From the NCBI GenBank assembly GCA_051866635.1, contig JBJDXJ010000063.1, positions 9,867 to 73,866 of the forward strand: a DNA stretch of 64,000 bases, written 5' to 3'. The position numbers and the translations under genes are program-made. The notes beneath the pieces were generated by a model. It saw only the letters and a list, made by a program, of their open reading frames with translations. It was not told where the DNA came from and ran no database searches. The stretch is from Clostridia bacterium (GTDB lineage: Bacteria > Bacillota > Clostridia > UMGS1883). Positions 1 to 64,000 of this stretch are shown one piece after another. The number at the start of each line of letters is the position of its first letter. The first letter of the stretch is position 1.

Positions 1-137
1 GACAGTACTTCTGCAGAAGATGCATAGTATTCTGTGCCTTTAACGTCAGTAAACACAGCTTCTTCTGCCATACCAGCTGCAGGCACAATGCTCATTATCA
101 TCATTATTGCCAGCAGTATACTTACAAATTTTCTCAT
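1..137 (-). CDS. SLH-domain secreted protein, N-terminal part (gene continues past window start)
   Basis: Reverse strand reads MRKFVSILLAIMMIMSIVPAAGMAEEAVFTDVKGTEYY... (signal peptide then SLH-like start). GGAGGA RBS 8 nt upstream of the ATG at 137. The plus-strand ORFs 34..231 and 183..368 here look spurious. Confidence 0.55.
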   Translation of the reverse strand, partial: MRKFVSILLAIMMIMSIVPAAGMAEEAVFTDVKGTEYYASSAEVL

Positions 138-279
138 CACTTTTTCCTCCGTTCATTTAATAAATTACCTATACCAATTAAACTACAGCCCCCTTTTTAA
201 ATACAAGTTTCGTATAATACCAAGTATATGACTGTTTCCTTTTTTTGTCAACCCCCCTCTTTTTTGCAACAACCTGAAA

Positions 280-330
280 ATTTTATCCCAAAATGGGATA
301 AAACAATTATACCAAAATGGGATAATTAAG
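280..330. promoter_or_regulatory. Two tandem palindromic operator-like sites (TTATCCCAAAATGGGATAA and a one-mismatch second copy) upstream of an XRE regulator
   Basis: Perfect inverted repeat TATCCCA-AAA-TGGGATA seen twice about 26 bp apart, directly upstream of the HTH gene at 346. Confidence 0.5.
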
Positions 331-345
331 TCAAGAGGTGATCTT

Positions 346-552
346 ATGCGACTTAAAGAAATACGCAAAAAGAAAGGAATATCTCAGCTGAAATTAGCAT
401 TGGAACTGAACATGAGCCAGAACTCTATTTCCCGTTATGAAACAGGGGAACGACAAGCAGGTTATAAGGAACTTATCGCCATAGCCGATTACTTTAATGT
501 ATCAATAGACTATTTGCTTGAACGTACAGATAACCCAAAAATTAACCGCTGA
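346..552 (+). CDS. XRE-family helix-turn-helix transcriptional regulator
   Basis: 68 aa with the KGISQLKLALELNMSQNSISRYETGER HTH_3 signature. AGAGGTG RBS. Confidence 0.85.
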   Translation: MRLKEIRKKKGISQLKLALELNMSQNSISRYETGERQAGYKELIAIADYFNVSIDYLLERTDNPKINR

Positions 553-614
553 TTATTGATTCAGTAAACTTTTAGTGCTATTATAACAGTGCCAACTAAA
601 TTATCGGAGGAATA

Positions 615-1100
615 ATGATGAAAACAATATATCTTGCAGGAGGCTGCTTCTGGGGGCTTCAGAAATTTATGGACCAATTTGACGGAATAGTTTCCACCAC
701 CGTGGGTTATGCCAACGGAAAAACAGAAACAACCACCTATGAACTTGTAAAAAGCCAGATAAGTGACCACAGTGAAACTGTTAAAGTAGTTTACGATTCT
801 TCAGTAATTTCTCTTAAAGAGATTTTAGAAAAATTCTACCTTGTTATTGACCCCACTTCAATCAATAAACAGGGCGAAGACGAAAGGAGAAGCTACCGCA
901 CAGGAATTTATTACGAAGATCAATCTGACACAACAATTATAAATGAAGTAACCCAATTGGAGCAAATGCACCATGACAAAAAAATTGTGGTTGAAATTGA
1001 ACCAATCCGTAATTTCTGTGAAGCGGAAGAATATCATCAAAAATATTTAGAAAAAAACCCCGACGGTTACTGCCATATAGGCGGTTGCTTTTTCGGGTAA
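615..1100 (+). CDS. msrA: Peptide-methionine (S)-S-oxide reductase MsrA
   Basis: N-terminal GGCFWG active-site motif, about 160 aa, RBS GGAGG upstream. Confidence 0.9.
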   Translation: MMKTIYLAGGCFWGLQKFMDQFDGIVSTTVGYANGKTETTTYELVKSQISDHSETVKVVYDSSVISLKEILEKFYLVIDPTSINKQGEDERRSYRTGIYYEDQSDTTIINEVTQLEQMHHDKKIVVEIEPIRNFCEAEEYHQKYLEKNPDGYCHIGGCFFG

Positions 1101-1168
1101 AATAAAACATACAAATGCCGCATAACGTATCTCTTTGAATACGATATGCGGCATTTAGGTTTAAAAAT

Positions 1169-2839
1169 TTATTCAATTATAACCGTGCTGCTGTCGTCTA
1201 TCCACTCCACATTAAGTTTCAAGCTTTCTGCGACAAAACGTAGCGGTACCAGTGTTCTTCCGTTTCTTATGGTTGGAAGCGTATCAAGTTGCTGTTCAAT
1301 GCCATTTACATAGGCTTTAGAATTTCCAATAGCCATTTTAACAAATATATCACCCTTTGTAACGGTAATTTCTTCTGTGTCATTATACCACTCTACTTCT
1401 GCTTTGAGTGTTTCCGAAACGGCACGAATTGGCACGAGAGTACGACCGTTTTCTATCACAGGGAATACATTGTCGTATTTTGAAAAGTCAACCTTGATAC
1501 CGTTTACAAATACGCTGATAGCATAATTGCCTTGACCGCAAGTTGCACTGACGCTGTTTTCCGGCGTCACATTATCGGCTATTTCAACATATGATATAGG
1601 CTGAACAATATAGCTGTGTGTACTGCCTTTTTTAAGGCCGCTTAATGTGGCAGTGGTTTCCTTTGTTGTATTAAGCATTTCTACTTTGTCAGTATCTTCA
1701 AAATATTCAAAAATCTGATATTCATTTGCACCTTCTACACTTTCCCAAGAAAGTGTTATACTGTCATCTGTCTGCGATGATATATATACAACAGGCGAAT
1801 CAAGTGTGGCAAGCTGTACTTTCTGTTCCGGCTCATATCCGTTTAACACTTTAATGACTCTAAATCCCACATCATCATAACAGGCATTTCCATCTCTGCC
1901 TTCCTTGCGGTATTCTGTTCTGCAATCTGTTCTGTCGCTTTTCCAAGAACCACCCTTTATACCATAGATGGGAGTGTCATCATTTTCATCTCTTACAGTG
2001 GAAGTCCACTCCCAAACATTACCCCAAAAATCAATGGCACCGTGTGCACCTCGGGTAACAAGAGCATACTCGTCTACAGGTGTTCTTCCATCATTTATAC
2101 CACAGTTGAAATCTGCATCTTTAGGCATATGCCCTGCTACAAGCTCCCATTCGCTTTCGTTCGGTAAACGGTATGTGCTTACTCCGTCCTTTTCTGTCAG
2201 CCAATCACAATATGCTTTTCCATCATCAATAGAAACATAATTTACCGGATAGCTTTCTTGGCTCTTAGGGTATGTTCCGTCCTCCCAGTTTTCCGGGGCT
2301 GTTCTGCCGGTTTCTCTAATAAACTTTGAATACTCTGAATTTGTCACCTGTGTTCGTTTTATATATATGCTTTCTCCGGCACCCATAACTGGTATATAGT
2401 CATATTGTGCGGCGTCAGAAATTCTCCATTTGAGAAGTCTTGTGTCTGTAAATCGAAGCATACTGCTGTTAATTCTGTTCCAATATGTAATATACATATC
2501 CTGCACAATTTCTTCCATTTCTGCAACAATTTCAGCTCCACCCGGCTTACCGCTGGTTTCGTCTTTCAGCTCTGCAAGTTTTTCTTCTTTTCTGTCAAGG
2601 ACTGCGTTGTAGTTTTCTATGACTATTGCCCTGAGGTTTATGTAATTTTCCTCTGTGGGATCTTTTTGATATAAAGAAATCAATTTTTTTGTTTCTTCGC
2701 TTAGCTCAGGCTGTTCCTTTTCGATAAAGTCGCTGTTTTCGTACATATTATCTGCGTTTGCAATAACTATTGTATTTGTTATAACCGTTGCCGCCATAAT
2801 TAATGCTAAAAGAAATTTTGCAATTTGTCCCTCTTTCAT
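1169..2839 (-). CDS. Secreted formylglycine-generating-enzyme (SUMF1/FGE-sulfatase) family protein with FN3-like and C-terminal copper-amine-oxidase-N-like repeats
   Basis: Signal peptide. GxWEWT...GGSW...GFRV motifs typical of the FGE-sulfatase domain. Two C-terminal NGRTLVP(I/L)R...VEW repeats (Cu_amine_oxidN1-like). Confidence 0.65.
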   Translation of the reverse strand: MKEGQIAKFLLALIMAATVITNTIVIANADNMYENSDFIEKEQPELSEETKKLISLYQKDPTEENYINLRAIVIENYNAVLDRKEEKLAELKDETSGKPGGAEIVAEMEEIVQDMYITYWNRINSSMLRFTDTRLLKWRISDAAQYDYIPVMGAGESIYIKRTQVTNSEYSKFIRETGRTAPENWEDGTYPKSQESYPVNYVSIDDGKAYCDWLTEKDGVSTYRLPNESEWELVAGHMPKDADFNCGINDGRTPVDEYALVTRGAHGAIDFWGNVWEWTSTVRDENDDTPIYGIKGGSWKSDRTDCRTEYRKEGRDGNACYDDVGFRVIKVLNGYEPEQKVQLATLDSPVVYISSQTDDSITLSWESVEGANEYQIFEYFEDTDKVEMLNTTKETTATLSGLKKGSTHSYIVQPISYVEIADNVTPENSVSATCGQGNYAISVFVNGIKVDFSKYDNVFPVIENGRTLVPIRAVSETLKAEVEWYNDTEEITVTKGDIFVKMAIGNSKAYVNGIEQQLDTLPTIRNGRTLVPLRFVAESLKLNVEWIDDSSTVIIE

Positions 2840-4245
2840 AAAACTTCACTCGCTTTCATCTTTTTAATTAATTTGAAAGTAAATATACTTCCTTTCCCTA
2901 ATTCACTTTGTGCATAAACTTCTCCACCGAGAGCATTAGCTATCCATTTTACCATTGAAAGTCCAAGTCCTGAGGAGCCGTTTTCACAGTAGCTTCTTGC
3001 CCTGTCAACTTGGTAAAATCTCTCCCATATTTTCGGGAGGTCTTCTTCTGATATGCCTATACCAGTATCTTTTACGGAGAAAACAATGTCTTCATCAGTT
3101 TCTTTCAGTTTAACCGTAACACTTCCGATTTTCTTGTTATATTTGTACGCATTTGTAATTAAGTTTACAAACAATCTTGAAACGAGTGCTCGGTCAATGT
3201 TTGCATAGACTTTATCATCTATATCCCTTATCAGTTTTATTTTGCCGCTTTGTATTTTTTCCTGTTCATCACATATAAAGTTTAAAAGCTCGCTGATATC
3301 AGTTTTTTCAAACTGTGCTACAATCTTATTTTTATCCATTCTTGAAAGTGTCAAAAGCTCTGTCACTAAAGTGGACATTTTCTTTGCTTGTCTTTCCACC
3401 ATATTCAGTGAATTCTCAAAATCGGTGGAGCCCCTCTCACATTCCTTCATAAATTCACATTCGGAAAGCATAACCGTAATCGGAGTACGAAGCTCGTGAG
3501 ATACATCTGATGTAAACTGCTTTTCTTTATCAACAAGTTTTTCGATTTTATCTAGCATTTCATCAAAAGTATTAGCCAAATGACCTATTTCATCGTTTCT
3601 TTTGCCAATGTTAATTCGCTTGCTTATATCAGAACTGCTCGCAATCTCATTGGCTGTATCAACAATTTTATTGATTGGATTTAACAACTTTCCAAGCATT
3701 AAATAACCGCCAATGCTTGCTAAAAGAATGAGAATTACTGCAAGAATTATGTTATACTTCCTCGAAACATCAAAAGCATATTCTTCGTTTGTTGCCGGAA
3801 ATACTCCCTTGAGCCAATACTCGCTTCCATCATCAAGGATAATTTTTCTGTCAAAAATATAATATTTGTCATTATCATAAACCTCATAACGAAAGCCCTC
3901 GTTTTCAAAAGAATTTGATAATACAACAGCAAAGGGCAATTCTGCTCCGATTAGTTCCTTATTATTGTTATACAAAAGATAATGCACGCCTTTTTCATAA
4001 TATCTCATTTTCTGCGGAGCTTCTGTATGTCTTTGTGATATGTAACCTTTTGAAAGCATATCATTTAAGCGTATCTCAACCTTTTCTTCCATAGCGTTCA
4101 TCGAAACTATCATTCTGTTTTCAACAACATCATTTACTGTCTGCCTTTGAAAATATAATAGTATGCCGGAGCAGGCAGAAACAATTAAAACTGTAAATAC
4201 GGTAAATAATAAAACTATTTTAAATTTTACAGATGATTTACTCAT
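2836..4245 (-). CDS. Sensor histidine kinase (HAMP-HisKA-HATPase)
   Basis: Two N-terminal transmembrane segments, SHELRTP H-box, and C-terminal G-box (GSGLGLS). Overlaps downstream gene by 4 bp and upstream response regulator by 8 bp. Confidence 0.88.
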   Translation of the reverse strand: MSKSSVKFKIVLLFTVFTVLIVSACSGILLYFQRQTVNDVVENRMIVSMNAMEEKVEIRLNDMLSKGYISQRHTEAPQKMRYYEKGVHYLLYNNNKELIGAELPFAVVLSNSFENEGFRYEVYDNDKYYIFDRKIILDDGSEYWLKGVFPATNEEYAFDVSRKYNIILAVILILLASIGGYLMLGKLLNPINKIVDTANEIASSSDISKRINIGKRNDEIGHLANTFDEMLDKIEKLVDKEKQFTSDVSHELRTPITVMLSECEFMKECERGSTDFENSLNMVERQAKKMSTLVTELLTLSRMDKNKIVAQFEKTDISELLNFICDEQEKIQSGKIKLIRDIDDKVYANIDRALVSRLFVNLITNAYKYNKKIGSVTVKLKETDEDIVFSVKDTGIGISEEDLPKIWERFYQVDRARSYCENGSSGLGLSMVKWIANALGGEVYAQSELGKGSIFTFKLIKKMKASEVL

Positions 4246-4915
4246 TTTCTTCCCTCAACACATAGCCGTTTCCCCTAATTGTGTGAATTAGCTTTTTGGG
4301 GAAGGGATCGTCTATTTTCTTTCTAAGATACCATATATAAACATCAACAACATTTGTTCCTCCGGCATAATCAAAGCTCCAAACATTGTTTGCTATTCTT
4401 TCATGTGATAAAACCTTGCCTTTGTTTTTTATCAAATATTCAAGCAAATTAAACTTTCTTGCAGAAAGTTCTATTATTTTTTCTCCTCTTGTAACTGCAT
4501 GGGTAGCAATATCAACCGACAAATCTCCAACAGTGTAAATGTTTGTGGGGCTGTTTGCAGTTTTTCGTGTAATAGCACGAAGCCTTGCTAAAAGCTCCTC
4601 GAATACAAAAGGCTTTACCATATAATCTTGTGCTCCGGTATCCAGTCCTTTTATAATATCTTCTGTTGTATCTTTTGCGGTAAGTAGCACCACAGGTGTA
4701 AGATTTCCCGATTTTCGTATTTCCAAAAGAACATCAAGTCCGCTTTTCTTAGGCATCATTATGTCAAGTATTACCGCATCAAATTCTCCGGCTGAAATGT
4801 AATCTATGGCTTCCTCCCCATCAAAACACGAATCAACCGCATTTCCCGCTTTTTTAAGTCTCCTTGAAAGGCTTTCGTTCAAATCTCTGTCATCTTCAAC
4901 AACAAGCAATCTCAT
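4238..4915 (-). CDS. OmpR-family response regulator
   Basis: MRLLVVEDD receiver domain with phospho-acceptor Asp, followed by a winged-helix output domain. Confidence 0.92.
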   Translation of the reverse strand: MRLLVVEDDRDLNESLSRRLKKAGNAVDSCFDGEEAIDYISAGEFDAVILDIMMPKKSGLDVLLEIRKSGNLTPVVLLTAKDTTEDIIKGLDTGAQDYMVKPFVFEELLARLRAITRKTANSPTNIYTVGDLSVDIATHAVTRGEKIIELSARKFNLLEYLIKNKGKVLSHERIANNVWSFDYAGGTNVVDVYIWYLRKKIDDPFPKKLIHTIRGNGYVLREENE

Positions 4916-4971
4916 AGATAAATCACCTTCTTTTTTAGTTACTTATAATTTTATCATAGATTTATGTCAAG

Positions 4972-6837
4972 TCAATTATTGTTTCTTTTTGCATCGGCAC
5001 TTGTAACCATGGTAAATTTTTTCGATTGCTTAAAAACATATTCCTTACTGCCTATTGTCAAAGTATATTTATTTCCGATTTGAATTTGCGGGGAAGTAAT
5101 TGTAACTGCCTCAAACTTATTGATTGGGCAGAATGAAATGATTTCATTGTTGTTTTCATCTGCAAGTTTTATATATGTATTCGCTTCTTGCACACTTCCC
5201 GTAAAAACAACGGTATTTTGAACATTGTCCGGATTGTCTGTTGCATATTTAATTTGTGAAGTGTATATCATATTTACCCCATTTGTTATTGTAACAGGGG
5301 CTGCTCCCGTGTCAATTACTTCACCCCTATTACGGGAGGCTTTTATATTACCGCCGTTAAAAATCGCTGCTGCATTTGAGTCAATACAGTCATCCTGTGC
5401 GTAAATCTCTATATTTCCTCCGTTAATTACAAGTGTATTAGGTCTTTTGCTTGCCGCCATTTTAACGGGGTTTTCAGTATAAATCACATCAGCACCTGAG
5501 TTAATTCCGTCATCTGTTGCATTGATATAAATATCTCCGTCGTTAATTGTTACCGTTTGTTTGCTTTCAATACCCTCTGTGGCGTTTTCAATTCGTATAT
5601 TACCGCCGTCTATCGTAACATCTCCAAGTCCTGAAATTCCTTTGCGTGAGGAATTAATAACGATTTTACCGTCTGAAATTATTATTGCGTTTTCACTGTC
5701 AATACCGTCACCTGTTGCATTTATCGTGATATTTCCGCCTGACAGGGTACAGGTATCGTTTATATGAATTCCGTCAGAAAATGCTTTAATAAAAATATTT
5801 CCGTTTTCTATGTCCAAATCATCCGATGCTTTTATTCCGTGTCCCGTTTTAGAAATTACATTAAGCGTTCCCTTACCTTTAATTTCCAAATCGTCTTTTG
5901 AATATATGGCTCCGTCCTCGCTGTTTTCGGCACCTATTGTATTGTTTGTGCCTTCTTCAACAGTAATGAACATTTTATCAGCTGCTTCTGTAAATATTGC
6001 CGGACCTTTTGATGATGTGATATTTGCATTTTTTAGTCTAAGTTTTACTCTGTCAGCCGTATTTATATGTATCATCCCGTCATTTAAGTTGCCGCTTACA
6101 GTATAATCTCCGCCCTCTGTGATGACAATATCGCTATCTTCAAATAGGACAGTATTACTTGTAGATGCCTTTTCATCTAAATCAATACTCTGTATGTTCA
6201 GTTTCCATAGGTCTTTTTCATCTGTTATTTTTAGCCTGAACATATTGTAAATTATCGTAGCGACCTCTGCATTGGAAAGTATCTTTTGCGGCTCTATTCT
6301 GTTTTCGTTCGTTCCGTGGATAATTTCCATATTCACAAGTGTGTTTATGCTCATCTTTGCCCATTCCGATATACTGTCATAATCATTGAAAGATACTAAT
6401 AAATCTTCATTGGGCACTTCGGGGACAATATCAAGCTTCAATAACGCACGATATAAAAAGGTCATTGCCATTTCTCTTGTCAAACCGTCATTTGGTGCAA
6501 AAAGATTGTTTCCTACACCGCTTGTAATGTTGTTTTCTTCTGCCCAACCTATTGCCGAAAAGAAGTTGTCGCCTTCCTGTACATCGGAAAAATTAGAAAG
6601 ATACACCTTTTCACTTTCCCGGGAAGATTTGTACAAGGCGTAAACATACTCTGCCCGTGAAGTCTGTCCATTGGGGTTAAATAAGCTACCGTTATCAGGC
6701 ATTATTCCTCTTTCCGAAACGAAGTCAACCGCTTCTTTGTACCACGCATCCTTTGGAACATCTACATACATTTTTGCCGATACCGTCAAGGACGACAGCA
6801 TAGCTAAAATTATAATAAAGCTTAATAACTTTTTCAT
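4972..6837 (-). CDS. S-layer homology (3x N-terminal SLH) protein with C-terminal parallel beta-helix-like repeat domain
   Basis: Signal peptide, three SLH-like segments (W..A...L...GI..G), then many GGNI/DGI..N.T repeat units. Confidence 0.7.
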   Translation of the reverse strand: MKKLLSFIIILAMLSSLTVSAKMYVDVPKDAWYKEAVDFVSERGIMPDNGSLFNPNGQTSRAEYVYALYKSSRESEKVYLSNFSDVQEGDNFFSAIGWAEENNITSGVGNNLFAPNDGLTREMAMTFLYRALLKLDIVPEVPNEDLLVSFNDYDSISEWAKMSINTLVNMEIIHGTNENRIEPQKILSNAEVATIIYNMFRLKITDEKDLWKLNIQSIDLDEKASTSNTVLFEDSDIVITEGGDYTVSGNLNDGMIHINTADRVKLRLKNANITSSKGPAIFTEAADKMFITVEEGTNNTIGAENSEDGAIYSKDDLEIKGKGTLNVISKTGHGIKASDDLDIENGNIFIKAFSDGIHINDTCTLSGGNITINATGDGIDSENAIIISDGKIVINSSRKGISGLGDVTIDGGNIRIENATEGIESKQTVTINDGDIYINATDDGINSGADVIYTENPVKMAASKRPNTLVINGGNIEIYAQDDCIDSNAAAIFNGGNIKASRNRGEVIDTGAAPVTITNGVNMIYTSQIKYATDNPDNVQNTVVFTGSVQEANTYIKLADENNNEIISFCPINKFEAVTITSPQIQIGNKYTLTIGSKEYVFKQSKKFTMVTSADAKRNNN

Positions 6838-7027
6838 GCATAATTCTCCTCGCTTTCATAGTTTTATTATACACTGAAAAAATTAGACTATTATTAGAAA
6901 ACCGTGTAAAATTTAATTTTTTATAATATAACATAAAATCCCCTTATAACAGTCTTGAATAACTTTTTGTTTTTCAAGTGTCTGCTCTAAAGGGATTATA
7001 TCAATCATTTCGCTATAGCTATTTATT

Positions 7028-7876
7028 TCATTTAAGTATATCTTTTATTAATTCCTTATCAATTTCAAATTCCGGGCATCCCTGTGCACCTGCCGCCACT
7101 TCATACTTATCATAACAGATTACAATATTGCCCTTGTCATTTATTAAGAATTTCACATCCTCTGTTATTCCTTGGTAGCCGTCGGTATATTCGTCCTTTT
7201 CCACCCAGAACAAACCTTCTTCTTCGTTATTTCGGCGTATCATTTCATCCTTGACTATTGTGCTGATGGGTGTTATATAGTCGGCGTTTTCTTTAAAAAG
7301 CCCTTTTAGTGTTACTATTTCCCCTGTTTTCTTATTTACTGTATAGAATTTATGCGTTGTTGAGGAAGAACCCACCACGTTGAAATAGTAAATGTCTATT
7401 GCATAATAATCATCGGTGTCTGTCCTGACAATATAGTCGCTTTCAAATCCCATATGCACATCTTCACCATATTCTTCCATAAGTGCATTTGCTTCTTTTT
7501 CAAATTCTTCAATCAGCTTCTGTGCATTTTCTCCAAGCTCACTGTTTATCTCCTCCATCAGCTTTTCATCCTTTAGCCCTTCTATTTGTGGCGTTACAAT
7601 AGTTGCCTCACTGCCGCCTATTTTATTTTCGTAACGATTAAGTGTAACAACCCTCACAATGCTCCCTAAAAGCGGAACTTCGTTCATAGCATATGCAAAG
7701 GAAGGTGAAATGTTTGCACTTACAGTTACCATAACAAGCATCACAGCCACGGTACCGCCTAAAACTTTTCCTACGTTTGATATTTTATTTCTCATAATTT
7801 TCCCCCTCACTTTTTTTCTGAGTCTGTCACTTGCCACATGTTCTTCATTGCCTCTTAAAAAGTCGTACATAATCAC
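7028..7876 (-). CDS. Anti-sigma factor, RsiV-like (DUF4163/DUF3298 architecture)
   Basis: Cytoplasmic N-terminus, a single transmembrane segment, and an extracellular domain. Overlaps the upstream ECF sigma gene by 4 bp. Confidence 0.6.
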   Translation of the reverse strand: MIMYDFLRGNEEHVASDRLRKKVRGKIMRNKISNVGKVLGGTVAVMLVMVTVSANISPSFAYAMNEVPLLGSIVRVVTLNRYENKIGGSEATIVTPQIEGLKDEKLMEEINSELGENAQKLIEEFEKEANALMEEYGEDVHMGFESDYIVRTDTDDYYAIDIYYFNVVGSSSTTHKFYTVNKKTGEIVTLKGLFKENADYITPISTIVKDEMIRRNNEEEGLFWVEKDEYTDGYQGITEDVKFLINDKGNIVICYDKYEVAAGAQGCPEFEIDKELIKDILK

Positions 7877-8340
7877 ACAATCTCCCCTCTGAGCTTTTTT
7901 ATTGCGGAATAAAATCTGGTTTTTGCAGTATTTTCATTAATATTAAGGACCTTGCCTATCTCCTCGAAAGTTAAATCGTCACAGCATTTTAAAACCACAA
8001 CGGCTTTTGAATTTTCATCCAAAAGGTTTATCATACTTTCAAAGTTAATATGTGAATAGTCATCCTCTGTGAAATTAAATTCCATTTTATCAGGCTCTAA
8101 ACTTATGTATCTCCCATTTTTCTTCAAAGCTGTAAGGGCAGTATTTGCAACAATAGAGTATACATAGCATTTTATGTTTTTCTCATCTTTTATTCTATTC
8201 GCTGATTTCAACGCTTTAACAACACTGTCGCTTACCACATCTTCTGCATCTTCACGGTTACGCATATATGTATAGGCAAACCTGTATATATTATCTAAAT
8301 TTTCTTCAAGAAATTTTTCCAGCTGTTTTCGCTTCCGCAT
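7873..8340 (-). CDS. ECF (sigma-70 family, group 4) RNA polymerase sigma factor
   Basis: 155 aa with region-2 (YRFAYTYMRNREDAEDVVSD) and region-4 (LTFEEIGKVLNINENTAKTR) signatures. Confidence 0.82.
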   Translation of the reverse strand: MRKRKQLEKFLEENLDNIYRFAYTYMRNREDAEDVVSDSVVKALKSANRIKDEKNIKCYVYSIVANTALTALKKNGRYISLEPDKMEFNFTEDDYSHINFESMINLLDENSKAVVVLKCCDDLTFEEIGKVLNINENTAKTRFYSAIKKLRGEIV

Positions 8341-8468
8341 TTTATCAACTCCTCTTCTATTTTTAATCCTTTCACATATTAGACTTTTTTACAGGCAAAA
8401 TAGTTTTAATTTTTTTTAAAAAATTAAGGTTGCAGCAATAATTTAAATAAATTTGCCGCAACCTAATT

Positions 8469-9317
8469 TTAAAGGACGAAATATAATAATACAATAACGC
8501 CAAGTACAATTCTGTACCAACCAAAAACTTTAAAGTCGTGCTTTTTAATATAACCTATAAGGAATTTAATTGCAAGTATCGAAACCACAAAGGCAACTAC
8601 CATACCTACAATCAAAACTGCCAATTCTGTAGAAGTAAAAGCAAAGCCAAATTTTAAAAGCTTCAACGCACTGGCACCGAACATTACGGGAATTGCTAAG
8701 AAGAACGTGAATTCAGCAGCAAGCTCCCTGCTTGTTCCAATCAAAATACCTCCGATAATTGTTGAACCTGACCTACTTGTACCGGGTATTAAGGAAAGCA
8801 CCTGGAAAATTCCGATTAATAATGCATCTTTAAAGCTAAGGTCTTTTAGACTTGTTACACGAGGTGTACGTTTTTTGTTGTAGTTTTCAATGAGGATAAA
8901 TACAACACCGTAAAAAATAAGTGCTATTGCTACAACAAAACCGTTATGTAAATGTTCATCCATCCAGTCATCCAATGGAAGTCCCACTATCATAGCCGGC
9001 AGACATGCCACAACAATCTTAAGCCAAAGGATAATTTTGTCCATGTAGCAGTAATTGTCTAAAAATTTACCTGTTTTTTCCACAGCGTTTTTCTTTGTGT
9101 GGAAAGGCCACAGCTTGCTCCAGTACAGCACTACAACAGCCAGTATGGCACCAAGCTGAATTACAACATTGAACATTTCCATAAATGCTTCGCTCTGATT
9201 TAGCTTTACAAATTCGTCAACTAAAATCAAATGACCTGTACTGCTTATGGGCAGCCACTCAGTAATACCTTCAATAACCCCCAAAAGTAAAACCTTAAGC
9301 CATTCTACAAGGTTCAT
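8469..9317 (-). CDS. uppP: Undecaprenyl-diphosphate phosphatase (BacA/UppP)
   Basis: [30 protein letters not shown] is the classic UppP N-terminus and the protein is polytopic membrane. Start set at the internal Met with a GGAAG RBS; the track's longer 9416 start adds a non-homologous extension. Confidence 0.9.
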
Positions 9318-9477
9318 ATCATTTCCTTCTTTCCGATTATTAATACTGTTATACCTTATACATAATACCATAAATTTAAAAAAATGCAAGCCGTCCATAC
9401 AAAAATAGTGTATCATATTTCAATTTAAAAGCCACGGCAAAATAGTTTCCGATACTATTTTGCCGCGGCTTTGACAT

Positions 9478-10431
9478 TTACAAAAACAATTCGTTTTTAT
9501 AATCAAACACAGGTTTATCATTTTCATCGTATGTAACCTTCATAATCATTGCATGACGGTTAATGTCGTCAAGGGGGTCGCCTTCAATCTTTTCAAAATC
9601 CCTGGCGTGGTACACGCAAATGTCACTGCCATCTTCATCCTTGACAAAGCTGTTGTGACCGGGTCCGAACACCTCAAATGAAGCGTCTGTCTTTAAAACA
9701 GGATAACGCTCCTTTTTCCATGCGGCAGGGTCTAAGATTTCAGCATTTTCGTCAATTGAAAGCATACCCATACAGTAGCATGCACCTGTTGCTGAAGCAG
9801 AATATGTAACATATATTTTGCCATTGTGCTTTAATACTGCCGGCCCTTCTTCTACCCATTCGTCAACCCTTTCCCAATCGTATGTGGGAGTAGAAAGGAT
9901 AACCAGCTTTGTTTTAAGCTTTGTGGGTGTTTCCATTTCGGCAATACAAAGATTACTCATACCTTTCCATATGCGGACTTTTTCTGCCCATATCATATAC
10001 CATTTACCATGGTTTTCAAATACAGTGTTATCAAGAGAGAATGATTTGAAGCTGAAACCGTCCCCTTTTGCCGCTTTCATCTGACCTAATTCTTCCCATT
10101 TATCTTTCATGGGATTACCTTCACACTTTAACACATAAGGGCGTATTTTCCATATGTTATCGGCTTTGCTTGCCGCAACATATATATAGAAGGCTCCGTC
10201 TATATAGTGAAGCTCCGGTGCCCAGATATAACCTGACATTTCGCCCTCATCGTGCTTTTTCCAGATTATTTTTTCTTCAGCTTGGGACAAGCCTGACAGG
10301 GTATCACTTTCACGAAGGGCAATGTAATCATACCTTGGTGCTGTTGCTATAAAGTAATACTTACCATTAATTTTTGTTGCAAAAGGGTCTGCATTGTGTT
10401 TTATCCACGCTTTCATATGTAATTCCTCCAC
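9478..10431 (-). CDS. Glycoside hydrolase family 43 protein
   Basis: YFIATAP...WAPELHYIDGAFYIY and later GH43 beta-propeller motifs. About 310 aa, no signal peptide. Confidence 0.75.
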   Translation of the reverse strand: MEELHMKAWIKHNADPFATKINGKYYFIATAPRYDYIALRESDTLSGLSQAEEKIIWKKHDEGEMSGYIWAPELHYIDGAFYIYVAASKADNIWKIRPYVLKCEGNPMKDKWEELGQMKAAKGDGFSFKSFSLDNTVFENHGKWYMIWAEKVRIWKGMSNLCIAEMETPTKLKTKLVILSTPTYDWERVDEWVEEGPAVLKHNGKIYVTYSASATGACYCMGMLSIDENAEILDPAAWKKERYPVLKTDASFEVFGPGHNSFVKDEDGSDICVYHARDFEKIEGDPLDDINRHAMIMKVTYDENDKPVFDYKNELFL

Positions 10432-10440
10432 TTATAATTT

Positions 10441-12453
10441 TTATCTTGCCAAATATCTATACACCATAACAGCTACTTCACCGCGGGTAATATAATCTTT
10501 GGGTCTTGCCCTATCTCCGGAAAGTACCCCCATTGCCTTCAAGATTTCCCCACTGCCTATTTTTTCAAAATCTGCCCCGTCGGTGTATGTTGATTTATAA
10601 ATATCATATCCTGCCACTTCCTTGTAGCCTATAATATTTATAAGTGTATTAAATGCTTCTTCACGTGTTACATTTCTGTCAGGCTCTGCCAAATCAATAT
10701 AGCCTTCCTTAACACAGTATTCACTGATTTTGTCCTTTGCCCAATAGATGGGGATAACGCCACTGTCTTTGCAGGCTAAGAAAAGTTTTACCATATCGGA
10801 CTGTGTTATATATTCATCAGGCTTAAAAGTATTTTCAGGCAAGTATATATCATGCTCAAAAAGAGCCTTTATTTCTTTTTCCGCCCAATGGTCTTCGATA
10901 TCGGTATACGGAACCTTTTCTTCACTTGCCTTATATCGCATTTCACCTGTCAAAGCGTCAATTACAACGCTATTTTTAATAGTTACGCCACCAACGTAGC
11001 CGTCAGCAGTATTTACATATGTATTATATAATGGTGCAATGTCAAAAATAATCTTTTTTGCATCTTCTTCACTTATTACATTCTTAGGGTCGGGGAATGT
11101 GGAAACATCCTTATCCCATGAGATATAATAGCTTGTAACCATATCTTCATTTAAATCGTATGTGACAGATATACTGTTTGAATCGTAGGGAATGGAATTT
11201 ACCAGTCTTTCGCAATTCATAACAGCACGATTACCGCTTTCTTCAAATGTAATTAAGGTGTCCTCTGTTTTATTGTCTGAAAGGGAAGCTGCAAAAGCCT
11301 TCAATGCCTCCTCGGGTATGGTATTTTTAGTCTCTTCCTCTTTTACTTCCATGGTGTATTTTGTTTTGTAAGAATAGATACCTGTAACAACTCCCGTTTC
11401 ACCTTCATATGTTACACTTACAGTCCTGTCTTCATTTGACAAGTCAAAGCTTACATAATATTCTTCATCCATTTTGTAGGAATATATATCATCTACTACC
11501 ATGCTGTCGTCAAGCTTTAAAAGTTCAAATTTTCTAAGAAGATTTGCCACATCTTGGGCTTTTACGAGACTTGCCATTTTATCAATCTCGCCTTTTTCCT
11601 TATCTGTAAGCACGGCAGAATTTTTGTTTGCTCCCATTGATATAGAATACTCTTCCACAGCTGAATCTTCCTCGCTTGTTGCATACCTTGAGGCAAATTT
11701 TTCTTCAATCTTCTCGCCGTTTTCTCTTGAAACATAGCCCTTTTCCAAAGTGTAGTAAAGCTTAACTTCTTTACCGTCATCTTTATATTCAGGTGAATAA
11801 TGGAGCTTTATGGGGAAATTTTTCAAATAGTCCTCTTGGTCCAATTCTTTTAAATTGCCATTTGAAAATACAACCTCCTGGTCTAAGAAAGCCGCCGCAG
11901 ATTGAACAAAGATTTTTTCCTTTGTTGCTCTTACCCGTACAATTACATAGTTTGAGTTAACTTTTTCATTTTTATAGTAACGCTGATATGTAAAACTAAA
12001 GGTCTTATACCTTCCCGAATATGAGCTTTTTGCCAAATCTTCCTCATACTTTAAAACATCATCACCCAAAATGTATTCAGGGTATGCTTTTTCAATAAAG
12101 CTGTCGGATAAAATTTTTGCATCATCAATCGTATAACCGATAAGTGTTCTTTCCCCGTTATACATACCACTTTCGTAATAATTGTATTCAACAATTCTGC
12201 CCTTACTGTCGGAGGAAATATAAACTTCCTTATCATAGCTTTCATCGTTCCAGTTAAAATCATACCTTAATATACCGTCGTACTTATTTTGTGAATATGA
12301 AAATTCTTCTAATTCTTCGGGAATATCAATTTTCATCTTCACCTTAGTTAAAACTTCTTCGGCACTTGAATTTTCGCTTGCCAATACAGGAACACAAGTT
12401 ACTACAATACATAACGCCAACAATAATGATAACAATTTTTTCATAAATATCAC
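10441..12453 (-). CDS. Secreted protein with C-terminal triple SLH anchoring module; function unknown
   Basis: Signal peptide (LLALCIVVTCVPVLA). C-terminal 150 aa contain three SLH-like repeats. Confidence 0.6.
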   Translation of the reverse strand: MIFMKKLLSLLLALCIVVTCVPVLASENSSAEEVLTKVKMKIDIPEELEEFSYSQNKYDGILRYDFNWNDESYDKEVYISSDSKGRIVEYNYYESGMYNGERTLIGYTIDDAKILSDSFIEKAYPEYILGDDVLKYEEDLAKSSYSGRYKTFSFTYQRYYKNEKVNSNYVIVRVRATKEKIFVQSAAAFLDQEVVFSNGNLKELDQEDYLKNFPIKLHYSPEYKDDGKEVKLYYTLEKGYVSRENGEKIEEKFASRYATSEEDSAVEEYSISMGANKNSAVLTDKEKGEIDKMASLVKAQDVANLLRKFELLKLDDSMVVDDIYSYKMDEEYYVSFDLSNEDRTVSVTYEGETGVVTGIYSYKTKYTMEVKEEETKNTIPEEALKAFAASLSDNKTEDTLITFEESGNRAVMNCERLVNSIPYDSNSISVTYDLNEDMVTSYYISWDKDVSTFPDPKNVISEEDAKKIIFDIAPLYNTYVNTADGYVGGVTIKNSVVIDALTGEMRYKASEEKVPYTDIEDHWAEKEIKALFEHDIYLPENTFKPDEYITQSDMVKLFLACKDSGVIPIYWAKDKISEYCVKEGYIDLAEPDRNVTREEAFNTLINIIGYKEVAGYDIYKSTYTDGADFEKIGSGEILKAMGVLSGDRARPKDYITRGEVAVMVYRYLAR

Positions 12454-12455
12454 TC

Positions 12456-13103
12456 CTATAAATTTTCAGAAATTCCATTAAAATCTTTTATATAAAAATC
12501 TGCTACACTTTCCATTTCCTTTTTAAATGCATCCCAGCGTTTATCCCATACGCAAACGACCTTTGCACCTGTGCTTTTAGCTGTTTTTACCGCCTCGGGC
12601 ACATCTTCAAAAATAACACATTCCTTTATATTAACCCCAAGCCTTTCCGCCGCTAAGTTATACACATGTGGGTCACGCTTACTTATACCCGTTTCATCAG
12701 TTGATATAAATACGTCAAATAAGTCATATACACCAGTGTTTTTCATTGCCGCTTCGTAAAGGGTTTTACTTGAACTTGTTGCCAGTGCAATTTTCACACC
12801 TTGCCCTTTCAGCTTTTCCATGTACTCTTTTGCACCGCTTCTTAATTTAATGTTATTTGCATATTCAAAAAGTGCTCTTTCGTCCCATTCACGCATTAAA
12901 TCTTCTACTGTATCTTTAAGATTAAACCGCTTTATGGAATACTTTGCACATTCTTCACCTGTCATAGAGCTTATTATGTGTGCATAATCATCGGGAACAC
13001 CGATGCCCCTTGCCTGAAGAAAGTCCACATCAATTTTATCCCACACGGAAATGGAATCAAGTATTGTTCCGTCCATATCAAATATGGCACCTTTAAATCT
13101 CAT
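12456..13103 (-). CDS. HAD-superfamily hydrolase (beta-phosphoglucomutase-like subfamily IA)
   Basis: IFDMDGTILDS motif I, plus conserved S/T and K/D motifs. Overlaps pepD by 4 bp. Confidence 0.85.
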   Translation of the reverse strand: MRFKGAIFDMDGTILDSISVWDKIDVDFLQARGIGVPDDYAHIISSMTGEECAKYSIKRFNLKDTVEDLMREWDERALFEYANNIKLRSGAKEYMEKLKGQGVKIALATSSSKTLYEAAMKNTGVYDLFDVFISTDETGISKRDPHVYNLAAERLGVNIKECVIFEDVPEAVKTAKSTGAKVVCVWDKRWDAFKKEMESVADFYIKDFNGISENL

Positions 13104-14530
13104 TCTGTTATCATCTCCAATGCTTTCACAATGAAATCAACTGTTTCACCAAGGCTTGACACTTCCCATCTTTCCTTTGGTGAATGTACATCATAAAGCT
13201 GAGGCCCTGCACTGACCATCTGCATATTAGGTTTAACCGATGCGAAGAATGCACATTCCAATCCCGCATGTACACCGCCTACCTTCAATTCATTACCCGT
13301 TACTTCGTAATAGGCCTTTTTCATAATTCTTATTAAATCATTTTCTCCCTTTTCTTCCCATATGGGATTTTCGGAGGGAATGGACAATTTGTATCCGTAT
13401 ACCCTTGCCAAAGCCTTTGCCACCCTTTTTCTTTCTTGGGAATGGAATTTTGAGCTGCTTCGTGCAAGCACTTCAATATGAAGATTATCATTTGTTTTTA
13501 AAACACCGATGTTCTGACTTGTCTCCACAAAATCCGGGGTGTATTTACTCATGTAAAATACGCCTGAATGTAAGCTTACAAGGAAGTTAATAAGTTTTTC
13601 TTTATCTTCATCACTTATTTTATCAGCGGAACATACATTTTCAAATGCAAATTTAACATTTACTTCGTTAGGGTATTCTTCTTTGATTGCATTTTCAAAT
13701 TTCTCTGCAATCAATTTCACCTTATCTTTTTCATTTGTTACAATCACGCATTCCGCTTCGGCACAGATTGCGTTCTTAACCCGTCCCCCTTCAAATAAGC
13801 TAAGGTCAAATTCTACACCATTTTCACCAAGCTCATCCAAAAATTCAGCCATAAGTTTTATTGCATTGCCACGGGGCAAATTAATATCACAACCGCTATG
13901 ACCGCCTAAAAGATGCATTATTTTAACACTTAAAGCGTCCTTTTCTTCTTCGTATTTAACTCTTTTCAAATCAGAGTTAAAAATAATTTCCACAGTGTTG
14001 GAGCAAGATGAAGAAATGCTGTCCTTTTCTTCCCAGTCAAGATTTAACAGGTACTTTCCGTCAAGGTACTTAATATCTAAGTTTTCCGCACCCTTCATGC
14101 TTGTTTCTTCCTCAACTGTAAATATTCCTCGGATTTTGGGGTGCTTTAAGGTGTTGTCCGATAAAATATAAAGCATCATTGCAACGCCTGCACCGTCATC
14201 AGCACCAAGGCTTGTGCCTTTAGCCTTTAAAAAGTCACCGTCACGGTAAATTTCCACGCTGTCTGTTATGGGGTCATATTCCTTGTCACTTTCTGCAACA
14301 CATACCATATCCATATGACTTTGAAGTATTACACAAGGTGCGTTTTCATATCCCCGCCTTGCCTCTTTTTCCATAATAACATTGCCGTAGGAATCCATTT
14401 CGCACTTTAAATTATGTTCCTTTGCCCAATTTACAAGGTATTCACCAATAGCTTTTTCATTGCCCGAGCCGTGCGGGATAACCGAAAACCTTAAAAACTC
14501 GTCTATTACTTTTTTTGCCTTTGAATCCAT
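13100..14530 (-). CDS. pepD: Aminoacyl-histidine dipeptidase (M20 family)
   Basis: IPHGSGNEKAIGEYL...ENAPCVILQSHMDMV motifs of the Xaa-His dipeptidase family. Start moved to MDSKAKK with an AGAGGTG RBS; the track's 14602 start adds 24 unlikely residues. Confidence 0.85.
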   Translation of the reverse strand: MDSKAKKVIDEFLRFSVIPHGSGNEKAIGEYLVNWAKEHNLKCEMDSYGNVIMEKEARRGYENAPCVILQSHMDMVCVAESDKEYDPITDSVEIYRDGDFLKAKGTSLGADDGAGVAMMLYILSDNTLKHPKIRGIFTVEEETSMKGAENLDIKYLDGKYLLNLDWEEKDSISSSCSNTVEIIFNSDLKRVKYEEEKDALSVKIMHLLGGHSGCDINLPRGNAIKLMAEFLDELGENGVEFDLSLFEGGRVKNAICAEAECVIVTNEKDKVKLIAEKFENAIKEEYPNEVNVKFAFENVCSADKISDEDKEKLINFLVSLHSGVFYMSKYTPDFVETSQNIGVLKTNDNLHIEVLARSSSKFHSQERKRVAKALARVYGYKLSIPSENPIWEEKGENDLIRIMKKAYYEVTGNELKVGGVHAGLECAFFASVKPNMQMVSAGPQLYDVHSPKERWEVSSLGETVDFIVKALEMITE

Positions 14531-14593
14531 ATTTACACACCTCTGTATATAATACTTTTTACACTCCCAAAAAGTTGCAACCATTTTAAAAAG

Positions 14594-14750
14594 GGTCTGC
14601 AAAAAAAGTCAGCACTTATAACAAAAAGACCATTTCGGGACTGTCCCAACAAAACCTCGCAAGGTTTCTTTGGCAAATTGTCTCCCAATTTGCCATAAGG
14701 GGGACTGTCCCAAATGTTCTTAACTTATTTATTAGACTTTTTTGCAGCCC
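14594..14750. repeat. Copy A of a ~155-bp structured intergenic repeat with terminal inverted repeats
   Basis: Near-identical to 18599..18753 and 38615..38777. Ends GGGTCTGCAAAAAAAGTC...GACTTTTTTGCAGCCCC are inverted repeats of each other. Internal sub-hairpins AAACCTCGCAAGGTTT and GGCAAATTGTCTCCCAATTTGCC. Confidence 0.85.
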
Positions 14751-14757
14751 CTTTTAA

Positions 14758-15786
14758 TTAGTAGGGTAAATTAAAGCTTTCAGATATTCCGTTATCTATT
14801 CCTACATCAGCCATATCAATTTTCCAATAAGCACCCAAATTCCACACTGTTCCCTTTGTTACAAGGTTAAGTGATGTTAAATTGTACTTTGAAAAATACA
14901 GTTTATTATATTCCTCGCTCATATCCCAGATAAATGTTTTATCGTTATTTGAGAAATTATCCGTCATGTCATTTTTGTTATATATACCAACAGTAACAGT
15001 GGCTAACGGGTTATCACCGCTCAAATGGCAAACCATTGCTTCTGTATTGCCCTGTCTTTCTCCATTTGTTTCACCCTTAGGGGTTGTTCTTACATACAAA
15101 TCATCATCAAAGTTGCAATAACGTGAAAAATCCTTATTTACAGAAGCCATTGCCGTATATGACAGTGCCATCTTAACATCACGCACAAATTCTACCTTAG
15201 TATCAAGGTTTACGGTATCACCAACCATTGTGTAAACCCTTTCAACATTGGCATAGGGCAAGTGTTCCTCATTTGCAAGAAGTATTGTGGTATTTTCCAC
15301 AATTACAAGTCTGTTGACATACTTTGACTGACCAACCTCAAGAGAAAAAACTTCACCTGTTACGGCATCCATCATACTGAGTGAAACAAGTCTTTCACTG
15401 CCGTGATTGCCGCCTGTAAATTCCAGGTTTTGAGTAACCGGGTTAAACACCCTGAAAACATACTCCCAGTCTGTTCCGCCGCCGATAACAACATTTTCAG
15501 TATATCTGTTGCCTATCTTCATGTCACCTAAGTTCCAAGTTCCCCATTCGGTGCGACAAAACTGTACAACAATATGTTTTCCCTTATTATCGGTATAATA
15601 CATTTCATACATATTCTGTTTCGGTCTTAATACAGTCATATCACAGTGTGCTATATTTGTATTATAGTATCTGTGAGTTTCCAGCACCAACTCCGCAATG
15701 CCGTCGCTTACAACCTTCGACGCATAAACATTCACAGATGAAAATGCCATAATAAGTATCAATATAATTGCCGTTATTTTTTTCAC
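14758..15786 (-). CDS. Secreted hypothetical protein
   Basis: Signal peptide (ILILIMAFSSVNVYA). No motif I can assign. Confidence 0.5.
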   Translation of the reverse strand: MKKITAIILILIMAFSSVNVYASKVVSDGIAELVLETHRYYNTNIAHCDMTVLRPKQNMYEMYYTDNKGKHIVVQFCRTEWGTWNLGDMKIGNRYTENVVIGGGTDWEYVFRVFNPVTQNLEFTGGNHGSERLVSLSMMDAVTGEVFSLEVGQSKYVNRLVIVENTTILLANEEHLPYANVERVYTMVGDTVNLDTKVEFVRDVKMALSYTAMASVNKDFSRYCNFDDDLYVRTTPKGETNGERQGNTEAMVCHLSGDNPLATVTVGIYNKNDMTDNFSNNDKTFIWDMSEEYNKLYFSKYNLTSLNLVTKGTVWNLGAYWKIDMADVGIDNGISESFNLPY

Positions 15787-15804
15787 AACACATTCCTCCG
15801 AATA

Positions 15805-16605
15805 TTATTCAGCATCCAAATGGCTTCTTTTTACAATATCTTTTATATTGCTCATATCCATTTTGCCGCCGTGTACCTTTTTTAAATACATAAGATATTC
15901 AATATTCCCTTCAGGTCCCCTGACAGGGGAAAAATCAACCCCGACCACAGAAAATCCCATTTCCTCTGCAAAAAGAATAACATTCTTTATAACAGACTCA
16001 TGAATATTTTTATCCTTTACAACACCCTTTTTACCAACGTTGCCCCGTCCTGCTTCAAACTGGGGCTTAATAAGTGCCATAAGCTCCCCGCCATCATTCA
16101 AAAGATTATATGCAACAGGTAAAACAAGCTTCAGCGAAATAAACGCCACATCTATAGATATAAAGTCAATATCTTCACCAATGTCTTTCTTGGTTACACT
16201 CCGTATGTTTGTTTTTTCCATATTGACAACACGTTCATCTTCCCTGAGCTTTTCCGCCAACTGACCGCTTCCCACATCCACCGCAAAAACCTTTTTTGCT
16301 CCGTTTTGAAGCATGCAATCAGTAAAACCGCCTGTGGATGCACCTATGTCCATGCACACCTTATCTTTAAGTAATATGTTAAAAGCCTTTATTGCTTTTT
16401 CAATTTTTAAGCCTCCACGGCTTACGTATTTTAACGTATCACCCACAATGCGGATTTCATCGCCTTCGCTTAAGGTATAGCTTGCCTTGTCCCTTGGCTC
16501 ATTATTTACAAAAACCTTGCCTTCTTTTATAAGGTTTTTTGCCGCCTCACGGCTTTGACAAAGCCCCAGTTCCACAAGGTGCACATCAAGTCTCTTCTTT
16601 GTCAT
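15805..16605 (-). CDS. tlyA: TlyA-family rRNA (cytidine-2'-O)-methyltransferase (S4 + FtsJ domains)
   Basis: N-terminal S4 RNA-binding domain (RLDVHLVELGLCQSREAAKNLIKEGKVFVN) followed by a SAM-methyltransferase fold (DIGASTGGFTD). Confidence 0.85.
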   Translation of the reverse strand: MTKKRLDVHLVELGLCQSREAAKNLIKEGKVFVNNEPRDKASYTLSEGDEIRIVGDTLKYVSRGGLKIEKAIKAFNILLKDKVCMDIGASTGGFTDCMLQNGAKKVFAVDVGSGQLAEKLREDERVVNMEKTNIRSVTKKDIGEDIDFISIDVAFISLKLVLPVAYNLLNDGGELMALIKPQFEAGRGNVGKKGVVKDKNIHESVIKNVILFAEEMGFSVVGVDFSPVRGPEGNIEYLMYLKKVHGGKMDMSNIKDIVKRSHLDAE

Positions 16606-18457
16606 GTATCATTTCCTTTTCTATTCTTTCAGCTATGCTTCTGCCGTCAAGGGCATATTTTTTGAGAATATCATCATAAGATCCGTGTTCAACAAAGCTG
16701 TCAAGACCTATGGCAACATACTTTGCCGCTACACCCATTTCGGATAATTTTGCAATAATATTCTCGCCCATTCCACCACGGAGTACGCCTTGCTCCACAG
16801 TAACAAGAAATCCTGTTTTCATAACGCTTTCTTTTACTGTATCAACATCCATCGGAACTATTGTACGCGGGTTAATCACATCGGCTTCTATGCCCTTATC
16901 TGAAAGGTACTGTGCAGCTTTCATGGCATGAGGAAGGCTTACACCTTCACTTAAAATTGTCACACCGTTGCCATGGCGTACATATTGGCACTCTGCAGGT
17001 TTAAACTCACCTGAATTATATTTATATTCACAGTTTCCTCTGGGATAGCGTACAACTACAGGTCCGTCACACTCATTCACTGCATACCTTAACATTTTCC
17101 TCAGTTCGTCAAATGAACAGGGTGACAGAATTGTTATATTTGGCACAGAGGAGAAAAACGCAATGTCATGTATTCCCTGGTGCGTTTTACCGTCACAAGG
17201 TACAAGCCCTGCACGGTCTATTGCAAAAACCACATGCATATTTCCCACCGCAACATCATGTATGATAGAATCATAAGCACGCTGGGCAAAGGAGGAATAC
17301 AAGCTTACAACCGGTATAACCCCGGCACCTGCAAGTCCGCCTGCAAAAGTAACAGCATGGGCTTCCGCTATACCTACATCGTAAAACTTATGAGGAAATT
17401 CTTTTTCAAAGCCTGCCAATCCGCTTCCCAAAGTCATTGCAGGCGTAATAATTGCAACATTGTCCTTTTCCCTTGCAATGGCACACATTTCCTCACCGAA
17501 AACAGACGAATAAGTTTCCCCGGAGCTTTCTGTAACGCCAACCATTTTATTGAAAGGTGACACACCGTGATACTTTGAAGGTTCCTTTTCCGCAAAGCTG
17601 TAGCCTTTACCCTTCTTTGTTATAACATGAACCATAACAGGCTCATTCAATTTCAAAGCACGCCTGAAGGTTTCTTCCATTTTACGTATATCATGACCGT
17701 CTATGGGTCCCAGATATGTTACACCCAATTCTTCAAAAAGCACACCGGGAGTTACAAGATACTTCACATGTTCCTTAGTCCGTCTTATAACATTTGCTAT
17801 ACTTTGTCCGTACTTAGGAAGCCTTTCCAAAGCCGAATCAACATCCTTTTTTGACTGAACATATTTCATATTTGTTCTTGCCTTTGTAAGATACTCGTTT
17901 AATGCACCTACATTTTCTGAAATTGACATTTCGTTATCGTTTAATACAATAAGCATACTTCTTCCTGTATGACCTATATTATTCAATCCCTCTATTGCCA
18001 GACCGCCCGACAATGCACCGTCACCTATAACTGCGGCAACATTATACTTTTCACCTAACAAATCCCTTGCACATGCGGCACCTAACGCCAAGGAAAGAGA
18101 TGTTGACGTATGACCTGAAACATAAGGGTCGTACCGGCTCTCTCTCGGGTCACAAAAACCGCACTCACCGTCCAAACTACGAAGAGTTTTGAAATTTTCC
18201 CGTCTTCCGGATAATATTTTATGAGTATAACTCTGGTGTCCCACATCCCATATAAGCTTGTCTGTAGGCAATCTTAAAACCCTATGTAAAGCAATTGTCA
18301 ATTCAACCGCACCTAAATTAGAGGCAAGATGGCCCCCTTGCTTTGCTGTAATATCTATAATAATTTCTCTGATTTCTTGTGCCAATAAATTCAGCTGTGC
18401 TGTATTTAGTTTCATAAGACTTTCACGGTCATTAATTTTATCAATTAATCTGTCCAC
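16586..18457 (-). CDS. dxs: 1-deoxy-D-xylulose-5-phosphate synthase
   Basis: ThDP-binding GDG(A/S)...N motif and transketolase-like domains. The first codon of the track ORF is TTG with no spacing to GGAGG, so I place the start at the GTG 9 nt after GGAGG. Confidence 0.93.
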   Translation of the reverse strand: MDRLIDKINDRESLMKLNTAQLNLLAQEIREIIIDITAKQGGHLASNLGAVELTIALHRVLRLPTDKLIWDVGHQSYTHKILSGRRENFKTLRSLDGECGFCDPRESRYDPYVSGHTSTSLSLALGAACARDLLGEKYNVAAVIGDGALSGGLAIEGLNNIGHTGRSMLIVLNDNEMSISENVGALNEYLTKARTNMKYVQSKKDVDSALERLPKYGQSIANVIRRTKEHVKYLVTPGVLFEELGVTYLGPIDGHDIRKMEETFRRALKLNEPVMVHVITKKGKGYSFAEKEPSKYHGVSPFNKMVGVTESSGETYSSVFGEEMCAIAREKDNVAIITPAMTLGSGLAGFEKEFPHKFYDVGIAEAHAVTFAGGLAGAGVIPVVSLYSSFAQRAYDSIIHDVAVGNMHVVFAIDRAGLVPCDGKTHQGIHDIAFFSSVPNITILSPCSFDELRKMLRYAVNECDGPVVVRYPRGNCEYKYNSGEFKPAECQYVRHGNGVTILSEGVSLPHAMKAAQYLSDKGIEADVINPRTIVPMDVDTVKESVMKTGFLVTVEQGVLRGGMGENIIAKLSEMGVAAKYVAIGLDSFVEHGSYDDILKKYALDGRSIAERIEKEMIHDKEET

Positions 18458-18598
18458 AAAATGCAACCTCCTTTTTCAGGATATGACAAAAATATCTATT
18501 AAACATTATAGCACAATCATTTTGTATTGTAAAGTTTTGATGTTTGGAATAGTTGCACAATTTTTGCTAATTATGAAGTTTACTTAAAAGAAAAAATA

Positions 18599-18753
18599 AG
18601 GGGCTGTGAAAAGCAATTAGATAACAAAAAGACCATTTCGGGACTGTCCCAACAAAACCTCGCAAGGTTTCTTTGGCAAATTGTCTCCCAATTTGCCATA
18701 AGGGGGACTGAACCGAATGGTCTTAACTTATTTATTAGACTTTTTTACAGCCT
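18599..18753. repeat. Copy B of the structured intergenic repeat
   Basis: Same element as 14594..14750 with a few substitutions (GACTGAACCGAATGG versus GACTGTCCCAAATG). Confidence 0.85.
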
Positions 18754-18814
18754 CTTAAAATCACAAGTATTTTAATGAAAAGTTAAGAGGTGATAGTGAA
18801 TAGTGAATAAGTAA

Positions 18815-18849
18815 AAATCGACAAGCCTTTTGCAAGCCTTGTCGATTTT
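18815..18849 (-). terminator. Rho-independent terminator downstream of tRNA-Leu
   Basis: 9-bp stem ATCGACAAG/CTTGTCGAT followed by a T-run on the minus strand, immediately 3' of the tRNA CCA end. Confidence 0.6.
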
Positions 18850-18932
18850 TGGTGCGAGAGGCGGGACTTGAACCCGCATGGTCTCCCACACGCACCTTAA
18901 ACGTGCGCGTCTGCCGATTCCGCCACTCTCGC
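18850..18932 (-). tRNA. tRNA-Leu (class II, long variable arm); canonical fold gives anticodon AAG
   Basis: Reverse complement GCGAGAGTGGCGGAATCGGCAGACGCGCACGTTTAAGGTGCGTGTGGGAGACCATGCGGGTTCAAGTCCCGCCTCTCGCACCA. 7-bp acceptor stem, GTTCAAGTC T-loop, discriminator A73, encoded CCA. The track ORF 18761..19078 over it is spurious. Confidence 0.85.
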
Positions 18933-18962
18933 ATATCTATTCGTTTTTCAACGACAGGATTT

Positions 18963-18991
18963 ATTATAACAGCACTGAAGCGATTTGTCAA
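18963..18991 (-). promoter_or_regulatory. Consensus sigma-A promoter (TTGACA-17 bp-TATAAT) driving tRNA-Leu
   Basis: Minus-strand TTGACAaatcgcttcagtgctgtTATAAT about 30 nt upstream of the tRNA 5' end. Confidence 0.7.
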
Positions 18992-19034
18992 CACAAAATC
19001 AAGAAATTTTTGAATTTTTTTGCAAAAATCACTT

Positions 19035-19499
19035 TTACATAATTTTAAGTACCGCATCAGGTACAAACATGGATACATCCTTGCCGAAACTTTTCAGTTC
19101 TTTAACCATAGAAGAAGACACAGCTACATTATCTGCCCTGAAATATACGTATTCTAAATTGGGGTTAATAAGCTTATTAATTTCCGCTATGTTTTCCTCG
19201 TAGTTGTAATCCATATTGTTCCTGAGGCCCCTAATCATGTATTTTATATTGTTATCAGATGCATATTCCGCAACAAGACCCTCATGGATAACCACGATAC
19301 AATTTGTAATTGAGTTTTCTTTCAATGCATTTTCTATGGCGGTTTTCATTTTTTCGCTTTCGTAATCACGCTTTTTATTTGCATTAATTCCGATTAATAT
19401 ATGTACTGTGTTAAAAAGTTTCGATGCTTTCCTCACCACATCAAGATGACCCTTTGTAAATGGGTCAAAGCTACCGGGATAAATTGCACTGTTGTTCAT
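19035..19499 (-). CDS. coaD: Phosphopantetheine adenylyltransferase
   Basis: AIYPGSFDPFTKGHLDVVRKA nucleotidyltransferase (T/H)xGH motif, about 155 aa. Confidence 0.92.
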   Translation of the reverse strand: MNNSAIYPGSFDPFTKGHLDVVRKASKLFNTVHILIGINANKKRDYESEKMKTAIENALKENSITNCIVVIHEGLVAEYASDNNIKYMIRGLRNNMDYNYEENIAEINKLINPNLEYVYFRADNVAVSSSMVKELKSFGKDVSMFVPDAVLKIM

Positions 19500-19587
19500 T
19501 TTCTCTCACTCACATTTCCGTGTATTTTAAATTATTGTTACTCCATTAATTCTACTATTTTAAAAGAATTCTGTCAACCAAAATAAA

Positions 19588-19630
19588 AAAGAAAGGATTT
19601 TGAAAAGCCAAAATCCTTTCTTTTATTTTG
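19588..19630 (-). terminator. Rho-independent terminator downstream of groEL
   Basis: AAGAAAGGATTTT/AAAATCCTTTCTT stem followed by TTTTATTTT on the minus strand, right after the groEL stop. Confidence 0.7.
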
Positions 19631-19643
19631 GTTGTGTATTTAA

Positions 19644-21296
<1,653 letters not shown>

Positions 21297-21323
21297 TCAT
21301 TCCTTTCAAACTTTAATCAATCT

Positions 21324-21611
21324 TTAATCAATTTTAGCCAAAATGTCTGATTGACGAACAATCTTATATTCAACGCCGTCAAGCTTAACTTCAGTACCGG
21401 CATACTGCGAAAGAATAACCTTATCGCCTACTTCTACTTCCATTTTTACTTCTTTGCCGTCAATTACACCGCCGGGACCTACAGCCAATACGTTTGCATA
21501 AACGGGCTTTTCCTTAGCTGTACCCGTAAGAACGATACCGCTTTTTGTCTGGCTTTCTTCAACTTCTGCCATTTTTACAACTACTCTGTCTCCTAAAGGT
21601 TTAATTGTCAT
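21324..21611 (-). CDS. groS: Co-chaperonin GroES (10 kDa)
   Basis: 95 aa, MTIKPLGDRVVVK, mobile-loop region, immediately upstream of groEL. Confidence 0.96.
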   Translation of the reverse strand: MTIKPLGDRVVVKMAEVEESQTKSGIVLTGTAKEKPVYANVLAVGPGGVIDGKEVKMEVEVGDKVILSQYAGTEVKLDGVEYKIVRQSDILAKID

Positions 21612-21635
21612 TATAATTACCTCCCAATTATTTTG

Positions 21636-21662
21636 TTAGCACTCACTAAAGGTGACTGCTAA
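21636..21662. promoter_or_regulatory. CIRCE operator (HrcA binding site) upstream of groES
   Basis: TTAGCACTC-N9-GACTGCTAA, one mismatch to the consensus TTAGCACTC-N9-GAGTGCTAA, 25 bp upstream of the groES start. Confidence 0.8.
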
Positions 21663-21785
21663 TACTTTATTAGAATAATAGCACACAGATTTAATTATTG
21701 CAAGTGTTAATTGTTTTATTTTTGTTTTATTGGAAATAAATTCATCATTTGTTCATATATATTATATACCGGGAGAGTGATAATA

Positions 21786-22385
21786 ATGATAAGAAATCGA
21801 GTAGACCTTAAATCCCTTAATTCATTCGGGATATGCAAAGCATACGTTGATGAAAATTCCGTAAGTATTAAAGTATATGGTGTGTCAGGCTGTTTAAAGG
21901 TATGGCTTACAGGTGATAAAACAGTGGAGCTTGGCAATGTTGTGGACGGAAGCCTAAAAAAAGAAATTGACACCTCGCCCTTTGAAGGAATTTTGATAAC
22001 TCAAAGCGGAAGACAAATGTTCTACGGAAAATTTCGGGAAGACGATAAAACTGAAGTACAACAGCAACCCTCATCATCACCGAAGGCTGAAATTTTTAAT
22101 TTCAAAGACGGCTACAACTGGCGTGAAATCACCACAAAGGAATTTCCCTCTGAAAATCTTTCCGTAAGATACATATTAAGCCATAAATGCTTTTACAGTG
22201 CCTTTTTGCTTCACGGCAGATATTTTTACGGCACAAAGGAAAACCGCTGTGCAGTTGCCATTGAATGTAATATAAAAAGTGAACCTCATCCCTTTTTACA
22301 CCTTTCTGCCTATTCAACATACAAGGACGGCTACATGATAGTATGTGTAAATACAGAAAATAAAACCTTTTGCAGTTATGAATAA
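21786..22385 (+). CDS. Hypothetical protein (~199 aa)
   Basis: Start chosen at MIRNRVDLKSL with a GGGAGAG RBS. The track's 21711 start adds an implausible hydrophobic extension. No recognisable domain. Confidence 0.45.
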   Translation: MIRNRVDLKSLNSFGICKAYVDENSVSIKVYGVSGCLKVWLTGDKTVELGNVVDGSLKKEIDTSPFEGILITQSGRQMFYGKFREDDKTEVQQQPSSSPKAEIFNFKDGYNWREITTKEFPSENLSVRYILSHKCFYSAFLLHGRYFYGTKENRCAVAIECNIKSEPHPFLHLSAYSTYKDGYMIVCVNTENKTFCSYE

Positions 22386-22428
22386 TATAAACTAACAGGG
22401 AAAGAATAGAAACAGAAAGGATGATTTT

Positions 22429-22614
22429 ATGATTAATGTATCCGTAAAAGAGTTTCACGCCATAGAAACTCAACTTGAAGCAGAAAAAATACTGATAAAT
22501 AAATATCGGGATTTTGCCAAATCCGCTACAGAAAACAATCTTCGTGACAAATGCTTAAACATTGCATCGGTCCACGAAAAGCACTATAATACATTATTGG
22601 GATACCTTAAATAA
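22429..22614 (+). CDS. Small Coat-F-domain-like (spore coat protein F family) protein
   Basis: 61 aa. ...NNLRDKCLNIASVHEKH... resembles the CotF NP.LR..L......E motif. Confidence 0.45.
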   Translation: MINVSVKEFHAIETQLEAEKILINKYRDFAKSATENNLRDKCLNIASVHEKHYNTLLGYLK

Positions 22615-22625
22615 AAGGAGCAGTT

Positions 22626-22868
22626 ATGGATAAAAATCAATCAATCAAAGAATTTCAGAACAATCAGAAGCACATAGGTTCAAACTACTATTCCTTTGCC
22701 AATGAATGTGAAAACCCTAATTTAAGAATTGACTTTCTCGCTTTCGCACGTGAAGAAAGTGACATTATCACTTGGCTTAATTATGAGCTTGACGAGGGCG
22801 AAGTTCCGCCTAAAAATTATGCCCCCGAATTACAGGTAAAAGAGGCTTATACGAAATATTCACAGTGA
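22626..22868 (+). CDS. Coat-F-domain (spore coat protein F family) protein
   Basis: 80 aa. NYYSFANECENPNLRIDFLAFAREESDIITWL matches the CotF consensus. Follows 22429 by 12 bp. Confidence 0.55.
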   Translation: MDKNQSIKEFQNNQKHIGSNYYSFANECENPNLRIDFLAFAREESDIITWLNYELDEGEVPPKNYAPELQVKEAYTKYSQ

Positions 22869-22932
22869 AAACAGCTTGGACGGCATTACCATATGCCATC
22901 CAAGCTGTTTTTATGTTTTCATGTTTGTATGA

Positions 22933-24132
22933 TTATTCCCCAAGGCTGAATTTGAATATAGCCGATTCGTCCTCCCAGTTTTCGTTGGATACCCAGTAAA
23001 CTGTTTTATCTGTTAAATTATAAACAACAGAATGTACAGTACAAGTATTTTTATCGTCATTATTCCAGCCTCGCCTGCCAACTGTGGAAAGAAGGGTCAT
23101 TGCCTCTTTTTCATCCTTTACAACGCCATCTGTTTCGTTAAGGACTTCATAGAGCCTTTCGTAACGGTCAAGACCTTTCATGTCATCTTCATTTGTGTAA
23201 TAGTGGGGTTCTAACACAAAATTTGTAATCCACTGATAATCAGCTTCTTTTTCCCTTTCGCCTATATATCCGTCATTGTCGTTATAATGCACCTTAAGCT
23301 CACGCTTTTCTCCGTCGTTATCTGTCTCGTCAGTGCCTGCTACCCATTCAAGTATGGCACTTTTCCCTGTTGCATCTGCCACCATATAGTGATAAGAAGT
23401 ATTAGCACTGTCATGAAGGTCATATTCACGAACAAGACTTACAGCTTCTTCAACGCTGTCTGCATAGTCAAGTATTAATCTTAACATAGTTGTTGATGTT
23501 ATATCGGGCTTATCCGTGTTCTGATTTGTGGCAACAGTTTCCTTACCCTGATATGTCATATAAATACCGCAACTTACGCCTGCATCGTTAATGCCGTCAA
23601 TGGGTGCGTAAGGTGCTGCAAGGCATGTAATTTTATCCATAAGTCCGCCTAAATCACTATTTACATCAATGCCTAAAAACTGTAAATCCACCGTGGAGAT
23701 TGTGGCGTGTCTGTCACCTTGAGCTTTAGTAAATACAAGACAAGTATTTGTCTTTGAAAAGTCGTAATTTCTGCCGAAAAGTCTCTTTCCGTCAGTTGTC
23801 TGTACAGTAAAGGAGGAACAGCCGATTTCGGGGCTTTCCATGCCCATATCAATAAGACCTTTTGTAATCTTACCTGTTACAAAGTTTATAAGCTCACCGT
23901 CGCTTTTCGCACCGCCCTCTGCCAAAAATTCATCAAAGTAAAATCCGCCCTTAACGTCCATTGTATAAACCGCACCGTCCATATGCTCGTCGTTACGGTC
24001 ACGCACTTTTTTTATGCTCATAAGTGTTGAAATTTCTTTTCCCCAAACAGCATAAACTGCTATGCCAAGAATAAGCACAATTGCAATTATTACTATTACT
24101 GTGCCGAGTAAAATTTTTTGCCATTTCTGCAT
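22933..24132 (-). CDS. Membrane-anchored linear-amide C-N hydrolase (choloylglycine hydrolase / Ntn-hydrolase family)
   Basis: N-terminal transmembrane anchor, then GCSSFTVQTTDGKRLFGRNYDF: nucleophile Cys followed by the GRN.D signature of the CBAH family. Confidence 0.55.
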   Translation of the reverse strand: MQKWQKILLGTVIVIIAIVLILGIAVYAVWGKEISTLMSIKKVRDRNDEHMDGAVYTMDVKGGFYFDEFLAEGGAKSDGELINFVTGKITKGLIDMGMESPEIGCSSFTVQTTDGKRLFGRNYDFSKTNTCLVFTKAQGDRHATISTVDLQFLGIDVNSDLGGLMDKITCLAAPYAPIDGINDAGVSCGIYMTYQGKETVATNQNTDKPDITSTTMLRLILDYADSVEEAVSLVREYDLHDSANTSYHYMVADATGKSAILEWVAGTDETDNDGEKRELKVHYNDNDGYIGEREKEADYQWITNFVLEPHYYTNEDDMKGLDRYERLYEVLNETDGVVKDEKEAMTLLSTVGRRGWNNDDKNTCTVHSVVYNLTDKTVYWVSNENWEDESAIFKFSLGE

Positions 24133-24147
24133 AGAATAAAACCTTTC

Positions 24148-25524
24148 TTATCTTAAAAACATATGAATTAAAAATTCGTTTACTTTTTTAAAGGGCTGAT
24201 ACCTCATAGGTAAATCAATCCATGTTTTTTTGTCAACAATGCTCTTTTCGTGGCTGAATGTATCAAAACCGTACTTTCCGTGGTATGAACCCATACCGCT
24301 CTCACCCATGCCGCCAAATCCCATACGGCTTGTTGCAAGGTGTATAACAACGTCGTTCACACATCCGCCTCCGAAGGGGCATCGGTTTGTAACTTTTTTA
24401 ATAACCTTTTTATCCTCAGAGAATATATACAATGCCAAAGGTGAAGGATGATTATTTACGGTTTCTATCACATCATCTGTATCACTATAGGTCAATATGG
24501 GAAGTATGGGTCCGAAAATTTCTTCACCCATAACACTGTCGTCCCAAGTTACATTATCCATAACCGTAGGTTCAATTTTAAGCTTTTCCCTATCACTTTT
24601 ACCGCCTTTTACAACCTTATCAAAGTCGATAAGACTGCAAATTCTGTCAAAATGCTTATTATTTATTATCTTTCCGTAATCGGGGTTTTCAAGGGCATTT
24701 CCAAATTGCTTATCAATTTCCTTCTTTAAATTTTCCAAAAGATTGTCTTTCACATCCTTATGGCAAAGGATATAGTCAGGTGCAACACAGGTCTGCCCCA
24801 AGTTTAAATATTTCCCCCACACAATACGCTTTGCACTAAGCTTTATATTGGCACTTTTATCCACAATACAAGGGCTTTTGCCACCTAATTCCAGCGTTAC
24901 GGGCGTAAGATTTTTTGATGCCTTTTCCATAACAAGTCTGCCTACAGTTTTGCCACCTGTGAAAAATATGTAGTCAAATTTTTGTTCCAAAAGGCTTTTA
25001 TTTTCTTCTCTGCCTCCATCTACAAATGCAACGTATTTTTCATCAAAGGTTCCCTTTATAATTTCGCCTAAAACTTTTGTTGTATAAGGTGAATATGCAC
25101 TTGGTTTAACAACAGCCGTGTTGCCGGCGGCAAGTGCATCAACAAGCGGTTCAACAGTTAAAAGGAAAGGGTAATTCCATGGACTCATAATAAGGCATAC
25201 ACCGTAGGGTGACTTTTTAACATAACTTCTTGCGTGAAACTGTGCAAGAGGTGTCAGTTTTGTTTTGTCCTTAGCAAATTTTTTTATATGGCTTAACATA
25301 AAGCTGATTTCGCTAAGCACAAGCCCTGTTTCGCACATGTAACCCTCAAAGGCACTTTTTCCCAAGTCCTTTTTTATGGCTTCGTTAATTTTATCGGTAT
25401 TGTCTTCAATAGCCTTTTTAAGTTTTTTAAGTGCTTCTATACGGAATTTAACATCCAGCGTTTCGCCCGTTTTAAAATAGGAACGCTGTTTTTCAACGAT
25501 ATTTTTAATTTCTTCCTGGGTCAT
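24148..25524 (-). CDS. Aldehyde dehydrogenase (ALDH3-like, fatty/aromatic aldehyde type)
   Basis: 458 aa with LELGGKSP catalytic-Glu motif and Cys motif CVAPDY. Confidence 0.85.
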   Translation of the reverse strand: MTQEEIKNIVEKQRSYFKTGETLDVKFRIEALKKLKKAIEDNTDKINEAIKKDLGKSAFEGYMCETGLVLSEISFMLSHIKKFAKDKTKLTPLAQFHARSYVKKSPYGVCLIMSPWNYPFLLTVEPLVDALAAGNTAVVKPSAYSPYTTKVLGEIIKGTFDEKYVAFVDGGREENKSLLEQKFDYIFFTGGKTVGRLVMEKASKNLTPVTLELGGKSPCIVDKSANIKLSAKRIVWGKYLNLGQTCVAPDYILCHKDVKDNLLENLKKEIDKQFGNALENPDYGKIINNKHFDRICSLIDFDKVVKGGKSDREKLKIEPTVMDNVTWDDSVMGEEIFGPILPILTYSDTDDVIETVNNHPSPLALYIFSEDKKVIKKVTNRCPFGGGCVNDVVIHLATSRMGFGGMGESGMGSYHGKYGFDTFSHEKSIVDKKTWIDLPMRYQPFKKVNEFLIHMFLR

Positions 25525-25526
25525 TA

Positions 25527-26750
25527 TTACACCGCCTTAACATCAAAATAGAACTTTTCCAAATCCTTTGCATCCATCAGCTTAGGCACAGGGTACAAGG
25601 GGTTTGCTTCCTTTGCCGCAAGGTGGGCAAGACGAGGTATATCCTCTTCTTTAATCCCTTCTATTTTATCGGGAATATTCATGGTTTTGTTCATTTCTTC
25701 AATTTTCTTAATGAAAGCCTCTGCACCGTCTTTATCGGATGCATTTTTATCAACAATTTTTATAGCTCTTGCAAGCTCTCCAAGCTTTTTATATACACTT
25801 TCGCCGTATCCCTTTAATACATAAGGAAGCAGTACCGCATTTGCCAAGCCGTGAGGTACACCGTACTCACCACCCAAAGTGTGTGCAACTGCATGGCAGT
25901 AACCAACATATGAAGTTGAAAAGGCTCTTCCTGCCAAAAAGGAGGCATAGAGCATATTTACCCTTGCACTTTTATTTTCAGGATTGTTATACGCTTCAAA
26001 CAGATTTTCGCATATAAGCTGAAGTGCAAAAATTGCATCACGTCTTGTTGATTTCGTTGTTGAATTTCCTATATACGCCTCAACCGCATGAGTTAAAGCA
26101 TCCATACCTGTTGTTGCCACAATATGGGGCGGCAGAGTAGCCGTAGTTTCAGGGTCATGAACTGCCACACGTGGAATAAGCGGAAAGTCATTAATGGGAA
26201 CTTTATGATGTGTTTTTTCATCTGTTATAACACTTGCAAGTGTTACTTCACTGCCTGTACCTGCTGTTGTAGGCACCGCAATAAGAAATGGTATACTTTT
26301 TCTTATTTTCAATATACCGCCCATTTTTTGAACAGGCTGCTTCTTTTTTGCAATGCGGGCACCTACAGCCTTTGCACAGTCAATACTTGAACCTCCGCCT
26401 AAACCAATCAATGCCTGACAACCGCTTTTAATATAAAGTGCCCTTGCATCTTCCACATTTTCAATTGTGGGATTGGGAACAGTCTTATCAAAAATAACAT
26501 AGCTTATCTGGTTGGCTTTAAGTGCATTTTCAAGCTTTTTAAAAGCATCAATACGCCTTACGGTCTTATCGGTGACAATAAGCACATTATTAAAATCCTT
26601 TTCACGGAGTATAATAGGTATTTTTTCAATTGTTTCCGTAATGCGGGGGCTTCTGTAAGGCATAAATGGAATTGCAATTTTAAAAATGTTCTGAAAAGCT
26701 CTGTAATATATCTTTTGTAATACGTTCATATTCTTTTCCTTTCTCAGCAC
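25527..26750 (-). CDS. Iron-containing (group III) alcohol dehydrogenase
   Basis: GGGSSIDCAKA NAD-binding motif and His-rich metal site (HAVAHTLGG). The start may instead be the MNVLQ Met 7 codons in. Confidence 0.85.
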   Translation of the reverse strand: MLRKEKNMNVLQKIYYRAFQNIFKIAIPFMPYRSPRITETIEKIPIILREKDFNNVLIVTDKTVRRIDAFKKLENALKANQISYVIFDKTVPNPTIENVEDARALYIKSGCQALIGLGGGSSIDCAKAVGARIAKKKQPVQKMGGILKIRKSIPFLIAVPTTAGTGSEVTLASVITDEKTHHKVPINDFPLIPRVAVHDPETTATLPPHIVATTGMDALTHAVEAYIGNSTTKSTRRDAIFALQLICENLFEAYNNPENKSARVNMLYASFLAGRAFSTSYVGYCHAVAHTLGGEYGVPHGLANAVLLPYVLKGYGESVYKKLGELARAIKIVDKNASDKDGAEAFIKKIEEMNKTMNIPDKIEGIKEEDIPRLAHLAAKEANPLYPVPKLMDAKDLEKFYFDVKAV

Positions 26751-27172
26751 ATTTGTGCCAAATTACTTACTATCTTTTCAAAAGCAGTGTAAAAAATGGC
26801 TCTTTCCTGATTTGAAAGCCCTTCCCCTGCTTTTTGTACAACACGGTTTATCTTGTCATTTATGTCACTTACTACCTTTTTGCCGGCATCTGTCACAAAA
26901 TAACGTGCCTTATACTTTTTTCCGTCCTCCTGACTGACGTAGCCTTTTTCCTTCAAAACAGCAAGAGACTTTGAAACACCTGCCTTGTCCTCCATGCATT
27001 TATCACAAAGTTCCACTGCCGTAAGTCCGTCTGAATTTTTCCCCAAAAATAAAAGGCACGCCACATTGGACCCTTTTAACCCGTATTCTATCATTTCCTG
27101 GGCTTTAATTTTCAAAATATACTTGTATGCCAATGTAACCTGACTTGTAAATTCTTCAAACCTATGTATCAT
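26744..27172 (-). CDS. MarR-family transcriptional regulator
   Basis: Winged-HTH (LTAVELCDKCMEDKAGVSKSLAVLKEKGYV). Start set at MIHRFEEF with an AGGAGG RBS; the track's 27286 start is an upstream extension. Overlaps the ADH start by 7 bp. Confidence 0.75.
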   Translation of the reverse strand: MIHRFEEFTSQVTLAYKYILKIKAQEMIEYGLKGSNVACLLFLGKNSDGLTAVELCDKCMEDKAGVSKSLAVLKEKGYVSQEDGKKYKARYFVTDAGKKVVSDINDKINRVVQKAGEGLSNQERAIFYTAFEKIVSNLAQMC

Positions 27173-27188
27173 ACAAAACCTCCTGTCG

Positions 27189-27214
27189 AATTTTGTTGAC
27201 ATCTCAACAAAATT
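27189..27214. promoter_or_regulatory. Perfect 11-bp inverted repeat AATTTTGTTGA-CATC-TCAACAAAATT, candidate MarR operator overlapping a TTGACA -35
   Basis: Palindrome lies 17 bp upstream of the MarR start codon and is typical of MarR autoregulatory sites. Confidence 0.6.
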
Positions 27215-27369
27215 TATTATACCATATTTTTCTCGATGTGTCAATAAAAAAGGTGTAGGCTCATTTGAGAACATTATACTGTGCAAAATCAGGCATGTCC
27301 CGGATACAAAATATTTTTTCGTTAAATCTCTTTTTCAATTTATTTATGCTTATTATAATCAAGACGACA

Positions 27370-27410
27370 AAAAACAGCTTGGAAAGCGAAAAAGCTCTCC
27401 AAGCTATCAG
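27370..27410 (-). terminator. Hairpin with T-run on minus strand (terminator-like) inside a 570-bp intergenic region
   Basis: AGCTTGGAGAGC/GCTTTCCAAGCT stem followed by GTTTTTTGT on the minus strand. Confidence 0.45.
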
Positions 27411-27807
27411 TTAGTTTGATTTATTTAGGATGATTTACAATAGATTATCAGGTTTTTTAAGACAATATCTTCAGCCCCTTGTGCTTGCTTTTAGTCAAGG
27501 ATTATTCGACAGTACGACGTTCCCAAATGGCTTCCCGTCCCCAAATGAATCCCTCTGTGTTTTAATTATTCAGTTCTTAAAGTAGAGACTTAAGTGAATT
27601 GTTCCAATAAGGGATTAACCAAAACCATAGTCGTCTTGTTTATACCGGCCACAAACGCATCTAAAACGAGCTGTATCACATTTTGTGACTTTTAATGCTA
27701 AATTACCTTCCAAAGATTAATGTTTGTCACAAAAGGTAAAATTTACTCAATTGCAAAACTTTAGTTTTCATACCAAATTTGTCATCAGTTAAGAAAAAGT
27801 AGCTGGC

Positions 27808-27847
27808 AAATCATAAAATATGCGGTATAGGGCAAAAAACTCCATAC
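27808..27847 (-). terminator. Rho-independent terminator of the 1387-aa SLH protein gene
   Basis: 12-bp perfect stem AATATGCGGTAT/ATACCGCATATT followed by a T-rich run on the minus strand, 12 nt after the stop. Confidence 0.65.
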
Positions 27848-27858
27848 CGCATATTTGC

Positions 27859-30800
27859 TTATTCAAATTTGCTTTTACTTTCATAAATACGATTAATCAA
27901 CAAAATTGCTTGCTCACAAGTCGTATTTCCTAACGGTAAAATTTCGTTTGCACCCACGCCTTTCATTATATCGTTATCATAAGCAAATTGAACGGATGGC
28001 ATTGCCCAACTAGAAATCTTATCATTATCGCTGAAACTATGATATTGATAATCATTAATATCTACATTTGGATACATAGCATCAACAGCTCTTACAAGCA
28101 TTGCACAAATTTCCTGCCTTGTAACAAGATTGTATGGAGCAAATTTCGTCTTAGAAACACCATTCACAATTCCAAGATTATACGCTTTTAAAATCTCCGG
28201 ATTGTTGGTATCGTTGAATCTGTTATCTTCTTTTGAAACGGTTTTACCTGTAGTCCTTTCATACAATTTAACTACTAATTCACAGAACTGTTCTCTTGTG
28301 ATATTTCTTTGGTAATTTACTTTTACACTATCCGTTACAAGTCCTGAATTTATGGCTCTTGCTACTTCTGCCTCAGCCCATGTACTCGGAGTAGAGGTCG
28401 GGAAATTGGGGAAGTATTTCACAAGTTTTGTCTGTAAGTCAATAGCAGAAACATATAGTTTACCTCCATATTCGTACACAACCTTATCTAATTCCAATAT
28501 TCCCGTATCACCCAAAACAGTTTTGTATGAAACTACCTTATTGTTATCTTGAAATGCCAAAATATATGATGCACTTCTGATATTTGCAGATTTCTTTTCA
28601 GGATAATCAAAATACTCATATCCGTTTGAAACTGCAACATCCTTTAAAACATAGTAGTCTTTTCCGCTTGGCTTAAATGAAACAGATGACGAAGAAATTG
28701 ATACCTTTACTGTAACAGAATCGGTATATCCACCATCTTCTGTAACAACAGTAACCTTCGTTGTGCCTTCTTTGATTCCAAGAATATCACAGCTTAGACC
28801 AACTACCGATACAGTTGCTACGCTACTGTCATCAACATACCATTTAACATTTTTGTTCGTTGCATCTGACGGGTTGAGTTTTGCAGTAACTACCGATGAA
28901 CCACCAGGAGAAAGGCTTATGCTTGAATCCGAAAGACTTACTGATTTTACAGCGGTTTTACTTGTTTTTCTCGGGTCATTCGGGTCTGTCGGATCACTGC
29001 CTCCTTTGTATTCTTCAAGGTTTGTTAATCCATCCTTATCATCATCGCTGTTTGCAATATCTTTTTCCTCACCTGATTCAGGCCACAAAGAATATTTGTC
29101 ACAATACCAGTCAGGAATACCATCACCATCGCGGTCGGCTTCGCTGGTGGTAATTCTTATGACTTCACTGAGTTCAGATTTTGCACCATTTTCTGCAATT
29201 GCAACTACCGCAGCATAACCTGTTGCGTTTCTTTCGCCCAAATCGATGGAATATGAATCACTTCCGGCATAGCGTTTTTCCATAACAACATCTTTATCAT
29301 TTATTGAACTGAATTTTTTGTCGCTGTAATAGATGTTATAATATACAGTATCAGCATTCAGGTCATCAAATGTAAGCTCTACTATACTGTCTCTGTCTTT
29401 TGGATTGGTATAATCAAGATTTGTTACAGCCTGCAGTTCTTCATCAGATGCAAGTTTAGCCATAAGAACATATGTACCATCGCCATCGTAATCACAATAG
29501 GCTCTAATATTCATACTTTCTTCTTTTTCTAAAGTCGTATCCAGTTTTGCCCACACATCATCAACAATTTTAAACCAGGAAATTGTTGAATAATCAATAT
29601 CTGAACCAATGCTTGCTGTTGATAATAACTCTCCTTGTGTATTTACTTCATTTGAAGACGAGATTACAAAAGGTAAATTTACACCGAAATACTCATCAAA
29701 CAATAATTGTTTGTCATATGATGAAATTGTGTATGTAGTTTCTTTGTCTGGAATAAAATATGCATGTAATTCATCATATGGCGACTTATATACAACACCA
29801 TTTGTTGTTGCTGTAATTGAATTTTTAAACAATATATTCTCTGCTGATATTGAGTTCGTGGACGTTTCGGCGATAGTCGAACTCACAATATTTGAAGTGT
29901 TTCCACTTTCATACCAAATATAATCATCATCAGATAACGAAGCAAATCCATAATCAGCTAGTCTATCAGCTTTGGAAATACTATACTTAGACTTATATGA
30001 AATATTAAATACATTTTTATACAAATAATCCTCTGTATCATTTGTATAGGCAACACCTTTTTCTAAAAAATCAGCAAAAACTCTTTCGGCAGATTTTTTA
30101 TGATTAAAAGAATGCGCTGTATTTATTTCTCTGTTGTCGTAATCGTTATTTAAATACAAATAATCTCTGTCGCTAGAAATCTCAATATCATTACTTCCGT
30201 TTAAAAGATTATTATCCATTAATCCGTAGTCAGAATTTGGAGCATCTCGATATGTCAGAGTTTGTCCATTTGAATCAGAATATGTATTTCCCCACATCAC
30301 TTCGTTACCTTCACCATCTAAGAAAGCACTTAAATAGTCATCAAATAGCCCTATTATATAATGTCCTGCTTCATGCGTTGCAACTTTTGACCATTTTTCT
30401 GTATCTTCGTCAATATTGTATTCGTTACCGCTGTAATTAACATACGCAGAGAGTTGAATTCGTTCAAACTCACTATAGTTATTTTCTAAACGTTCTGCAA
30501 CCTCTTTGCCGAGATTTTTAAATGAACTTAAACTAGCGTCTATCAGTAAATCGGTATAAAAACCGCCTGTATATGCATTTTGTGTAATATTTAACGGTTT
30601 GAACCAATATGTCTTTCCATCGGAATCTACATACGACCACTCTCGGGCAGAACCCTTTCTGTCACCGACTATTTTAATATCTGACATATTAGCATAACTT
30701 GATGATGAAGTACTACTTGTGAAAAAGCTTTCTATTCTATCTGTTTTTCCCAACAAAACTTTATTAACCATTAGGTGTCCATCAGTTGCCTGTGCAAGGT

Positions 30801-32022
30801 TTTTAGATAAATTACTTGCAAAATTTCTAACACTGTTATAATACGTGTTGCTTTCTTTTTCGTTATATTCATCTGATTCATGATAACATATCGCCAAATT
30901 CACCAACAATCTTGGTTCGGATAAATGCAATTCCAGCTCTTTATTTGTCTCACCGATTATTCCATCAGCTAATTTTATCAGTTCAGCACAAAAATCTGCG
31001 GAATTAATATTCACGAATTGTCCCTTAGTTGTTTTAATTAAAGCCTCATAGCCGCTTAAATATCTGCTATTTCCGATTACAGATGTCATTATATTTTCTT
31101 CATATAATAAATCGGCAATTTCTTGCATGGAAGAGTATCCTCTTGTATTATTAACCTTACAACCGGCATCAGTCAAAATAAAAGCAAACTTGTTTGCTGT
31201 AGACCGCCAATTCATGCCATCTTGGTAAAGCAATGAGTCAAGTGCATCAATCGGAGTTTCATCAAGATCACCACCACCTGCAACTGTAACATTACCTAAT
31301 GTTTCGATTAATTCATCGGTTGTATTGTGCCATGGCGAATAATGAATATAGTGACCTTTAGTCGAATTAACCCCATCAACATCTATATCTCTATATTCCA
31401 CTACGCTCATACGAAGATCTAACCCTTGCTTTTCAAGATGTTTAGCAAACTCTGTGATGTTATTCTTTACATTATTTATACTTCCGCTCATAGAACTTGT
31501 TGTGTCAATTACAAATGCCAAATCTACATCTTTGCTATTTCCGACAGGAAGTTTTCTACCTAGCCAATTGCCATTGGAATCTATAGTCTCAGAATGCAAT
31601 TCTAATTGCATTCTCGGTTCATTGTACAAGGAAAAAAGTGCATCTCTATTACCACCATCTATACCATCGCCAATACCACTTCCACTTGCAACTACTTTTT
31701 GAGCTGAAAATGTAAGTTTTGACCGTTCTTCCTCGCTGTATCCCGACAAATCAAATTCGGCATATCCTTCGCTATCTGTGGTATCAGAGGTTACCCAACT
31801 AACATCATCACCTTTCAGACCTTGACCTTTATACATATTTACTGTTGCACCTTTTATCGGCACTCTGTATTTTTCATCATCCGAAGGTGCATCTTTTGGA
31901 GTAGCAGTAACCTTAATTTTAACAATGTCATCATCACTTTTTGCCGATGCCGTAAAAGTAAAAGCAGAAGTCAATGACAAAATCATACATATTGTTAAAA
32001 ATAGACTTATAAACTTCTTCAT
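27859..32022 (-). CDS. Large S-layer-anchored multidomain protein: vWA domain, M64-like zinc-metallopeptidase motif, FN3/Big_2 Ig-like domains, thrombospondin-type-3-like Ca-binding repeats, C-terminal 3x SLH
   Basis: Signal peptide. vWA MIDAS motif DLAFVIDTTSSMSGS. HEAGHYIIGLFDDY, which fits the HExxHxxxGxxDEY pattern I recall for peptidase family M64 (from memory, not checked). DRDGDGIPDW/DDDKDGLTNLEEY acidic repeats. Big_2-like VKSVSLSDSSISL...KWYVDDSSVATV. Three C-terminal SLH repeats. Confidence 0.65.
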   Translation of the reverse strand: MKKFISLFLTICMILSLTSAFTFTASAKSDDDIVKIKVTATPKDAPSDDEKYRVPIKGATVNMYKGQGLKGDDVSWVTSDTTDSEGYAEFDLSGYSEEERSKLTFSAQKVVASGSGIGDGIDGGNRDALFSLYNEPRMQLELHSETIDSNGNWLGRKLPVGNSKDVDLAFVIDTTSSMSGSINNVKNNITEFAKHLEKQGLDLRMSVVEYRDIDVDGVNSTKGHYIHYSPWHNTTDELIETLGNVTVAGGGDLDETPIDALDSLLYQDGMNWRSTANKFAFILTDAGCKVNNTRGYSSMQEIADLLYEENIMTSVIGNSRYLSGYEALIKTTKGQFVNINSADFCAELIKLADGIIGETNKELELHLSEPRLLVNLAICYHESDEYNEKESNTYYNSVRNFASNLSKNLAQATDGHLMVNKVLLGKTDRIESFFTSSTSSSSYANMSDIKIVGDRKGSAREWSYVDSDGKTYWFKPLNITQNAYTGGFYTDLLIDASLSSFKNLGKEVAERLENNYSEFERIQLSAYVNYSGNEYNIDEDTEKWSKVATHEAGHYIIGLFDDYLSAFLDGEGNEVMWGNTYSDSNGQTLTYRDAPNSDYGLMDNNLLNGSNDIEISSDRDYLYLNNDYDNREINTAHSFNHKKSAERVFADFLEKGVAYTNDTEDYLYKNVFNISYKSKYSISKADRLADYGFASLSDDDYIWYESGNTSNIVSSTIAETSTNSISAENILFKNSITATTNGVVYKSPYDELHAYFIPDKETTYTISSYDKQLLFDEYFGVNLPFVISSSNEVNTQGELLSTASIGSDIDYSTISWFKIVDDVWAKLDTTLEKEESMNIRAYCDYDGDGTYVLMAKLASDEELQAVTNLDYTNPKDRDSIVELTFDDLNADTVYYNIYYSDKKFSSINDKDVVMEKRYAGSDSYSIDLGERNATGYAAVVAIAENGAKSELSEVIRITTSEADRDGDGIPDWYCDKYSLWPESGEEKDIANSDDDKDGLTNLEEYKGGSDPTDPNDPRKTSKTAVKSVSLSDSSISLSPGGSSVVTAKLNPSDATNKNVKWYVDDSSVATVSVVGLSCDILGIKEGTTKVTVVTEDGGYTDSVTVKVSISSSSVSFKPSGKDYYVLKDVAVSNGYEYFDYPEKKSANIRSASYILAFQDNNKVVSYKTVLGDTGILELDKVVYEYGGKLYVSAIDLQTKLVKYFPNFPTSTPSTWAEAEVARAINSGLVTDSVKVNYQRNITREQFCELVVKLYERTTGKTVSKEDNRFNDTNNPEILKAYNLGIVNGVSKTKFAPYNLVTRQEICAMLVRAVDAMYPNVDINDYQYHSFSDNDKISSWAMPSVQFAYDNDIMKGVGANEILPLGNTTCEQAILLINRIYESKSKFE

Positions 32023-32064
32023 ATATGTCCTCCTTTTCTTTTAGAATTTTCATTATGCGAAAAC

Positions 32065-34119
32065 TTAATTTCCAAACAAATCCGATTGTGTAAATATTCT
32101 CTGTGCCAAAATAATAGCCTGTTCTCTTGTTGCACTTGCATAACCTGATGCTTCTTGTTGAGAAGTTGTGTTTTTAGGTGCAAAATGAGTATCGCTTACA
32201 CCTTTAATAATACCATATTTAGACATGAAGTAAACAGATGGTTTTGCCCAAGTGGATATTTCATTATCATCAGCAAAAAGCTTAACGCCATCGGTCTGCA
32301 TATAGTATTCATTATCCGTAGCCATTGTCCAATTCGGAAAACTGTATTTTTTTATAACTCTGCAAAGCATTGTTGCAAGCTGCTCTCTATTTATAAAACT
32401 CAAAGGCTCATAAGTAGTGGTTGATGTACCCTGTGCCACTTCAATCTGATATGCTTTCTTAATTGCTTTTTCGTTATCATCGTATTGTATGTCAGTAAAT
32501 GTACAAGAAGGTGATTCCTCAACGCTTCTTTTTGCCAAAACTTCATAAAGTTGAACTGCAATAGCAGCGAACTCACCTCTGTTAACCTTTTTAGTCAAGT
32601 CAAAACCAATCATCACTTCCGGAATAAGATCATTTTCAAAAGCTTCTTCAATTTCAGGAGCTGCCCATGTTGATGTGGTAGAACCAAATGATGTAACAAC
32701 CGTCTGTTTATTATTTCCGCTATCATCAATTTTTGCAAATTTCCAACCGCTATTTTCCTCTAAAACTGCAAGCACAGTCGCACCAGGAATTATTGCTTCG
32801 TATTCTATTGGAATTATCTCATTCCCATTTTTGTCAACAATTCCTTCGTATCCATCTTTTGATACTACGAAATAATCTTTGTTAAACAATTCTATTGAAT
32901 TATACTGCATGGGTAAAATAATTTTTCCGTTTGAATTAATTAATCCAACAGTGTAAACATCATCTTTGTACTTATTTAATTTGTATAAATCATCTGTTAT
33001 CCAATCATTATTCAATAAGTCTTTTCCGCGTATTTCTCTCGGTTGCTCGATTGGCAAAACAACATTTCCAGTCATGTCAATCAAACCATAAAGCCCATCT
33101 TTTTGCACTGCAAATAAATTTTCAGAAAAAACTTCTATGCTATCATAAACTAATGGAACAATAATTTCATTATTACTGTTCATTGCACCGTGTTTATCAT
33201 TATCCTCAATAAAAATCAAATTTTTATCTGAAGAATTAATTTCTGAAATATAGTATTTACTTTCACTGATGCAATTTCCATTTAAGTCATATAAATAATC
33301 TTTTTTGTCAAATGTATAGCAATTAACTATATTGTTAGCAACAGAACCTACCCACTTATACTCAAATGGAATAATGGTATTGTTATTTGTATCAATAAGC
33401 CCCCATTGTCCAGACTTTTCTGCAGAAAATATGTTATCTTTAATGAAATTAATGCTTTCATATTCTGTTGGAATAATCACATTAGCATTATAATCGGCTA
33501 TGCCGCACAATCCGTTTTGAGTTATACGAATATATTTATCAGTATTGTACAAGGAATCTATTTCTTCGTAGTTTTCTAAAATAATGTTTCCATTGTTATC
33601 AAGAATGCGATACATACCATTTTTTCTTGCAACAATATAATTATTACTTGTACCTAACTTATCCATCCACTCATAACCTAAAGGAATAATCCAGTTTCCA
33701 TTTAAGTCCATAAGACCTTCTGCATCATTTTTTATCACTCTAATTCTACTTCCGTTAAGAATAGCCATGTTGTCTCCCCAACTAGCATCATATTCTATCG
33801 GAATAATCACATTTCCAGAAGTATCAAGAACACCTGTAAAATCGCCATCTATTACGCATACTAAATTCTCATTCATAGTCCAAAGCCTGTCATAAATGGC
33901 AGGAATCACAATTTTACCATATTGATTAACAAGTCCAGTTTTGTCACCATCCTCAAACGAAAAAAAGTCGCTGTTTGTACTCGAAGATGAAGATACTAAT
34001 GTGTAATCATATTGAGATTCGTTTGTCCAATCAAAAGTTGCTGCACTTACATTAATAGATGTAGTTGTAAGTAAAGTTACGCATATAAAGATTAATACTG
34101 TATTTAGGGTTTTTTTCAT
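32065..34119 (-). CDS. Secreted WG-repeat (KWG-like) protein with C-terminal triple SLH module
   Basis: Signal peptide. About 10 repeats of the G.(V/I)IP..YD....(F/W)..G.A pattern typical of WG-containing repeats. C-terminal 200 aa are near-identical to the downstream paralogue. Confidence 0.6.
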   Translation of the reverse strand: MKKTLNTVLIFICVTLLTTTSINVSAATFDWTNESQYDYTLVSSSSSTNSDFFSFEDGDKTGLVNQYGKIVIPAIYDRLWTMNENLVCVIDGDFTGVLDTSGNVIIPIEYDASWGDNMAILNGSRIRVIKNDAEGLMDLNGNWIIPLGYEWMDKLGTSNNYIVARKNGMYRILDNNGNIILENYEEIDSLYNTDKYIRITQNGLCGIADYNANVIIPTEYESINFIKDNIFSAEKSGQWGLIDTNNNTIIPFEYKWVGSVANNIVNCYTFDKKDYLYDLNGNCISESKYYISEINSSDKNLIFIEDNDKHGAMNSNNEIIVPLVYDSIEVFSENLFAVQKDGLYGLIDMTGNVVLPIEQPREIRGKDLLNNDWITDDLYKLNKYKDDVYTVGLINSNGKIILPMQYNSIELFNKDYFVVSKDGYEGIVDKNGNEIIPIEYEAIIPGATVLAVLEENSGWKFAKIDDSGNNKQTVVTSFGSTTSTWAAPEIEEAFENDLIPEVMIGFDLTKKVNRGEFAAIAVQLYEVLAKRSVEESPSCTFTDIQYDDNEKAIKKAYQIEVAQGTSTTTYEPLSFINREQLATMLCRVIKKYSFPNWTMATDNEYYMQTDGVKLFADDNEISTWAKPSVYFMSKYGIIKGVSDTHFAPKNTTSQQEASGYASATREQAIILAQRIFTQSDLFGN

Positions 34120-34154
34120 ATAAAATTCCTCTCGCTCTATTGTTGTATACTCAA

Positions 34155-35591
34155 TTAGTTCCCAAACATATTGCCTTTTTCAAATATTCTTTTTGCAAGA
34201 ATAATCGCCTGTTCTCTTGTTGCACTTGCATAACCCGATGCTTCTTGTTGAGAAGTTGTATTTTTAGGTGCAAAATGAGTATCGCTTACACCTTTAATGA
34301 TACCATTCTTTGACATGAAGTATACAGACGGTTTTGCCCAATCAGAGATTTCATTGTCGTCAGCAAATAATGTAGCATCATCAATATTCAAATCATATTG
34401 CGAATCTGTTGCCATTGTCCAATTAGGATAACTATATTTTTTGATAACTCTGCAAAGCATTGTTGCAAGCTGTTCTCTATTAATATTGCTAAGCGGTTCA
34501 TATGTTGTTGAAGATGTGCCTTGAGCTACTTCTATTTGATATGCTTTCTTAATTGCTTTTTCATTGTCATCATAATGAATATCAGCAAAAGTGCAGTTCT
34601 TTGATTCTTCAACACTTCTTTTTGCCAATGTTTCATACAACTGAACAGCAATTGCTGCAAATTCGCCTCTGTTGACTTTTTTTGTTAAGTCAAAATCGAG
34701 CATAACTTCGGGTATAAGATCGTTTTCAAAAGCCTCTTCAATTTCAGGGGCTGCCCATGTTGATACTTGAGCACCAAAAGATGTAGTTACAACTTCATTA
34801 CTATTTTTATTGTCAGTTGCAAATACTATTTTAGAATTTAACACGCCATCATAAAATGGTACCGGATATAAGTGTACATAATATGTACCAGGTCCCATAT
34901 GAGCAGTAATTGTGCATTTTGATGCTTCAACGCTGATACAGTCACTAAATGATGATTTATTCCCTCCTGCAATTAAGTCTTCTTCTGTATATAGCTCAGA
35001 TATAAAACATCCAATATTTGATGTACGCATAGTGTATGTGTATTTAAACTGTTCATCAGGAACTACTAACTTATACCATTTGTTATCATTCATTGAACTA
35101 AACTTTACTGTGTGTTCTTCGTTCAAGCCAATTTTAGTTGCATTCTCCCAGCCGGAAATGTTATTCGCAACTGTTCTTAATCTTATCTTTAATGTTTTAT
35201 TTCTTAAGCTTGCATTTTCAGAATTATTATAATCGAATTTTATATAACTCGAATCTATATTATCAATGTGAGGAACACTTATGTAGCCTGGTATAGAACT
35301 TACATTGTTTTGTGTCAGATGAACATAATTTCCTTTAGTGAATACATAATACTGCATAGCACCGCTATAATTGTCTGCTGAAACTTCAAATACGGTTGTT
35401 GTGTCTTTTTTTGAAACATCAATCTTAAAAAACAGATTTGAATCAAAATCGAATTCTGTCCATACATTTTCTGTAAGTAAAACTGCATTATTGTATTCGT
35501 TATCATTAAAACTTGATCCATTTGCCGATACAATTAATGTCCCTAAAAGCATAATCATCATAACTATTAATGCACTTGTAATTTTTTTCAT
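34155..35591 (-). CDS. Secreted protein with beta-rich N-terminal domain and C-terminal triple SLH module (paralogous tail to 32065..34119)
   Basis: Signal peptide. The C-terminal SFGAQVSTWAAPEIEEAF...FGN segment is nearly identical in protein and DNA to the neighbouring gene. Confidence 0.6.
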   Translation of the reverse strand: MKKITSALIVMMIMLLGTLIVSANGSSFNDNEYNNAVLLTENVWTEFDFDSNLFFKIDVSKKDTTTVFEVSADNYSGAMQYYVFTKGNYVHLTQNNVSSIPGYISVPHIDNIDSSYIKFDYNNSENASLRNKTLKIRLRTVANNISGWENATKIGLNEEHTVKFSSMNDNKWYKLVVPDEQFKYTYTMRTSNIGCFISELYTEEDLIAGGNKSSFSDCISVEASKCTITAHMGPGTYYVHLYPVPFYDGVLNSKIVFATDNKNSNEVVTTSFGAQVSTWAAPEIEEAFENDLIPEVMLDFDLTKKVNRGEFAAIAVQLYETLAKRSVEESKNCTFADIHYDDNEKAIKKAYQIEVAQGTSSTTYEPLSNINREQLATMLCRVIKKYSYPNWTMATDSQYDLNIDDATLFADDNEISDWAKPSVYFMSKNGIIKGVSDTHFAPKNTTSQQEASGYASATREQAIILAKRIFEKGNMFGN

Positions 35592-35731
35592 TTTATTTTT
35601 CTTCCTTTCGTTTTAGATGTTTTTATTTGTCATATTATTGTGCCATTTGAGACGTACATTTTGTGGTCCTATTTTATCTTTTAAACCGCCGCACCAGAAA
35701 TTCCCCTTAAATTCCGCTAAAACTCTTTCCT

Positions 35732-37240
35732 TTAATATGTAAGTTTGACTATTTCTGTTTTGTCATCTGCGAAGAAATTCAAATAATGACCTCGCATCCT
35801 CTCAGGTGCTTCAATTTTAAGTTCAACGGTTTTTGTGGAAAAATGACCCACGCACACATTCTTAGTTACTGTTGCAACTAAGTTTGACTGATAATCGTAA
35901 AGCTCCATAGTAACATCAACTTCTGTTTCACATTCGCCTGACTGAACTTCAACTTTGCCGATTATTTCATCGCCTTCGTCTATGCCGTCCAAATCGGTAT
36001 GGCTGACAATTTTTGCAAGGTAATTAAACTCCTCACCTTCTGTAACACCTTCCAGTGTGGGCTTGGTTTTAATAATTCTTCCGTTGTTGTCAAACTTGAA
36101 TTCATCTATGCAAAGCTCACGGTGAACACCGTAATAATCGCTTTCATCCCCTTCAAAGTGTGCCGGGAAATTAAATCTGTGATACATAACATACCACTTA
36201 TCAGTATTTGGAACATTTATAATTGTATGGTGACCTGTCCCGTAAATGCCCTTTGCCTCATCTTTTTCAATAAGGATTTCGTTACCGATAATAGGTCCTA
36301 ACGGATTGTCGGAATAACCCCATCTTACATGGTAGTTTTTATTTCTTGTATCATCCTCTGCCCATGTAAAATAATATACGCCCTTACGGTAGAAAATGTG
36401 GGCACCTTCACGGAAGTTGGGAGGTGTAATACACAAAGGTTCGCCCTTTAAACTTATCATATCGCTTCCAAGCTCACAAACCCACATGCTTCCGTTACCC
36501 CAATAAAGGTAACTTCTGCCCGTTTCAGGGTCGGTAAACACTGCCGGGTCAATAACCTGACCGGGGTAGTGCATTTCCTTTTCCTCTCCGTCCTCCAATG
36601 TAATTTTCATTGTATCATATACAATGGGGTGACCCAAGGGGTCAACATATTTTCCTGTAGGTGTATCACATACACTAACGCCCACAGCCTTTCCCACATT
36701 GCGTTCAAACTTGTCTGTATTTGCACTGTAATAGTAATAATATTTTCCGTTTTTCTTAATAATACAAGGTGCCCATGCGTTGCCATCAGACCATGAAACG
36801 TCCTTTTTAAGGTCTAAAATAACACCTTCGTCTGTCCAATTGACCAAATCGGGGGAAGAAAATGCCTTGAAATAGTATCCGCCCCAGCCGTCAAAGCCGT
36901 CACTTGTGGGGTACACATAATATTTTCCGTCAAAAACATCAGCCTCGGCATCGGCAAAATAGCCGTACTCACCTACGATGGAATTTCCCCATTCCAACAT
37001 GGCAACTGTCCATTCTTCGCTTTCACCGTTTTTTGTAAAAAGGTACTTTACAGTATTATCCTTTTCCACATGGCCTTTCTTTTCCCAGTTCACGCCCTCT
37101 TCCGCATCGAAAAAGAGCTCCACATTGTCCAATGCTGTACCTGGCACAACAGGCACAACAATATAGTTCTGGCTTGAATCTATAATTGCGTTATACTTCT
37201 TTACCTTATCGCCGTAAACGGAATTAATTTTTATAGCCAT
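35732..37240 (-). CDS. Glycoside hydrolase family 43 protein with C-terminal beta-sandwich extension
   Basis: YVYPTSDG...AWAPCIIKKNGKYYYYYSA...GHHT GH43 five-bladed propeller signatures. 502 aa. Confidence 0.75.
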   Translation of the reverse strand: MAIKINSVYGDKVKKYNAIIDSSQNYIVVPVVPGTALDNVELFFDAEEGVNWEKKGHVEKDNTVKYLFTKNGESEEWTVAMLEWGNSIVGEYGYFADAEADVFDGKYYVYPTSDGFDGWGGYYFKAFSSPDLVNWTDEGVILDLKKDVSWSDGNAWAPCIIKKNGKYYYYYSANTDKFERNVGKAVGVSVCDTPTGKYVDPLGHPIVYDTMKITLEDGEEKEMHYPGQVIDPAVFTDPETGRSYLYWGNGSMWVCELGSDMISLKGEPLCITPPNFREGAHIFYRKGVYYFTWAEDDTRNKNYHVRWGYSDNPLGPIIGNEILIEKDEAKGIYGTGHHTIINVPNTDKWYVMYHRFNFPAHFEGDESDYYGVHRELCIDEFKFDNNGRIIKTKPTLEGVTEGEEFNYLAKIVSHTDLDGIDEGDEIIGKVEVQSGECETEVDVTMELYDYQSNLVATVTKNVCVGHFSTKTVELKIEAPERMRGHYLNFFADDKTEIVKLTY

Positions 37241-37250
37241 AGCTTACTCC

Positions 37251-37706
37251 TTATTTACACAAATCGGCAACCACCTGATTTATAACACTGCCGTCAGCCT
37301 TGCCCTTAAGGGTACCCATAACATTTTTCATAATCATACCCTTGTTCTTTGTGGCAACAACCTCACTAAAATCCTTAAGAAGGATTTCTTTTACCTCCTC
37401 TGCACTAAGAAGCTTAGGTGCATACTTGGCTATAACATCATATGTTGCCTGATACTGTTCTTTTAAGTCGCTTCTTGATTCGGGGCATGTGTCAATCTGT
37501 TCCTTTATTGTTTTAAGTTCCTTCAAAATAACCTTATCGCAAAGTTCAGGTGTAATATTGTCCCTTACGCCTTCATCTATCGCAACCTTTTTAATTGCGG
37601 CAATAAGGCTTGAAATTGCGTCTTTCGTTGTCTTATCGTGGGCTTTCATTGCCAAAATCATATCCTGCTGAAGTGCTTTAAATTCCATTTTTATACTCCC
37701 TTTCAA
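37251..37706 (-). CDS. GatB/YqeY domain-containing protein
   Basis: About 150 aa with a YqeY-like helical N-terminus (ALQQDMILAMKAHDK...LKELKTIKE). The true start is possibly the MEFKAL Met 6 codons in. Confidence 0.7.
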   Translation of the reverse strand: MKGSIKMEFKALQQDMILAMKAHDKTTKDAISSLIAAIKKVAIDEGVRDNITPELCDKVILKELKTIKEQIDTCPESRSDLKEQYQATYDVIAKYAPKLLSAEEVKEILLKDFSEVVATKNKGMIMKNVMGTLKGKADGSVINQVVADLCK

Positions 37707-37795
37707 AATATTATTATTGGTATTATATCACTTTCCCATTCTACAGTCAACGAATTTTGCATATGTATAAATCGTAAAAAAAATCCCCTAAAGTA

Positions 37796-37824
37796 TTGAC
37801 ATATACATACAGATGGGTTATAAT
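37796..37824 (+). promoter_or_regulatory. Consensus sigma-A promoter TTGACA-17-TATAAT driving the Mn riboswitch/mntP
   Basis: TTGACAtatacatacagatgggtTATAAT directly upstream of the riboswitch. Confidence 0.7.
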
Positions 37825-37830
37825 TTCCCT

Positions 37831-37995
37831 CTGTGAGGGAGTAGCAAGCGTACTTTTACGTAGCAAGTCAACATACTGGGCTGACGCTCTGGCTTGTTTT
37901 AAATTGCGAGACTCATGTGTAACTGTGAAGCTATGCATGGAGTCTGTCCTTTTGTAAGTCACCAAGCATGGTTTTCACCGTGCTTGTTTTTTTTC
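37831..37995 (+). ncRNA. yybP-ykoY family Mn2+ riboswitch with intrinsic terminator, leader of mntP
   Basis: GAGGGAGUAGC near the 5' end matches the conserved GGGGAGUAGC core; AGACUCAUG...CAUGGAGUCUGUC 3' half. Terminator CAAGCAUGG-UUUUCA-CCGUGCUUG plus U8 at 37963..37994. Gene context is the Mn exporter mntP. Confidence 0.65.
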
Positions 37996-38019
37996 ATTTA
38001 GATACTGGAGGAAATAGAG

Positions 38020-38601
38020 ATGAATTTTGGATTTGCATTAATTATCAACAGCGTACTTTTAGGCATAGGACTTGCAATGGATGCCTTTTCGGTATCTCTC
38101 GCAAACGGACTTAACGAACCTATGATGCGTAAGCGTAAAATGTGTGCCATTGCGGGCACCTTCGGTTTTTTTCAGGCGTTGATGCCTATGATAGGTTGGT
38201 TCTGTATCCATACCATAGTCCAATATTTTCAGACCTTTGAAAAGTTTATTCCATGGATTGCACTTATACTTTTAGGTTATATAGGCACAAGTATGCTTTA
38301 TGAGGGCATAAAGGGCGATGAAGCGTGCGAAAAGCCAAGAGTAGGCATCTTAGCCCTTCTTGTACAGGGCATCGCAACAAGCATTGACGCTCTTTCCGTA
38401 GGCTTTACAATTGCCGATTATGATTTGTTTTCTGCACTTTTTGCATCACTTATTATTGCCCTTGTCACCTTCATAATATGTATGGTAGGTCTCTTAATAG
38501 GAAGAAAAATGGGTACCTGTCTTGCAAATAAGGCAAGCATTTTAGGCGGTGTAATTCTAATCTTTATAGGTATTGAAATATTCATATCGAATATATTCTG
38601 A
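38020..38601 (+). CDS. mntP: Manganese efflux pump MntP
   Basis: 193 aa, six transmembrane helices, conserved LAMDAFSVS and ...SIDALSVGF motifs. Confidence 0.85.
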   Translation: MNFGFALIINSVLLGIGLAMDAFSVSLANGLNEPMMRKRKMCAIAGTFGFFQALMPMIGWFCIHTIVQYFQTFEKFIPWIALILLGYIGTSMLYEGIKGDEACEKPRVGILALLVQGIATSIDALSVGFTIADYDLFSALFASLIIALVTFIICMVGLLIGRKMGTCLANKASILGGVILIFIGIEIFISNIF

Positions 38602-38614
38602 TAACGAGAAAAAT

Positions 38615-38777
38615 GGGCTGTAAAAAAGTCAACACTGAGATAACAAAAAGACCATTTCGGGACTGTCCCAACAAAACCTCGCAAGGTTTCTTTGGCAAAT
38701 TGTCTCCCAATTTGCCATAAGGGGGACTGTCCCAAATGGTCTTAATTTATTTCTTTAGAGACTTTTTTTACAGCCTC
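38615..38777. repeat. Copy C of the structured intergenic repeat
   Basis: GGGCTGTAAAAAAGTC...GACTTTTTTTACAGCC terminal inverted repeats with the same core as copies A and B. The track ORF 38418..38735 across it is spurious. Confidence 0.85.
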
Positions 38778-38822
38778 TTTTTGTGTAAAGTATTTACGAG
38801 ACAGATGATATATTAGAAATTA

Positions 38823-38858
38823 AAAAGGTTACGGTTTTGATTTTCCGTAACCTTTTTA
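38823..38858. terminator. Bidirectional hairpin terminator between mntP region and small zinc-ribbon gene
   Basis: Perfect 11-bp stem AAAGGTTACGG/CCGTAACCTTT with A/T runs on both sides. Confidence 0.6.
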
Positions 38859-38860
38859 AA

Positions 38861-39034
38861 TTACTGTGCAGGTTTTACTGCATTTGCTCCACATGAAGGG
38901 CAAAGATTATCTGCTCTATACACCTTATCAGGATATTTCTTTGCTCTTAAACAATGAATGCACCATGTAGAACCACACTTACTACAGCGGAACATATTTG
39001 CTCCCGAAGTTTTACATAAAGGACAATATGCCAT
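38861..39034 (-). CDS. Small zinc-ribbon protein (4x CxxC)
   Basis: MAYCPLCK...CSKCG...CIHC...CPSCG, 57 aa. AGAGGTG RBS 6 nt upstream. The track's 39052 start lies upstream of the RBS. Confidence 0.55.
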   Translation of the reverse strand: MAYCPLCKTSGANMFRCSKCGSTWCIHCLRAKKYPDKVYRADNLCPSCGANAVKPAQ

Positions 39035-39221
39035 AAAAATCACCTCTTGCATTTTATTATTATAACGCTGATAACAGTAATTATTTTAACATTGGCATTT
39101 TTTCTGCAACAATATCACTAAAATATTTCGCTACAACATCTTTCTGTTATTATTTTTATTATCTCGTTTCTACAATTTCTAACGAAAATTCACACAGTGC
39201 AGCATTGAGCTGCGTTTCTAA

Positions 39222-39698
39222 TTATTCTGCTTCGGCTTGTGTAAAATCACCATTTATCGTGCATGAATCAGTATTTATTTCTTGCGTAATATGCGGAGCA
39301 AAAATGACGTTATCATCTATCGTAATCTGAATATAATTATTGGGGATTGATATTTGCGAAACTTCGTATGTGGCTTGTTTGAATTTGTCTTGTCCTTGTT
39401 TTGTGAAATTCAATTTGATGTAATAACTATCGCTTTCATCTTGTCCTGCACTTACCGCACTTATATCATTTCCTGTTAGCAGAATATTATTTTTATAATC
39501 CGTAAATTTAAGAGCCTTATCGGAAAAATTCAACATTTCCGCCATCTGTGTAATATTGTCCTGCATGGGTAATGTAACTTCAATTTTATCATCACCTTTT
39601 ATTTCTGTCTTCGCATTGACAAATCCTAAGTTTTTCAGATAATCCATATGTTTTTCTTTCGCTGTTTGTATATCATTTTGGGGATTGTCGGAATGCAA
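39222..39698 (-). CDS. Orphan SecD-head (P1 domain)-like protein, no signal peptide, no RBS; possible frameshifted fragment
   Basis: Similarity to the SecD periplasmic head (…IEVTLP…, …VIFAPHITQEI..GDFTQAEAE). Starts 19 nt after the stop of the upstream lipoprotein gene, in a different frame, with no Shine-Dalgarno. Confidence 0.35.
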   Translation of the reverse strand: MHSDNPQNDIQTAKEKHMDYLKNLGFVNAKTEIKGDDKIEVTLPMQDNITQMAEMLNFSDKALKFTDYKNNILLTGNDISAVSAGQDESDSYYIKLNFTKQGQDKFKQATYEVSQISIPNNYIQITIDDNVIFAPHITQEINTDSCTINGDFTQAEAE

Positions 39699-39716
39699 CT
39701 TATAAACAATAGTAGT

Positions 39717-40532
39717 TCATGGTTTAGTTTTCGTATTTTGTAACAATTCCTTTTTGACATCTTCCAAACTATTATAAGTTCCAACCTCTTTTAAATCACT
39801 ATCAACGACAGCCCAAACCGTTTTTGATACATAAGGCGGTCCATATATTGCCGCTATTCTTGATAATGTATTTTGGTCTAAACTTGACCTTACAATATCA
39901 TAGTGACTCTCTGCCCATAACGAACTCCAATTATAAACCATTTCAGAAGATTGCGTTGTATAATATATAGGTACTGCATTGTTTTCTTCAAAAAGAACAG
40001 TAACATCATTATTGGATTCTATGTTGGGAAAAATTTTCATAGTTGAATTGCTTATAATATTTTTGGCTTTTTCAGTTGATATAATTCCGTTTGTTCCTGT
40101 TATTTCACGCAAATATTCTTCTGCATATTCTTTGTTTTCAAGGGCATTTACACCATATTGTTCTATGTATTTTTTAAATATAGCAATACTTTTAATGTTT
40201 GTATCTTTGTCACTATTCCATATTTCCTGCTGGACAACATTAAGGGGTGTATATCCAAATATCGGAACGACAAGTTTTTTTGTTTCTGAATTTACAATAA
40301 CAAAACCATAACAATCATCGATGTTTACTAAAACTAATTTATTGTTATCGCTTCTATCTAAGCCTTGTGTATCATTTTTCAAATCAAGAATTGTCTCAAT
40401 TTTACTTGATTCAAACTCATAACCATTCTCGTTGAGTATTTCTCTCAATCTTCTGTCAGACAGGTTATTTCCGCAAGCAGATAAACAAATAACTGTTAAA
40501 ATTGCCGTCAGATACATTACAATTTTTTTCAT
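39717..40532 (-). CDS. Lipoprotein of unknown function
   Basis: MKKIVMYLTAILTVICLSAC lipobox with GGAGGG RBS. The track's upstream extension to 40607 is unlikely. Ends 2 bp after the TIR gene stop. Confidence 0.55.
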   Translation of the reverse strand: MKKIVMYLTAILTVICLSACGNNLSDRRLREILNENGYEFESSKIETILDLKNDTQGLDRSDNNKLVLVNIDDCYGFVIVNSETKKLVVPIFGYTPLNVVQQEIWNSDKDTNIKSIAIFKKYIEQYGVNALENKEYAEEYLREITGTNGIISTEKAKNIISNSTMKIFPNIESNNDVTVLFEENNAVPIYYTTQSSEMVYNWSSLWAESHYDIVRSSLDQNTLSRIAAIYGPPYVSKTVWAVVDSDLKEVGTYNSLEDVKKELLQNTKTKP

Positions 40533-40608
40533 TTCATTTTCCCTCCAATTTTCATACTTTGAAAAATATATCTGTGTGTATAACCGATTATTATCTTTAT
40601 AAATCAAA

Positions 40609-42402
40609 TTACTTCTTAGGCTTATACCTGTTAATTAAATCGGAAATATAACTTAGTGACTGCATATTCAAGGATAAATCTATAGATTTACAAACTTTTT
40701 TTACGTCCAATTCAGTTAATGCCATATTCGTAAGGTTCAATGTTGTATCTTTCGTAATAGCATTTAGAATTAGTTTGGTATTTTTATCCAATTCTCTATT
40801 TCCGCTTTCCTCTTCAGCCAATATCATTTTTGCTTTTTGCTTTGCTATAATTGTATTATACTCTGAATACAATAATATTACAGGCATAAGAAATTCTGCA
40901 ACTATGGCAAGAAAAAATAATAACAAAACAAACTGCGGTGTCCCATTACGCCTATTTGCTATAATATTCCAAGAAACAAACAAAACGGGAATACATATAG
41001 CTTCGGTAATTACAAATTTTTTTAGCATAGCTTTTTTTGCCATATCTTTCAAGGCAAAATAATCGTTTTCAAGTTTTGTAAATTTTTGATGTAATGCTAA
41101 TTCGGACTGTTCTTTTTTAGCCTTTTCCTCTTGCTCTTTTGCCAATTTTTCTTCGGCAATTTTTTTATATTTAGCCTGTGCCGTTTCGCAATAGTTAATC
41201 AAAACCGGCTTAAAATTATCATCAGCAAATCGTAACGCATTTTGATAACTCATTGATTTACTATAATCAACTGCTCTGTTTGCAAGGTTTTCCTCTTTGT
41301 TAACTTTAATTTCAATCATTAGTTTTCCAAGATATGCACGAGCATTTTCCGGCTCGTGGTTTAACACTTGCTCTAAAAGCTCATCGGCTTTTTGCCATTC
41401 CGCAGCTTCAATAAGTATAAATGCTCTTTTCAATAGAGGCTCGGATTGAAAAACTTCCGTTTTATTGACAACATTAACATTTGGTTGTGCCGTTTCCTTT
41501 TGCAGTACCTTTTTTATTCCTCTTATCAAATCCTGAACAAATCCGATTTTGCTCATATCCTGACTTTGAAACATTGAAATCTCGTCCGGTAAATCATATG
41601 CGTCCATATCACGATAGCAAGGAATAATCATTTTTGACTTGTCACGTTTTGCCAAATCCAAAAATCTTGCCCATTCATTTTTAACCCAAATTGCATTAAA
41701 ATATTCTTTGCTTGTACCGACAACGAGCATTACCTTTGCGGAATTTAGGGCAGAAAATATGTACGGCTCATATTCCGTTCCGAGTTTGTCCTCCAAGGTT
41801 ATTCTGCTGAAAAATACCTTGTAACCCTCGTTAGTAAGCTGATAGTAAATATCTTGTGCAAGAGTTGAGTCGATTGTTCGTTTACCGCTGTTATCCGTTT
41901 CTTTATAGCATATGAAAATGTCATAGGGAGCTTCTTTAGAGGCTATCGACAATATATTTTTTTGTATTGCGGAAATTGCTTCGGCTTCCTGCTTATATAA
42001 GCTTTGAGCCTGATAATCGTCCGAATATTCAACAGCGGCTTTATAGTCCAGATCAGACAATATAGATTCATTCTGCACTCTGTGGCAGGTAGGCACTCGT
42101 TTATGCGTTTTCGGGTCCTCAACATATTCGATACCATACCTTGAAAGAACACATCCCCAGTATGCTTCTGCATTCCTATTATCCTCTGTTAAAATGCTTT
42201 CATAAGCCGAAAGAGCCTTATCAAACTCGTTTTGCAGTCTGAAATGGTTTGCTCTGTCAAACAAATTCAGTATTCGTTCATCATTAACATTCGGCAGCGT
42301 CATTGTACTTCCGCAACTGTCGCATACACCGACTTTCTGATTTTCGGTAATCTCAATATTACCTCCGCACATTTTACATTTTAATATTGCCATCTTTACC
42401 AC
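40609..42402 (-). CDS. Zinc-ribbon / TPR-like / TIR-domain protein with C-terminal transmembrane helices
   Basis: N-terminal CKMCG..CDSCG ribbon. TIR motifs YDIFICYKETD (betaA), KVFFS, and AIWVKNEWARFL (alphaC W..E with candidate catalytic Glu). After a coiled-coil there are 2-3 hydrophobic helices (ICIPVLFVSWNIIA, VLLLFFLAIVAEFLMPVILL). Confidence 0.7.
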   Translation of the reverse strand: MVKMAILKCKMCGGNIEITENQKVGVCDSCGSTMTLPNVNDERILNLFDRANHFRLQNEFDKALSAYESILTEDNRNAEAYWGCVLSRYGIEYVEDPKTHKRVPTCHRVQNESILSDLDYKAAVEYSDDYQAQSLYKQEAEAISAIQKNILSIASKEAPYDIFICYKETDNSGKRTIDSTLAQDIYYQLTNEGYKVFFSRITLEDKLGTEYEPYIFSALNSAKVMLVVGTSKEYFNAIWVKNEWARFLDLAKRDKSKMIIPCYRDMDAYDLPDEISMFQSQDMSKIGFVQDLIRGIKKVLQKETAQPNVNVVNKTEVFQSEPLLKRAFILIEAAEWQKADELLEQVLNHEPENARAYLGKLMIEIKVNKEENLANRAVDYSKSMSYQNALRFADDNFKPVLINYCETAQAKYKKIAEEKLAKEQEEKAKKEQSELALHQKFTKLENDYFALKDMAKKAMLKKFVITEAICIPVLFVSWNIIANRRNGTPQFVLLLFFLAIVAEFLMPVILLYSEYNTIIAKQKAKMILAEEESGNRELDKNTKLILNAITKDTTLNLTNMALTELDVKKVCKSIDLSLNMQSLSYISDLINRYKPKK

Positions 42403-43439
42403 ATCCGGTCCTCATACGATGTATTTTCAATTCCTTGTTCTCTTAATTTTTTCACCATTTTATCAAGTTTTCCACGCCAGAATTTTTTAAACCAAATGGT
42501 ATTACCAAACCATTTTACAATTGTTGGGCTTATTGCATAATATGTTCTGATAAACGCTCTGCCATACCAAGTTTCAGCTAATATATAGTCACGATAACGG
42601 CGAAGCGTCCAAACCTCAGGACAGTCATAAGAGCCATATACACAGGTAGCAACATAACAGCCACCGCTACTGAACGTCAATCCTTGATATGACGGGTTGT
42701 ATTTCTTTATTTTGTCCACATATGAAAGAATTTCCTTCTTTGATTCTTCACTGGTAAATTTGTAATTAATGCGTATATCAATTCCTTTTTCCCACGCTTT
42801 TGCACACATTGTACCGACTTCGGGGTGTTCAATATATCGTTTTTCAAGTTGATCTCCCAACTCAAATAATAATAAATATAAAGCCTTGCAGTTTTCTACA
42901 AAATCAGACTCAACACCACGTGTATCTTTAAATCTTTGGTAGTGATTTTGAGCATTGATGTATAATAATTGGGCAAAGTCTTCTGTTTTTGTGTATACCT
43001 GCACAAATGCGTTTGATTCCTCTTCGGATGTCGTATAATTGTCTATAAGATCAAAAACACTATTCAAGCAATTGGATAATTTATATGCCGCAGATGATAT
43101 TTCTCCTATTTTACATTGAGCAACATGAAAGTAAGTTGTATAATATGCTGCTTCCCAGCTGTTTGGATCCTCAACCAAAATCATATCATAATATTTTTCA
43201 GCTTGTGCATCATCATTGTTATCTTTTGCACGTCTTGCTACAGTGTATAAATTATTTAATCTTTCTAATTTATCTGCCGAAAAATTTGTATCAAATTTTT
43301 TTGCTTTTGATTTAACACTAACATTTCCGTGTGATACGGCATGCTCGTCTTTAAAAACCTCGCCACATTGCCGGCATATATATACATTGCCGTCTTTATC
43401 CAACTCGCCACCACAGGATTTGCATTCTAAATATGACAT
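42396..43439 (-). CDS. Zinc-ribbon / TPR-like protein with conserved Cys-rich C-terminal module (paralogous N-terminus to the TIR protein)
   Basis: CKSCGG..CRQCG ribbon. YYDMILVEDPNSWEAAYY parallels AYESILTEDNRNAEAYWG of the TIR protein. C-terminal GGCYVATCVYGSYDCPEVWTLRRYRD. 7-bp overlap with the TIR gene start. Confidence 0.55.
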   Translation of the reverse strand: MSYLECKSCGGELDKDGNVYICRQCGEVFKDEHAVSHGNVSVKSKAKKFDTNFSADKLERLNNLYTVARRAKDNNDDAQAEKYYDMILVEDPNSWEAAYYTTYFHVAQCKIGEISSAAYKLSNCLNSVFDLIDNYTTSEEESNAFVQVYTKTEDFAQLLYINAQNHYQRFKDTRGVESDFVENCKALYLLLFELGDQLEKRYIEHPEVGTMCAKAWEKGIDIRINYKFTSEESKKEILSYVDKIKKYNPSYQGLTFSSGGCYVATCVYGSYDCPEVWTLRRYRDYILAETWYGRAFIRTYYAISPTIVKWFGNTIWFKKFWRGKLDKMVKKLREQGIENTSYEDRMW

Positions 43440-43503
43440 TTCAAAAATACTCTCCTTCTATGTATGATTTTTACTTAGTTTACTATTCCATAGATTTCCT
43501 AAC

Positions 43504-43944
43504 TTAATTTGAATATGTTGTCTTTAATTCAACCTTTTTGGTTTCTTCACAATTTGGGCAGTAAAAACCACCAGTAAAGCTACCGGGGGTGGTTACAGTA
43601 GTACTTGGTTCTGTATATCCGCAACTATCACATTTCTTTTTATAAACTACTTTGTTTTCATGATTATCTTCAATAATTATTGCATTAGAAATTGCAACTG
43701 TAGTACTGGATTGTTTATTTTCTTGTACTTGATTGTAATTTCCGTAATAATTATTTGTAGATGTTGAATTTGTACTTTTTTTATCAGTAGACTCATTCGG
43801 TGTTTCTACATAATTATCAACTGATTCGCTATATTGCTGATTTGAATCATCTGTGTTTTGATATGTTGAATCGCCTTGTGGTGTGCAAGCTGTTACACAA
43901 ATCATCGTAAAAATCACTAAAATGTAAGATATATGTTTTTGCAT
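43504..43944 (-). CDS. Lipoprotein with low-complexity linker and C-terminal zinc ribbon
   Basis: Lipobox ICVTAC, S/T/N-rich linker, CDSCG...CPNC. Confidence 0.5.
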   Translation of the reverse strand: MQKHISYILVIFTMICVTACTPQGDSTYQNTDDSNQQYSESVDNYVETPNESTDKKSTNSTSTNNYYGNYNQVQENKQSSTTVAISNAIIIEDNHENKVVYKKKCDSCGYTEPSTTVTTPGSFTGGFYCPNCEETKKVELKTTYSN

Positions 43945-43948
43945 TTAA

Positions 43949-44386
43949 TTACCTCCAATAATTTTCCTTTTCTTTTATAAATTCTTTATGTTTTTGTTCC
44001 GCCTTGCTGTCAACTTCATTGATATATTCACTGCCTGCCGTTATAGCGATTATTCTTATTATAAATACCGCTAAAACTGCAATATGTATTACAAGCGTCC
44101 ATAATACATACAAAGAAATCAAGCAAGCAATTACCGAAAAAAACACACTGATTATTGAATATATTACAGCTGTATAAACAAACGCATGACCTTGGGGGGT
44201 TTTTGTAGTTTCTCTCTTACCGAACACACAGAGGCTCAATGCTATACCTATTATTGCAATCAAGGTAAATATATACGAAACAATAAATGTGTCCGTAATT
44301 GGAACAACTATAAACAATAGAGATACAACTACCGCCATAATAATGGCTGATATAATAATTTTTGTGTTATTATTCATTTGTACCAC
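43949..44386 (-). CDS. Small polytopic membrane protein (4 TM)
   Basis: 145 aa, four hydrophobic helices. Overlaps the SPFH gene by 17 bp (translational coupling). Confidence 0.5.
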   Translation of the reverse strand: MVQMNNNTKIIISAIIMAVVVSLLFIVVPITDTFIVSYIFTLIAIIGIALSLCVFGKRETTKTPQGHAFVYTAVIYSIISVFFSVIACLISLYVLWTLVIHIAVLAVFIIRIIAITAGSEYINEVDSKAEQKHKEFIKEKENYWR

Positions 44387-45623
44387 CTTCTATTCTATAC
44401 CCACATTCTAAGCAGAATTTAGCACCATTAGGTACTTCCTTTCCGCAGTTGGAACAAATAAGTTGTAATTTACCGCCACACTCCATACAGAATTTACCTT
44501 TTGGTGTTTTGCTTCCGCATTGAGGACATATCATTTCATTGTCTGAAAGCTGTTCAATCTTCGTTCCGCACTCGAGACAGAATTTTGCATTTTCGGGTAA
44601 GGTATTACCGCACTTCGGACATATTGAAGTTGATTTTGATGTATTCATATTTACTGCATTTCCTATGCTGTCATTTACAACTCCGCCGACAGCACTGCCA
44701 ACGCTTGTCATGACTCCAAGCCCTATACCCAAGCCAGCCATATTTCCTCCGCCTTCATTTTTAGCAAAGCCTTCGGCAACATCAAAACCTCGTTCCTGTT
44801 GATATGTATAGCCTTCAATCTGACGTTTTGCAGCCATGCCTTCCGCTTCTAAAATCATTTTCTGCTTTTCGGTTTCTTGCTTAATAATATCAACATTTTG
44901 TTGCAATTTTGCTTCTGCAATATCTGCGTACTGTCTGAAATGCAAACTCTTAAATCGCTTATATGTACTGTCATCTTCGGGTTTTACAATGGTCGTTACA
45001 AAGAAATGCACCAACGAAACACCGTATTCCTCAAAATCAGGAATAAGTAATTTATGTAAGCTTTCCGAAATTTCATTAAGTTTTTCATCAATTTGAAAAA
45101 TGTTTATTCCGTTATTCCGGATATATGTTGACAAATACGTTTTGAACCTTATCATAAGAAAAGCTCTAAACTTTTGTGTCAAGCCTGCTTGTGTAAGTAC
45201 ATTTTCCGTGCCGACTATTTTTACCAAGAGTTTTTTTGCATCGGAAACTCTCAAACTCATTTCGCCGCTTGCACCTATTTGAAGCGGAAAATTGTATGTG
45301 GGTTCCATATATTCAATTTTACTGTCCGTCCCCCACCGAATGTTCATTTGCTCGGTTTTATTTATAAAGTATACCTCGCAATGAAATGGTGTTTTATCAT
45401 TAAAAGGCTTATTAAAAAACTTTCTGATAAGCGGAATATTTTGAGTTTCTAATGTATGTCTGCCTGCTTCAAAACTATCAAGAAGTTGTCCGTTCATGTA
45501 GAAAACCGCTTCTTGCGATTCGTGAACGATAAGTTGTGTTGTTGTATTAAAGTCTTCACAAGGGTGTTTCCATACAAAGGTTGAGTTATCACCCTCATAC
45601 TTAATTACATCTGCTATTTGCAC
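44370..45623 (-). CDS. SPFH/band-7-like domain protein with three tandem C-terminal double zinc ribbons
   Basis: N-terminal about 300 aa resemble the SPFH-domain family. C-terminus has three CP(K/Q)CG...C.ECG repeats. Confidence 0.55.
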   Translation of the reverse strand: MQIADVIKYEGDNSTFVWKHPCEDFNTTTQLIVHESQEAVFYMNGQLLDSFEAGRHTLETQNIPLIRKFFNKPFNDKTPFHCEVYFINKTEQMNIRWGTDSKIEYMEPTYNFPLQIGASGEMSLRVSDAKKLLVKIVGTENVLTQAGLTQKFRAFLMIRFKTYLSTYIRNNGINIFQIDEKLNEISESLHKLLIPDFEEYGVSLVHFFVTTIVKPEDDSTYKRFKSLHFRQYADIAEAKLQQNVDIIKQETEKQKMILEAEGMAAKRQIEGYTYQQERGFDVAEGFAKNEGGGNMAGLGIGLGVMTSVGSAVGGVVNDSIGNAVNMNTSKSTSICPKCGNTLPENAKFCLECGTKIEQLSDNEMICPQCGSKTPKGKFCMECGGKLQLICSNCGKEVPNGAKFCLECGYRIEGGTNE

Positions 45624-45756
45624 GCTATACTCATATCCTTTCCAGATCGTTTACTAAAAGTGTACTGTAAGAGAGCTCTTTATATTTGCAGTCTTGATAT
45701 ATTTTGCAATTGCTTTTGCTATTTTATTGAGTTAACATTTGGCTCATACGCATCTT

Positions 45757-45800
45757 CTTTAAATAGCTCATTTCACCTAAACAAATAGCTCATTTCACCT
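45757..45800. repeat. Perfect 22-bp tandem duplication (AAATAGCTCATTTCACCTAAAC x2) spanning the stop codon of gene 45773..46819
   Basis: Two identical adjacent 22-mers. The first copy encodes the last residues and TGA stop of the minus-strand gene. Confidence 0.8.
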
Positions 45801-46819
45801 AAACCGCTTTGCAATTTTATTCCCAATATACCTTCATCTTCATACATGTAAAAATAACTACCATTGTAGTAGAGTGAATAAGCATAAATACCATCTATTT
45901 CATCTATGTACTCCCATGTTCCGCCCCGAACAATTCTACCAAAATCATCAATCTCATCTAATAAATCTTTAACTTCCAAACTGTCCCGAAATGTACCATT
46001 ATAAGCATTATAAGACGGCATGCTGACAGACATATGTCCATCACCTTCAAATGTGTATTGAACACCGGTAGCTTTTTTCCATGTGCCGATAATTGCCACT
46101 TTGCTTTCAATACTTTTTGCGAGTTTTTTCGCTTCACTTTTTGTTTTTTCATCAGCATTAACATTCTTCTCTATGTCTTTAAGACATTCGTCCGCAAAAA
46201 TATATCCACCATCTTCTATAAATTTTTTTGCCGAATTAAGATTTTTTATTGCCATCTCTCGTTGAGCTTCTACAAAATCATCAACGTACTTACCATTCGG
46301 GTAGTAGTCCATGTACACATCATAAAATCTATTAATTTCATATTCATCATCATTACAATTCAACAATTCCGTATAGAGGTCTTCTTCTACATCTTCTTTT
46401 AATGCATTAATCTTTTTTATATATCGTTTTTTATTGGAATAGGTTTCACTAAATTCTTCAATATCTTCCAATGTATTACGGTAATCGTCATGTTCTTTTT
46501 TTACCGGATATTGATATTCATTGACAATTTCCTTATACAATTTAGCTTCAGGATTAGGAATTAAAATCATGAGAATTACAAAGGCTACCGAAATAACAGC
46601 TATAATAGGCAGGATTTTTTTCTTAAGCGGTTTGACATTTCTGGAATAATCTAATTCATAGGAACTTTCCTCTTGTTCTGTTACTTCTGCATTTACAGTT
46701 ATGGTTTCTTCCTTTTTTATGTTCTTCTCTTGCATTTTGTCATCCGATTCATCAGCCTGACATTTTTCACAAAAGCCATTCTCCATAAATTTTCCGCACT
46801 TAGGACAAATACTTGACAT
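45773..46819 (-). CDS. Zinc-ribbon / single-TM protein with extracytoplasmic domain of unknown function
   Basis: N-terminal CPKCG...CEKC, acidic linker, transmembrane helix (ILPIIAVISVAFVILMILI), about 250 aa external domain. Confidence 0.5.
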   Translation of the reverse strand: MSSICPKCGKFMENGFCEKCQADESDDKMQEKNIKKEETITVNAEVTEQEESSYELDYSRNVKPLKKKILPIIAVISVAFVILMILIPNPEAKLYKEIVNEYQYPVKKEHDDYRNTLEDIEEFSETYSNKKRYIKKINALKEDVEEDLYTELLNCNDDEYEINRFYDVYMDYYPNGKYVDDFVEAQREMAIKNLNSAKKFIEDGGYIFADECLKDIEKNVNADEKTKSEAKKLAKSIESKVAIIGTWKKATGVQYTFEGDGHMSVSMPSYNAYNGTFRDSLEVKDLLDEIDDFGRIVRGGTWEYIDEIDGIYAYSLYYNGSYFYMYEDEGILGIKLQSGLGEMSYLFR

Positions 46820-47103
46820 ATTAACATCTCCCTCTGATTATTTATTCTTTATTTATTTTTGCATCCGTCCGTTTTCATAAGAATTGTGCTTACAAGGACA
46901 CATGCGAAGCACCAAAGAAATACCGGCACATATCACCAAAACAGCAGTAATACTATCACACAAATTTGTCTTGGCAGTTTATTACATATTATCACACAAC
47001 CTAACAAATTGCAACTATTTTTTGATATAATTTTTAACTATATTTTTGAATGTTTATTTAATTGGCAAAATGGGATAGAATTATAGCAATAGGGGGTTAT
47101 GCT

Positions 47104-47277
47104 ATGGATTTTATTATAAAAAAGACTACAAGTTCCAACCGCACGGTCAGAATGCCTGACGAATTAATCGAAACTATCAGCACCATTGCCAACGAAAAGG
47201 GCATTTCCTTCAATCAGCTTGTTATTCAGTGCTGTGAATATGCGTTGGACCACCTTAAGGACGAGAAAACAGAATAA
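47104..47277 (+). CDS. Ribbon-helix-helix (CopG/Arc-like) DNA-binding protein
   Basis: RTVRMPDELIETISTIANEKGISFNQLV: beta-strand then two helices. GGGGG RBS. The track's 47062 start is probably an extension. Confidence 0.55.
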   Translation: MDFIIKKTTSSNRTVRMPDELIETISTIANEKGISFNQLVIQCCEYALDHLKDEKTE

Positions 47278-47304
47278 AACGTCTTTTTTGTTTTATTATA
47301 GTCA

Positions 47305-47362
47305 AAAGCACAGAAAAAGTCCCGGACAAATTGTCCAAGACTTTTCTGTGCTTTTTATTTTA
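47305..47362. terminator. Hairpin terminator between convergent RHH gene and Ser/Thr kinase gene
   Basis: AAAGCACAGAAAAAGTC...GACTTTTCTGTGCTTT stem followed by TTTTATTTT. Confidence 0.55.
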
Positions 47363-48832
47363 ATATACAGGTACTAATCTATTCTCCTCCAATGCATAGC
47401 CTGTTATATCGCCCAAATCATACCATTCAACGTTAAACTTTTTTGTATATGCAGTCATATAGAAGGAATACTCTTTTGAAAACATATCTCCTTCGCAGAG
47501 ATAAAAGCCTGTTTCCTCATCGTATTTTATACACCATGCAATACAATAATTAAAATTATTGTAAAACTGATGCTCGATAACCCCGATGCATCCTTCGTTA
47601 AGCCCTATCAACAGCTCGGGCACATCGTCATAGTCCATATCACAACAGATTATATCGGCGTTTTTTCTGTCTGGCGGATTAAAAAGGCTGTAATCGTACT
47701 GCCCATTGTAGGCAAATTCACCTGTGAAATCGTGTCCGTAGTCATCATTAAGATAAACCTTAAGTTTGCCGTCTGAAAGGGTTATGTCGGCATTGACCAA
47801 AGTATTGTTTTCTCCCAGCTTTATTTTGCCTTTTTTATTTCCGTCCTCTAAAAACAGCAGATGGTCCCAGGGCTTGTACATTGAAAAAATCGCCACATGA
47901 TTATATGTAGGGTATTTGCTGTACTCCTCCATTTTGCTGTCAGATGCAAATCCGGTAAAATATGTATCTTCATCTAATGTGATTTCCGCTTCTGTATCTT
48001 TTTCATCTATTTCGGCAGTTATGCTATTGGAAGGTTTCTCCATATAGAGGGCATTATCCGTTGGGTTTGTGGGCTGTTTTTTGTCAAAGGCGGCGTTACT
48101 TTTTCCATTTATCAGACAAATGCAGGCAACAAGTGCCAAAAGGGCAGATGCGGCACATATTGCAGGAGGTATTATACGGCAAAATATTATTGCACGATGT
48201 AAGGCTTTAACGTTTTTATACCGCTGGGACGGGTCAAGCCGCTTGCATTTTTCCGATATTTTGTGCAAACAACCCTTTATACCTAAGTAATCCAATACAG
48301 CCTGTATTGTTGCACCAAAGGCATATATATCTGTTTTAAAATCTGTGGGCATCATGCCGTACTGTTCAATAGGGGCATAACCGAAGGTGCCCATTTTTTC
48401 GGTATCTTGCCGTATTTCAGACCTGTAAATGCGGGCAATATCGTAATCAATCAACCATATGTGATTTGACGCATCAACAAGTATATTGTCGGGCTTAATA
48501 TCTCTGTGGATAATATTTTGACTGTGTAGGACTGCTAATGCATCTGTCAATTGTAGCATAATGGAGCGTATTTCTTTTTTTGTGAACTTACGACCTTCCT
48601 CCATAAGTGTTGATAAGGACTTGCCTTCAATATATTCCTCAACAACAACTGTTTTATCGCCAAATTCCACAGAGAAAATCTTTGGTATGTTGGGGCTTGA
48701 AATTTTTTGAAGGTTTTTGTAAATTTCACGCTTGTCCCCTTCTATTTCCCTTTTGAGATATTTTTTGCCGTTATCTGTACAGAGAACAATTTTCTGCCTG
48801 TCATTTTGTTTTAAAATCTCACATTCTTTCAA
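47360..48832 (-). CDS. Hanks-type serine/threonine protein kinase with TM helix and extracellular domain
   Basis: HRDIKPDNILV catalytic loop, DYDIARIY (DFG-equivalent), GTFGYAPIE activation segment. Transmembrane segment (IIPPAICAASALLALVACICLI). No PASTA repeats. Confidence 0.85.
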   Translation of the reverse strand: MKECEILKQNDRQKIVLCTDNGKKYLKREIEGDKREIYKNLQKISSPNIPKIFSVEFGDKTVVVEEYIEGKSLSTLMEEGRKFTKKEIRSIMLQLTDALAVLHSQNIIHRDIKPDNILVDASNHIWLIDYDIARIYRSEIRQDTEKMGTFGYAPIEQYGMMPTDFKTDIYAFGATIQAVLDYLGIKGCLHKISEKCKRLDPSQRYKNVKALHRAIIFCRIIPPAICAASALLALVACICLINGKSNAAFDKKQPTNPTDNALYMEKPSNSITAEIDEKDTEAEITLDEDTYFTGFASDSKMEEYSKYPTYNHVAIFSMYKPWDHLLFLEDGNKKGKIKLGENNTLVNADITLSDGKLKVYLNDDYGHDFTGEFAYNGQYDYSLFNPPDRKNADIICCDMDYDDVPELLIGLNEGCIGVIEHQFYNNFNYCIAWCIKYDEETGFYLCEGDMFSKEYSFYMTAYTKKFNVEWYDLGDITGYALEENRLVPVY

Positions 48833-48903
48833 TCAAATCCCTCCTTGCAAAATGTTACAATTTGTATTATCATAATTATATTAAATTTAAGGAGTGTTTG
48901 TCA

Positions 48904-49326
48904 ATGGCTTCAATTACGGAAGAACTGTTAACCGAATTAAAAAACGCCTCTGATTTACAAAGCTTTTTTAAAAAGCACGAAAATGACTTTATCGAAAAGA
49001 GCCTTGATGTTTATTTAAACGAGTTTTTAGCCGCAAAAGGGATAAGCATTTCGGACATTATAAAATCATCCGGTGCAGGGGAATATGCTTACAAAATATT
49101 TAAAGGGGAAAGAAAGCCCTCGAGAGATATTCTCATATCAATAGCATTCGGTATGGGGCTTTCTTTGCAGGAAACACAACTTATGCTACGCATTGCAAAA
49201 TTTGCTGTTTTAGACCCCAGGGATAAACGTGACGGAGTTATAATATATGCATTAACCCACAATATGACAGTATTTGAGGCTGACGATGTTTTAGACGAAA
49301 ACAATTTCACCACAATTAACAGTTAA
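48904..49326 (+). CDS. Helix-turn-helix domain protein (XRE-like)
   Basis: ISISDIIKSSGAGEYAYKIFKGERKPSRDILISIAFGMGLS HTH. AAGGAG RBS. The track start 48862 lies upstream of the RBS. Confidence 0.6.
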   Translation: MASITEELLTELKNASDLQSFFKKHENDFIEKSLDVYLNEFLAAKGISISDIIKSSGAGEYAYKIFKGERKPSRDILISIAFGMGLSLQETQLMLRIAKFAVLDPRDKRDGVIIYALTHNMTVFEADDVLDENNFTTINS

Positions 49327-49395
49327 CTTAAGAAGGGGTTGGATTTAATAAAACTTTCCTTATCTAAGTGCATTTCTTAATGCTCAACTTTTTTT

Positions 49396-49438
49396 ATAAT
49401 AATGGGGTCAGGCTTGTCACCTGACCCCATTATTACAG
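49396..49438. terminator. 15-bp perfect inverted repeat (AATAATGGGGTCAGG...CCTGACCCCATTATT), putative bidirectional terminator
   Basis: Lies between convergent genes 48904..49326 (+) and 49467..50807 (-). The T-run precedes rather than follows it on the plus strand. Confidence 0.45.
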
Positions 49439-49466
49439 AACGGTTTTTCTTCGTATAAATACACTT

Positions 49467-50807
49467 TTAATTTTTCAAACTCTGCAAAGGTGCCGGAATT
49501 CTGCCGCCACGGGCAATAAATTCACTGCAGGACTTATTGTTAACACTCATAACGGGACCTGAACCTAAAAGTCCTCCGAATTCAACCACATCCCCAACCT
49601 TCTTACCCTTGGCAGGGATAACTCTTACGGCTGTTGTTTTACTGTTAACCATACCGATTGCGGCTTCATCTGCAATAATACCGGAAATTGTTTCTGCCGT
49701 TGTGTCCCCCGGCACTGCAATCATATCAAGACCTACAGAACACACACAAGTCATTGCTTCAAGTTTTTCAAGAGTTAAGCACCCTGACTTTACAGCGGAA
49801 ATCATACCTGCATCTTCGCTTACGGGAATAAATGCACCCGACAAACCGCCAACGTAACTGGATGCCATAACACCGCCCTTTTTAACGGCATCGTTAAGCA
49901 GAGCAAGTGCGGCAGTAGTGCCGTGTGTACCGCACTGTTCCAAGCCCATTTCCTCAAGAATGTATGCAACAGAGTCACCTACCGCAGGGGTGGGAGCCAA
50001 TGAAAGGTCCACAATACCGAAGGGGACATTCAATCTCTTTGATGCTTCTACAGCCACCATCTGACCCATTCTTGTTATTTTGAAGGCCGTTTTTTTCACA
50101 GTGTCAGCCACAACGCCGAAGGGCTGACCCTTTACCTTTTCCAAAGCACATTTTACAACGCCGGGACCTGATACGCCCACATTGATTACACATTCCCCTT
50201 CACCTGTGCCGTGGAAAGCACCTGCCATAAAGGGATTATCTTCAACTGCATTTGCAAACACAACAAGCTTTGCACAAGCCATATCATCCAATTCTGAGGC
50301 TTTTTTTATAACCTGACCCATCTGTCTTACAGCATCCATATTGATGCCTGCTTTTGTGCTTGCCACATTAACAGATGAACACATTTTACTTGTTTCTGCC
50401 AAGGCTTCGGGAATAGAGTCCACAAACAAGCGGTCAGAATCAGTATAGCCCTTTGCCACCAGTGCGGAGTAGCCGCCTATAAAGTTTACGCCTGTAGTTT
50501 CTGCCGCACGGTCAAGTGCCTTTGCAAACTCCACATAATGACCACAGCTTGATGCCACATGTGATATGGGAGTTACGGAAATACGCTTATTAATAATGGG
50601 AATACCGAATTCCTTTTCAATATCCACACCTGTTTTTACAAGATTTTCTGCGTATTTTGTTATTTTATCATACACTTTCACCGTTGCTTTTTTGTAGTCC
50701 TCACAGGCACAATCCAAAAGTGATATACCCATGGTGATGGTGCGGACATCAAGATGCTCGGCATTTATCATGTTCAGTGTTTCATAAATTTCAAGATTAT
50801 TTATCAT
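49467..50807 (-). CDS. UPF0210 (PFL-like, DUF711) family protein
   Basis: [33 protein letters not shown] characteristic N-terminus, about 446 aa, paired with the UPF0237 ACT protein upstream. Confidence 0.85.
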
Positions 50808-50818
50808 AGGGGTACCTC

Positions 50819-51088
50819 TTATATTCTGTGCATAGATTCAAAGGTCTGCTTTCTCTGAATGGTAATCTGTACGCCGATTTCCTCACCGAGAGAAGTAAGC
50901 TCCTGACGTAATAAGTCAAAGTCTACATTACATTCCTTTGTGTCCACCATGGCTGTCATAACGAAAATATCTTCCATAATTGTCTGGGATATATCGATAA
51001 TATTTACATCTCTTTCGTATAAAACGGTACTTACCTTAGAAATAATACCTTTTTTGTCCTTGCCTATTACTGCAACAACTGCTTTCAT
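50819..51088 (-). CDS. ACT domain protein UPF0237
   Basis: 89 aa, [23 protein letters not shown], conserved partner of UPF0210. Confidence 0.85.
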
Positions 51089-51102
51089 AACTTCAATCCT
51101 TT

Positions 51103-51837
51103 CTAACGCTGCTTCATAGCTTCATAAATCATTAATGCACCTGCTACGGAAGCATTAAGACTGTTAACATTTCCCTTCATTGGTATGCTCACCAAAAAGT
51201 CACATTTTGAGGCGGTAAGTCTGCTTATTCCCTTATCCTCGCCGCCTATAACAAGTGCAACTGCACCTTTGAAGTCCGCTTCGTAAATGCTTCTGTCACC
51301 TTTGGCATCAGCACCTGTAACCCACACGCCCTGTTCCTTTAAATAATCAATGGTCTGAGCTATATTAGAAACCCTTGCCACGGGGGTAAAACTTGCCGCA
51401 CCTGCGGAGGCCTTAACGGCAGAAGCGGTTAAGGTTACACCGTCGTGCTTTGAAATAATCAAGCCGTGAACACCGGCACAGTTGGCTGTACGTATAATTG
51501 AGCCTAAGTTGTGGGGGTCCTCCAAGTGATCCAGAATTACGATAAATGGAGCTTCACCCTTTTCTTTGGCAATGTTTAAAATATCGTCAACCGTTTTGTA
51601 TTCATAAGGCGGTATTCGTGCAATAACGCCCTGATGCACACCTGTTTCACTCATGGAATCAAGTTTTTTATTATCCACTTCAACTACCTGTATTCCCTTA
51701 TCCCTTGCCATTGCGATAATCTGCGTAAGGCTTCCTTTGTTTTCGCCACGCTTAACGTATATCTTATCTATCTGCCGTCCGCTTCTTATAGCCGCAGACA
51801 CGGCATTTCTTCCTTCAATTACATCTTCATACATCAA
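51103..51837 (-). CDS. rlmB: SpoU/TrmH-family 23S rRNA (guanosine-2'-O)-methyltransferase
   Basis: N-terminal substrate-binding region plus SPOUT domain (HNLGSIIRTA...VIGGEDKG...SLN). 4-bp overlap with the upstream gene. Confidence 0.8.
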   Translation of the reverse strand: MMYEDVIEGRNAVSAAIRSGRQIDKIYVKRGENKGSLTQIIAMARDKGIQVVEVDNKKLDSMSETGVHQGVIARIPPYEYKTVDDILNIAKEKGEAPFIVILDHLEDPHNLGSIIRTANCAGVHGLIISKHDGVTLTASAVKASAGAASFTPVARVSNIAQTIDYLKEQGVWVTGADAKGDRSIYEADFKGAVALVIGGEDKGISRLTASKCDFLVSIPMKGNVNSLNASVAGALMIYEAMKQR

Positions 51838-54299
51838 CTAACCCTGCCTTTCGTCTTAATGTATTCACAAAATCCGTTTATTACACAAGATAGAATGGCT
51901 AACAGTATTGCCATAAGTATATTGTCATTTGTGAACACACCGAAAAGTCCTAAGAATGATACAAAGTATACTAAAACTGCAACTATGCCCAGGATAATAA
52001 CACCTATCAAACCGCTTTTTCCCTTTTCTAAATTTCCGTTCCATGCACATCTTCTTATTGCTTCAAAAATTGCATAGTAAACAAAGAACATCATGGCAGT
52101 TCCCACGCTTCCTGCACTTAGGGCAATAAGGCACAAAAGTGCACCGATAAAGCCAAAAAGCATACATTCATATGCGGTATTTTTCTGACTATGTGGTTTA
52201 ATACAACCGCCTGCAAAAAGTGACACCACCAAACAGGGAACAAATGCCACAAACAGGTTTAATAAAAGTGTTGCGATTGTGGGTATATTGAAATAAATCC
52301 CCGTAAAGAGCATATACAACATAACGAGAACTTCACAAAGCCCAACGCCCACTGCAATAAAAGATGAACAAGTCATATTGGACCTTATTGTTCTTACGAA
52401 GGAAATAACATTGCCAACGGAAGTAATATCCTTATTTTCGGTAACTACATCCCCATCTTCACCGAAAGTAACAGATGAATAAATAGAAACACCGCCATCG
52501 GACATTTCGTCACCGGCAACCGCAACAGTTTTTGAGTTTGCCCCAAGAACACGGACCAGTTTTTCTCTGTCTTCCTTGGAAGCTGAGGAAAATACACTGT
52601 ATTTATCGCACGCTGACAAAAGTTCTCTGTCAGTAGCATCGCTAAGCTCTCTGAAGCTTATACATTCATCTTCGCTTTTTATAATGCCCGCCTGTCTTGC
52701 CAGTGTTGCGGCAGTTATGGTAAGGTCACCCGTCACCATAATAGGCTTTACATGGACCTTTTTTAATTTTGACACAGTTTCCCTTGCCTTTGATACAACC
52801 ATTTCCCTGTATCCCATAAGACCTACGAAAATCAAATCCTTAATCTCACTTTCAATATCATCAGGCAATTGGGTAAGGTCCTTATATGCAACAGCACGCA
52901 CCTTAAGACCTTTTTCAGCCATTGAAGATGATGCATGTTCAATACGGTGCAATACTTCACCGTTCATATCCATTGTATTTTCACCGTCTGTCAATTTAGT
53001 GCAAAGGGTGGGAACTACCTCAATAGACCCTTTTACAATAAGTCTGTAGCCATCGTCCCACTTGACAATAACAGCCATAAGTTTTCTTGCCTCGTCAAAG
53101 GGCACATAATGGATTTTAGGATTGTCCTCAATAAGCTTTTTAACATCGCGACCTTTATTTATAAGATAATCGGCAGTTGCCGTATCTATACTGTTGCCTT
53201 TTACAACGCCTGATGAAAATTCACAGTCACTGCATATAACAGCCATATCCAATGCTTCAATATTTGGTATAAGGGTTTCCTCAAGGTCCATCTTTTCGTC
53301 TGTGAGCATACCGCCCTTGTCAAAAAGGAAATACTCAACTTCGCCCAAGGAGGAAAGGATATTTTCATCGGTAACTTTTACATTTTCTTTGCGTAGCTTA
53401 TTTGAGGCATACTTCATTGCAAGATGCCTTACAAAAGAAACTGCCGCAGGGATTAGACACAAGGATATTGTACAAGCAGTTATCATAGCCCGTTTAACGT
53501 CTTTAGTTTTCAAAGATACAAAAATTATAACTGCTATGGCACAAAGCATAGATACCAACAAAAGAAGCTTTTCACTGTAGTCATTTTTTGCAAACTTGTT
53601 ATGCATATCAAGCTTATGTGCTTCCTTTGATGCAGTTTTTGCAAGCAAAGTGTCCTTTCCTGTTGCAATTACTGTTGCTCTGGCACTGCCTCGTGCAATG
53701 CTTGTGCCGCAATAAAGTATGTTATCACATTCAAAGCCTTCGGCTTCGTAATCCATTTTTTCGCTTTTCTTTTCTACAGGCACACTTCTGTTCCGAAGAA
53801 AAGATTCGTCAGCCTTTAAGTTTTCGCACCAAAGAACACGAAGGTCACAGGGCACAAAGTCCCCTTCTTCAAGTACAACCACATCGCCACGGACCAAAAG
53901 AGTGGGGTCACTTTCCATAAGATTTCCGTCACGGATAATCTTTACATTTTCACGCCTTTTTCTGTCAAAAACCTCTGCAATTTTTCTTTCCCTATTATCA
54001 CGCAAAAAGCCGCTTACCATATTAGATAGGGCAACGGCAAAAAACAGAATCCACGCACCCATGCCACTTTTAAAGTCGCACAGTAAAGTGATAATTCCCA
54101 TAGCAATAAATGCTAACGTATATAAATTTTTAAATTGCATCAAAACGACTGTTAATGCTCTCTTGCTATAGGTTTTCTCAGGATTGTTTCTGCCTAAATC
54201 CAACAACCTGTCATGTGCAGTGAAGGAGGTTAATCCTTCACTGACACTTGTAGCAAGTTCAATTTCAATTTCACGTTCAGTCATAACGGAGTAATTCAT
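51834..54299 (-). CDS. P-type ATPase homologue with degenerate catalytic motifs (likely non-canonical or inactive)
   Basis: Overall 10-TM P-type topology and TGD (MVTGDL). The phosphorylation motif reads FDKGGMLT instead of DKTGT. The actuator TGES position reads RNRS. The hinge reads GDEMSDGG instead of GDGxND. Confidence 0.7.
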   Translation of the reverse strand: MNYSVMTEREIEIELATSVSEGLTSFTAHDRLLDLGRNNPEKTYSKRALTVVLMQFKNLYTLAFIAMGIITLLCDFKSGMGAWILFFAVALSNMVSGFLRDNRERKIAEVFDRKRRENVKIIRDGNLMESDPTLLVRGDVVVLEEGDFVPCDLRVLWCENLKADESFLRNRSVPVEKKSEKMDYEAEGFECDNILYCGTSIARGSARATVIATGKDTLLAKTASKEAHKLDMHNKFAKNDYSEKLLLLVSMLCAIAVIIFVSLKTKDVKRAMITACTISLCLIPAAVSFVRHLAMKYASNKLRKENVKVTDENILSSLGEVEYFLFDKGGMLTDEKMDLEETLIPNIEALDMAVICSDCEFSSGVVKGNSIDTATADYLINKGRDVKKLIEDNPKIHYVPFDEARKLMAVIVKWDDGYRLIVKGSIEVVPTLCTKLTDGENTMDMNGEVLHRIEHASSSMAEKGLKVRAVAYKDLTQLPDDIESEIKDLIFVGLMGYREMVVSKARETVSKLKKVHVKPIMVTGDLTITAATLARQAGIIKSEDECISFRELSDATDRELLSACDKYSVFSSASKEDREKLVRVLGANSKTVAVAGDEMSDGGVSIYSSVTFGEDGDVVTENKDITSVGNVISFVRTIRSNMTCSSFIAVGVGLCEVLVMLYMLFTGIYFNIPTIATLLLNLFVAFVPCLVVSLFAGGCIKPHSQKNTAYECMLFGFIGALLCLIALSAGSVGTAMMFFVYYAIFEAIRRCAWNGNLEKGKSGLIGVIILGIVAVLVYFVSFLGLFGVFTNDNILMAILLAILSCVINGFCEYIKTKGRVS

Positions 54300-54324
54300 T
54301 TCTTATCCTCCTTATCGACTTAAA

Positions 54325-55536
54325 TTATTCACCAAGGTGAAACTTTTCGTGAATAGCTCTTACAGCCTTTTCTGCATATTCCTGTTCAATAAGAACACTG
54401 ATTTTGATTTCACTTGTAGAAATCATCTGTATGTTGATGTCCGCATTGTAAAGTGCCTCAAACATTGTAGCGGCAACACCGGGGTTAGAAACCATACCTG
54501 CACCTACAATAGATACCTTGGAAACATTGTCATAGTGAACAATGCTTTCAGCACCGATAATCCCGTTATTTTCCTCCAATACCTTCAATGCACCGTCAAG
54601 AGCATCTGCATCTACGGTAAAGCTGATATCCTTGCTTCCGTCACGGCCGATAGACTGAAGAATAATATCAACGCTTATCTTATTCTTTGCAAGAAGGCTG
54701 AACACCTGGAATGCCTTACCGGGAGTATCCTTCAATCCGCAAAGTGAAATTCTAGCAACATTATTATCACGTGCAACACCACGTACCAACATCTTTTCCA
54801 TATTTGTTTCCTCCTTAACTATTGTGCCGGGCTCTTTTACAAGGCTCGAAAGTACTTCAAGATTTACATTAAACTTCTTAGCAAGCTCAACTGAACGGTT
54901 ATGCAGAACATTTGCACCCAAAGAAGCAAGCTCAAGCATTTCATCATAGCTTATTGTATCAAGCTTTTTCGCATCCTTTACGATTCTGGGGTCACAGGTA
55001 AATACGCCTGTAACATCGGTATAAATCTGACAAAGGTCAGCACCCAATGCCGCCGCAATTGCAACAGCACTTGTGTCAGAGCCGCCTCTGCCCAATGTTG
55101 TGATATCGTCATATTTGTTTATGCCCTGGAAACCTGCCACAATAACAATATTTCTCTGGTCAAGTTCACGGCGAATTCTTTCACCTGTAACTCGTCTTAC
55201 TCTTGCCTTTGAGTAACTGCTGTCAGTAATCATGCCTGCCTGCCAGCCTGTAAGGGAAATAGCAGGTCTGCCAAGTTTCTGTATTGCCATGGCAAGAAGG
55301 CTCATTGAAATCTGTTCACCGGCAGAAAGGAGGGAGTCCATCTCTCTCTTTGATGCACGATCATTAATTTCTTTAGCCTTTTCAATCAAATCATCTGTTG
55401 TATCACCCTGAGCACTTACTACAACAACAACGTCATTGCCGTTGTCATAAGTCTCAACTACACGTGAAGCAACATTGAAAATTCTCTCAGCGTTTGCAAC
55501 GGAAGTTCCGCCGAACTTCTGAACTATAAGACTCAT
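54325..55536 (-). CDS. lysC: Aspartate kinase
   Basis: MSLIVQKFGGTSV start, amino-acid kinase fold, two C-terminal ACT domains. Confidence 0.93.
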   Translation of the reverse strand: MSLIVQKFGGTSVANAERIFNVASRVVETYDNGNDVVVVVSAQGDTTDDLIEKAKEINDRASKREMDSLLSAGEQISMSLLAMAIQKLGRPAISLTGWQAGMITDSSYSKARVRRVTGERIRRELDQRNIVIVAGFQGINKYDDITTLGRGGSDTSAVAIAAALGADLCQIYTDVTGVFTCDPRIVKDAKKLDTISYDEMLELASLGANVLHNRSVELAKKFNVNLEVLSSLVKEPGTIVKEETNMEKMLVRGVARDNNVARISLCGLKDTPGKAFQVFSLLAKNKISVDIILQSIGRDGSKDISFTVDADALDGALKVLEENNGIIGAESIVHYDNVSKVSIVGAGMVSNPGVAATMFEALYNADINIQMISTSEIKISVLIEQEYAEKAVRAIHEKFHLGE

Positions 55537-55551
55537 AATTTTCTCATTCCT

Positions 55552-56751
55552 TTACTTATATACTCTGATTTTTGATAATACATTGCCTATTTTATCTGCC
55601 TTTGCATCAAATTCCGCCTCAGAAATGTTTTCTGTTACAAAAGCACCCTTAATGCCTTCAATAAACTGTACTTCGCCGAAAACAGCCTTTATATCATCCT
55701 CACTTGACGTTGTTCGTACAAGGAATTTATTTTCTTCCTGCATCATATCGAAGAAAGCATCCTTATCCTCATTTGTCCAGGAGAAGTTTTTGTCAAAGCT
55801 GAATTTATTTCTGACAACATCCATCAAATCACCTACTACCGCACTTGCAGTTGCTTCTTTACCTGCACCTCTGCCGTACATCATAACGTCATCGACCATG
55901 TCGCCCGTAACAAGGATTGCGTTAAATACATCTCCTGCAGAATATAAGGGACAGCTTTTGGGAATAACCATAGGACAAACCCTTACTTTCACCTTTTTAT
56001 CTTCAATATTACTGTAACCTATAAGCTTTACGGCTGAGTCTAAAGCCTCTGCACATTTAACATCTTCTTCGGTTATATTTGTAATACCTTCACAGGGAAT
56101 TTTTTCATCATCAATTTCACAGCCTGTTACAAGGGATGTGAGAATTGAGATTTTACGCATTGTGTCAAAGCCACAAACATCTGCCGTGGGGTCTTTTTCG
56201 GCATAGCCAAGCTTTTGTGCATCGGCAAGTGCCTTGTCAAAGGACTGATTTTCGCTAAACATCTTTGTTAAGATATAATTTGTAGTACCGTTTATAATAC
56301 CGTATATCTTCTTTATATTATTTGCTCCAAGGCAATTTACCAAGGGTCGTATAATTGGAATACCGCCACCCACAGATGCTTCAAACATATATGAAACATT
56401 GTGCTTTTTAGCAAGACGGAAAAGCTCTGTACCCTTTTTTGAAACAAGCTCTTTATTACTTGTTACAACGCTTTTACCTGCCATAAGCATTTTCTTTGTA
56501 AATTCATACGCAAATGTTGCACCGCCCATAGTTTCAGCAACTAATTTTACTTCGGGGTCATTTGCAATAATGTCAGCATCCTTTACAAAAAGGTGCTTTT
56601 GGGGGTGATTGTCAAAGTCGCGTATATCTAAAATGTAGGCAACTTCTAACTTTTCACCAATCTTTTTTGTAATAGTCTCGGCATTTTTAGTAACGATATC
56701 ATAAACACCGCTACCCACAACGCCGTAGCCCATTATTGCCATTTTTGTCAT
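55552..56751 (-). CDS. hom: Homoserine dehydrogenase
   Basis: MAIMGYGVVGSG NAD-binding motif, catalytic domain, C-terminal ACT domain. Confidence 0.92.
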   Translation of the reverse strand: MTKMAIMGYGVVGSGVYDIVTKNAETITKKIGEKLEVAYILDIRDFDNHPQKHLFVKDADIIANDPEVKLVAETMGGATFAYEFTKKMLMAGKSVVTSNKELVSKKGTELFRLAKKHNVSYMFEASVGGGIPIIRPLVNCLGANNIKKIYGIINGTTNYILTKMFSENQSFDKALADAQKLGYAEKDPTADVCGFDTMRKISILTSLVTGCEIDDEKIPCEGITNITEEDVKCAEALDSAVKLIGYSNIEDKKVKVRVCPMVIPKSCPLYSAGDVFNAILVTGDMVDDVMMYGRGAGKEATASAVVGDLMDVVRNKFSFDKNFSWTNEDKDAFFDMMQEENKFLVRTTSSEDDIKAVFGEVQFIEGIKGAFVTENISEAEFDAKADKIGNVLSKIRVYK

Positions 56752-56793
56752 TGGTTATCCTCCTCAAACAAGGCTTATGCCATAAAATGCATT

Positions 56794-57231
56794 TTACTGT
56801 TTTGCCAGAATTTTCACACTTCTGACGCCTGCAATTTTGTTAATCTCGGTTATAAGCCTGTCAACGCTTGTTTTCATCAAATCGGTTTTCAAGGTAAAGT
56901 GAACATTTGCAACACCATCTGTAGGTACACTTTGATTAATTGTAAGAACAGAACAGTTTGCCGCGGATATGACTTTCAGCATTTCCGATAAAATACCCTT
57001 TAAATCAACAACAACTGCCATTATTGTAAGAACACCCTGCATCTGATTAAAGTCAAATACATGGTCCTTATACTTATAATATGCACTTCTGCTGATGCCT
57101 GTTTTTTCCACCGCTTCGTTAACGGTTTTAACCTCCTCTGACTCTAAAAGCCTTTTGGAAGTCAACACCTTTAAAAATACTTCGGGCAAAACTTTGGTAT
57201 CTACCAGAATAAATTCCCTTCCTTGGTCCAA
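56794..57231 (-). CDS. ACT domain protein (UPF0735, PheB-like) upstream of hom-lysC
   Basis: REFILVDTKVLPEVF N-terminus typical of UPF0735. Start proposed at an in-frame TTG 7 nt after a GGGAGGTG RBS; the track's ATG at 57252 lies upstream of that RBS. Confidence 0.6.
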   Translation of the reverse strand: MDQGREFILVDTKVLPEVFLKVLTSKRLLESEEVKTVNEAVEKTGISRSAYYKYKDHVFDFNQMQGVLTIMAVVVDLKGILSEMLKVISAANCSVLTINQSVPTDGVANVHFTLKTDLMKTSVDRLITEINKIAGVRSVKILAKQ

Positions 57232-57399
57232 AACTGTCCACCTCCCAAACACATTTGTTTTTACTATATTAACCTATATTTATTGATTTGTCAACAACAA
57301 ATATACATAAAGCAAAATATTTTTTCACTTTATATGCTTTTTTCGATATAGCGAAAAAAGCGTCCACAGCACAAGCCATGAACGCTTCTGTTTTCAATT

Positions 57400-57531
57400 T
57401 TATTCAGCGATTGTTGCTTCTGTAACGTCAGTAGGAATTTCTTCAATTTCAACTGCTTCATTTGAATTACAAGCTACGAGTGCTGCTACAGCAAGGATGA
57501 TAGCTACACCAAGTGTTAAAAATATCTTCAT
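57400..57531 (-). CDS. Small lipoprotein-like peptide (43 aa), absent from the ORF track
   Basis: MKIFLTLGVAIILAVAALVACNSNEAVEIEEIPTDVTEATIAE. GAAGGGAG RBS 8 nt upstream. Hairpin plus T-run downstream. Confidence 0.4.
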   Translation of the reverse strand: MKIFLTLGVAIILAVAALVACNSNEAVEIEEIPTDVTEATIAE

Positions 57532-57716
57532 AGTTACAACTCCCTTCAAAGTAAAAATCAACCTTATGCATTATAATAAATTCTTATAAGACTTGTCAAT
57601 ACTTTTAAAACAGATTTTTAAACTTTATGTAAATTATACTTAAAAACCAAAAAACTCTTTACTATCTTTGTTAAATATGTTATAATAGGGTCACGAATGT
57701 TAAGGAGGATATGATA

Positions 57717-58010
57717 ATGGCAAAAACGGTAAAGGCAAAAGATTGCCTCACATATAAGGATAAGCCTCTTATGCGCTCAGGGAACAAAATTTATTACGGC
57801 AACCCATCGGACCGCTACATTATTTTGTTCACCATTGAGTCTGTAAAGCAAGTGGAAGATTTGTCTGTTGCTGATAAGGTAACTATTGAACTTATGACAA
57901 ATTCCGGTAAGGAAAAGGAAAAGGTTTATAAAAAAGCTGTCAGAAGCGGTCTTTTCGAAGCATTGGACATTGCTGAATTCTGGCTTAGTGACGCATTGGC
58001 AAATGGTTAA
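57717..58010 (+). CDS. Small hypothetical protein
   Basis: MAKTVKAKDCLTYKDKPLMRSGNKIYYGNPSDRYIILFT... AGGAGGA RBS 7 nt upstream of this ATG. Confidence 0.45.
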   Translation: MAKTVKAKDCLTYKDKPLMRSGNKIYYGNPSDRYIILFTIESVKQVEDLSVADKVTIELMTNSGKEKEKVYKKAVRSGLFEALDIAEFWLSDALANG

Positions 58011-58056
58011 AAAAGTCGGGATAAAATCCCGACTTTTCTCTTATGCAGGTGATTTT

Positions 58057-59421
58057 ATGAAAAAAAAGTTTTTTGTACTGTTTTCGACTGTATTTATATC
58101 CTTACTTTTTTTGGGAATGTGGGTTTCTGCAGAAGGTTATATTTTCACATCAAAGGAAATTTTCCATGTACCCTATTCCTCGTCAATTAAAGTTGTAAAT
58201 GCTGATCACGGTGTTTATACAGCAGACAGTTTGGAGGAAATTGAATATCTTATTAATGCCGGCATTATAGATACATATGAAGAAGAAGGCTACTGTACCC
58301 TTTTCGACTATGAATTGTCGGACCCTTATTATGATAATCAGAAGGCTTACCTTTCCCGGATTTTTACCCAGTTTGCATGGAACAGAAATGTTTTCGGAAA
58401 AGATGTAAAAATTGCAATTATTGATTCGGGGCTTTATGAGGCAGCATCTGACTTTAATACAAAAAATATCATCCGTGCATATGACTACACATCTACTTCT
58501 GAAAACTCAGGTGTTTATTACTGTATGGACGAAAACGGTCACGGCAGTATGGTTGCAGGCATTATCGCCGCAGGACACAACACCCGTGGCATTGCGGGGA
58601 TTGCACCAAATTCTTCACTTTATATTTTCAAGTGCTTTGACAAAGACAGACGCACAAAAAACAGCTATCTTATTGACGCTGTTTACAGGGCAGTTGACGA
58701 ATATGATGTTGATATAATAAATATGAGCTTTGGCGGAACAAATTCCACAGTTTTTAAAGAAGCAATAGACTATGCTGAAAGTAAAGGCGTTTTACTTGTA
58801 GCCGCCGCAGGAAATGACGGGAACCTTAGTTCAAATGTATACTACCCTGCATCATATGACAACGTGATTTCTGTGGGCAGTTTAGGTGAAGACGGTCACA
58901 GGGCAAGCCATTCACAGCGTAATGACTATGTAAATGTATTAGCCCCGGGTGAAAAAATTTATTCCGTAACAATCGGCGGATATGAATCGGGGAACGGTAC
59001 AAGCTTTGCAACACCTATTGTATCGGCTTCTGCGGCGTTGGCGTTAAGTTTAAACCCCAATTTGACAAATAAAGATTTGCAAAGTATGATTTATCAGACT
59101 GCAGATGAAATGGAGGACAGATATTCAGGTTTCGGTTCACTTAATATACAGGCACTTTTAACGTATGTGAAAGCCACAGACTCGGAGGATTTAATCTATT
59201 CATCAAACGGAAGTACGGTATATTTTTCTTATATCCCTCCACAAGGCTACAGAGGATATTTCACAACATATAACGATAAAATGTTGTCAAGTGTATTTAC
59301 AGTTGATGAAGGCGTATTTATCAAGGGCGATACAAAATATTTAAATTCATTCAAACTTTTAGTCTGGGACAAAAATACACTGTCCCCCTATAAAAACACA
59401 ATAACCAAAACAGAATATTAA
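58057..59421 (+). CDS. S8-family subtilisin-like serine peptidase (secreted)
   Basis: Signal peptide. Asp (IAIIDSGL), His (HGSMVAGIIAAGH) and Ser (GTSFATPIVSASAAL) catalytic triad motifs. Start moved to MKKKFFVL to remove the overlap with the upstream gene. Confidence 0.85.
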   Translation: MKKKFFVLFSTVFISLLFLGMWVSAEGYIFTSKEIFHVPYSSSIKVVNADHGVYTADSLEEIEYLINAGIIDTYEEEGYCTLFDYELSDPYYDNQKAYLSRIFTQFAWNRNVFGKDVKIAIIDSGLYEAASDFNTKNIIRAYDYTSTSENSGVYYCMDENGHGSMVAGIIAAGHNTRGIAGIAPNSSLYIFKCFDKDRRTKNSYLIDAVYRAVDEYDVDIINMSFGGTNSTVFKEAIDYAESKGVLLVAAAGNDGNLSSNVYYPASYDNVISVGSLGEDGHRASHSQRNDYVNVLAPGEKIYSVTIGGYESGNGTSFATPIVSASAALALSLNPNLTNKDLQSMIYQTADEMEDRYSGFGSLNIQALLTYVKATDSEDLIYSSNGSTVYFSYIPPQGYRGYFTTYNDKMLSSVFTVDEGVFIKGDTKYLNSFKLLVWDKNTLSPYKNTITKTEY

Positions 59422-59431
59422 AGGAGAAGTT

Positions 59432-59698
59432 ATGGAACGCAGTTTAATTTTTTTCATTATTATAGTAGCCCTTTGCTACTTTGAAACACTTCTTTCAAAC
59501 CGTGACAACAAATACTTAGGTTGGATTTTGCCCATTCTTACATTTGTTTTCACAGTTGTCATGGGAATAATGTGGGCAGATTCATTTTCAATTGCAAAAT
59601 TTATTACAACACTTATTTTCACAAACATCCCCACCTACATATTAATTATTCTTTACCGTGTGGGAAGGGGTCGTCACTACAAAAATTCAATAAAGTAA
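59432..59698 (+). CDS. Small membrane protein (2-3 TM), unknown function
   Basis: 88 aa, hydrophobic helices, GGAG RBS, directly follows the peptidase gene. Confidence 0.5.
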   Translation: MERSLIFFIIIVALCYFETLLSNRDNKYLGWILPILTFVFTVVMGIMWADSFSIAKFITTLIFTNIPTYILIILYRVGRGRHYKNSIK

Positions 59699-59707
59699 TC
59701 TAAAAAA

Positions 59708-59746
59708 CTAAAGGTTGGGCATCGCCCAACCTTTAGTTTTTTGATC
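59708..59746. terminator. Bidirectional rho-independent terminator
   Basis: CTAAAGGTTGGGC-ATC-GCCCAACCTTTAG perfect 13-bp stem flanked by A-run and T-run, between convergent genes. Confidence 0.8.
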
Positions 59747-59751
59747 AATGG

Positions 59752-62700
59752 TTATTCACAAGTAACTTCACCCAAGCCTGTAACAAATGCCTTGACCTTG
59801 GCACTGTCCCCCACATTGTCAAATACTATTGTTTTGTAAAGTCCCTTTGCAATGCGTGTGGCTTCTGTTGTAACAGTGCCTTCTTCTTCCATTATGAGAA
59901 CAAGGTCCACATATTCTTTATCTGTGTTAAGCACAGTTATTTCCGCCTTGCCATCCTTCTTTTCAAAGTTAATTACAATAGGACCTTGGGGGATAAATAC
60001 CGCATCTGCCAGAACTGCATCACAAAAATCATTACTTTGTCCGTTAGCATTTACAGTGATTGTCATTTCCTTTGCATCGGAAACATCAATTGCCACGCTC
60101 TCACTTCCGCTACGCATGCTCACATCAGCCTTTTTATACACAACTTCGCCATCAAGAGAAATTGTCACAGTAGAAGACGCCTGGAACATATTTCTGTCAA
60201 ATCTTCCGCCCATGCTTCTGAAGTCAAAATCGTTCTTTCCTATTACTGCATTGAAAACGTGGTTTGTCATGTCGGACACATCATACGTAACACTACCGTT
60301 TTTAAGCGTTATGCCCTTTTCGTATTTAACAGCGGGTGCCCAGTAATCATTACCACGCATGTTAATCAAATTACCGTTAAAATCGCTGTCCTTTGCAATT
60401 TGGGCAGTTTTATCTTTCCACTCCATGTCGGAAAGGTACTTATTGTCAGGTGCAAAGTAAATCCTGTAATCACCTATAATGGCTTTTTTATCGTCCTGAT
60501 TGACCACGCCTGTATCGGATGTAACTTTAACCGAGGTGTTTGTTCTGTAAACATAACGGTAAAATCCCGGAGTAAATGCCTTATACCTTTCGTTATCAAT
60601 ATCAACAGTGTGCACACCCGAAAAATCTACATCATAATCTTCATTAGTAGCAATATAAAAGCTATAGCCGTATTCGTTATCGGTAAGCTTATATTCGTAA
60701 TTGTCACTAACGCCTGCAATATAACCACCTATTCTGAAATATGCCTTATCTTCCTTCTTTATATCTTCATCATGGTCGGCATCATATATGGCATAGGGGG
60801 AATAATTATGTACCTGCACCTGCAATGGTGTGTCACAGGCAGATGTAAAGAGAATGTTTTTATCACCCTTCGTTAAAACTAAGGTATATGCAATACGGTT
60901 TCCGTTTTCCTGAGGGATTGCATAATTATCTGTTAATTCATCTACCGAGGCTAGGTAAACATTTAATTCTGCCACATTTCTTCTGTCGGGGTAAACACTG
61001 TGTTTACTTCCCAGCCATTTTACATTATCATAGTCACCTACGCCACGGAAACCAACAAATGTGGGCTTTTCAGCATTGTCGCTGAATACAGACTGCATTG
61101 AAACTGACAAGTTGCCGCCTTCTGTCATGTAGTAGGCTATATTAAGCCATCCTTCCGTAACGGTGCTTGAAAGTTCGATGTAAAGCACATCGTTTTCAAC
61201 CTTCATGCTCTTATGTATCCAGTCCTCCATGCTGTACTGTCCGTTTTCCATTTCCGAAATAGTTTCTTCACGAAGAACGGTGGGATACATGGCTTCCTCT
61301 AATCTTTCACCTTTTTCATCGGAAATACTTAAAATTTTCCCCTCAAAGTCAACTTCAGCCTTAACATTTTTAGAAGTCCATGTAACACTGCTTTCACCAA
61401 CTACAGGTGTAACTTTATTTTGCTCTGTAACCTTTTTAGGTTCAGCCTTTGGAAGAAGGGCATCACCCATCAGACAGCATTTCATCTCATATGCTTCAGG
61501 GTGCGGTTCACGTGTTGACGTAAATAATCCTGTTAAGCACTTGTAGTAGCTGTTGGGTTCATCGCCAAAGTCACCGCCGTATGCCAAAAACTCATAGGAC
61601 TTATCTTCATTAACAGTGACATTATCAAAAGAAACAGAAGAAATACAGCTGTCCTCCCCACTCTTTTCAATAAATTCATCAATGGTAAGGATTTTATCGT
61701 AAATCTTCACATATTCAATGGCAACAGCACCGTTGCCTTCCCCTACCGTATAACCGCCCTTTAACTGAACATTACATTCCATGTTTGCCTTAAAGCTTCT
61801 GGAGGTAAAAAGCTGCATTTCACCGTCTGCGTACACTGCCGCAACCATGCCTTCGCCGCCGTCTGCATCAATGCTTTTACCGCCTGCCGTAAGGCGTATT
61901 CTGTAGTCTATTGTTTCAAGCCTTATACTCTTATCATCAGTTTCAAAAATTACTCTGTCACGGTTTGCGTTTGAAATATATGAAAGGACAGTGAATTCAT
62001 CCATGGGCTTTACTTCTCTTTTATATGTACCCTTGCCTAACATATCAACGCCTTTATAGTTAGTTATTTCTCCGTCAATCTGCACATTTTCACCTGTAAC
62101 ATCATCTTTCACTGTGAACACATATGCGTTTTTTGTGTAGTAAAGCTCTTTATCGGCAAATTCGTCAACAAAACCGCCTACGTTGCCCTCTCCTAATGTT
62201 TTCACCCAATCCTTCATACCACCTGTGTTTCCGAACACTTTAAAATCAGGTGCAAAGTTAACTTCCTGTGCCACAGGGCGTTTGTCCAGGGATTTCACTT
62301 CTTCAATAAGCTGTTCACTGTTGCCGTCGCCGCTTCCCACTGACCACATAATAACGGATTTATAAGAATGATTTTCAATCATTTGTTTTATTCGCTTTTT
62401 TGCAGTTTCCATATCACGGTCTGCATAGGAAAGATTTACGTTTGCCTCATCAATTACATAAAGCCCTAATTTCTCTGCTTTTTGATAAAAGTATAGGGGT
62501 GCACAGCTTGTCCATACGGCATTGAAACCGTATTCCATTATAAGCTGTAAATCCTTATCTATCTGTTCATTTGTTATTACATTACCCGTCATAGGATGTG
62601 TGGGCGTGTACTTAACACCTTTTAAAACAACCTCTTTACCGTCAATAATAAGGCAGTTTTCCTTTATCGTAACATCAACATTTGCTCTTCTTTGTGAAAT

Positions 62701-63270
62701 TGAGTTTGTTACGGTAACACTGCCCATAATGCCTGAAAGAGCAAAATCGTCTGTCTTGTTTATACCACTCTTATTCCTTTTAACAACACAGACAATTGTG
62801 TTTTTTTTAAAGTTTGACGGCATACTGAATAGCACCGCACCCATGGCACCGTTCTTGCTCTCCCCGGCTTTTTTGCCGTCAACGTAAACTGTCAATTCGT
62901 CAGCTACGTTCTCAAATTTCAGCATAAAGCTTTCGCCCACAACGTGCGGAAGTTCTATCTTATAAACCCCTGCACTTCTGACACCGTCGTCCTCTGCCAT
63001 ACCCCATTGGCCTGCAGTTTCATAATAATAGCCCGGGGTTCCGTAGCCCTGAAGTTCCATTGCACCGGGCACCTGTATTTTATCCTCAAAAACAATCTTT
63101 GTTACGTCCTCAGGCACGTCATTAGCATCTGCGTAGTACTTAAAGTCCCACTGCCCGTCAAGCACAAGGTCATAAGGCTGTTGTGCATGCACTATGGGCA
63201 TAACGCAAAGGATCATCACCAATGCCACAACCAAACTCAAAGCTTTTTTCATTTTGTCTCTCCCTTTCAA
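59752..63270 (-). CDS. Secreted glycoside hydrolase family 2 protein (beta-galactosidase/mannosidase-like) with extra beta-sandwich domains
   Basis: Signal peptide. GH2 sugar-binding and TIM-barrel signatures (KGVKYTPTHPMTGNV...EYGFNAVWTS...SVIMWSVGSGDGNS). 1172 aa. Confidence 0.7.
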   Translation of the reverse strand: MKGRDKMKKALSLVVALVMILCVMPIVHAQQPYDLVLDGQWDFKYYADANDVPEDVTKIVFEDKIQVPGAMELQGYGTPGYYYETAGQWGMAEDDGVRSAGVYKIELPHVVGESFMLKFENVADELTVYVDGKKAGESKNGAMGAVLFSMPSNFKKNTIVCVVKRNKSGINKTDDFALSGIMGSVTVTNSISQRRANVDVTIKENCLIIDGKEVVLKGVKYTPTHPMTGNVITNEQIDKDLQLIMEYGFNAVWTSCAPLYFYQKAEKLGLYVIDEANVNLSYADRDMETAKKRIKQMIENHSYKSVIMWSVGSGDGNSEQLIEEVKSLDKRPVAQEVNFAPDFKVFGNTGGMKDWVKTLGEGNVGGFVDEFADKELYYTKNAYVFTVKDDVTGENVQIDGEITNYKGVDMLGKGTYKREVKPMDEFTVLSYISNANRDRVIFETDDKSIRLETIDYRIRLTAGGKSIDADGGEGMVAAVYADGEMQLFTSRSFKANMECNVQLKGGYTVGEGNGAVAIEYVKIYDKILTIDEFIEKSGEDSCISSVSFDNVTVNEDKSYEFLAYGGDFGDEPNSYYKCLTGLFTSTREPHPEAYEMKCCLMGDALLPKAEPKKVTEQNKVTPVVGESSVTWTSKNVKAEVDFEGKILSISDEKGERLEEAMYPTVLREETISEMENGQYSMEDWIHKSMKVENDVLYIELSSTVTEGWLNIAYYMTEGGNLSVSMQSVFSDNAEKPTFVGFRGVGDYDNVKWLGSKHSVYPDRRNVAELNVYLASVDELTDNYAIPQENGNRIAYTLVLTKGDKNILFTSACDTPLQVQVHNYSPYAIYDADHDEDIKKEDKAYFRIGGYIAGVSDNYEYKLTDNEYGYSFYIATNEDYDVDFSGVHTVDIDNERYKAFTPGFYRYVYRTNTSVKVTSDTGVVNQDDKKAIIGDYRIYFAPDNKYLSDMEWKDKTAQIAKDSDFNGNLINMRGNDYWAPAVKYEKGITLKNGSVTYDVSDMTNHVFNAVIGKNDFDFRSMGGRFDRNMFQASSTVTISLDGEVVYKKADVSMRSGSESVAIDVSDAKEMTITVNANGQSNDFCDAVLADAVFIPQGPIVINFEKKDGKAEITVLNTDKEYVDLVLIMEEEGTVTTEATRIAKGLYKTIVFDNVGDSAKVKAFVTGLGEVTCE

Positions 63271-63275
63271 GCTTA

Positions 63276-64000
63276 TTATTTATTCAGATAATACTTTATC
63301 AATTCTTTTGCAATAGGAGCACAGCTACTGCCTGTTTTACCTGTGTATTCCTGCATAACACAAATTGCAATAGAAGGGTCCTCAACAGGAGCATAGCAAA
63401 CAAACCACGCATGCTCCTTGCCTTCCTTTTCGTTTTCCGCAGTGCCTGTCTTGCCTGCAACGGTTACAGAGTCTATCTTGCAGCTTTTGCCTGTACCTGT
63501 ATTTACACATTCAATCATATAACTTTCAATTTCATCTGCAATCTGTTTTGACACCGCTGTTTTCCACACAGCACTTTTATGCTCGTAAGATTTAGTGTTT
63601 CCGCTGTTATATGCCGCCTTTTCAACAATATAAGGCTCCATTATAATACCGTCATTGGCAATAGCTGATGCAACAAGAGCCATATTAAGTGGCGTTACAA
63701 GAAGTTTTCCCTGACCTATACCGCAGGCTGCAATGTCCGTGTCACTCATTTTTTCGGGATAGCTGAATAATGATTTGGAAGTAGCAGTGTCAAAAGGTAT
63801 TTTTTCACCTATGCCAAATCTTGATGCCATCTTTTTCAGATTATTCTCACCAACCATTAAACCATACTTTGCAAACATTACGTTACTTGACTTTGCAAAG
63901 CCTGTTTTTGTGTCAATAAGACCGTATTTGTTAGAATCGTAGTTTTTAAATTCGTAACCGTCTATAACAAGGCTTCCTGTGTCCTCAACATCTTCTGCAC
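63276..64000 (-). CDS. Penicillin-binding protein, transpeptidase domain (C-terminal part; gene continues beyond window end)
   Basis: KTGTAE (KTG triad) and upstream in-frame SSN-like motif. Open reading frame continues to position 64000 without a stop. Confidence 0.75.
   Translation of the reverse strand, partial: AEDVEDTGSLVIDGYEFKNYDSNKYGLIDTKTGFAKSSNVMFAKYGLMVGENNLKKMASRFGIGEKIPFDTATSKSLFSYPEKMSDTDIAACGIGQGKLLVTPLNMALVASAIANDGIIMEPYIVEKAAYNSGNTKSYEHKSAVWKTAVSKQIADEIESYMIECVNTGTGKSCKIDSVTVAGKTGTAENEKEGKEHAWFVCYAPVEDPSIAICVMQEYTGKTGSSCAPIAKELIKYYLNK

Follow-up and report, generated by a model that had tools for sequence, protein, structure and literature searches.

An SPFH protein, a four-TM protein and zinc-ribbon-headed TIR proteins encoded side by side in gut Clostridia: a candidate membrane-linked sensing or defence system

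Which of the genes around a bacterial TIR protein belong together, and what might they do? The question is raised by a locus in the 64,000-nucleotide stretch of DNA from a Clostridia bacterium that was analysed here (the window), in which a first-pass annotation had seen a co-oriented nine-gene island built around a TIR-domain protein and an SPFH protein. The nine minus-strand open reading frames were all found and span positions 38861-46819. They are listed below from G1 to G9, following the two genes upstream of them.

47360..48832, minus strand: Ser/Thr kinase with a TM helix and a C-terminal domain (Pkinase E=3e-28)
47062..47277, plus strand: RHH protein (Arc/CopG-like), 71 aa, divergently transcribed (Pfam and PHROG matches)
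45773..46819, minus strand: G1, zinc ribbon (CPKCG...CEKC), one TM helix, C-terminal domain of ~250 aa; weak DZR match only
44370..45623, minus strand: G2, soluble SPFH protein with Band_7_1, Gly-rich low-complexity linker and three C-terminal zinc ribbons; core component
43949..44386, minus strand: G3, four-TM protein of 145 aa with a short charged C-terminal helix; core component
43504..43944, minus strand: G4, lipoprotein ORF with lipobox VTAC and C-terminal CxxC...CxxC
42396..43439, minus strand: G5, zinc-ribbon head, TPR-like helical repeat, CFI-box C-terminal domain (CFI_box_CTERM)
40609..42402, minus strand: G6, zinc-ribbon head, TPR, TIR, TPR, long coiled-coil helix, TM hairpin, C-terminal helices (TIR_2, AF2)
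41500..41925, minus strand: TIR domain of G6, residues about 160-301, with the WVKNEW motif inside (checked by translation)
39717..40532, minus strand: G7, lipoprotein of 271 aa from the called start (ORF 39717-40607)
39222..39698, minus strand: G8, stand-alone SecD/F P1-head-like domain (SecDF_P1_head E=4.8e-15)
38861..39052, minus strand: G9, 63 aa with four CxxC pairs, an occasional accessory gene (homologues in L006/L007)

The domain assignments for the two central proteins could be confirmed. G2 matches Band_7_1 (E=2.8e-38) as well as Zn_Ribbon_1/DZR, and G6 matches TIR_2 with 46.1 bits (cut-off 28). In Foldseek the AF2 model of G6 (pLDDT 87) matches TIR structures with a probability of 1.0, the best PDB matches being the plant L7 TIR (7vu8) and AbTir (7uxu), and the NADase TIRs AbTir, RUN1, SARM1, and SPARTA are among its fold matches. 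Glu243 of the WxxxE motif, whose codon is located at 41674-41676 according to the translation, aligns with the glutamate in the WCLMEL motif of the flax L6 TIR, which we take to be the catalytic one. Among 124 paralogues the motif W239-V-K-N-E243-W is conserved to at least 95%, and in 73 database homologues it varies hardly or not at all. The TIR domain of G6 is apparently an active enzyme domain, and G6 is predicted, in line with its modelled fold, to be the enzymatic component of the module. G5 matches CFI_box_CTERM with 71.2 bits (cut-off 40), and its AF2 model (pLDDT 86.7) comprises the zinc ribbon, the helical repeat, and a three-helix CFI box, with PDB matches of the TPR type. G5 and G6 have homologous heads, with 28% identity across ~100 aa (E=7e-6), and G5, which has 7398 database homologues, is a second class of zinc-ribbon-headed partner. 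G3 did not match any family in Pfam, NCBIfam, or PADLOC and is probably a membrane anchor.

TIR domains can also be protein-interaction modules, and bacterial TIR proteins of the BtpA/TcpB type have been proposed to interfere with host TLR signalling. Most of the source organisms are gut or rumen bacteria, and the TIR domain could be a non-enzymatic adaptor, or a secreted mimic directed against the host. However, a signal peptide is missing and both the zinc ribbon and the TIR domain come before the TM segments, which makes the TIR domain cytoplasmic, the catalytic-type glutamate and its tryptophan partner are near-invariant, and the neighbourhoods do not contain secretion-system genes. A role as adaptor or mimic is thus very unlikely.

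To find the genes that recur together, two sets of loci were compared, 79 loci from different species that were found via the TIR protein and seven SPFH loci that were reached from SPFH or G5 homologues. In 56 of the 79 TIR loci a G2 homologue (31-84% identity) is encoded within a few kb of the TIR gene, in every case on the same strand, and in 54 of these 56 it is followed by a four-TM gene, which has a short form in 10 loci and a long form (~239 aa) in 45. The seven SPFH loci all have the order SPFH, four-TM, zinc-ribbon-headed gene, and the body behind the common head is TPR-TIR in three, a G5-like helical repeat in two (L083 and L087), and YdjG-like in two (L081 and L082). The YdjG-like assignment is a lead only, being based on an alignment over ~260 residues (E=3e-6) to a presumed YdjG sequence. 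The zinc-ribbon/TPR head is shared and modular, as had been suggested. A TIR domain is the body most often found on it, but because the SPFH and four-TM genes are also paired with non-TIR third genes (L081-L083 and L087) the TIR domain is optional. SPFH proteins and adjacent TIR N-termini co-diverge (Mantel r=0.42, reached by none of 999 permutations), and the linkage is kept from Oscillospiraceae to Lachnospiraceae and Erysipelotrichales while the other neighbours all change. This co-occurrence is far beyond chance, and the SPFH-TIR linkage turned out to be conserved across Clostridia, the check that the first-pass annotation had proposed.

It might still be that the TIR proteins are stand-alone sensor-effectors, that the adjacency to SPFH and four-TM genes reflects co-regulation or co-transfer of an island without a physical complex, and that the zinc-ribbon head is a built-in part of each protein, serving its oligomerisation or regulation. 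SPFH is absent from ~8 TIR-family loci having more than 8.5 kb on both sides, a G5-family gene also stands alone in L086, and roughly one in three TIR paralogues lacks a TM helix and is predicted to be cytosolic. The loci without SPFH and the lone G5-like genes mean that docking to SPFH is not obligatory for every paralogue. However, the strict gene order with three unrelated bodies on one head and the persistence of the linkage across these families speak against independence, as do the reading frames, which overlap or abut (17 bp overlap between G2 and G3, 7 bp between G5 and G6, 4 bp gap between G3 and G4, and 1 nt between the G6 and G7 ORFs as listed). We regard such an independence as improbable.

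The nine genes as a whole do not form the recurring unit. G1, G7, and G8 have no homologues in any of the 79 TIR loci, the sole homologue of G4 is found in L004 (51% identity), and only L006 and L007 have G9 homologues (64-65% identity), in both cases directly 3' of the TIR gene. L081 carries a Cys-rich lipoprotein analogous to G4, and a 423-aa ORF of this locus is weakly matched by G7 (27% identity, E=3e-8), which is possibly a separately encoded ectodomain partner. The SecD-head-like call for G8 holds at the Pfam level, its NCBIfam SecD/SecDF matches being far under their cut-offs, and neither a signal peptide nor a TM helix was seen on reading its sequence. G1, G4, G7, and G8 are lineage-specific, and the recurring unit consists of the SPFH, four-TM, and zinc-ribbon-headed genes together with an upstream RHH/HTH regulator. 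In the window the RHH protein (Pfam HicB/CopG_antitoxin/Arc, E about 5e-4; PHROG Arc-like repressor, 1.2e-6) is the likely regulator of the operon, and SPFH also has an RHH or HTH_XRE gene upstream of it in L004, L081, L083, and L085 and in 12 loci of cluster 12. The first-pass gene list did not include it.

The description as an accessory island was correct only in part. The nine-gene block deviates mildly in composition, with a GC content of 33.8% versus 37.2% in the window, which is nearly the lowest among 113 windows of the same size, and with a tetranucleotide distance ~2.4 SD over the mean. However, the window contains neither a tRNA nor an integrase nor a repeat boundary, and the kinase and a 154-aa protein (48862-49326) recur beside the SPFH module in L004 (50% and 62% identity, respectively) and L081 (45% and 62%). 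This common kinase/HTH flank indicates that the position has been inherited within the lineage of the window. Although the kinase gene is kept beside the operon in this lineage, it is transcribed separately, and a strong terminator-like hairpin (47314-47346, minus strand) is located between its gene and the operon. Overall, the first-pass interpretation holds for the domains, the linkage, and the modular head, but not for the nine-gene unit, and the island has mild compositional support only.

The TIR class is large and strongly diversified. The N-terminal 300 aa are found, at E<=1e-30, in 4008 clusters at 50% identity, which have residues 1-297 in common and total lengths of 405 to 1895 aa. 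The N-terminal 300-400 residues are conserved and the C-termini hypervariable, with tails containing RCC1 (35/120), DUF6273 (C-type-lectin-like, 27/120), or BspA-LRR (3/120) that are located either beyond the TM helix or in the cytosol. L001, the closest full-length TIR homologue, has a PASTA domain, up to four TIR paralogues are found in tandem arrays, and L018 contains a complete diversity-generating retroelement (DGR) cassette with the variable repeat within the DUF6273 tail. The C-termini carry ligand-binding repeat domains, and the variability of the class appears receptor-like. About half of the family is predicted to be single-pass membrane proteins that have a repeat or lectin sensor outside the cell and the TIR domain in the cytoplasm, similar to animal Toll-like receptors. 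However, the topology is opposite, with the TIR domain N-terminal, many members are cytosolic, the catalytic-type glutamate kept in the family suggests an enzyme rather than an adaptor, and common descent is unsupported beyond the TIR fold. The combination of an effector with a variable ligand-binding C-terminal domain, the prediction of both cytosolic and extracytoplasmic sensors, and the DGR target in L018 are reminiscent of the DGR C-type-lectin 'antigen sensors', which have TIR or peptidase effectors, are found in multicellular bacteria, and are organised around STAND or MoxR NTPases (PMC10907252; PMC7159879). In contrast, there is no NTPase here, the constant partner is the SPFH/four-TM pair, the hosts are mostly unicellular gut Clostridia, and G6 of the window does not have a variable domain.

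The usual Thoeris and CBASS partners are absent, as had been noted, and no PADLOC model matches any of G1-G9. A TIR domain with catalytic-type glutamate, a multigene operon with TM proteins, and the location of some loci in defence islands are features common to the module and to Thoeris and other TIR antiphage systems. It differs by the absence of SIR2/SLOG, Macro, caspase-like, DUF2270, or other known effectors and of any match to the PADLOC TIR models, by the fusion of TIR to zinc ribbon, TPR, and variable sensor domains, and by the linkage to SPFH. In Rst_2TM_1TM_TIR, a three-gene TM/TM/TIR system of P2/P4 hotspots, a TIR protein is also encoded together with small TM proteins, but its PADLOC model does not match here, SPFH has not been reported from it, and it belongs to a different phylum and a satellite/prophage context. 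A census of TIR-based antiphage systems describes ThsB plus effector in 29 configurations and does not mention SPFH (bioRxiv 10.64898/2025.12.03.692087). Our literature search found no paper describing the module, in agreement with the earlier impression of an undescribed gene combination.

The SPFH component, in contrast, has a studied relative in the pspA-samGHI system, which makes envelope stress a serious alternative to antiphage defence. Judged from its sequence, G2 has the architecture of B. subtilis SamI/YdjI, which consists of SPFH, a low-complexity linker, and a zinc finger without TM helix and acts in membrane-stress sensing, PspA recruitment, and differentiation (PMC8581546; bioRxiv 10.64898/2026.02.06.704340), and which needs membrane partners, among them the zinc-ribbon TM protein SamG/YdjG (these two sources and 10.1101/2021.02.15.431232). 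The locus could be a SamGHI-like module serving envelope stress or membrane homeostasis and not antiviral, with the SPFH/four-TM platform monitoring membrane or cell wall, the zinc-ribbon-headed proteins being sensors and adaptors, PASTA, RCC1, or lectin ectodomains reading wall or environment, and the TIR domain tuning NAD+/ADPR metabolism or signalling physiologically. G2 and SamI share the Pfam family, the architecture, and the missing membrane anchor, and SamG opens with a zinc ribbon, the third genes of L081 and L082 being SamG-like by the provisional comparison above. G2 has >8000 database homologues, and SPFH proteins from many genomes are 70-86% identical, which resembles purifying selection for a physiological role more than the turnover of an arms race. 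In addition, many loci including those of the window, L080, L083, and L085 are situated among housekeeping genes, and both the PASTA domain of L001 and the recurrent Ser/Thr kinase neighbour would fit. However, none of eight gene-called neighbourhoods contains pspA, the SPFH gene comes first, the four-TM G3 is unlike SamH, which is presumably a TPM-domain protein, and the zinc-ribbon-headed partners carry TPR-TIR or helical/CFI-box bodies in tandem hypervariable arrays. To our knowledge, every bacterial TIR enzyme characterised to date is a toxin or has a role in defence. The tandem TIR arrays, with their hypervariable sensor domains and one target of a DGR, have features typical of a conflict system (PMC10907252). 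Recombinase and defence genes are over-represented in the flanks. Recombinases make up the most frequent families in the set of 146 nearest-neighbour ORFs (Phage_integrase 8, Resolvase 6), and HEPN, AbiEii-like AAA_21, Schlafen, AriA, type I and type IIG restriction enzymes, AbiLi, and PDC-S01 are also present. L082 is located directly after GmrSD inside a defence island, and upstream of L084 and L087 there is a small serine recombinase, a reported marker of defence loci (PMC13552941). Against a defence function, searches of phage, plasmid, and IMG/VR collections gave no match, and neither did PADLOC. A CBASS cyclase has been found conjugated to PspA with YdjI co-purifying (PMC11153139), which is a precedent for immune enzymes placed on Psp/YdjI machinery. 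A purely physiological function is thus possible, but we would hold it only tentatively.

We favour, with moderate confidence, a membrane-associated signalling or defence module on an SPFH platform, to which zinc-ribbon-headed sensor/effectors dock and whose output is NAD+ cleavage by the TIR domain; an antiphage function is plausible. G2 would oligomerise beneath the membrane as other SPFH proteins do, with G3 as its tether, G5 and G6 would dock onto this platform by their zinc-ribbon heads, and G1 and G9 may dock as well despite their ribbons of different type, with the upstream RHH gene presumably controlling expression of the operon. A cue would then alter the TIR-TIR packing and switch on NAD+ cleavage. 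As this cue, the platform could sense a disturbance of the membrane, or the variable C-terminal or partner domains could bind a ligand. G6 of the window, however, has only a TM hairpin and no ectodomain, so that sensing would have to come from the platform or from the lipoproteins G4 and G7. The output could be a signal derived from ADPR, or else NAD+ depletion that ends in abortive infection or stops growth. The module is conserved in hundreds of gut Clostridia and appears to be a new TIR system for sensing or defence that is linked to the membrane.

The locus looks like a variant that joins two known kinds of system, TIR systems and SamI-type SPFH modules, in a combination of which we found no description. 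Nine co-oriented minus-strand ORFs, named G1 to G9 in the order of transcription, lie between mntP and a Ser/Thr kinase gene, just where the first-pass annotation had placed them:

38020-38601, plus strand, mntP, flank on the downstream side of the nine-ORF block
38861-39052, minus strand, G9, 63-residue protein with four CxxC pairs
39222-39698, minus strand, G8, SecD-head-like protein
39717-40532, minus strand, G7, lipoprotein
40609-42402, minus strand, G6, zinc-ribbon/TPR/TIR protein
42396-43439, minus strand, G5, zinc-ribbon head, helical repeat and CFI box
43504-43944, minus strand, G4, lipoprotein
43949-44386, minus strand, G3, 145-residue protein with four TM helices
44370-45623, minus strand, G2, SPFH protein
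45773-46819, minus strand, G1, zinc-ribbon/TM protein
47062-47277, plus strand, RHH, small gene for a probable regulator, divergent from the operon
47360-48832, minus strand, Ser/Thr kinase gene, opposite flank of the block

The genes are tightly packed, with overlaps of 17 bp between G2 and G3 and of 7 bp between G5 and G6, a gap of 4 bp between G3 and G4, and abutting G6 and G7. Gene calling on an identical contig (L088) gave the same genes and a G7 start at 40532. Because L088 matches the window with 100% identity over 11,486 bp, it represents the same strain and was rejected as an independent sample. A strong terminator-like hairpin (47314-47346, minus strand) ends the kinase transcript, and the operon therefore begins after it. 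An Rfam scan of 38000-49500 gave no match, and a promoter scan was uninformative (50 sites found, 47 expected). In base composition the nine-gene block deviates mildly from its surroundings: its GC content is 33.8%, that of the window 37.2%, and its tetranucleotide distance exceeds the mean for windows of equal size by about 2.4 SD. Neither an integrase nor a tRNA nor a repeat boundary is present at the block, and the term accessory island was an overstatement. The other compositionally deviant part of the window (27859-35591, 31-35% GC) encodes three consecutive large SLH surface proteins with VWA/Big_2 and WG-repeat domains.

Profile searches bore out the domains that had been read from the sequence. 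G2 contains a Band_7_1 domain (E=2.8e-38, residues 25-217) followed by a Gly-rich linker (about 290-330) and zinc ribbons (335-411), and no TM helix is apparent on reading its sequence. G6 matches TIR_2 with 46.1 bits (cut-off 28) and has TPR matches on both sides of the TIR domain. The C-terminus of G5 (residues 261-329) is a CFI box (CFI_box_CTERM, NCBIfam NF041770; 71.2 bits, curated cut-off 40), and a protein identical to G5 carries the CFI-box name at NCBI. Searches against PHROGs returned zinc-ribbon and Arc-repressor matches only. G8 matches SecDF_P1_head. The P1-head domain of SecD/F is normally extracytoplasmic; in G8 it stands alone, and a signal peptide or TM helix was not seen. From its sequence G8 would be an orphan SecD-head domain lacking an export signal, and it may be a gene fragment or a recruited domain.

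Database searches with G6 yield more than 8000 homologues, which are 50-83% identical over the first approximately 400 residues and divergent at their C-termini. Scanning one genome per species for G6 resulted in 79 loci, chiefly from gut and rumen Clostridia (Oscillospiraceae, Acutalibacteraceae, Ruminococcaceae, Lachnospiraceae, Christensenellales), with a few in MAGs labelled Erysipelotrichales, Peptococcaceae, Petrotogaceae, Anaerolinea or Gastranaerophilaceae. Searched with the window proteins, 56 of the 79 loci encode a G2 homologue (31-84% identity), every one of them on the strand of the TIR gene, which confirms that TIR and SPFH genes co-occur in other genomes. Homologues of G3 were found by direct BLAST in 12 loci, and de novo clustering of all locus ORFs revealed a long form of G3 (about 239 residues, four TM helices and a helical tail) after the SPFH gene in 45 further loci. 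G5 or CFI-box matches are present in about ten of the 79 loci, G9 homologues in two and a G4 homologue in one, while the same search with G1, G7 and G8 found homologues in none (0/79). G4 and G7, both lipoproteins, and G1 and G9, both zinc-ribbon proteins, are lineage-specific additions to the module in the window. The proposal of an undescribed membrane-associated TIR system with modular heads largely holds, but its extent is smaller than the nine genes assumed. The recurring pattern is [RHH] (TIR)n SPFH 4TM (TIR)n, in which as many as four TIR paralogues stand in tandem. Of the 23 loci without an SPFH gene, most are truncated by the end of a contig; about eight extend for more than 8.5 kb to either side and are true solo TIR genes. 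The SPFH proteins and the N-termini of the neighbouring TIR proteins co-diverge (Mantel r=0.42, reached by 0 of 999 permutations). Outside the module the flanks are not conserved, except in L004 and L081, where, as in the window, the SPFH module is adjoined by the kinase (TM helix and C-terminal domain) and a divergent 154-residue protein (48862-49326). These two are a lineage-conserved neighbour pair set off from the operon by the hairpin. The kinase matches the PADLOC models mad6 and PD-T4-6 through its generic kinase domain only. In another locus (L080, 11736-13473), with otherwise housekeeping neighbours (BipA, HSP90, CarAB), the TIR gene is split into a zinc-ribbon/TPR/TIR ORF of 322 residues and a TPR/TM ORF of 251 residues, possibly a pseudogene or a sequencing frameshift.

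The same module is met when the search starts from the SPFH gene. For G2, too, there are more than 8000 homologues, the best 120 of which are 65-86% identical. All seven gene-called neighbourhoods, six reached via G2 homologues and one (L087) via a G5 homologue, contain, in this order, the SPFH gene, a membrane gene of 141-219 residues lacking a Pfam family, and a third gene. The third genes of L080-L085, those read, start with the same zinc-ribbon head (M-x-x-L-x-C-x-M-C-G ... C-x-x-C-G), and that of L087 is a full-length G5 homologue. The bodies behind the head fall into three classes:

TPR-TIR: L080, L084, L085
G5-like helical domain: L083, L087
Alpha/beta domain of about 280 residues, then TM helices: L081, L082

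The third gene of L083 shares 35% identity with G5 over 230 residues and has C-terminal TM helices in place of the CFI box. Pfam searches with the four-TM protein and with the third-gene bodies of L081, L082 and L083 gave no match. The head and the first TPR-like helices are also common to G5 and G6 (E=7e-6). Because this head is shared by G5 and G6 and by three classes of bodies, the modular head suggested for the two adjacent genes is real and more general than proposed. In this conserved triad, the pair of SPFH and four-TM proteins is constant, as is the interface-like head, and the TIR domain is the commonest of several bodies. The G5 family has 7398 database matches and is also found alone (L086). 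In three loci the CFI-box domain is fused to the C-terminus of a TIR protein (L023, 9015-10694; L016, 5700-7370; L068, 2082-3812), which is more evidence for domain shuffling among the zinc-ribbon-headed classes. A protein encoded between the four-TM and TIR genes of L003 (8739-10004) consists of a zinc-ribbon head, BspA-type LRRs and a CFI-box C-terminus. Thus, a TIR-less head protein can carry a sensor-type repeat.

Sequence searches with G6 against PDB chains gave marginal TIR and TPR matches only, so that a fold search was needed. The AlphaFold (AF2) model, built from 73 sequences (mean pLDDT 87), starts with a four-stranded zinc ribbon (6-35), TPR-like helices with a beta-hairpin, and the TIR domain (about 160-301), and continues with a disordered linker, a second TPR block (320-391), an 86-residue helix and C-terminal helices. 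By reading hydrophobic stretches, the long helix continues into a TM hairpin at about 462-510; G6 has no ectodomain. Foldseek groups the TIR domain with plant TIRs, AbTir, SARM1 and the SPARTA TIR (7vu8, 7uxu, 4c6r, 6o0w, SARM1 and SPARTA TIR at probability 1.0; target TM-score 0.5-0.7 for isolated TIR-domain chains). Together with the TIR_2 match above the cut-off, model and fold search confirm the TIR fold that the first-pass annotation had called. The G6 motif W239-V-K-N-E243-W aligns to WCLMEL of the flax L6 TIR domain, which contains the catalytic Glu. Both E243 and W239 are essentially invariant in the 73 homologues and at least 95% conserved in 124 paralogues. G6 thus has conserved catalytic-type residues, from which NAD+ cleavage is predicted.

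At E<=1e-30, an exhaustive HMMER search with residues 1-300 of G6 recovered 4008 proteins, each representing a 50%-identity cluster, and among the 150 matches listed the match begins within the first four residues in nearly all. Behind this constant part the tails are hypervariable, and the total lengths of the TIR-class proteins range from 405 to 1895 residues. Pfam searches on 120 tails identified RCC1 propellers (35), DUF6273 (27) and BspA-type LRRs (3), and also lipocalin-like domains and PASTA. In about half of the tails a single clear TM helix precedes the domain; about a third have none and are predicted to be cytosolic. CIDE-N matches in 14 TIR tails (best E about 1e-13) are probably spurious and driven by repeats: in the two proteins checked (L014, 49-3075; L030, 15604-18333) no single stretch passes alone, and the match in L014 lies inside an RCC1-like region. 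The C-type-lectin-like scaffold DUF6273 has been described in DGR targets (PMC10743442, PMC11792537). A complete DGR cassette is located at the 3' end of a zinc-ribbon/TPR/TIR gene in L018 (9968-14421):

12219-12335, VR, in the DUF6273 tail
12566-12997, ORF of 143 residues in the Avd position, by reading the sequence
13024-13140, TR, with adenine-specific mismatches to the VR
13387-14421, ORF of 344 residues with RT-like motifs, by reading the sequence

VR and TR differ at 19 positions, 89% of which are at A/T of one copy. A VR/TR pair together with RT and Avd, by which a DGR target was defined, was found in L018 only, and the window has no DGR. In the L018 gene, TIR and DUF6273 are encoded in different frames, which may be due to a frameshift or an assembly error.

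The genomic surroundings are mixed. Phage_integrase (8) and Resolvase (6) are the Pfam families met most often among 146 nearest-neighbour ORFs from 56 loci, accompanied by HEPN, AbiEii-like AAA_21, Schlafen, IstB and replication proteins, and PADLOC detected AriA, type I and type IIG restriction enzymes, AbiLi, PDC-S01 and others. The same flanks include the housekeeping genes DnaA, IMPDH, pyruvate kinase and PlsX, and in the window, L080, L083 and L085 the module is located among core genes. In L082 (240-11386) the triad of SPFH, four-TM and head genes begins 3 bp after a GmrSD gene and is surrounded by a run of SNF2/PLD helicase, AAA_23 (SMC-like), WYL and Fic genes, which is a typical defence island. 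In L084 (7221-12360) and L087 (4353-13066) a small serine recombinase (about 200 residues) is encoded directly upstream of the SPFH gene; such recombinases are reported markers of defence loci (PMC13552941). A GIY-YIG gene follows the TIR gene of L084. The MobA/MobL relaxase and large serine recombinase after the module of L087 suggest that this module is on a mobilisable element. Neither tblastn searches with G6 against phage and plasmid collections nor a scan of IMG/VR found a member. Overall, the genomic context is suggestive of a conflict function rather than decisive.

[quoted passage not shown] Two membrane proteins recruit it, SamH and the zinc-ribbon-containing SamG, and it is needed for PspA to be placed at the membrane (PMC8581546; 10.1101/2021.02.15.431232; bioRxiv 10.64898/2026.02.06.704340). 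G2 has the same architecture of a soluble Band_7_1 SPFH domain, low-complexity linker and C-terminal zinc fingers. For the comparison, provisional YdjG, YdjH and YdjI sequences were used, whose termini agree with the primers printed in PMC8581546, the check covering the termini only. As leads only, this YdjI aligns end-to-end with G2 (E=2.5e-16), and this YdjG aligns over about 260 residues with the third gene of L082 (E=3e-6), its body aligning only with the third genes of L081 and L082. G5 and G6, as possible counterparts of SamG, carry zinc ribbons at their starts, and G6 is anchored in the membrane. The conserved partner G3 is a four-TM protein without family assignment and would differ from SamH/YdjH, a TPM-domain protein. 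A PspA-type family is absent from the eight gene-called neighbourhoods (L080-L085, L087, L088), from the 25 commonest of 145 flank families and from the conserved locus clusters. Since G3 looks unlike YdjH and no pspA gene is linked in these neighbourhoods, full equivalence to YdjGHI was rejected, and the module is SamGHI-like in part and not a SamGHI member.

Among TIR defence systems, Thoeris differs by its cognate effector (ThsA SIR2-SLOG, Macro-TM or others). As the first-pass annotation had stated, no such effector and no named system is recognisable here: Pfam, NCBIfam and PADLOC searches gave no Thoeris-type effector in G1-G9, none is among the conserved neighbours of the 79 loci, and PADLOC has no model match on the nine proteins. 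ThsB-type and PADLOC TIR models compared with G6 gave 0 families at E<=0.1. SPFH, flotillin and zinc all go unmentioned in a 2025 census that covers 29 TIR configurations (bioRxiv 10.64898/2025.12.03.692087), and a description of the module was found neither in the literature on SPFH, flotillin or stomatin with TIR or defence nor in that on CFI-box and receptor-like bacterial TIR proteins. There are precedents for single aspects. Multicellular bacteria have TIR effectors with DGR-diversified lectin sensors (PMC10907252). PspA holds a CBASS cyclase, YdjI co-purifies, and phage SPP1 induces the pspA-ydjGHI operon (PMC11153139). The lectin-sensor systems and the PspA-bound cyclase make an immune reading plausible.

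In the mechanism that we infer, G2 would form an SPFH oligomer under the membrane, tethered by G3, onto which the zinc-ribbon heads would dock. Membrane perturbation or ligand binding would then shift the packing of the TIR domains and switch on NAD+ cleavage, with NAD+ depletion or an ADPR-derived signal as output, and the RHH protein would control the operon. It is a tentative and rather doubtful proposition that gut Clostridia possess a large, unnamed family of pattern-recognition-like TIR receptors, in which a conserved cytoplasmic zinc-ribbon/TPR/TIR enzyme module is combined with a hypervariable sensor (RCC1, LRR, C-type lectin), extracellular or cytosolic and sometimes DGR-diversified, on an SPFH/four-TM scaffold gating TIR oligomerisation. 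If true, TIR immunity would gain a new class that works by the logic of Toll-like receptors, and a bacterial SPFH protein would for the first time have a part in immunity. Conservation from bacteria to humans is a property of TIR enzymes as well as of SPFH scaffolds, and we found no report that connects the two functionally. SPFH proteins would, if the module is real, have a concrete client, an enzyme activated by oligomerisation that they cluster or restrain, and a very large family, with thousands of sequence clusters in gut and rumen Clostridia, would join the catalogue of TIR systems. That three unrelated bodies share one zinc-ribbon head points towards a docking code open to direct testing. 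The hypervariable and at times DGR-targeted sensor domains suggest receptor diversification in abundant bacteria of the human gut, which bears on phage-host dynamics in the microbiome.

Follow-up and report, generated by a model that had tools for sequence, protein, structure and literature searches.

In Bacillus subtilis, SamGHI (YdjGHI) is a module of the pspA operon in which SamI, a Band-7/SPFH protein of the cytosol, lacks an anchor and has a low-complexity stretch and, at its C-terminus, a zinc finger. SamG (YdjG), a TM protein that starts with a zinc ribbon, and SamH, a second multi-pass membrane protein, recruit SamI, which restrains their signalling. TIR domains play a central part in animal, plant and bacterial immunity; the TIR enzymes of bacterial defence systems are activated by assembly, bacterial TIR domains assayed so far are mostly NADases, and bacterial Tcp proteins are TIR proteins as well. 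The bacterial TIR systems known to us are cytoplasmic sensors or signal generators. In Thoeris and similar systems (ThsB, TIR-SAVED, TIR-STING and Rst 2TM-1TM-TIR), a TIR domain with a catalytic-Glu position occurs together with membrane proteins in the operon, as was found here; however, in the locus described below the TIR protein is itself membrane-anchored, carries a zinc ribbon-TPR head and has an SPFH partner. SARM1, the animal TIR NADase, differs in having regulatory ARM and SAM domains in place of the zinc ribbon, TPR units, stalk and TM segments found here.

The TIR gene was found on the minus strand of the window, i.e., the whole stretch of 64,000 nucleotides analysed, as an ORF at 40609..42402 of 597 aa when counted from GTG. 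This GTG at 42402, given by the ORF tool, lies three codons upstream of an ATG at 42393, which is almost certainly the true start because the family consensus begins with MAxLKCKMCGG and because an identical NCBI protein (P0001) is 594 aa long. From this ATG, which sits 2 nt past the TAA of the upstream gene (ZnRCFI347), the gene covers 40609..42393 (−), with 594 codons and a stop codon at 40609-40611. A database search with the TIR protein gave significant scores for 8,000 of 8,000 scored candidates, the best being 60–83% identical, and relatives in this number point to a real gene and rule out a chance ORF. All motifs listed in the original prediction were recovered, namely CKMCGG at aa 9, CDSCG at 27, YDIFICYKETD at 160, KVFFS at 195 and NEWARF at 242; these motif positions follow the 597-aa numbering, and the aa ranges given with nucleotide coordinates below are counted from ATG 42393 (594-aa form).

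The protein begins with a C4 zinc ribbon (aa 1–35, 42289..42393 (−); C6, C9, C24, C27), in which C9, C24 and C27 were invariant and C6 was conserved in at least 90% in an alignment of relatives. It formed three short strands in both AF2 models and gave a weak A2L_zn_ribbon match. It is followed by a first TPR-like three-helix unit (aa 36–85, 42139..42288 (−)) and by a conserved beta-hairpin (GIEYVED...PTCHR) with a helical connector (aa 86–155, 41929..42138 (−)), which matched no Pfam family, consisted of strands 88–92 and 99–103 and helices 115–152 in the AF2 model and showed highly conserved columns. A second TPR-like and helical unit (aa 317–392, 41218..41445 (−)) lies beyond the TIR domain and was modelled as helices with pLDDT >90. 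Pfam TPR models matched aa 47–83 and aa 322–359, the latter as TPR_19/TPR_14. The zinc ribbon and TPR-like pair predicted originally are present, and in the model this head would pack against a canonical TIR domain. Binding of nucleic acids by the zinc ribbon, which had also been proposed, found no support. A role in protein docking is favoured instead, because the product of the adjacent TIR-less gene starts with the same zinc ribbon-TPR module (hhalign probability 94%), and because the cassette parallels SamGHI, in which a zinc-ribbon membrane protein recruits the SPFH protein.

The identity of the TIR domain (aa 156–299, 41497..41928 (−)) was confirmed by a match to TIR_2 (PF13676) over aa 162–284 (46.1 bits vs a cutoff of 28, E = 8.5e-12). 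The second half of the domain was poorly modelled in the first AF2 model and improved in a model of aa 1–310 built with 89 sequences (pLDDT 84, pTM 0.80), which showed canonical TIR topology, i.e., a five-strand, five-helix flavodoxin-like fold nearest to solved TIR domains. A Foldseek search of PDB with the full-length model gave weak TPR-type matches, none at E ≤ 0.001. The candidate catalytic Glu of the original prediction corresponds to E240 (codon 41674-41676) within the WxxxE motif W236-V-K-N-E240 (41674..41688 (−)), with W236 four residues before it; both residues were invariant in 46 and in 89 relatives and also in 29 genome-derived sequences. In an alignment with the TIR domain of flax L6, E240 falls on the Glu of its W-x-x-x-E helix. 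The same column also holds a Glu in a TLR15/TLR2 TIR, the only one reached when the family TIR profile, which was too narrow, was compared with PDB sequences. To our knowledge, TLR TIRs are a receptor class not known as NADases. Since a TLR TIR also carries Glu in this column, the motif is necessary and not sufficient, and catalysis is unproven by the motif alone; NADase activity of the window protein is suggested at the sequence level.

The head is followed by a long charged helical stalk (aa 393–459, 41017..41217 (−)), part of one unbroken helix at aa 395–479 in the AF2 model. The coiled coil proposed for this region is possible and unproven: the heptad signal was weak (best register 0.56 hydrophobic at a/d positions vs 0.41 overall, with 47% E/K/R/D/Q), and charged helical stalk is therefore the safer term. 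The predicted C-terminal TM helices held up in the hydropathy check, which gave two hydrophobic 19-mers (aa 463–483 and 490–512 in the 597-aa numbering) with Kyte-Doolittle means of 2.0 and 2.8 separated by a loop of 6 residues, and AlphaFold modelled both as helices. They form a membrane hairpin (40867..41016 (−)) of TM1 (aa 460–480), the loop RRNGTP and TM2 (aa 487–509). With the TM pair as a hairpin anchor, both protein ends are predicted to be cytoplasmic and nothing to be exposed outside, and the C-terminal helical domain (aa 510–594, 40612..40866 (−); AF2 pLDDT 87–95) is likewise predicted to be cytoplasmic. This domain was shared with P0041, P0007 and P0053 (BLASTP 29–43% identity), two of which are longer and add a third TM as well as a PASTA domain. 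According to the model, the window TIR protein is thus a membrane-anchored protein without an ectodomain, and the hairpin anchor is a minority form within the family.

Upstream of the TIR gene and on the same strand, four genes were found. SPFH417 (44370..45623 (−)) encodes a SamI/YdjI-like SPFH protein (Band_7_1, 132 bits in Pfam) with a coiled coil, a Gly-rich low-complexity stretch and three CxxC...CxxC ribbons, and without a TM or other hydrophobic segment. The end of this gene is overlapped by mem145 (43949..44386 (−)), encoding a 4-TM protein in a short 145-aa form that showed 52–66% identity to its counterparts in loci L001 and L004; a 235-aa form of the 4-TM protein also exists. It is followed by a slot of variable content, which in the window holds a 146-aa lipoprotein with CxxC...CxxC near its C-terminus (43504..43944 (−)), present as a 51% identical copy at the same position in L004, and ZnRCFI347 (42396..43439 (−)), a TIR-less paralogue with a zinc ribbon-TPR head and a CFI-box C-terminal domain (NCBIfam NF041770, 71 bits). 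The head of ZnRCFI347 is common to the TIR protein (BLASTP 7e-6), and its tail also terminates the TIR-head proteins L070_tir and P0122. Coupling of the window genes is seen in the SPFH/4-TM overlap and in the 2 nt between the ZnRCFI347 stop and the TIR ATG. Downstream and on the same strand, a lipoprotein gene with a signal peptide (MKKIV...LSAC, from ATG 40532) at 39717..40532 (−) is possibly co-transcribed with the TIR gene. This gene was found only in the window, and its origin by gene fission as a detached ectodomain was rejected, as it showed no similarity to any family tail.

Comparison of loci showed the SPFH-zinc ribbon gene near the TIR gene and on its strand in 52 of 80 loci: in 39 it lay upstream at no more than 3.5 kb, in 6 upstream at 3.5–8 kb and in 7 on the downstream side. 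It was absent from the available flank in the other 28, and in just 10 of these the flank was short. After the SPFH gene, a 3–5-TM ORF was present in 36 of the 39 loci with SPFH within 3.5 kb upstream, and across loci the slot that separates the 4-TM gene from the TIR gene contained DUF2971, DUF4365, HEPN-like or stand-alone TIR genes. Reciprocal look-ups from SPFH homologues recovered the order SPFH, 141-aa protein and TIR in two of three loci; in the third, the place of TIR was taken by a different multi-TM protein headed by a zinc ribbon. The conserved cassette thus consists of an SPFH zinc-ribbon scaffold, a small 4-TM protein and at least one zinc-ribbon-headed membrane protein, and the TIR gene is its third member. 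A Ser/Thr kinase was considered as a core member and rejected, being present in only 4 distinct loci and the window.

This cassette has the same three-part layout as SamGHI: SPFH417 corresponds to SamI, the TIR protein and ZnRCFI347 to SamG and the 4-TM protein to SamH. SPFH417 shows the features of SamI given above, and the two membrane partners are found in the TIR protein, with its zinc ribbon and TM hairpin, and in the multi-pass mem145. For the membrane partners, the likeness to SamG and SamH is one of layout. The gene order differs, and here the zinc-ribbon partner bears TPR-TIR-TPR, to which relatives add lectin-like or propeller tails. The ORF scan, which spanned 38861-46819, gave no PspA family match. 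Housekeeping genes (NrdR, MutS2, FtsH, BipA, CarAB) surround the cassette, without an obvious defence island. Membrane-spanning TIR effectors of some defence systems were mentioned originally; in PADLOC, the eight operon proteins matched 0 families at E ≤ 0.1, with membrane-TIR models such as Rst 2TM-1TM-TIR included.

The architecture, at first regarded as unusual, turned out to be the usual head in a very large family of Clostridia. The head alone matched 2,386 clusters at E ≤ 1e-30; the best 150 of the matches were listed, and for fused domains this search covers these stronger head matches. It occurs in >588 reference genomes, mostly of gut and rumen Clostridia, with Anaerotignum sp. MSJ-24 (L042) as a cultured carrier, and showed 60–83% identity between the window protein and the 120 relatives listed. 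Across different Clostridia families it was 52–66% identical, which is unusually high for an immune gene and speaks against an immune reading. The window protein has the composition of this family, with a ~400-aa head (zinc ribbon, TPR, hairpin, TIR and TPR), then a helical stalk and membrane segments. A literature search that covered this architecture, SPFH combined with TIR, and 2TM-1TM-TIR yielded no description of it. tblastn searches against phages and plasmids found no copies of the TIR protein, and no match was found in PHROGs.

The constant cytoplasmic head of the family is combined with exchangeable membrane and tail modules. Among 74 complete relatives, 56 had one TM followed by 200–400 aa, and of 55 tails of relatives, 40 were DUF6273 (C-type-lectin-like) and 12 RCC1, both predicted to lie outside the cell; PASTA tails occurred in the closest full-length relatives. 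Paralogues were found in tandem arrays of 2–6, with heads 53–90% identical and tails often unrelated. In five genomes the tail is targeted by a diversity-generating retroelement (DGR), with A-to-N mismatches between the repeats of 16/17, 24/26, 17/20, 17/21, 20/20 and 17/20. RVT_1 genes accompany the full signature of a DGR target at three loci (L014, L025 and L050), and a partial signature was found at L049 and L059, which have no RT in the available flank; bAvd-like ORFs were present at all five, each under the Pfam cutoff. A search of the window for a DGR variable or template repeat found none, and the window copy has no lectin tail. DGR-diversified C-type-lectin sensors with TIR or CHAT effectors have been described in Thiohalocapsa PB-PSB1 and in cyanobacteria (PMC10907252, PMC7517822), and the relatives resemble them in being targeted by a DGR and in having both a TIR domain and a lectin-like variable region at the C-terminus. 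Published targets are for the most part STAND or MoxR-vWA proteins in the cytoplasm of multicellular proteobacteria and cyanobacteria (PMC10907252, PMC7517822), whereas the relatives found here, from gut Clostridia, cross the membrane once and have a lectin domain predicted outside. The dominant topology of the family places a variable ligand-type domain outside and the TIR inside, with one TM between them, and resembles that of Toll-like and IL-1 receptors. This is an analogy only: the polarity is inverted (TIR at the N-terminus, ectodomain at the C-terminus), the ectodomains share no relationship and the TIR output is probably enzymatic.

We consider, at even odds (probability about 0.5), that the gene product is a scaffold-associated, membrane-tethered cytoplasmic TIR NADase for envelope surveillance or immunity. 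The observed domain composition, fold, conserved residues, membrane segments and synteny, and in relatives the tail swapping and DGR targeting, form the basis of this reading; from these we infer NADase activity, a contact between the SPFH and TIR proteins, to which synteny and the analogy with SamGHI point, as well as the trigger and the immune role. The SPFH oligomer would dock on its membrane partners and keep the TIR protomers apart, or clamped by the flanking TPR units. Envelope disturbance, or binding of an outside ligand in ectodomain-bearing paralogues, would free the protomers, and the freed TIR domains would self-associate and cleave NAD+. The resulting NAD+ depletion or nucleotide signal may lead to growth arrest, likely used in protection against phage or other envelope attack. 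A further and more tentative proposal is that the family forms a repertoire of transmembrane TIR receptors, i.e., a surface immune system that would bring Toll-like logic and somatic diversification to gut Clostridia, in which the constant head is combined with swappable and in some genomes DGR-hypermutated ectodomains (lectin-like or beta-propeller), in tandem arrays that a SamI-like SPFH scaffold organises at the membrane, the window gene being an ectodomain-less co-receptor, adaptor or amplifier.

The operon contains no recognisable cognate signal-sensing effector, which counts against the NADase reading, as do the missing ectodomain of the window copy, the lack of PADLOC, phage, plasmid or PHROG matches, the housekeeping neighbourhood and the 28 of 80 loci without the SPFH gene. 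A housekeeping module for envelope-stress or cell-wall signalling, a Clostridial counterpart of SamGHI in which the TIR output would be a second-messenger generator or an assembly platform tuning physiology, is possible at clearly less than even odds. The component layout, the genomic surroundings, the absence of PADLOC, phage and plasmid matches and the PASTA tails of the nearest full-length relatives all fit such a module, and the very high head conservation and broad spread are consistent with vertical inheritance in Clostridia. DGR hypermutation, tail-swapped arrays and conflict-type cargo in the cassette are, however, hallmarks of conflict systems, and pspA was not among the operon ORFs scanned.

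The operon could also work as a Thoeris-like pair, in which the TIR domain makes a cyclic ADP-ribose-type signal and the 4-TM protein is a membrane-breaching effector that senses it via its cytoplasmic tail, with the SPFH protein as regulator. TM-helix effectors are indeed common in newly described Thoeris types (10.64898/2025.12.03.692087), and the 4-TM gene is almost always found with the cassette, mostly with a ~100-aa conserved cytoplasmic C-terminal domain; but the window 4-TM protein is the short 145-aa form without most of this domain, the TIR protein gave no ThsB_TIR or PADLOC Thoeris match, and the operon has no SLOG, Macro, SIR2, SAVED or STING domain, which makes this arrangement unlikely. 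Equally doubtful is a non-catalytic TIR that, like those of animal TLR/MyD88 signalling, would act only in homotypic assembly or as an adaptor and recruit other TIR proteins at the membrane, since W236 and E240 do not vary at all in the family, as expected of an enzyme, and since the bacterial TIR domains tested are mostly NADases. That the protein is a secreted or host-directed, Tcp-like virulence factor disturbing TLR signalling in the gut host is very improbable: Tcp proteins carry TIR and the hosts are gut and rumen bacteria, but there is no signal peptide, the N-terminus being a Cys4 zinc ribbon, the TIR domain lies on the cytoplasmic side of the hairpin, with positive charges before the TM in relatives, and the gene sits tightly within an operon of membrane proteins.

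The NADase reading places a catalytic-looking TIR domain at the inner membrane face, joined in most members of the family to variable domains predicted outside. If functional as proposed, it would directly link SPFH membrane microdomains to NAD+-based immunity or stress signalling. The window gene is a simple ectodomain-less member, convenient for enzymology and for work on the SPFH interaction. The family, a very abundant one in the dominant human-gut and rumen Clostridia, would then provide a prokaryotic parallel to Toll-like receptor topology.

The TIR gene was located on the minus strand, in an ORF (40609..42402) whose coordinates agree exactly with the original prediction and which would encode 597 aa if begun at GTG. 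Because an identical NCBI protein, P0001 ('MAG: toll/interleukin-1 receptor domain-containing protein [Clostridia bacterium]'), is 594 aa long and the family consensus starts with MAxLKCKMCGG, the true start is almost certainly the ATG at 42393, 2 nt past the TAA of the upstream gene. Residues are given in 594-aa numbering, except for TPR matches (597-aa numbering). All motifs cited in the original prediction were found, and the TIR identity was borne out by Pfam TIR_2 (46.1 bits, cutoff 28). TPR models matched at aa 47–83 and 322–359, and a zinc-ribbon (ZnR) model matched the N-terminus weakly.

In a first AlphaFold model of the full-length protein (46 sequences), confidence was high for the head, the second TPR, a continuous helix (395–479), a hairpin and a C-terminal helical domain, but the TIR domain was poorly modelled in its second half; Foldseek with this model was uninformative, giving only weak TPR-type matches in PDB, none at E<=0.001. 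A second model of aa 1–310 (89 sequences; pLDDT 84, pTM 0.80) showed a three-stranded zinc ribbon, three helices (39–85), a conserved beta-hairpin (88–103), helices 115–152 and a canonical TIR, in agreement with the zinc ribbon and TPR-like helices predicted at the N-terminus. E240 was placed in helix aC of the TIR. Both W236 and E240 were invariant in each of three sequence sets (n = 46, 89, 29), and the HMMER alignment set WVKNEW opposite WCLMEL of flax L6 TIR, the place of the catalytic Glu in plant TIRs. The Glu proposed in the W..NEW helix thus stands as a catalytic candidate; TLR15/TLR2 TIR likewise has Glu in this column, and the motif is therefore no proof of catalysis. The expected C-terminal TM helices corresponded to two strongly hydrophobic segments (TM1, aa 460–480; TM2, aa 487–509) separated by 6 residues (RRNGTP) and modelled as a hairpin. 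As for the proposed coiled coil, a long, highly charged helix is present, but its heptad signal is only weak. The gene is real and conserved; its product is anchored in the membrane and carries, on the cytoplasmic side, a bona fide TIR with a catalytic-type motif.

A database search with the window protein scored 8,000 candidates, every one of them significant; the best relatives among the matches listed showed 60–83% identity over the first ~400 residues and unrelated C-termini. The head alone (aa 1–155) was detected in 2,386 representatives of 50%-identity clusters (E<=1e-30). When each species was represented by one genome, the family was found in at least 588 genomes, with 52–66% identity between heads; most belong to gut and rumen Clostridia (Oscillospiraceae, Lachnospiraceae, Acutalibacteraceae, Christensenellales, Anaerovoracaceae). 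The architecture, originally regarded as unusual, is thus shared across a huge family in which the head stays constant and the tail varies. No match to the TIR protein was found in phage and plasmid collections, PHROGs or PADLOC. Heads with 54–61% identity were also seen at loci L008, L009, L037, L044 and L045, from MAGs labelled Sphaerochaetaceae, Holophagales, Phycisphaerales, planctomycete and Anaerolineaceae, through either horizontal transfer or bin contamination.

Most complete relatives from the scanned genomes (56/74) had a single TM at about residue 500–560 followed by 200–400 residues. Because Lys/Arg clusters precede the TM (e.g., KKRRKRIKK in P0118), an extracellular location is predicted for this tail. 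Tails carried DUF6273 (40/55) or RCC1-type propellers (12/55), often preceded by TPR-like repeats. Published work describes DUF6273 as a C-type-lectin-like domain found in phage receptor-binding proteins and also as a target of diversity-generating retroelements (DGRs; PMC10743442, PMC11792537). The window protein represents a minority form, in which the hairpin is followed by an 85-residue helical domain, predicted cytoplasmic, shared with relatives P0041, P0007 and P0053; the latter two have a third TM and a PASTA domain beyond it.

At many loci, 2–6 complete paralogues were arranged head-to-tail, including same-strand arrays of 3–6 (L063:2240-19252; L034:6231-16570; L028:6098-15342; L040:5386-12778). 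Within arrays, heads were 53–90% identical and tails often unrelated or only 30–60% identical; in L034, heads were 88–90% identical with no significant similarity between tails. This pattern indicates that tails are swapped on a constant head.

A repeat screen showed that at five loci a 119–157-bp segment at the extreme 3′ end of a TIR-family gene with a DUF6273 tail recurs as a second copy (L014:12424-14477; L025:6520-8572; L050:2676-4761; L049:8376-13009; L059:12422-13247). The second copy lay 0.5–0.7 kb downstream; only the upstream paralogue of L049 was further from its match (~4.3 kb), and at this locus one template matches two tandem paralogues. At nearly all mismatches the downstream copy had A and the gene had any base (16/17, 24/26, 17/20, 17/21, 20/20 and 17/20), so that 81–100% of mismatches fell at template adenines. 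A bAvd-like ORF lay between the copies in all five loci (E 1e-9 to 7e-5, each under the Pfam 40-bit cutoff) and an RVT_1 reverse transcriptase past the template repeat in three (L014, L025, L050). Judged from these features, the five loci hold DGRs that act on the predicted outer domain of TIR receptors. No DGR was found in the 64-kb window. TIR-containing DGR targets have been reported from Thiohalocapsa and cyanobacteria (PMC10907252, PMC7517822), and neither paper mentions Clostridia; those targets are mostly cytoplasmic STAND or CHAT proteins, whereas in the Clostridial relatives the DGR acts on a predicted outer domain.

On the minus strand of the window, the gene order was SPFH417, encoding an SPFH zinc-ribbon protein (44370–45623), the overlapping 4-TM gene mem145 (43949–44386), a 146-aa lipoprotein (43504–43944), ZnRCFI347, a TIR-less ZnR+TPR paralogue with a CFI-box (42396–43439), the TIR gene, another lipoprotein (39717–40532) and a SecDF-P1-head-like ORF (39222–39698). 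The 146-aa lipoprotein has a low-complexity linker and a C-terminal CxxC...CxxC that would be extracellular, and a 51% identical copy occupies the same position in L004. The SecDF-like ORF, downstream of the TIR operon on the same strand, is a stand-alone 158-aa ORF whose only match is to the P1 head subdomain of SecDF (Pfam 55.9 bits); it has no TM part.

The TIR gene shows conserved linkage to SamI-like SPFH and 4-TM genes. A same-strand SPFH-ZnR gene was found within 3.5 kb upstream in 39 of 80 loci, further upstream in 6 and downstream in 7; it was absent from the available flank in 28, of which 10 had a flank too short to tell. The ORF after the SPFH gene had 3–5 TM segments in 36 of the 39 loci (~235 aa, or ~142 aa like the window copy). 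Starting from SPFH homologues (3 loci), the order SPFH, 141-aa protein, TIR was found in two; in the third (L086:8599-9915) a 438-aa protein takes the TIR position; it has a zinc ribbon at the N-terminus, TM helices at the C-terminus and a different domain between them. A Cys-rich lipoprotein gene follows it. SPFH417 contains Band_7_1, a coiled coil, a Gly-rich low-complexity stretch and three zinc ribbons, without TM, in agreement with the published layout of B. subtilis SamI/YdjI. In B. subtilis, SamG/YdjG (a zinc-ribbon TM protein) and SamH/YdjH recruit SamI to the membrane, and SamI restrains their signalling (10.64898/2026.02.06.704340, PMC8581546, 10.1101/2021.02.15.431232). The window operon differs from SamGHI in that no pspA was found among the operon ORFs scanned.

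Of the 39 loci, 13 carried extra genes in a slot that separates the 4-TM gene from the TIR gene. Besides unknowns, these encode DUF2971 (three loci), HEPN-like (pEK499_p136-like) proteins under cutoff, a stand-alone TIR_2 of 141 aa and DUF4365 (L020, with a near-identical protein in L036); cargo of these four kinds was located at several loci (L011:1927-2724; L014:9114-10004; L021:8418-9086; L020:9486-10001; L007:7659-8267; L015:9456-9959; L035:2063-2488). In the window, L004 and L070 this slot is occupied by ZnRCFI347. Over its first ~100 residues this protein shows homology to the ZnR+TPR head of the TIR protein (BLASTP 7e-6; hhalign probability 94%, E=1.2e-7), and its CFI-box C-terminal domain (NCBIfam NF041770) also ends two TIR-head proteins without predicted TM, L070_tir and P0122. 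The ZnR+TPR head is thus a portable module common to cassette members, and for this reason, of the two roles originally suggested for the zinc ribbon, protein docking fits better than nucleic-acid binding.

A membrane Ser/Thr kinase gene (47360–48832, minus strand) is flanked by a promoter-like site (48875–48904; perfect 12/12 sigma-70-type match) and a strong terminator-like hairpin (47314–47346). In L004 and L086, close homologues were located upstream of the SPFH gene at a distance of a few kb, with weaker kinase-domain matches in L022 and L074; since it was confined to these loci and the window, the kinase was rejected as a core cassette member. A ~150-nt element in three copies (14588–14755, 18594–18756, 38609–38781; 90–96% identical), with terminal inverted repeats (GGGCTGTAAAAAAGTC ... 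GACTTTTTTACAGCC) and nested palindromes, did not match Rfam and probably represents a MITE-like or intergenic palindromic repeat; one of the copies borders the TIR operon on its downstream side, beside mntP. A ~605-bp direct repeat (32092–32695 and 34182–34785; 82% identical) joins the 3′ parts of adjacent SLH-domain surface-protein genes (32065–34119 and 34155–35591) and is probably a paralogous anchor region.

Conflict-type features are present in relatives, and we give a probability of about 0.5 to a TIR NADase that serves immunity, held by an SPFH scaffold and released by envelope perturbation or ligand. The scaffold and the flanking TPR units would keep the TIR inactive; envelope perturbation, or ligand binding in paralogues with an ectodomain, would then allow TIR self-association, and the TIR would cleave NAD+, leading to NAD+ depletion or signalling. 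A less probable but serious alternative is that the same machinery serves physiological envelope-stress signalling, which is supported by the housekeeping neighbourhoods of the cassette, the strong conservation of the head and the lack of phage or plasmid matches. Thoeris-like signalling from the TIR protein to the 4-TM protein seems unlikely, and so, to the same degree, does a purely scaffolding TIR; a secreted virulence factor is highly improbable.

The constituent domains are all known already, and the NCBI title already names a TIR-domain protein. The literature searched gave no account of this ZnR-TPR-TIR-TM family or its linkage to SPFH genes, nor of Clostridial membrane TIR receptors targeted by DGRs. 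The family provides a striking context for the window copy, which itself represents the plain form, without ectodomain.

What the first reader, a model, noticed from the sequence alone, without database searches (positions are those of the whole stretch)
42396..43439. Paralogous zinc-ribbon/TPR head shared with the TIR protein, fused instead to a conserved Cys-rich C-terminal module; 7-bp overlap implies translational coupling
Both proteins start with a CxxC-x(10-17)-CxxC ribbon followed by similar helical repeats (YYDMILVEDPNSWEAAYY versus AYESILTEDNRNAEAYWG). This gene ends with GGCYVATCVYGSYDCPEVWTLRRYRD...W-rich tail, which reads as a distinct conserved module whose function I cannot assign. 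The shared head with different tails is reminiscent of sensor-effector modularity.
Basis: seen in the sequence. Interest (0 to 1): 0.6.

Follow-up and report, generated by a model that had tools for sequence, protein, structure and literature searches.

The report
Zinc-ribbon adaptor with CFI-box tail
This gene encodes a cytoplasmic protein whose tail is an already named but unstudied, extremely conserved domain (CFI-box) and whose zinc-ribbon head is shared with the neighbouring TIR enzyme; both belong to a recurrent, undescribed operon built around a membrane-scaffold (SPFH) protein that may be a membrane-linked stress or anti-phage module.

Summary
The ORF (42396..43439, minus strand, 347 aa) is real. 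Its exact sequence is in GenBank as "CFI-box-CTERM domain-containing protein" from a Clostridia MAG.

- **Tail:** residues 261-329 match NCBIfam NF041770 (71 bits, cutoff 40). The tail is always C-terminal and about 75% identical across phyla. It is attached to many unrelated N-terminal parts, including TIR, TerD, LRR, Sel1, RCC1 and cold-shock domains.
- **Head:** the head really is homologous to the head of the downstream TIR protein (profile-profile E 1.9e-14; controls 0.03 or worse).
- **Overlap:** the 7-bp overlap is probably an artefact of choosing a GTG start. Homologues begin at the ATG 2 nt after the stop.
- **Synteny:** a SamI/YdjI-like SPFH protein and a membrane protein lie upstream of 34 of 41 head-TIR loci and about a quarter of CFI loci. 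Head-TIR-CFI-box fusions occupy the same operon slot elsewhere.

Best reading (inferred): the protein is a repeat-scaffold adaptor or sensor subunit of an SPFH-centred membrane module that has a TIR NADase output. No biochemical function is shown. No paper in the searched library mentions the domain or the operon.

The parts
42396..43439 (-). Gene for the 347-aa ZnR / helical / CFI-box protein (stop codon at 42396-42398)
   Evidence: ORF list and sequence. A 100% identical GenBank protein is named CFI-box-CTERM domain-containing protein.
43131..43439 (-). Head, aa 1-103: zinc ribbon (C6,C9,C22,C25), disordered linker (aa 31-54) and one TPR-like hairpin (aa 55-103, ARRAK...YYDMILxxDPxSWEA)
   Evidence: hhalign against the TIR-head family gives E 1.9e-14, with controls. 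AF2 places strands at 12-22 and helices at 55-107. Mean identity to homologues is 38% for the ribbon and 59% for the hairpin.
42699..43130 (-). Central all-helical domain, aa 104-247: the least conserved part (32% identity) and a weakly TPR-like solenoid
   Evidence: AF2 pLDDT is about 95. Foldseek finds only generic TPR hits, E 1.6e-3 or worse and TM below 0.3. Pfam finds nothing. In L112 an LRR_5 domain replaces it.
42399..42665 (-). CFI-box C-terminal module, aa 259-347: GGCYVATxVYGSYDCP..VWTLRRYRD.. with an aromatic and basic tail
   Evidence: NF041770 matches aa 261-329, 71.2 bits against a cutoff of 40. Mean identity to homologues is 75%. 31 columns are invariant across 142 diverse proteins. 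Codon positions 1+2 are 79% identical against 41% at position 3. No TM segment is predicted.
42391..42402 (-). Gene junction: TAA stop (42396-42398), a 2-nt spacer and the ATG at 42393-42391. The alternative GTG at 42402-42400 would give the 7-bp overlap
   Evidence: Window sequence. Homologue N-termini and junctions are in L001, L088 and L112.
40609..42393 (-). Downstream gene: ZnR-TPR head / TIR_2 / TPR / TM-hairpin protein (594 aa from the ATG)
   Evidence: Pfam TIR_2 matches aa 162-284 at E 8.5e-12, together with TPR models. Hydrophobic segments lie at aa 458-515. No PADLOC model hits it.
44370..45623 (-). SamI/YdjI-like SPFH protein: Band_7_1, a Gly-rich low-complexity stretch and C-terminal zinc ribbons
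   Evidence: Pfam Band_7_1 at E 2.8e-38, plus Zn_Ribbon_1 and DZR. A homologue lies upstream of 34 of 41 head-TIR loci and 14 of 57 CFI loci.
43949..44386 (-). Small multi-pass membrane protein, the conserved partner that follows the SPFH gene
   Evidence: Hydropathy. It belongs to neighbour cluster 2, found in 14 loci. It is also present in L112-L115 and other metagenome loci.
43504..43944 (-). Predicted lipoprotein with a C-terminal CxxC...CxxC; a variable member of the operon
   Evidence: ORF with a signal peptide and a lipobox-like VTAC. A homologue was found only in L001/L005.

Best explanation
The gene encodes a soluble cytoplasmic adaptor or sensor subunit of an operon built around a SamI/YdjI-like SPFH scaffold and its membrane partner. 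The window order is SPFH, TM protein, lipoprotein, this gene, then the TIR gene.

The protein has three parts:
1. A zinc-ribbon plus TPR-hairpin head, homologous to the head of the adjacent TIR protein. I infer that it is the common docking module, binding either the SPFH/TM platform or the partner's head.
2. A poorly conserved helical repeat domain. In relatives this slot is filled by LRR, Sel1 or RCC1 repeats, so I infer it is the variable ligand- or partner-binding part.
3. The CFI-box, a constant C-terminal coupling module about 90 aa long. I infer that it tethers or assembles the protein at the inner face of the membrane or on the complex. In the window's TIR protein the same position is taken by a TM hairpin. 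In other genomes the TIR protein carries the CFI-box itself.

Proposed output (inferred): membrane or infection stress sensed at the SPFH/TM platform switches on the TIR domain, which is probably an NADase. The Glu of the WVKNEW motif is conserved.

Shown here: family membership, head homology, synteny, fusions and purifying selection.
Inferred only: docking, membrane targeting, NADase activity and any defence role.
For: Identity:
- NF041770 hit, 71 bits against a cutoff of 40.
- The identical GenBank protein carries the same name.

Head homology:
- BLASTP E 7e-6 and hhalign E 1.9e-14 with clean controls.

Operon:
- The SPFH (Band_7_1 + DZR) protein and TM protein recur upstream of the CFI family in Clostridia and Bacteroidales. 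This holds in 23 of 80 loci, or 14 of 57 loci with enough flank.
- They recur upstream of head-TIR genes in 34 of 41 loci.

Fusions and slot equivalence:
- P0489 and P0494 are head-TIR-...-CFI-box proteins, 54% identical to the window's TIR over 412 aa.
- P0489 sits directly after SPFH and two small genes in L088.
- L112, whose TIR head is 86% identical to the window's, has ZnR-LRR_5-CFI-box in the slot of this gene, with the same TAA-NN-ATG junction.

Tail:
- It is always C-terminal, on at least 32 N-terminal types.
- Position 3 identity is 0.41 against 0.79 for positions 1+2, and GC3 ranges from 0.19 to 0.90. This indicates old purifying selection.
- Two tail helices are strongly amphipathic and cationic: muH 0.53-0.59, net charge +3 and +6.

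Precedent:
- B. subtilis SamI (Band_7_1, low-complexity region, Zn finger, no anchor) is recruited by the zinc-ribbon membrane protein SamG and by SamH. It works in membrane-stress signalling (PMC8581546; bioRxiv 10.64898/2026.02.06.704340).
Against: - Most family members have no SPFH or TIR neighbour and sit in unrelated, sometimes housekeeping, contexts: about 57 of 80 loci, for example L002.
- Stand-alone CFI-box proteins of 113-141 aa exist. They are hard to explain as adaptors.
- Close relatives of the window operon (L113-L115) lack this gene altogether, so it is dispensable for the SPFH-TM-TIR core.
- No PADLOC or PHROG model hits any core gene.
- No PspA gene is in the island.
- The CFI-box modelled alone is low-confidence, pLDDT 56. 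The 31 invariant columns are more than a simple lipid-binding helix would need.
- No interaction was tested.
Confidence: 0.4

Rival explanations
1. The CFI-box is itself the effector, for example a membrane-perturbing or otherwise toxic 90-aa domain. The variable N-terminal parts (TPR-like, LRR, Sel1, RCC1, TerD, CSD) would be sensors. The gene would then be a one-protein sensor-effector that merely lies next to a TIR gene.
For: - The tail is constant while the repeat domains vary, the layout typical of immune sensors.
- The tail helices are amphipathic and cationic.
- CFI-box genes are frequent on plasmids and in mobile contexts.
- Many loci have no conserved partner.
Against: - Stand-alone CFI-box proteins without a sensor exist in ordinary chromosomal contexts, such as L091 between the ATP synthase genes and uvrC. 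An unregulated toxin there is unlikely.
- TIR-CFI fusions would carry two effectors.
- No TM segment is predicted.
- No similarity to known effector families in Pfam, PADLOC or Foldseek.
Confidence: 0.2
2. The protein works independently of its neighbours as a general cytoplasmic factor. The CFI-box would bind a universal cellular component such as nucleic acid or a conserved protein. Adjacency to the TIR gene in this window would be an accident of a variable island.
For: - TIR is present in only 3 of 80 loci, and SPFH is absent from about 70-75% of loci.
- The tail is about 70-75% identical from Clostridia to Bacteroidales, which points to a universal partner.
- CSD-ZnR-CFI-box fusions exist.
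- The composition is aromatic and basic: 22% W/Y/F and 15 K+R.
Against: - The same SPFH-TM context recurs in two phyla.
- TIR-CFI fusions occupy the same operon slot.
- The head is homologous to the neighbour's head.
- L112 has a ZnR-LRR-CFI-box gene in the same slot.
Confidence: 0.25
3. The CFI-box is a processing or sorting signal, as the '-CTERM' name suggests. The invariant Cys after Gly-Gly would be a site of cleavage, lipidation or attachment by a dedicated enzyme.
For: - A Cys is invariant at the domain start, usually preceded by Gly.
- The domain is strictly C-terminal.
- The name follows other CTERM sorting domains (my own knowledge of NCBIfam naming, not tested here).
Against: - There is no signal peptide and no TM helix.
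- The fusion partners are cytoplasmic domains: zinc ribbon, TIR, CSD, TerD.
- No conserved candidate processing enzyme appears in 80 neighbourhoods.
- The domain is a roughly 90-aa helical unit with 31 invariant residues, far more than a sorting tag needs.
Confidence: 0.1

Closest known systems
NCBIfam NF041770, CFI-box-CTERM domain-containing proteins
   Same: The tail scores 71 bits against a cutoff of 40. It is C-terminal and starts with the Cys motif. The GenBank copy of this protein already carries the name.
   Different: - This is a distinct, very conserved subtype: CYVATxVYGSYDCP with a second invariant Cys, a W-rich end, and about 20 further conserved residues beyond the 69-position model.
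- Proteobacterial plasmid members are only 33-41% identical.
- No function is attached to the family, and no paper in the searched library mentions it.
B. subtilis PspA-SamGHI (YdjGHI) membrane-stress module
   Same: - The upstream SPFH protein has SamI's architecture: Band_7_1, a low-complexity linker, C-terminal zinc fingers and no anchor (bioRxiv 10.64898/2026.02.06.704340).
- It is followed by a small membrane protein and by a roughly 340-aa protein with an N-terminal zinc ribbon. This parallels SamH and SamG (PMC8581546).
   Different: - There is no PspA gene in the island.
- SamG is an integral membrane protein ending in ...MGGGF (primer sequence in PMC8581546). This protein has no TM segment and ends in a CFI-box.
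- Homology to SamG or SamH could not be tested.
- The TIR output has no counterpart in SamGHI.
TIR-domain defence systems (Thoeris and other TIR NADase systems)
   Same: The neighbouring gene has a TIR_2 domain with the conserved Glu-containing motif. Such genes sit in variable, recombinase-rich neighbourhoods.
   Different: - No PADLOC model hits any gene of the operon core.
- There is no ThsA-like or other known signal-binding effector.
- Association with SPFH is not mentioned in the TIR survey I checked.
Adaptor-domain logic of conflict systems (a shared domain on adjacent genes coupling effector and sensor) and repeat-based immune sensors (LRR/TPR/WD40)
   Same: Two adjacent genes share a homologous terminal module. 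The variable repeat domains are flanked by constant modules.
   Different: - There is no STAND or other NTPase.
- The shared module is a zinc ribbon plus a TPR hairpin, not a Death-like or other named adaptor domain.
- The comparison rests on my own knowledge of that literature, not on a test here.

Membership tests
NF041770 CFI-box-CTERM | Profile score above the curated cutoff | tested here: met
   71.2 bits against a cutoff of 40, E 4.6e-20. Residues 261-329 cover model positions 1-69 of 69.
NF041770 CFI-box-CTERM | Domain lies at the C-terminus and starts with the invariant Cys motif (CFIATA-like) | tested here: met
   CYVATC starts at C263 and the domain runs to the end of the protein. 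In all 150 listed relatives the match ends within 3 residues of the C-terminus.
   Pfam gives 0 families for this protein at E <= 0.01. The TIR neighbour does hit TPR models.
   - The AF2 model is all-helical.
- The best Foldseek hits are designed or natural TPR proteins, but with E 1.6e-3 or worse and TM below 0.3.
- hhalign of the hairpin against consensus TPR gives Prob 61-78.
Shared ZnR-TPR head with the TIR protein family | Profile-profile homology beyond generic zinc ribbon or TPR | tested here: met
   E 1.9e-14, Prob 98.3. Reversed or shuffled controls give E 0.03 or worse. The other zinc-ribbon proteins of the window give Prob 33 or less.
SamGHI / Psp-type SPFH module | Band_7_1 SPFH protein with a low-complexity linker and C-terminal zinc finger, next to a membrane protein | tested here: met
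   Pfam hits on the ORF at 44370..45623. Hydropathy of the ORF at 43949..44386.
SamGHI / Psp-type SPFH module | PspA (ESCRT-III-like) gene in the operon | tested here: not met
   None of the ten island proteins hits a PspA family in Pfam or NCBIfam.
SamGHI / Psp-type SPFH module | This protein is homologous to SamG | not testable with these tools
Its published termini (MIISYKCPNC... and ...MGGGF, from primers in PMC8581546) show an N-terminal ribbon but no CFI-box.
Known anti-phage systems (Thoeris and others) | Match to a defence-system protein model | tested here: not met
   PADLOC gives no family for this protein or for the TIR, SPFH, TM or lipoprotein genes. Only the nearby kinase hits generic kinase models.
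TIR NADase (neighbouring gene) | TIR domain with a catalytic Glu | tested here: inconclusive
   - TIR_2 scores 46 bits against a cutoff of 28.
- The Glu in WVKNEW is conserved in P0489 and P0494.
- Assigning it as the catalytic residue rests on general knowledge of TIR enzymes. Activity was not tested.

The most novel reading that the evidence does not exclude
The operon type SPFH scaffold, membrane protein, then one or more proteins with the zinc-ribbon/TPR head (carrying TIR, CFI-box, or both) is an undescribed membrane-surveillance immune or stress system. In it an SPFH assembly acts as the sensing platform. The CFI-box would be a new, very widespread coupling or effector domain (about 13,000 protein clusters) that plugs varied sensor and enzyme domains into that platform.
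Probability: 0.3. Interest if true: 0.75.

Novelty: new variant of a known kind. Interest (0 to 1): 0.55.

Why it matters
- **The tail.** The CFI-box ends about 13,000 clusters of bacterial proteins and is held nearly constant across phyla, yet it has no known function or literature. This locus and its relatives give it a testable context.
- **Its context.** It is genetically coupled to SamI-like SPFH scaffolds and is fused, or adjacent, to TIR enzymes.
- **SPFH and TIR.** The tight linkage of head-TIR genes to SPFH genes (34 of 41 loci) suggests a route from membrane scaffolds to NAD-consuming immunity. I did not find this in current defence-system catalogues or in the papers I searched.
- **Wider link.** If confirmed, it would connect SPFH/flotillin biology and the Psp/Sam membrane-stress field to TIR immunity.

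Tried and rejected
- **Pfam, PHROGs and PADLOC on the protein:** no hits.
- **Sequence search of the PDB with the family profile:** only zinc-ribbon noise, E 0.1 or worse.
- **Foldseek of the full-length model against PDB and BFVD:** only weak generic TPR-like matches. The single viral hit (E 1.1e-3, TM 0.22) was not pursued.
- **AF2 of the CFI-box alone:** low confidence (pLDDT 56), so it was not used for a fold search.
- **Literature searches for 'CFI-box' and for SPFH + TIR + anti-phage:** nothing found.
- **Phage origin:** one hit in 50,697 phage records and 16 loci in 2.9 million viral contigs. The family is mainly cellular.
- **Recent DNA transfer or a recombination cassette as the reason for tail conservation:** rejected, because third codon positions are saturated and GC3 follows the host.
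- **TM anchor or secretion signal in the tail:** rejected by hydropathy.
- **Intein or Hedgehog-like autoprocessing at Gly-Cys:** considered because of the G-C-F/Y motif. Set aside because the domain is short and predicted helical, not a Hint fold. Not tested further.
- **Defence-island enrichment around SPFH-TIR loci:** recombinases and a few defence-model hits are mixed with housekeeping genes, and there was no background comparison. I treat it as suggestive only.
Full report
**The observation.** The minus-strand ORF at 42396..43439 encodes 347 aa and has a good ribosome-binding site. Its exact sequence is in GenBank, from a Clostridia MAG, as "CFI-box-CTERM domain-containing protein". The protein starts with a four-Cys ribbon (C6, C9, C22, C25). 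It ends with GGCYVATCVYGSYDCPEVWTLRRYRD followed by a stretch rich in W, Y, F, K and R (22% aromatic, 15 K+R in 87 residues). Hydropathy finds no TM segment or signal peptide.

**The tail.**
- NCBIfam NF041770 (CFI_box_CTERM) matches residues 261-329 at 71.2 bits against a cutoff of 40. Pfam, PHROGs and PADLOC have nothing.
- An exhaustive HMMER search with the last 94 residues found 12,975 cluster representatives with E <= 1e-3 and 1,722 with E <= 1e-30. In all 150 listed, the match ends at the protein's C-terminus, in proteins of 138 to 787 aa.
- Their N-terminal parts fall into at least 32 BLAST groups.
- Some carry recognisable domains:
  - TIR_2 with TPR (P0489, P0494);
  - TerD (P0421);
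  - Sel1 (P0412);
  - RCC1 (P0462).
- On proteobacterial plasmids there are cold-shock-domain / zinc-ribbon / CFI-box proteins.
- Stand-alone proteins of 113-141 aa also exist on long contigs.
- Across 142 such proteins 31 columns are invariant, including C263 and C275. C268 varies.
- The conservation is old purifying selection, not recent transfer. Among 77 species the tail is 70% identical in protein and 79% at codon positions 1+2, but only 41% at position 3. GC3 ranges from 0.19 to 0.90.
- No paper in the searched library contains "CFI-box".

**The head.**
- Pairwise BLASTP between this protein and the downstream TIR protein gives 28% identity over 99 residues, E 7e-6.
- I built family profiles for both heads. 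The TIR-type head has more than 1,451 relatives. hhalign of the two profiles gives Prob 98.3 and E 1.9e-14 over 81 columns, covering residues 1-103 here and 1-83 of the TIR protein.
- Reversed or shuffled columns give E 0.03 or worse. The other zinc-ribbon proteins of the window do not match.
- The ribbon (E 7e-12) and the hairpin (E 1e-7) both contribute. The hairpin is close to consensus TPR (E 2e-5), so part of its similarity is generic.
- Within the family, the hairpin (59% mean identity) and the tail (75%) are conserved. The central helical domain (32%) is not.

**Structure.**
- AF2 with 50 homologues gives mean pLDDT 86. It shows ribbon strands, a disordered linker at 39-50, helices from 55 to 247, and four helices in the tail.
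- Foldseek finds only weak TPR-like matches in PDB and BFVD.
- The tail modelled alone is low-confidence, pLDDT 56.
- Two tail helices are strongly amphipathic and cationic. This is compatible with interfacial membrane binding but also with a helical bundle.

**The junction.**
- The 7-bp overlap needs the GTG at 42402.
- TIR homologues begin MA(I/L)(L/F)KC, as do the called starts in L001, L088 and L112. The likely start is therefore the ATG at 42393, 2 nt after the TAA.
- L112 has the same TAA-NN-ATG arrangement. L001 has a 17-nt gap.
- Tight co-transcription is clear. Overlap-based coupling is not.

**Context.**
- The gene lies in a run of closely spaced minus-strand genes: ZnR-TM protein, SPFH, TM protein, lipoprotein, this gene, TIR, lipoprotein. 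The run sits in a segment of about 10 kb with GC 0.32-0.36, between housekeeping genes at about 0.40.
- The SPFH protein combines Band_7_1, a Gly-rich low-complexity stretch and C-terminal zinc ribbons. This is the architecture described for B. subtilis SamI/YdjI. SamI has no anchor of its own. The zinc-ribbon membrane protein SamG and SamH recruit it for membrane-stress signalling (PMC8581546; bioRxiv 10.64898/2026.02.06.704340).

**Synteny of the CFI family.**
- A genome scan found at least 598 species with a full-length relative. They are mostly gut or rumen Clostridia and Bacteroidales.
- In the 80 loci fetched, the SPFH homologue lies just upstream in 23, or 14 of the 57 with at least 3 kb of flank. 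A membrane-protein family lies between them in 14. A TIR gene is present in 3.
- The rest have no recurrent neighbour.

**Synteny of the head-TIR family.**
- A metagenome scan with the TIR-type head gave 79 loci. Of the 41 with at least 3 kb upstream, 34 carry the SPFH homologue.
- Close relatives of the window operon (L113-L115, TIR 81-83% identical) read SPFH, TM, TIR with no CFI gene.
- The closest, L112 (86%), has a ZnR-LRR_5-CFI-box protein in the slot of this gene.
- In L088 the slot after SPFH and two small genes holds a single head-TIR-...-CFI-box fusion, P0489.

**Interpretation.**
- The stable element is the pair of SPFH scaffold and membrane protein.
- It is followed by one or more client proteins that share the zinc-ribbon/TPR head and carry different tails: TIR with a TM hairpin, TIR with repeats, TIR with a CFI-box, or repeats with a CFI-box.
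- The fusions and the slot equivalence argue that the CFI-box protein and the TIR protein act in one assembly when both are present.
- I therefore read this protein as an adaptor or sensor subunit with a constant head for docking, a variable repeat domain, and a constant CFI-box for tethering or assembly. The TIR domain would be the enzymatic output.
- All mechanistic steps are inferred.
- The main counter-evidence is that most family members lack these neighbours, that minimal CFI-box proteins exist, and that the gene is dispensable in close relatives.
- A defence role is only suggested. The closest relative's cassette sits on a serine-recombinase element that splits a cotJC-like gene. Other copies are on mobilisable elements and plasmids. 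Neighbours of SPFH-TIR loci include recombinases and some defence-model hits. No known defence model matches the core genes.

**Novelty.**
- The protein is a member of a named but uncharacterised domain family, so the module itself is not new.
- Not found in the libraries or papers I searched: the homology of the two heads, the linkage of both head families to SamI-like SPFH genes, and the TIR-CFI-box fusions.
- I rate it a new variant of known kinds (SPFH membrane-stress modules and TIR systems), of moderate interest.

Noticed in passing
L001 133-522, 12336-13949, 13873-14523 (closest relative of the window operon): The kinase-SPFH-CFI-TIR cassette and a large serine recombinase lie between two Mn-catalase (cotJC-like) fragments next to cotJB and cotJA. 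It looks like a recombinase-borne intervening element that splits a sporulation gene.
   Followed up: no
window 38800-48900: A low-GC segment (0.32-0.36 against about 0.40) carries the whole operon. Housekeeping genes flank it: MntP, YqeY and GH43 on one side, DUF711 and SpoU on the other. No recombinase is in the window copy.
   Followed up: partly
L112 6730-7998: In the closest TIR relative the gene upstream of TIR is ZnR-LRR_5-CFI-box (422 aa) instead of ZnR-helical-CFI-box. The middle domain has been swapped while both ends are kept.
   Followed up: yes
L131, L142, L166, L173, L183, L189: Head-TIR genes occur as tandem arrays of 3-4 paralogues in several metagenome loci. L108 has two head-TIR-RCC1 giants followed by a stand-alone head.
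   Followed up: no
L085 3731-4315; L087 5082-5723; L086 1333-2184: - Proteobacterial plasmids carry cold-shock-domain / zinc-ribbon / CFI-box proteins. One lies next to a Lar anti-restriction gene, an integrase and PRTRC genes.
- A 5.2-kb Acinetobacter plasmid carries a CFI-box protein as its only cargo besides the rep and mob genes.
   Followed up: partly
window 47360-48832 (-): A membrane-anchored Ser/Thr kinase at the edge of the island hits PADLOC mad6 and PD-T4-6 models, but only through the generic kinase domain. A homologue (50% identity) is also in L001.
   Followed up: no
window 47062-47277 (+); L112 4748-5074; L088 3985-4245; L089 3727-3969: A small divergent regulator-like gene (HTH or RHH type) sits upstream of the SPFH or CFI gene in several loci. 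It may be the operon's regulator.
   Followed up: no
window 39222-39698 (-): An orphan 158-aa ORF consists only of a SecD/F P1-head domain. It lies downstream of the TIR gene and a lipoprotein gene.
   Followed up: no
proteins P0002-P0013 (relatives 61-70% identical): Some close relatives carry a 50-160-aa N-terminal extension with an L7/L12-like segment and EF-Tu domain-2 Pfam hits in front of the zinc ribbon.
   Followed up: no
CP069348.1 30711-31739 (Clostridioides phage pCD1602_4): This is the only hit in the phage collection. It is a full-length relative, 26% identical over 95% of the query, on a 132-kb phage-plasmid record without annotation.
   Followed up: no
window 27859-35591 (-): A cluster of three large SLH-domain surface proteins (VWA/Big_2, WG repeats) lies just outside the island.
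   Followed up: no
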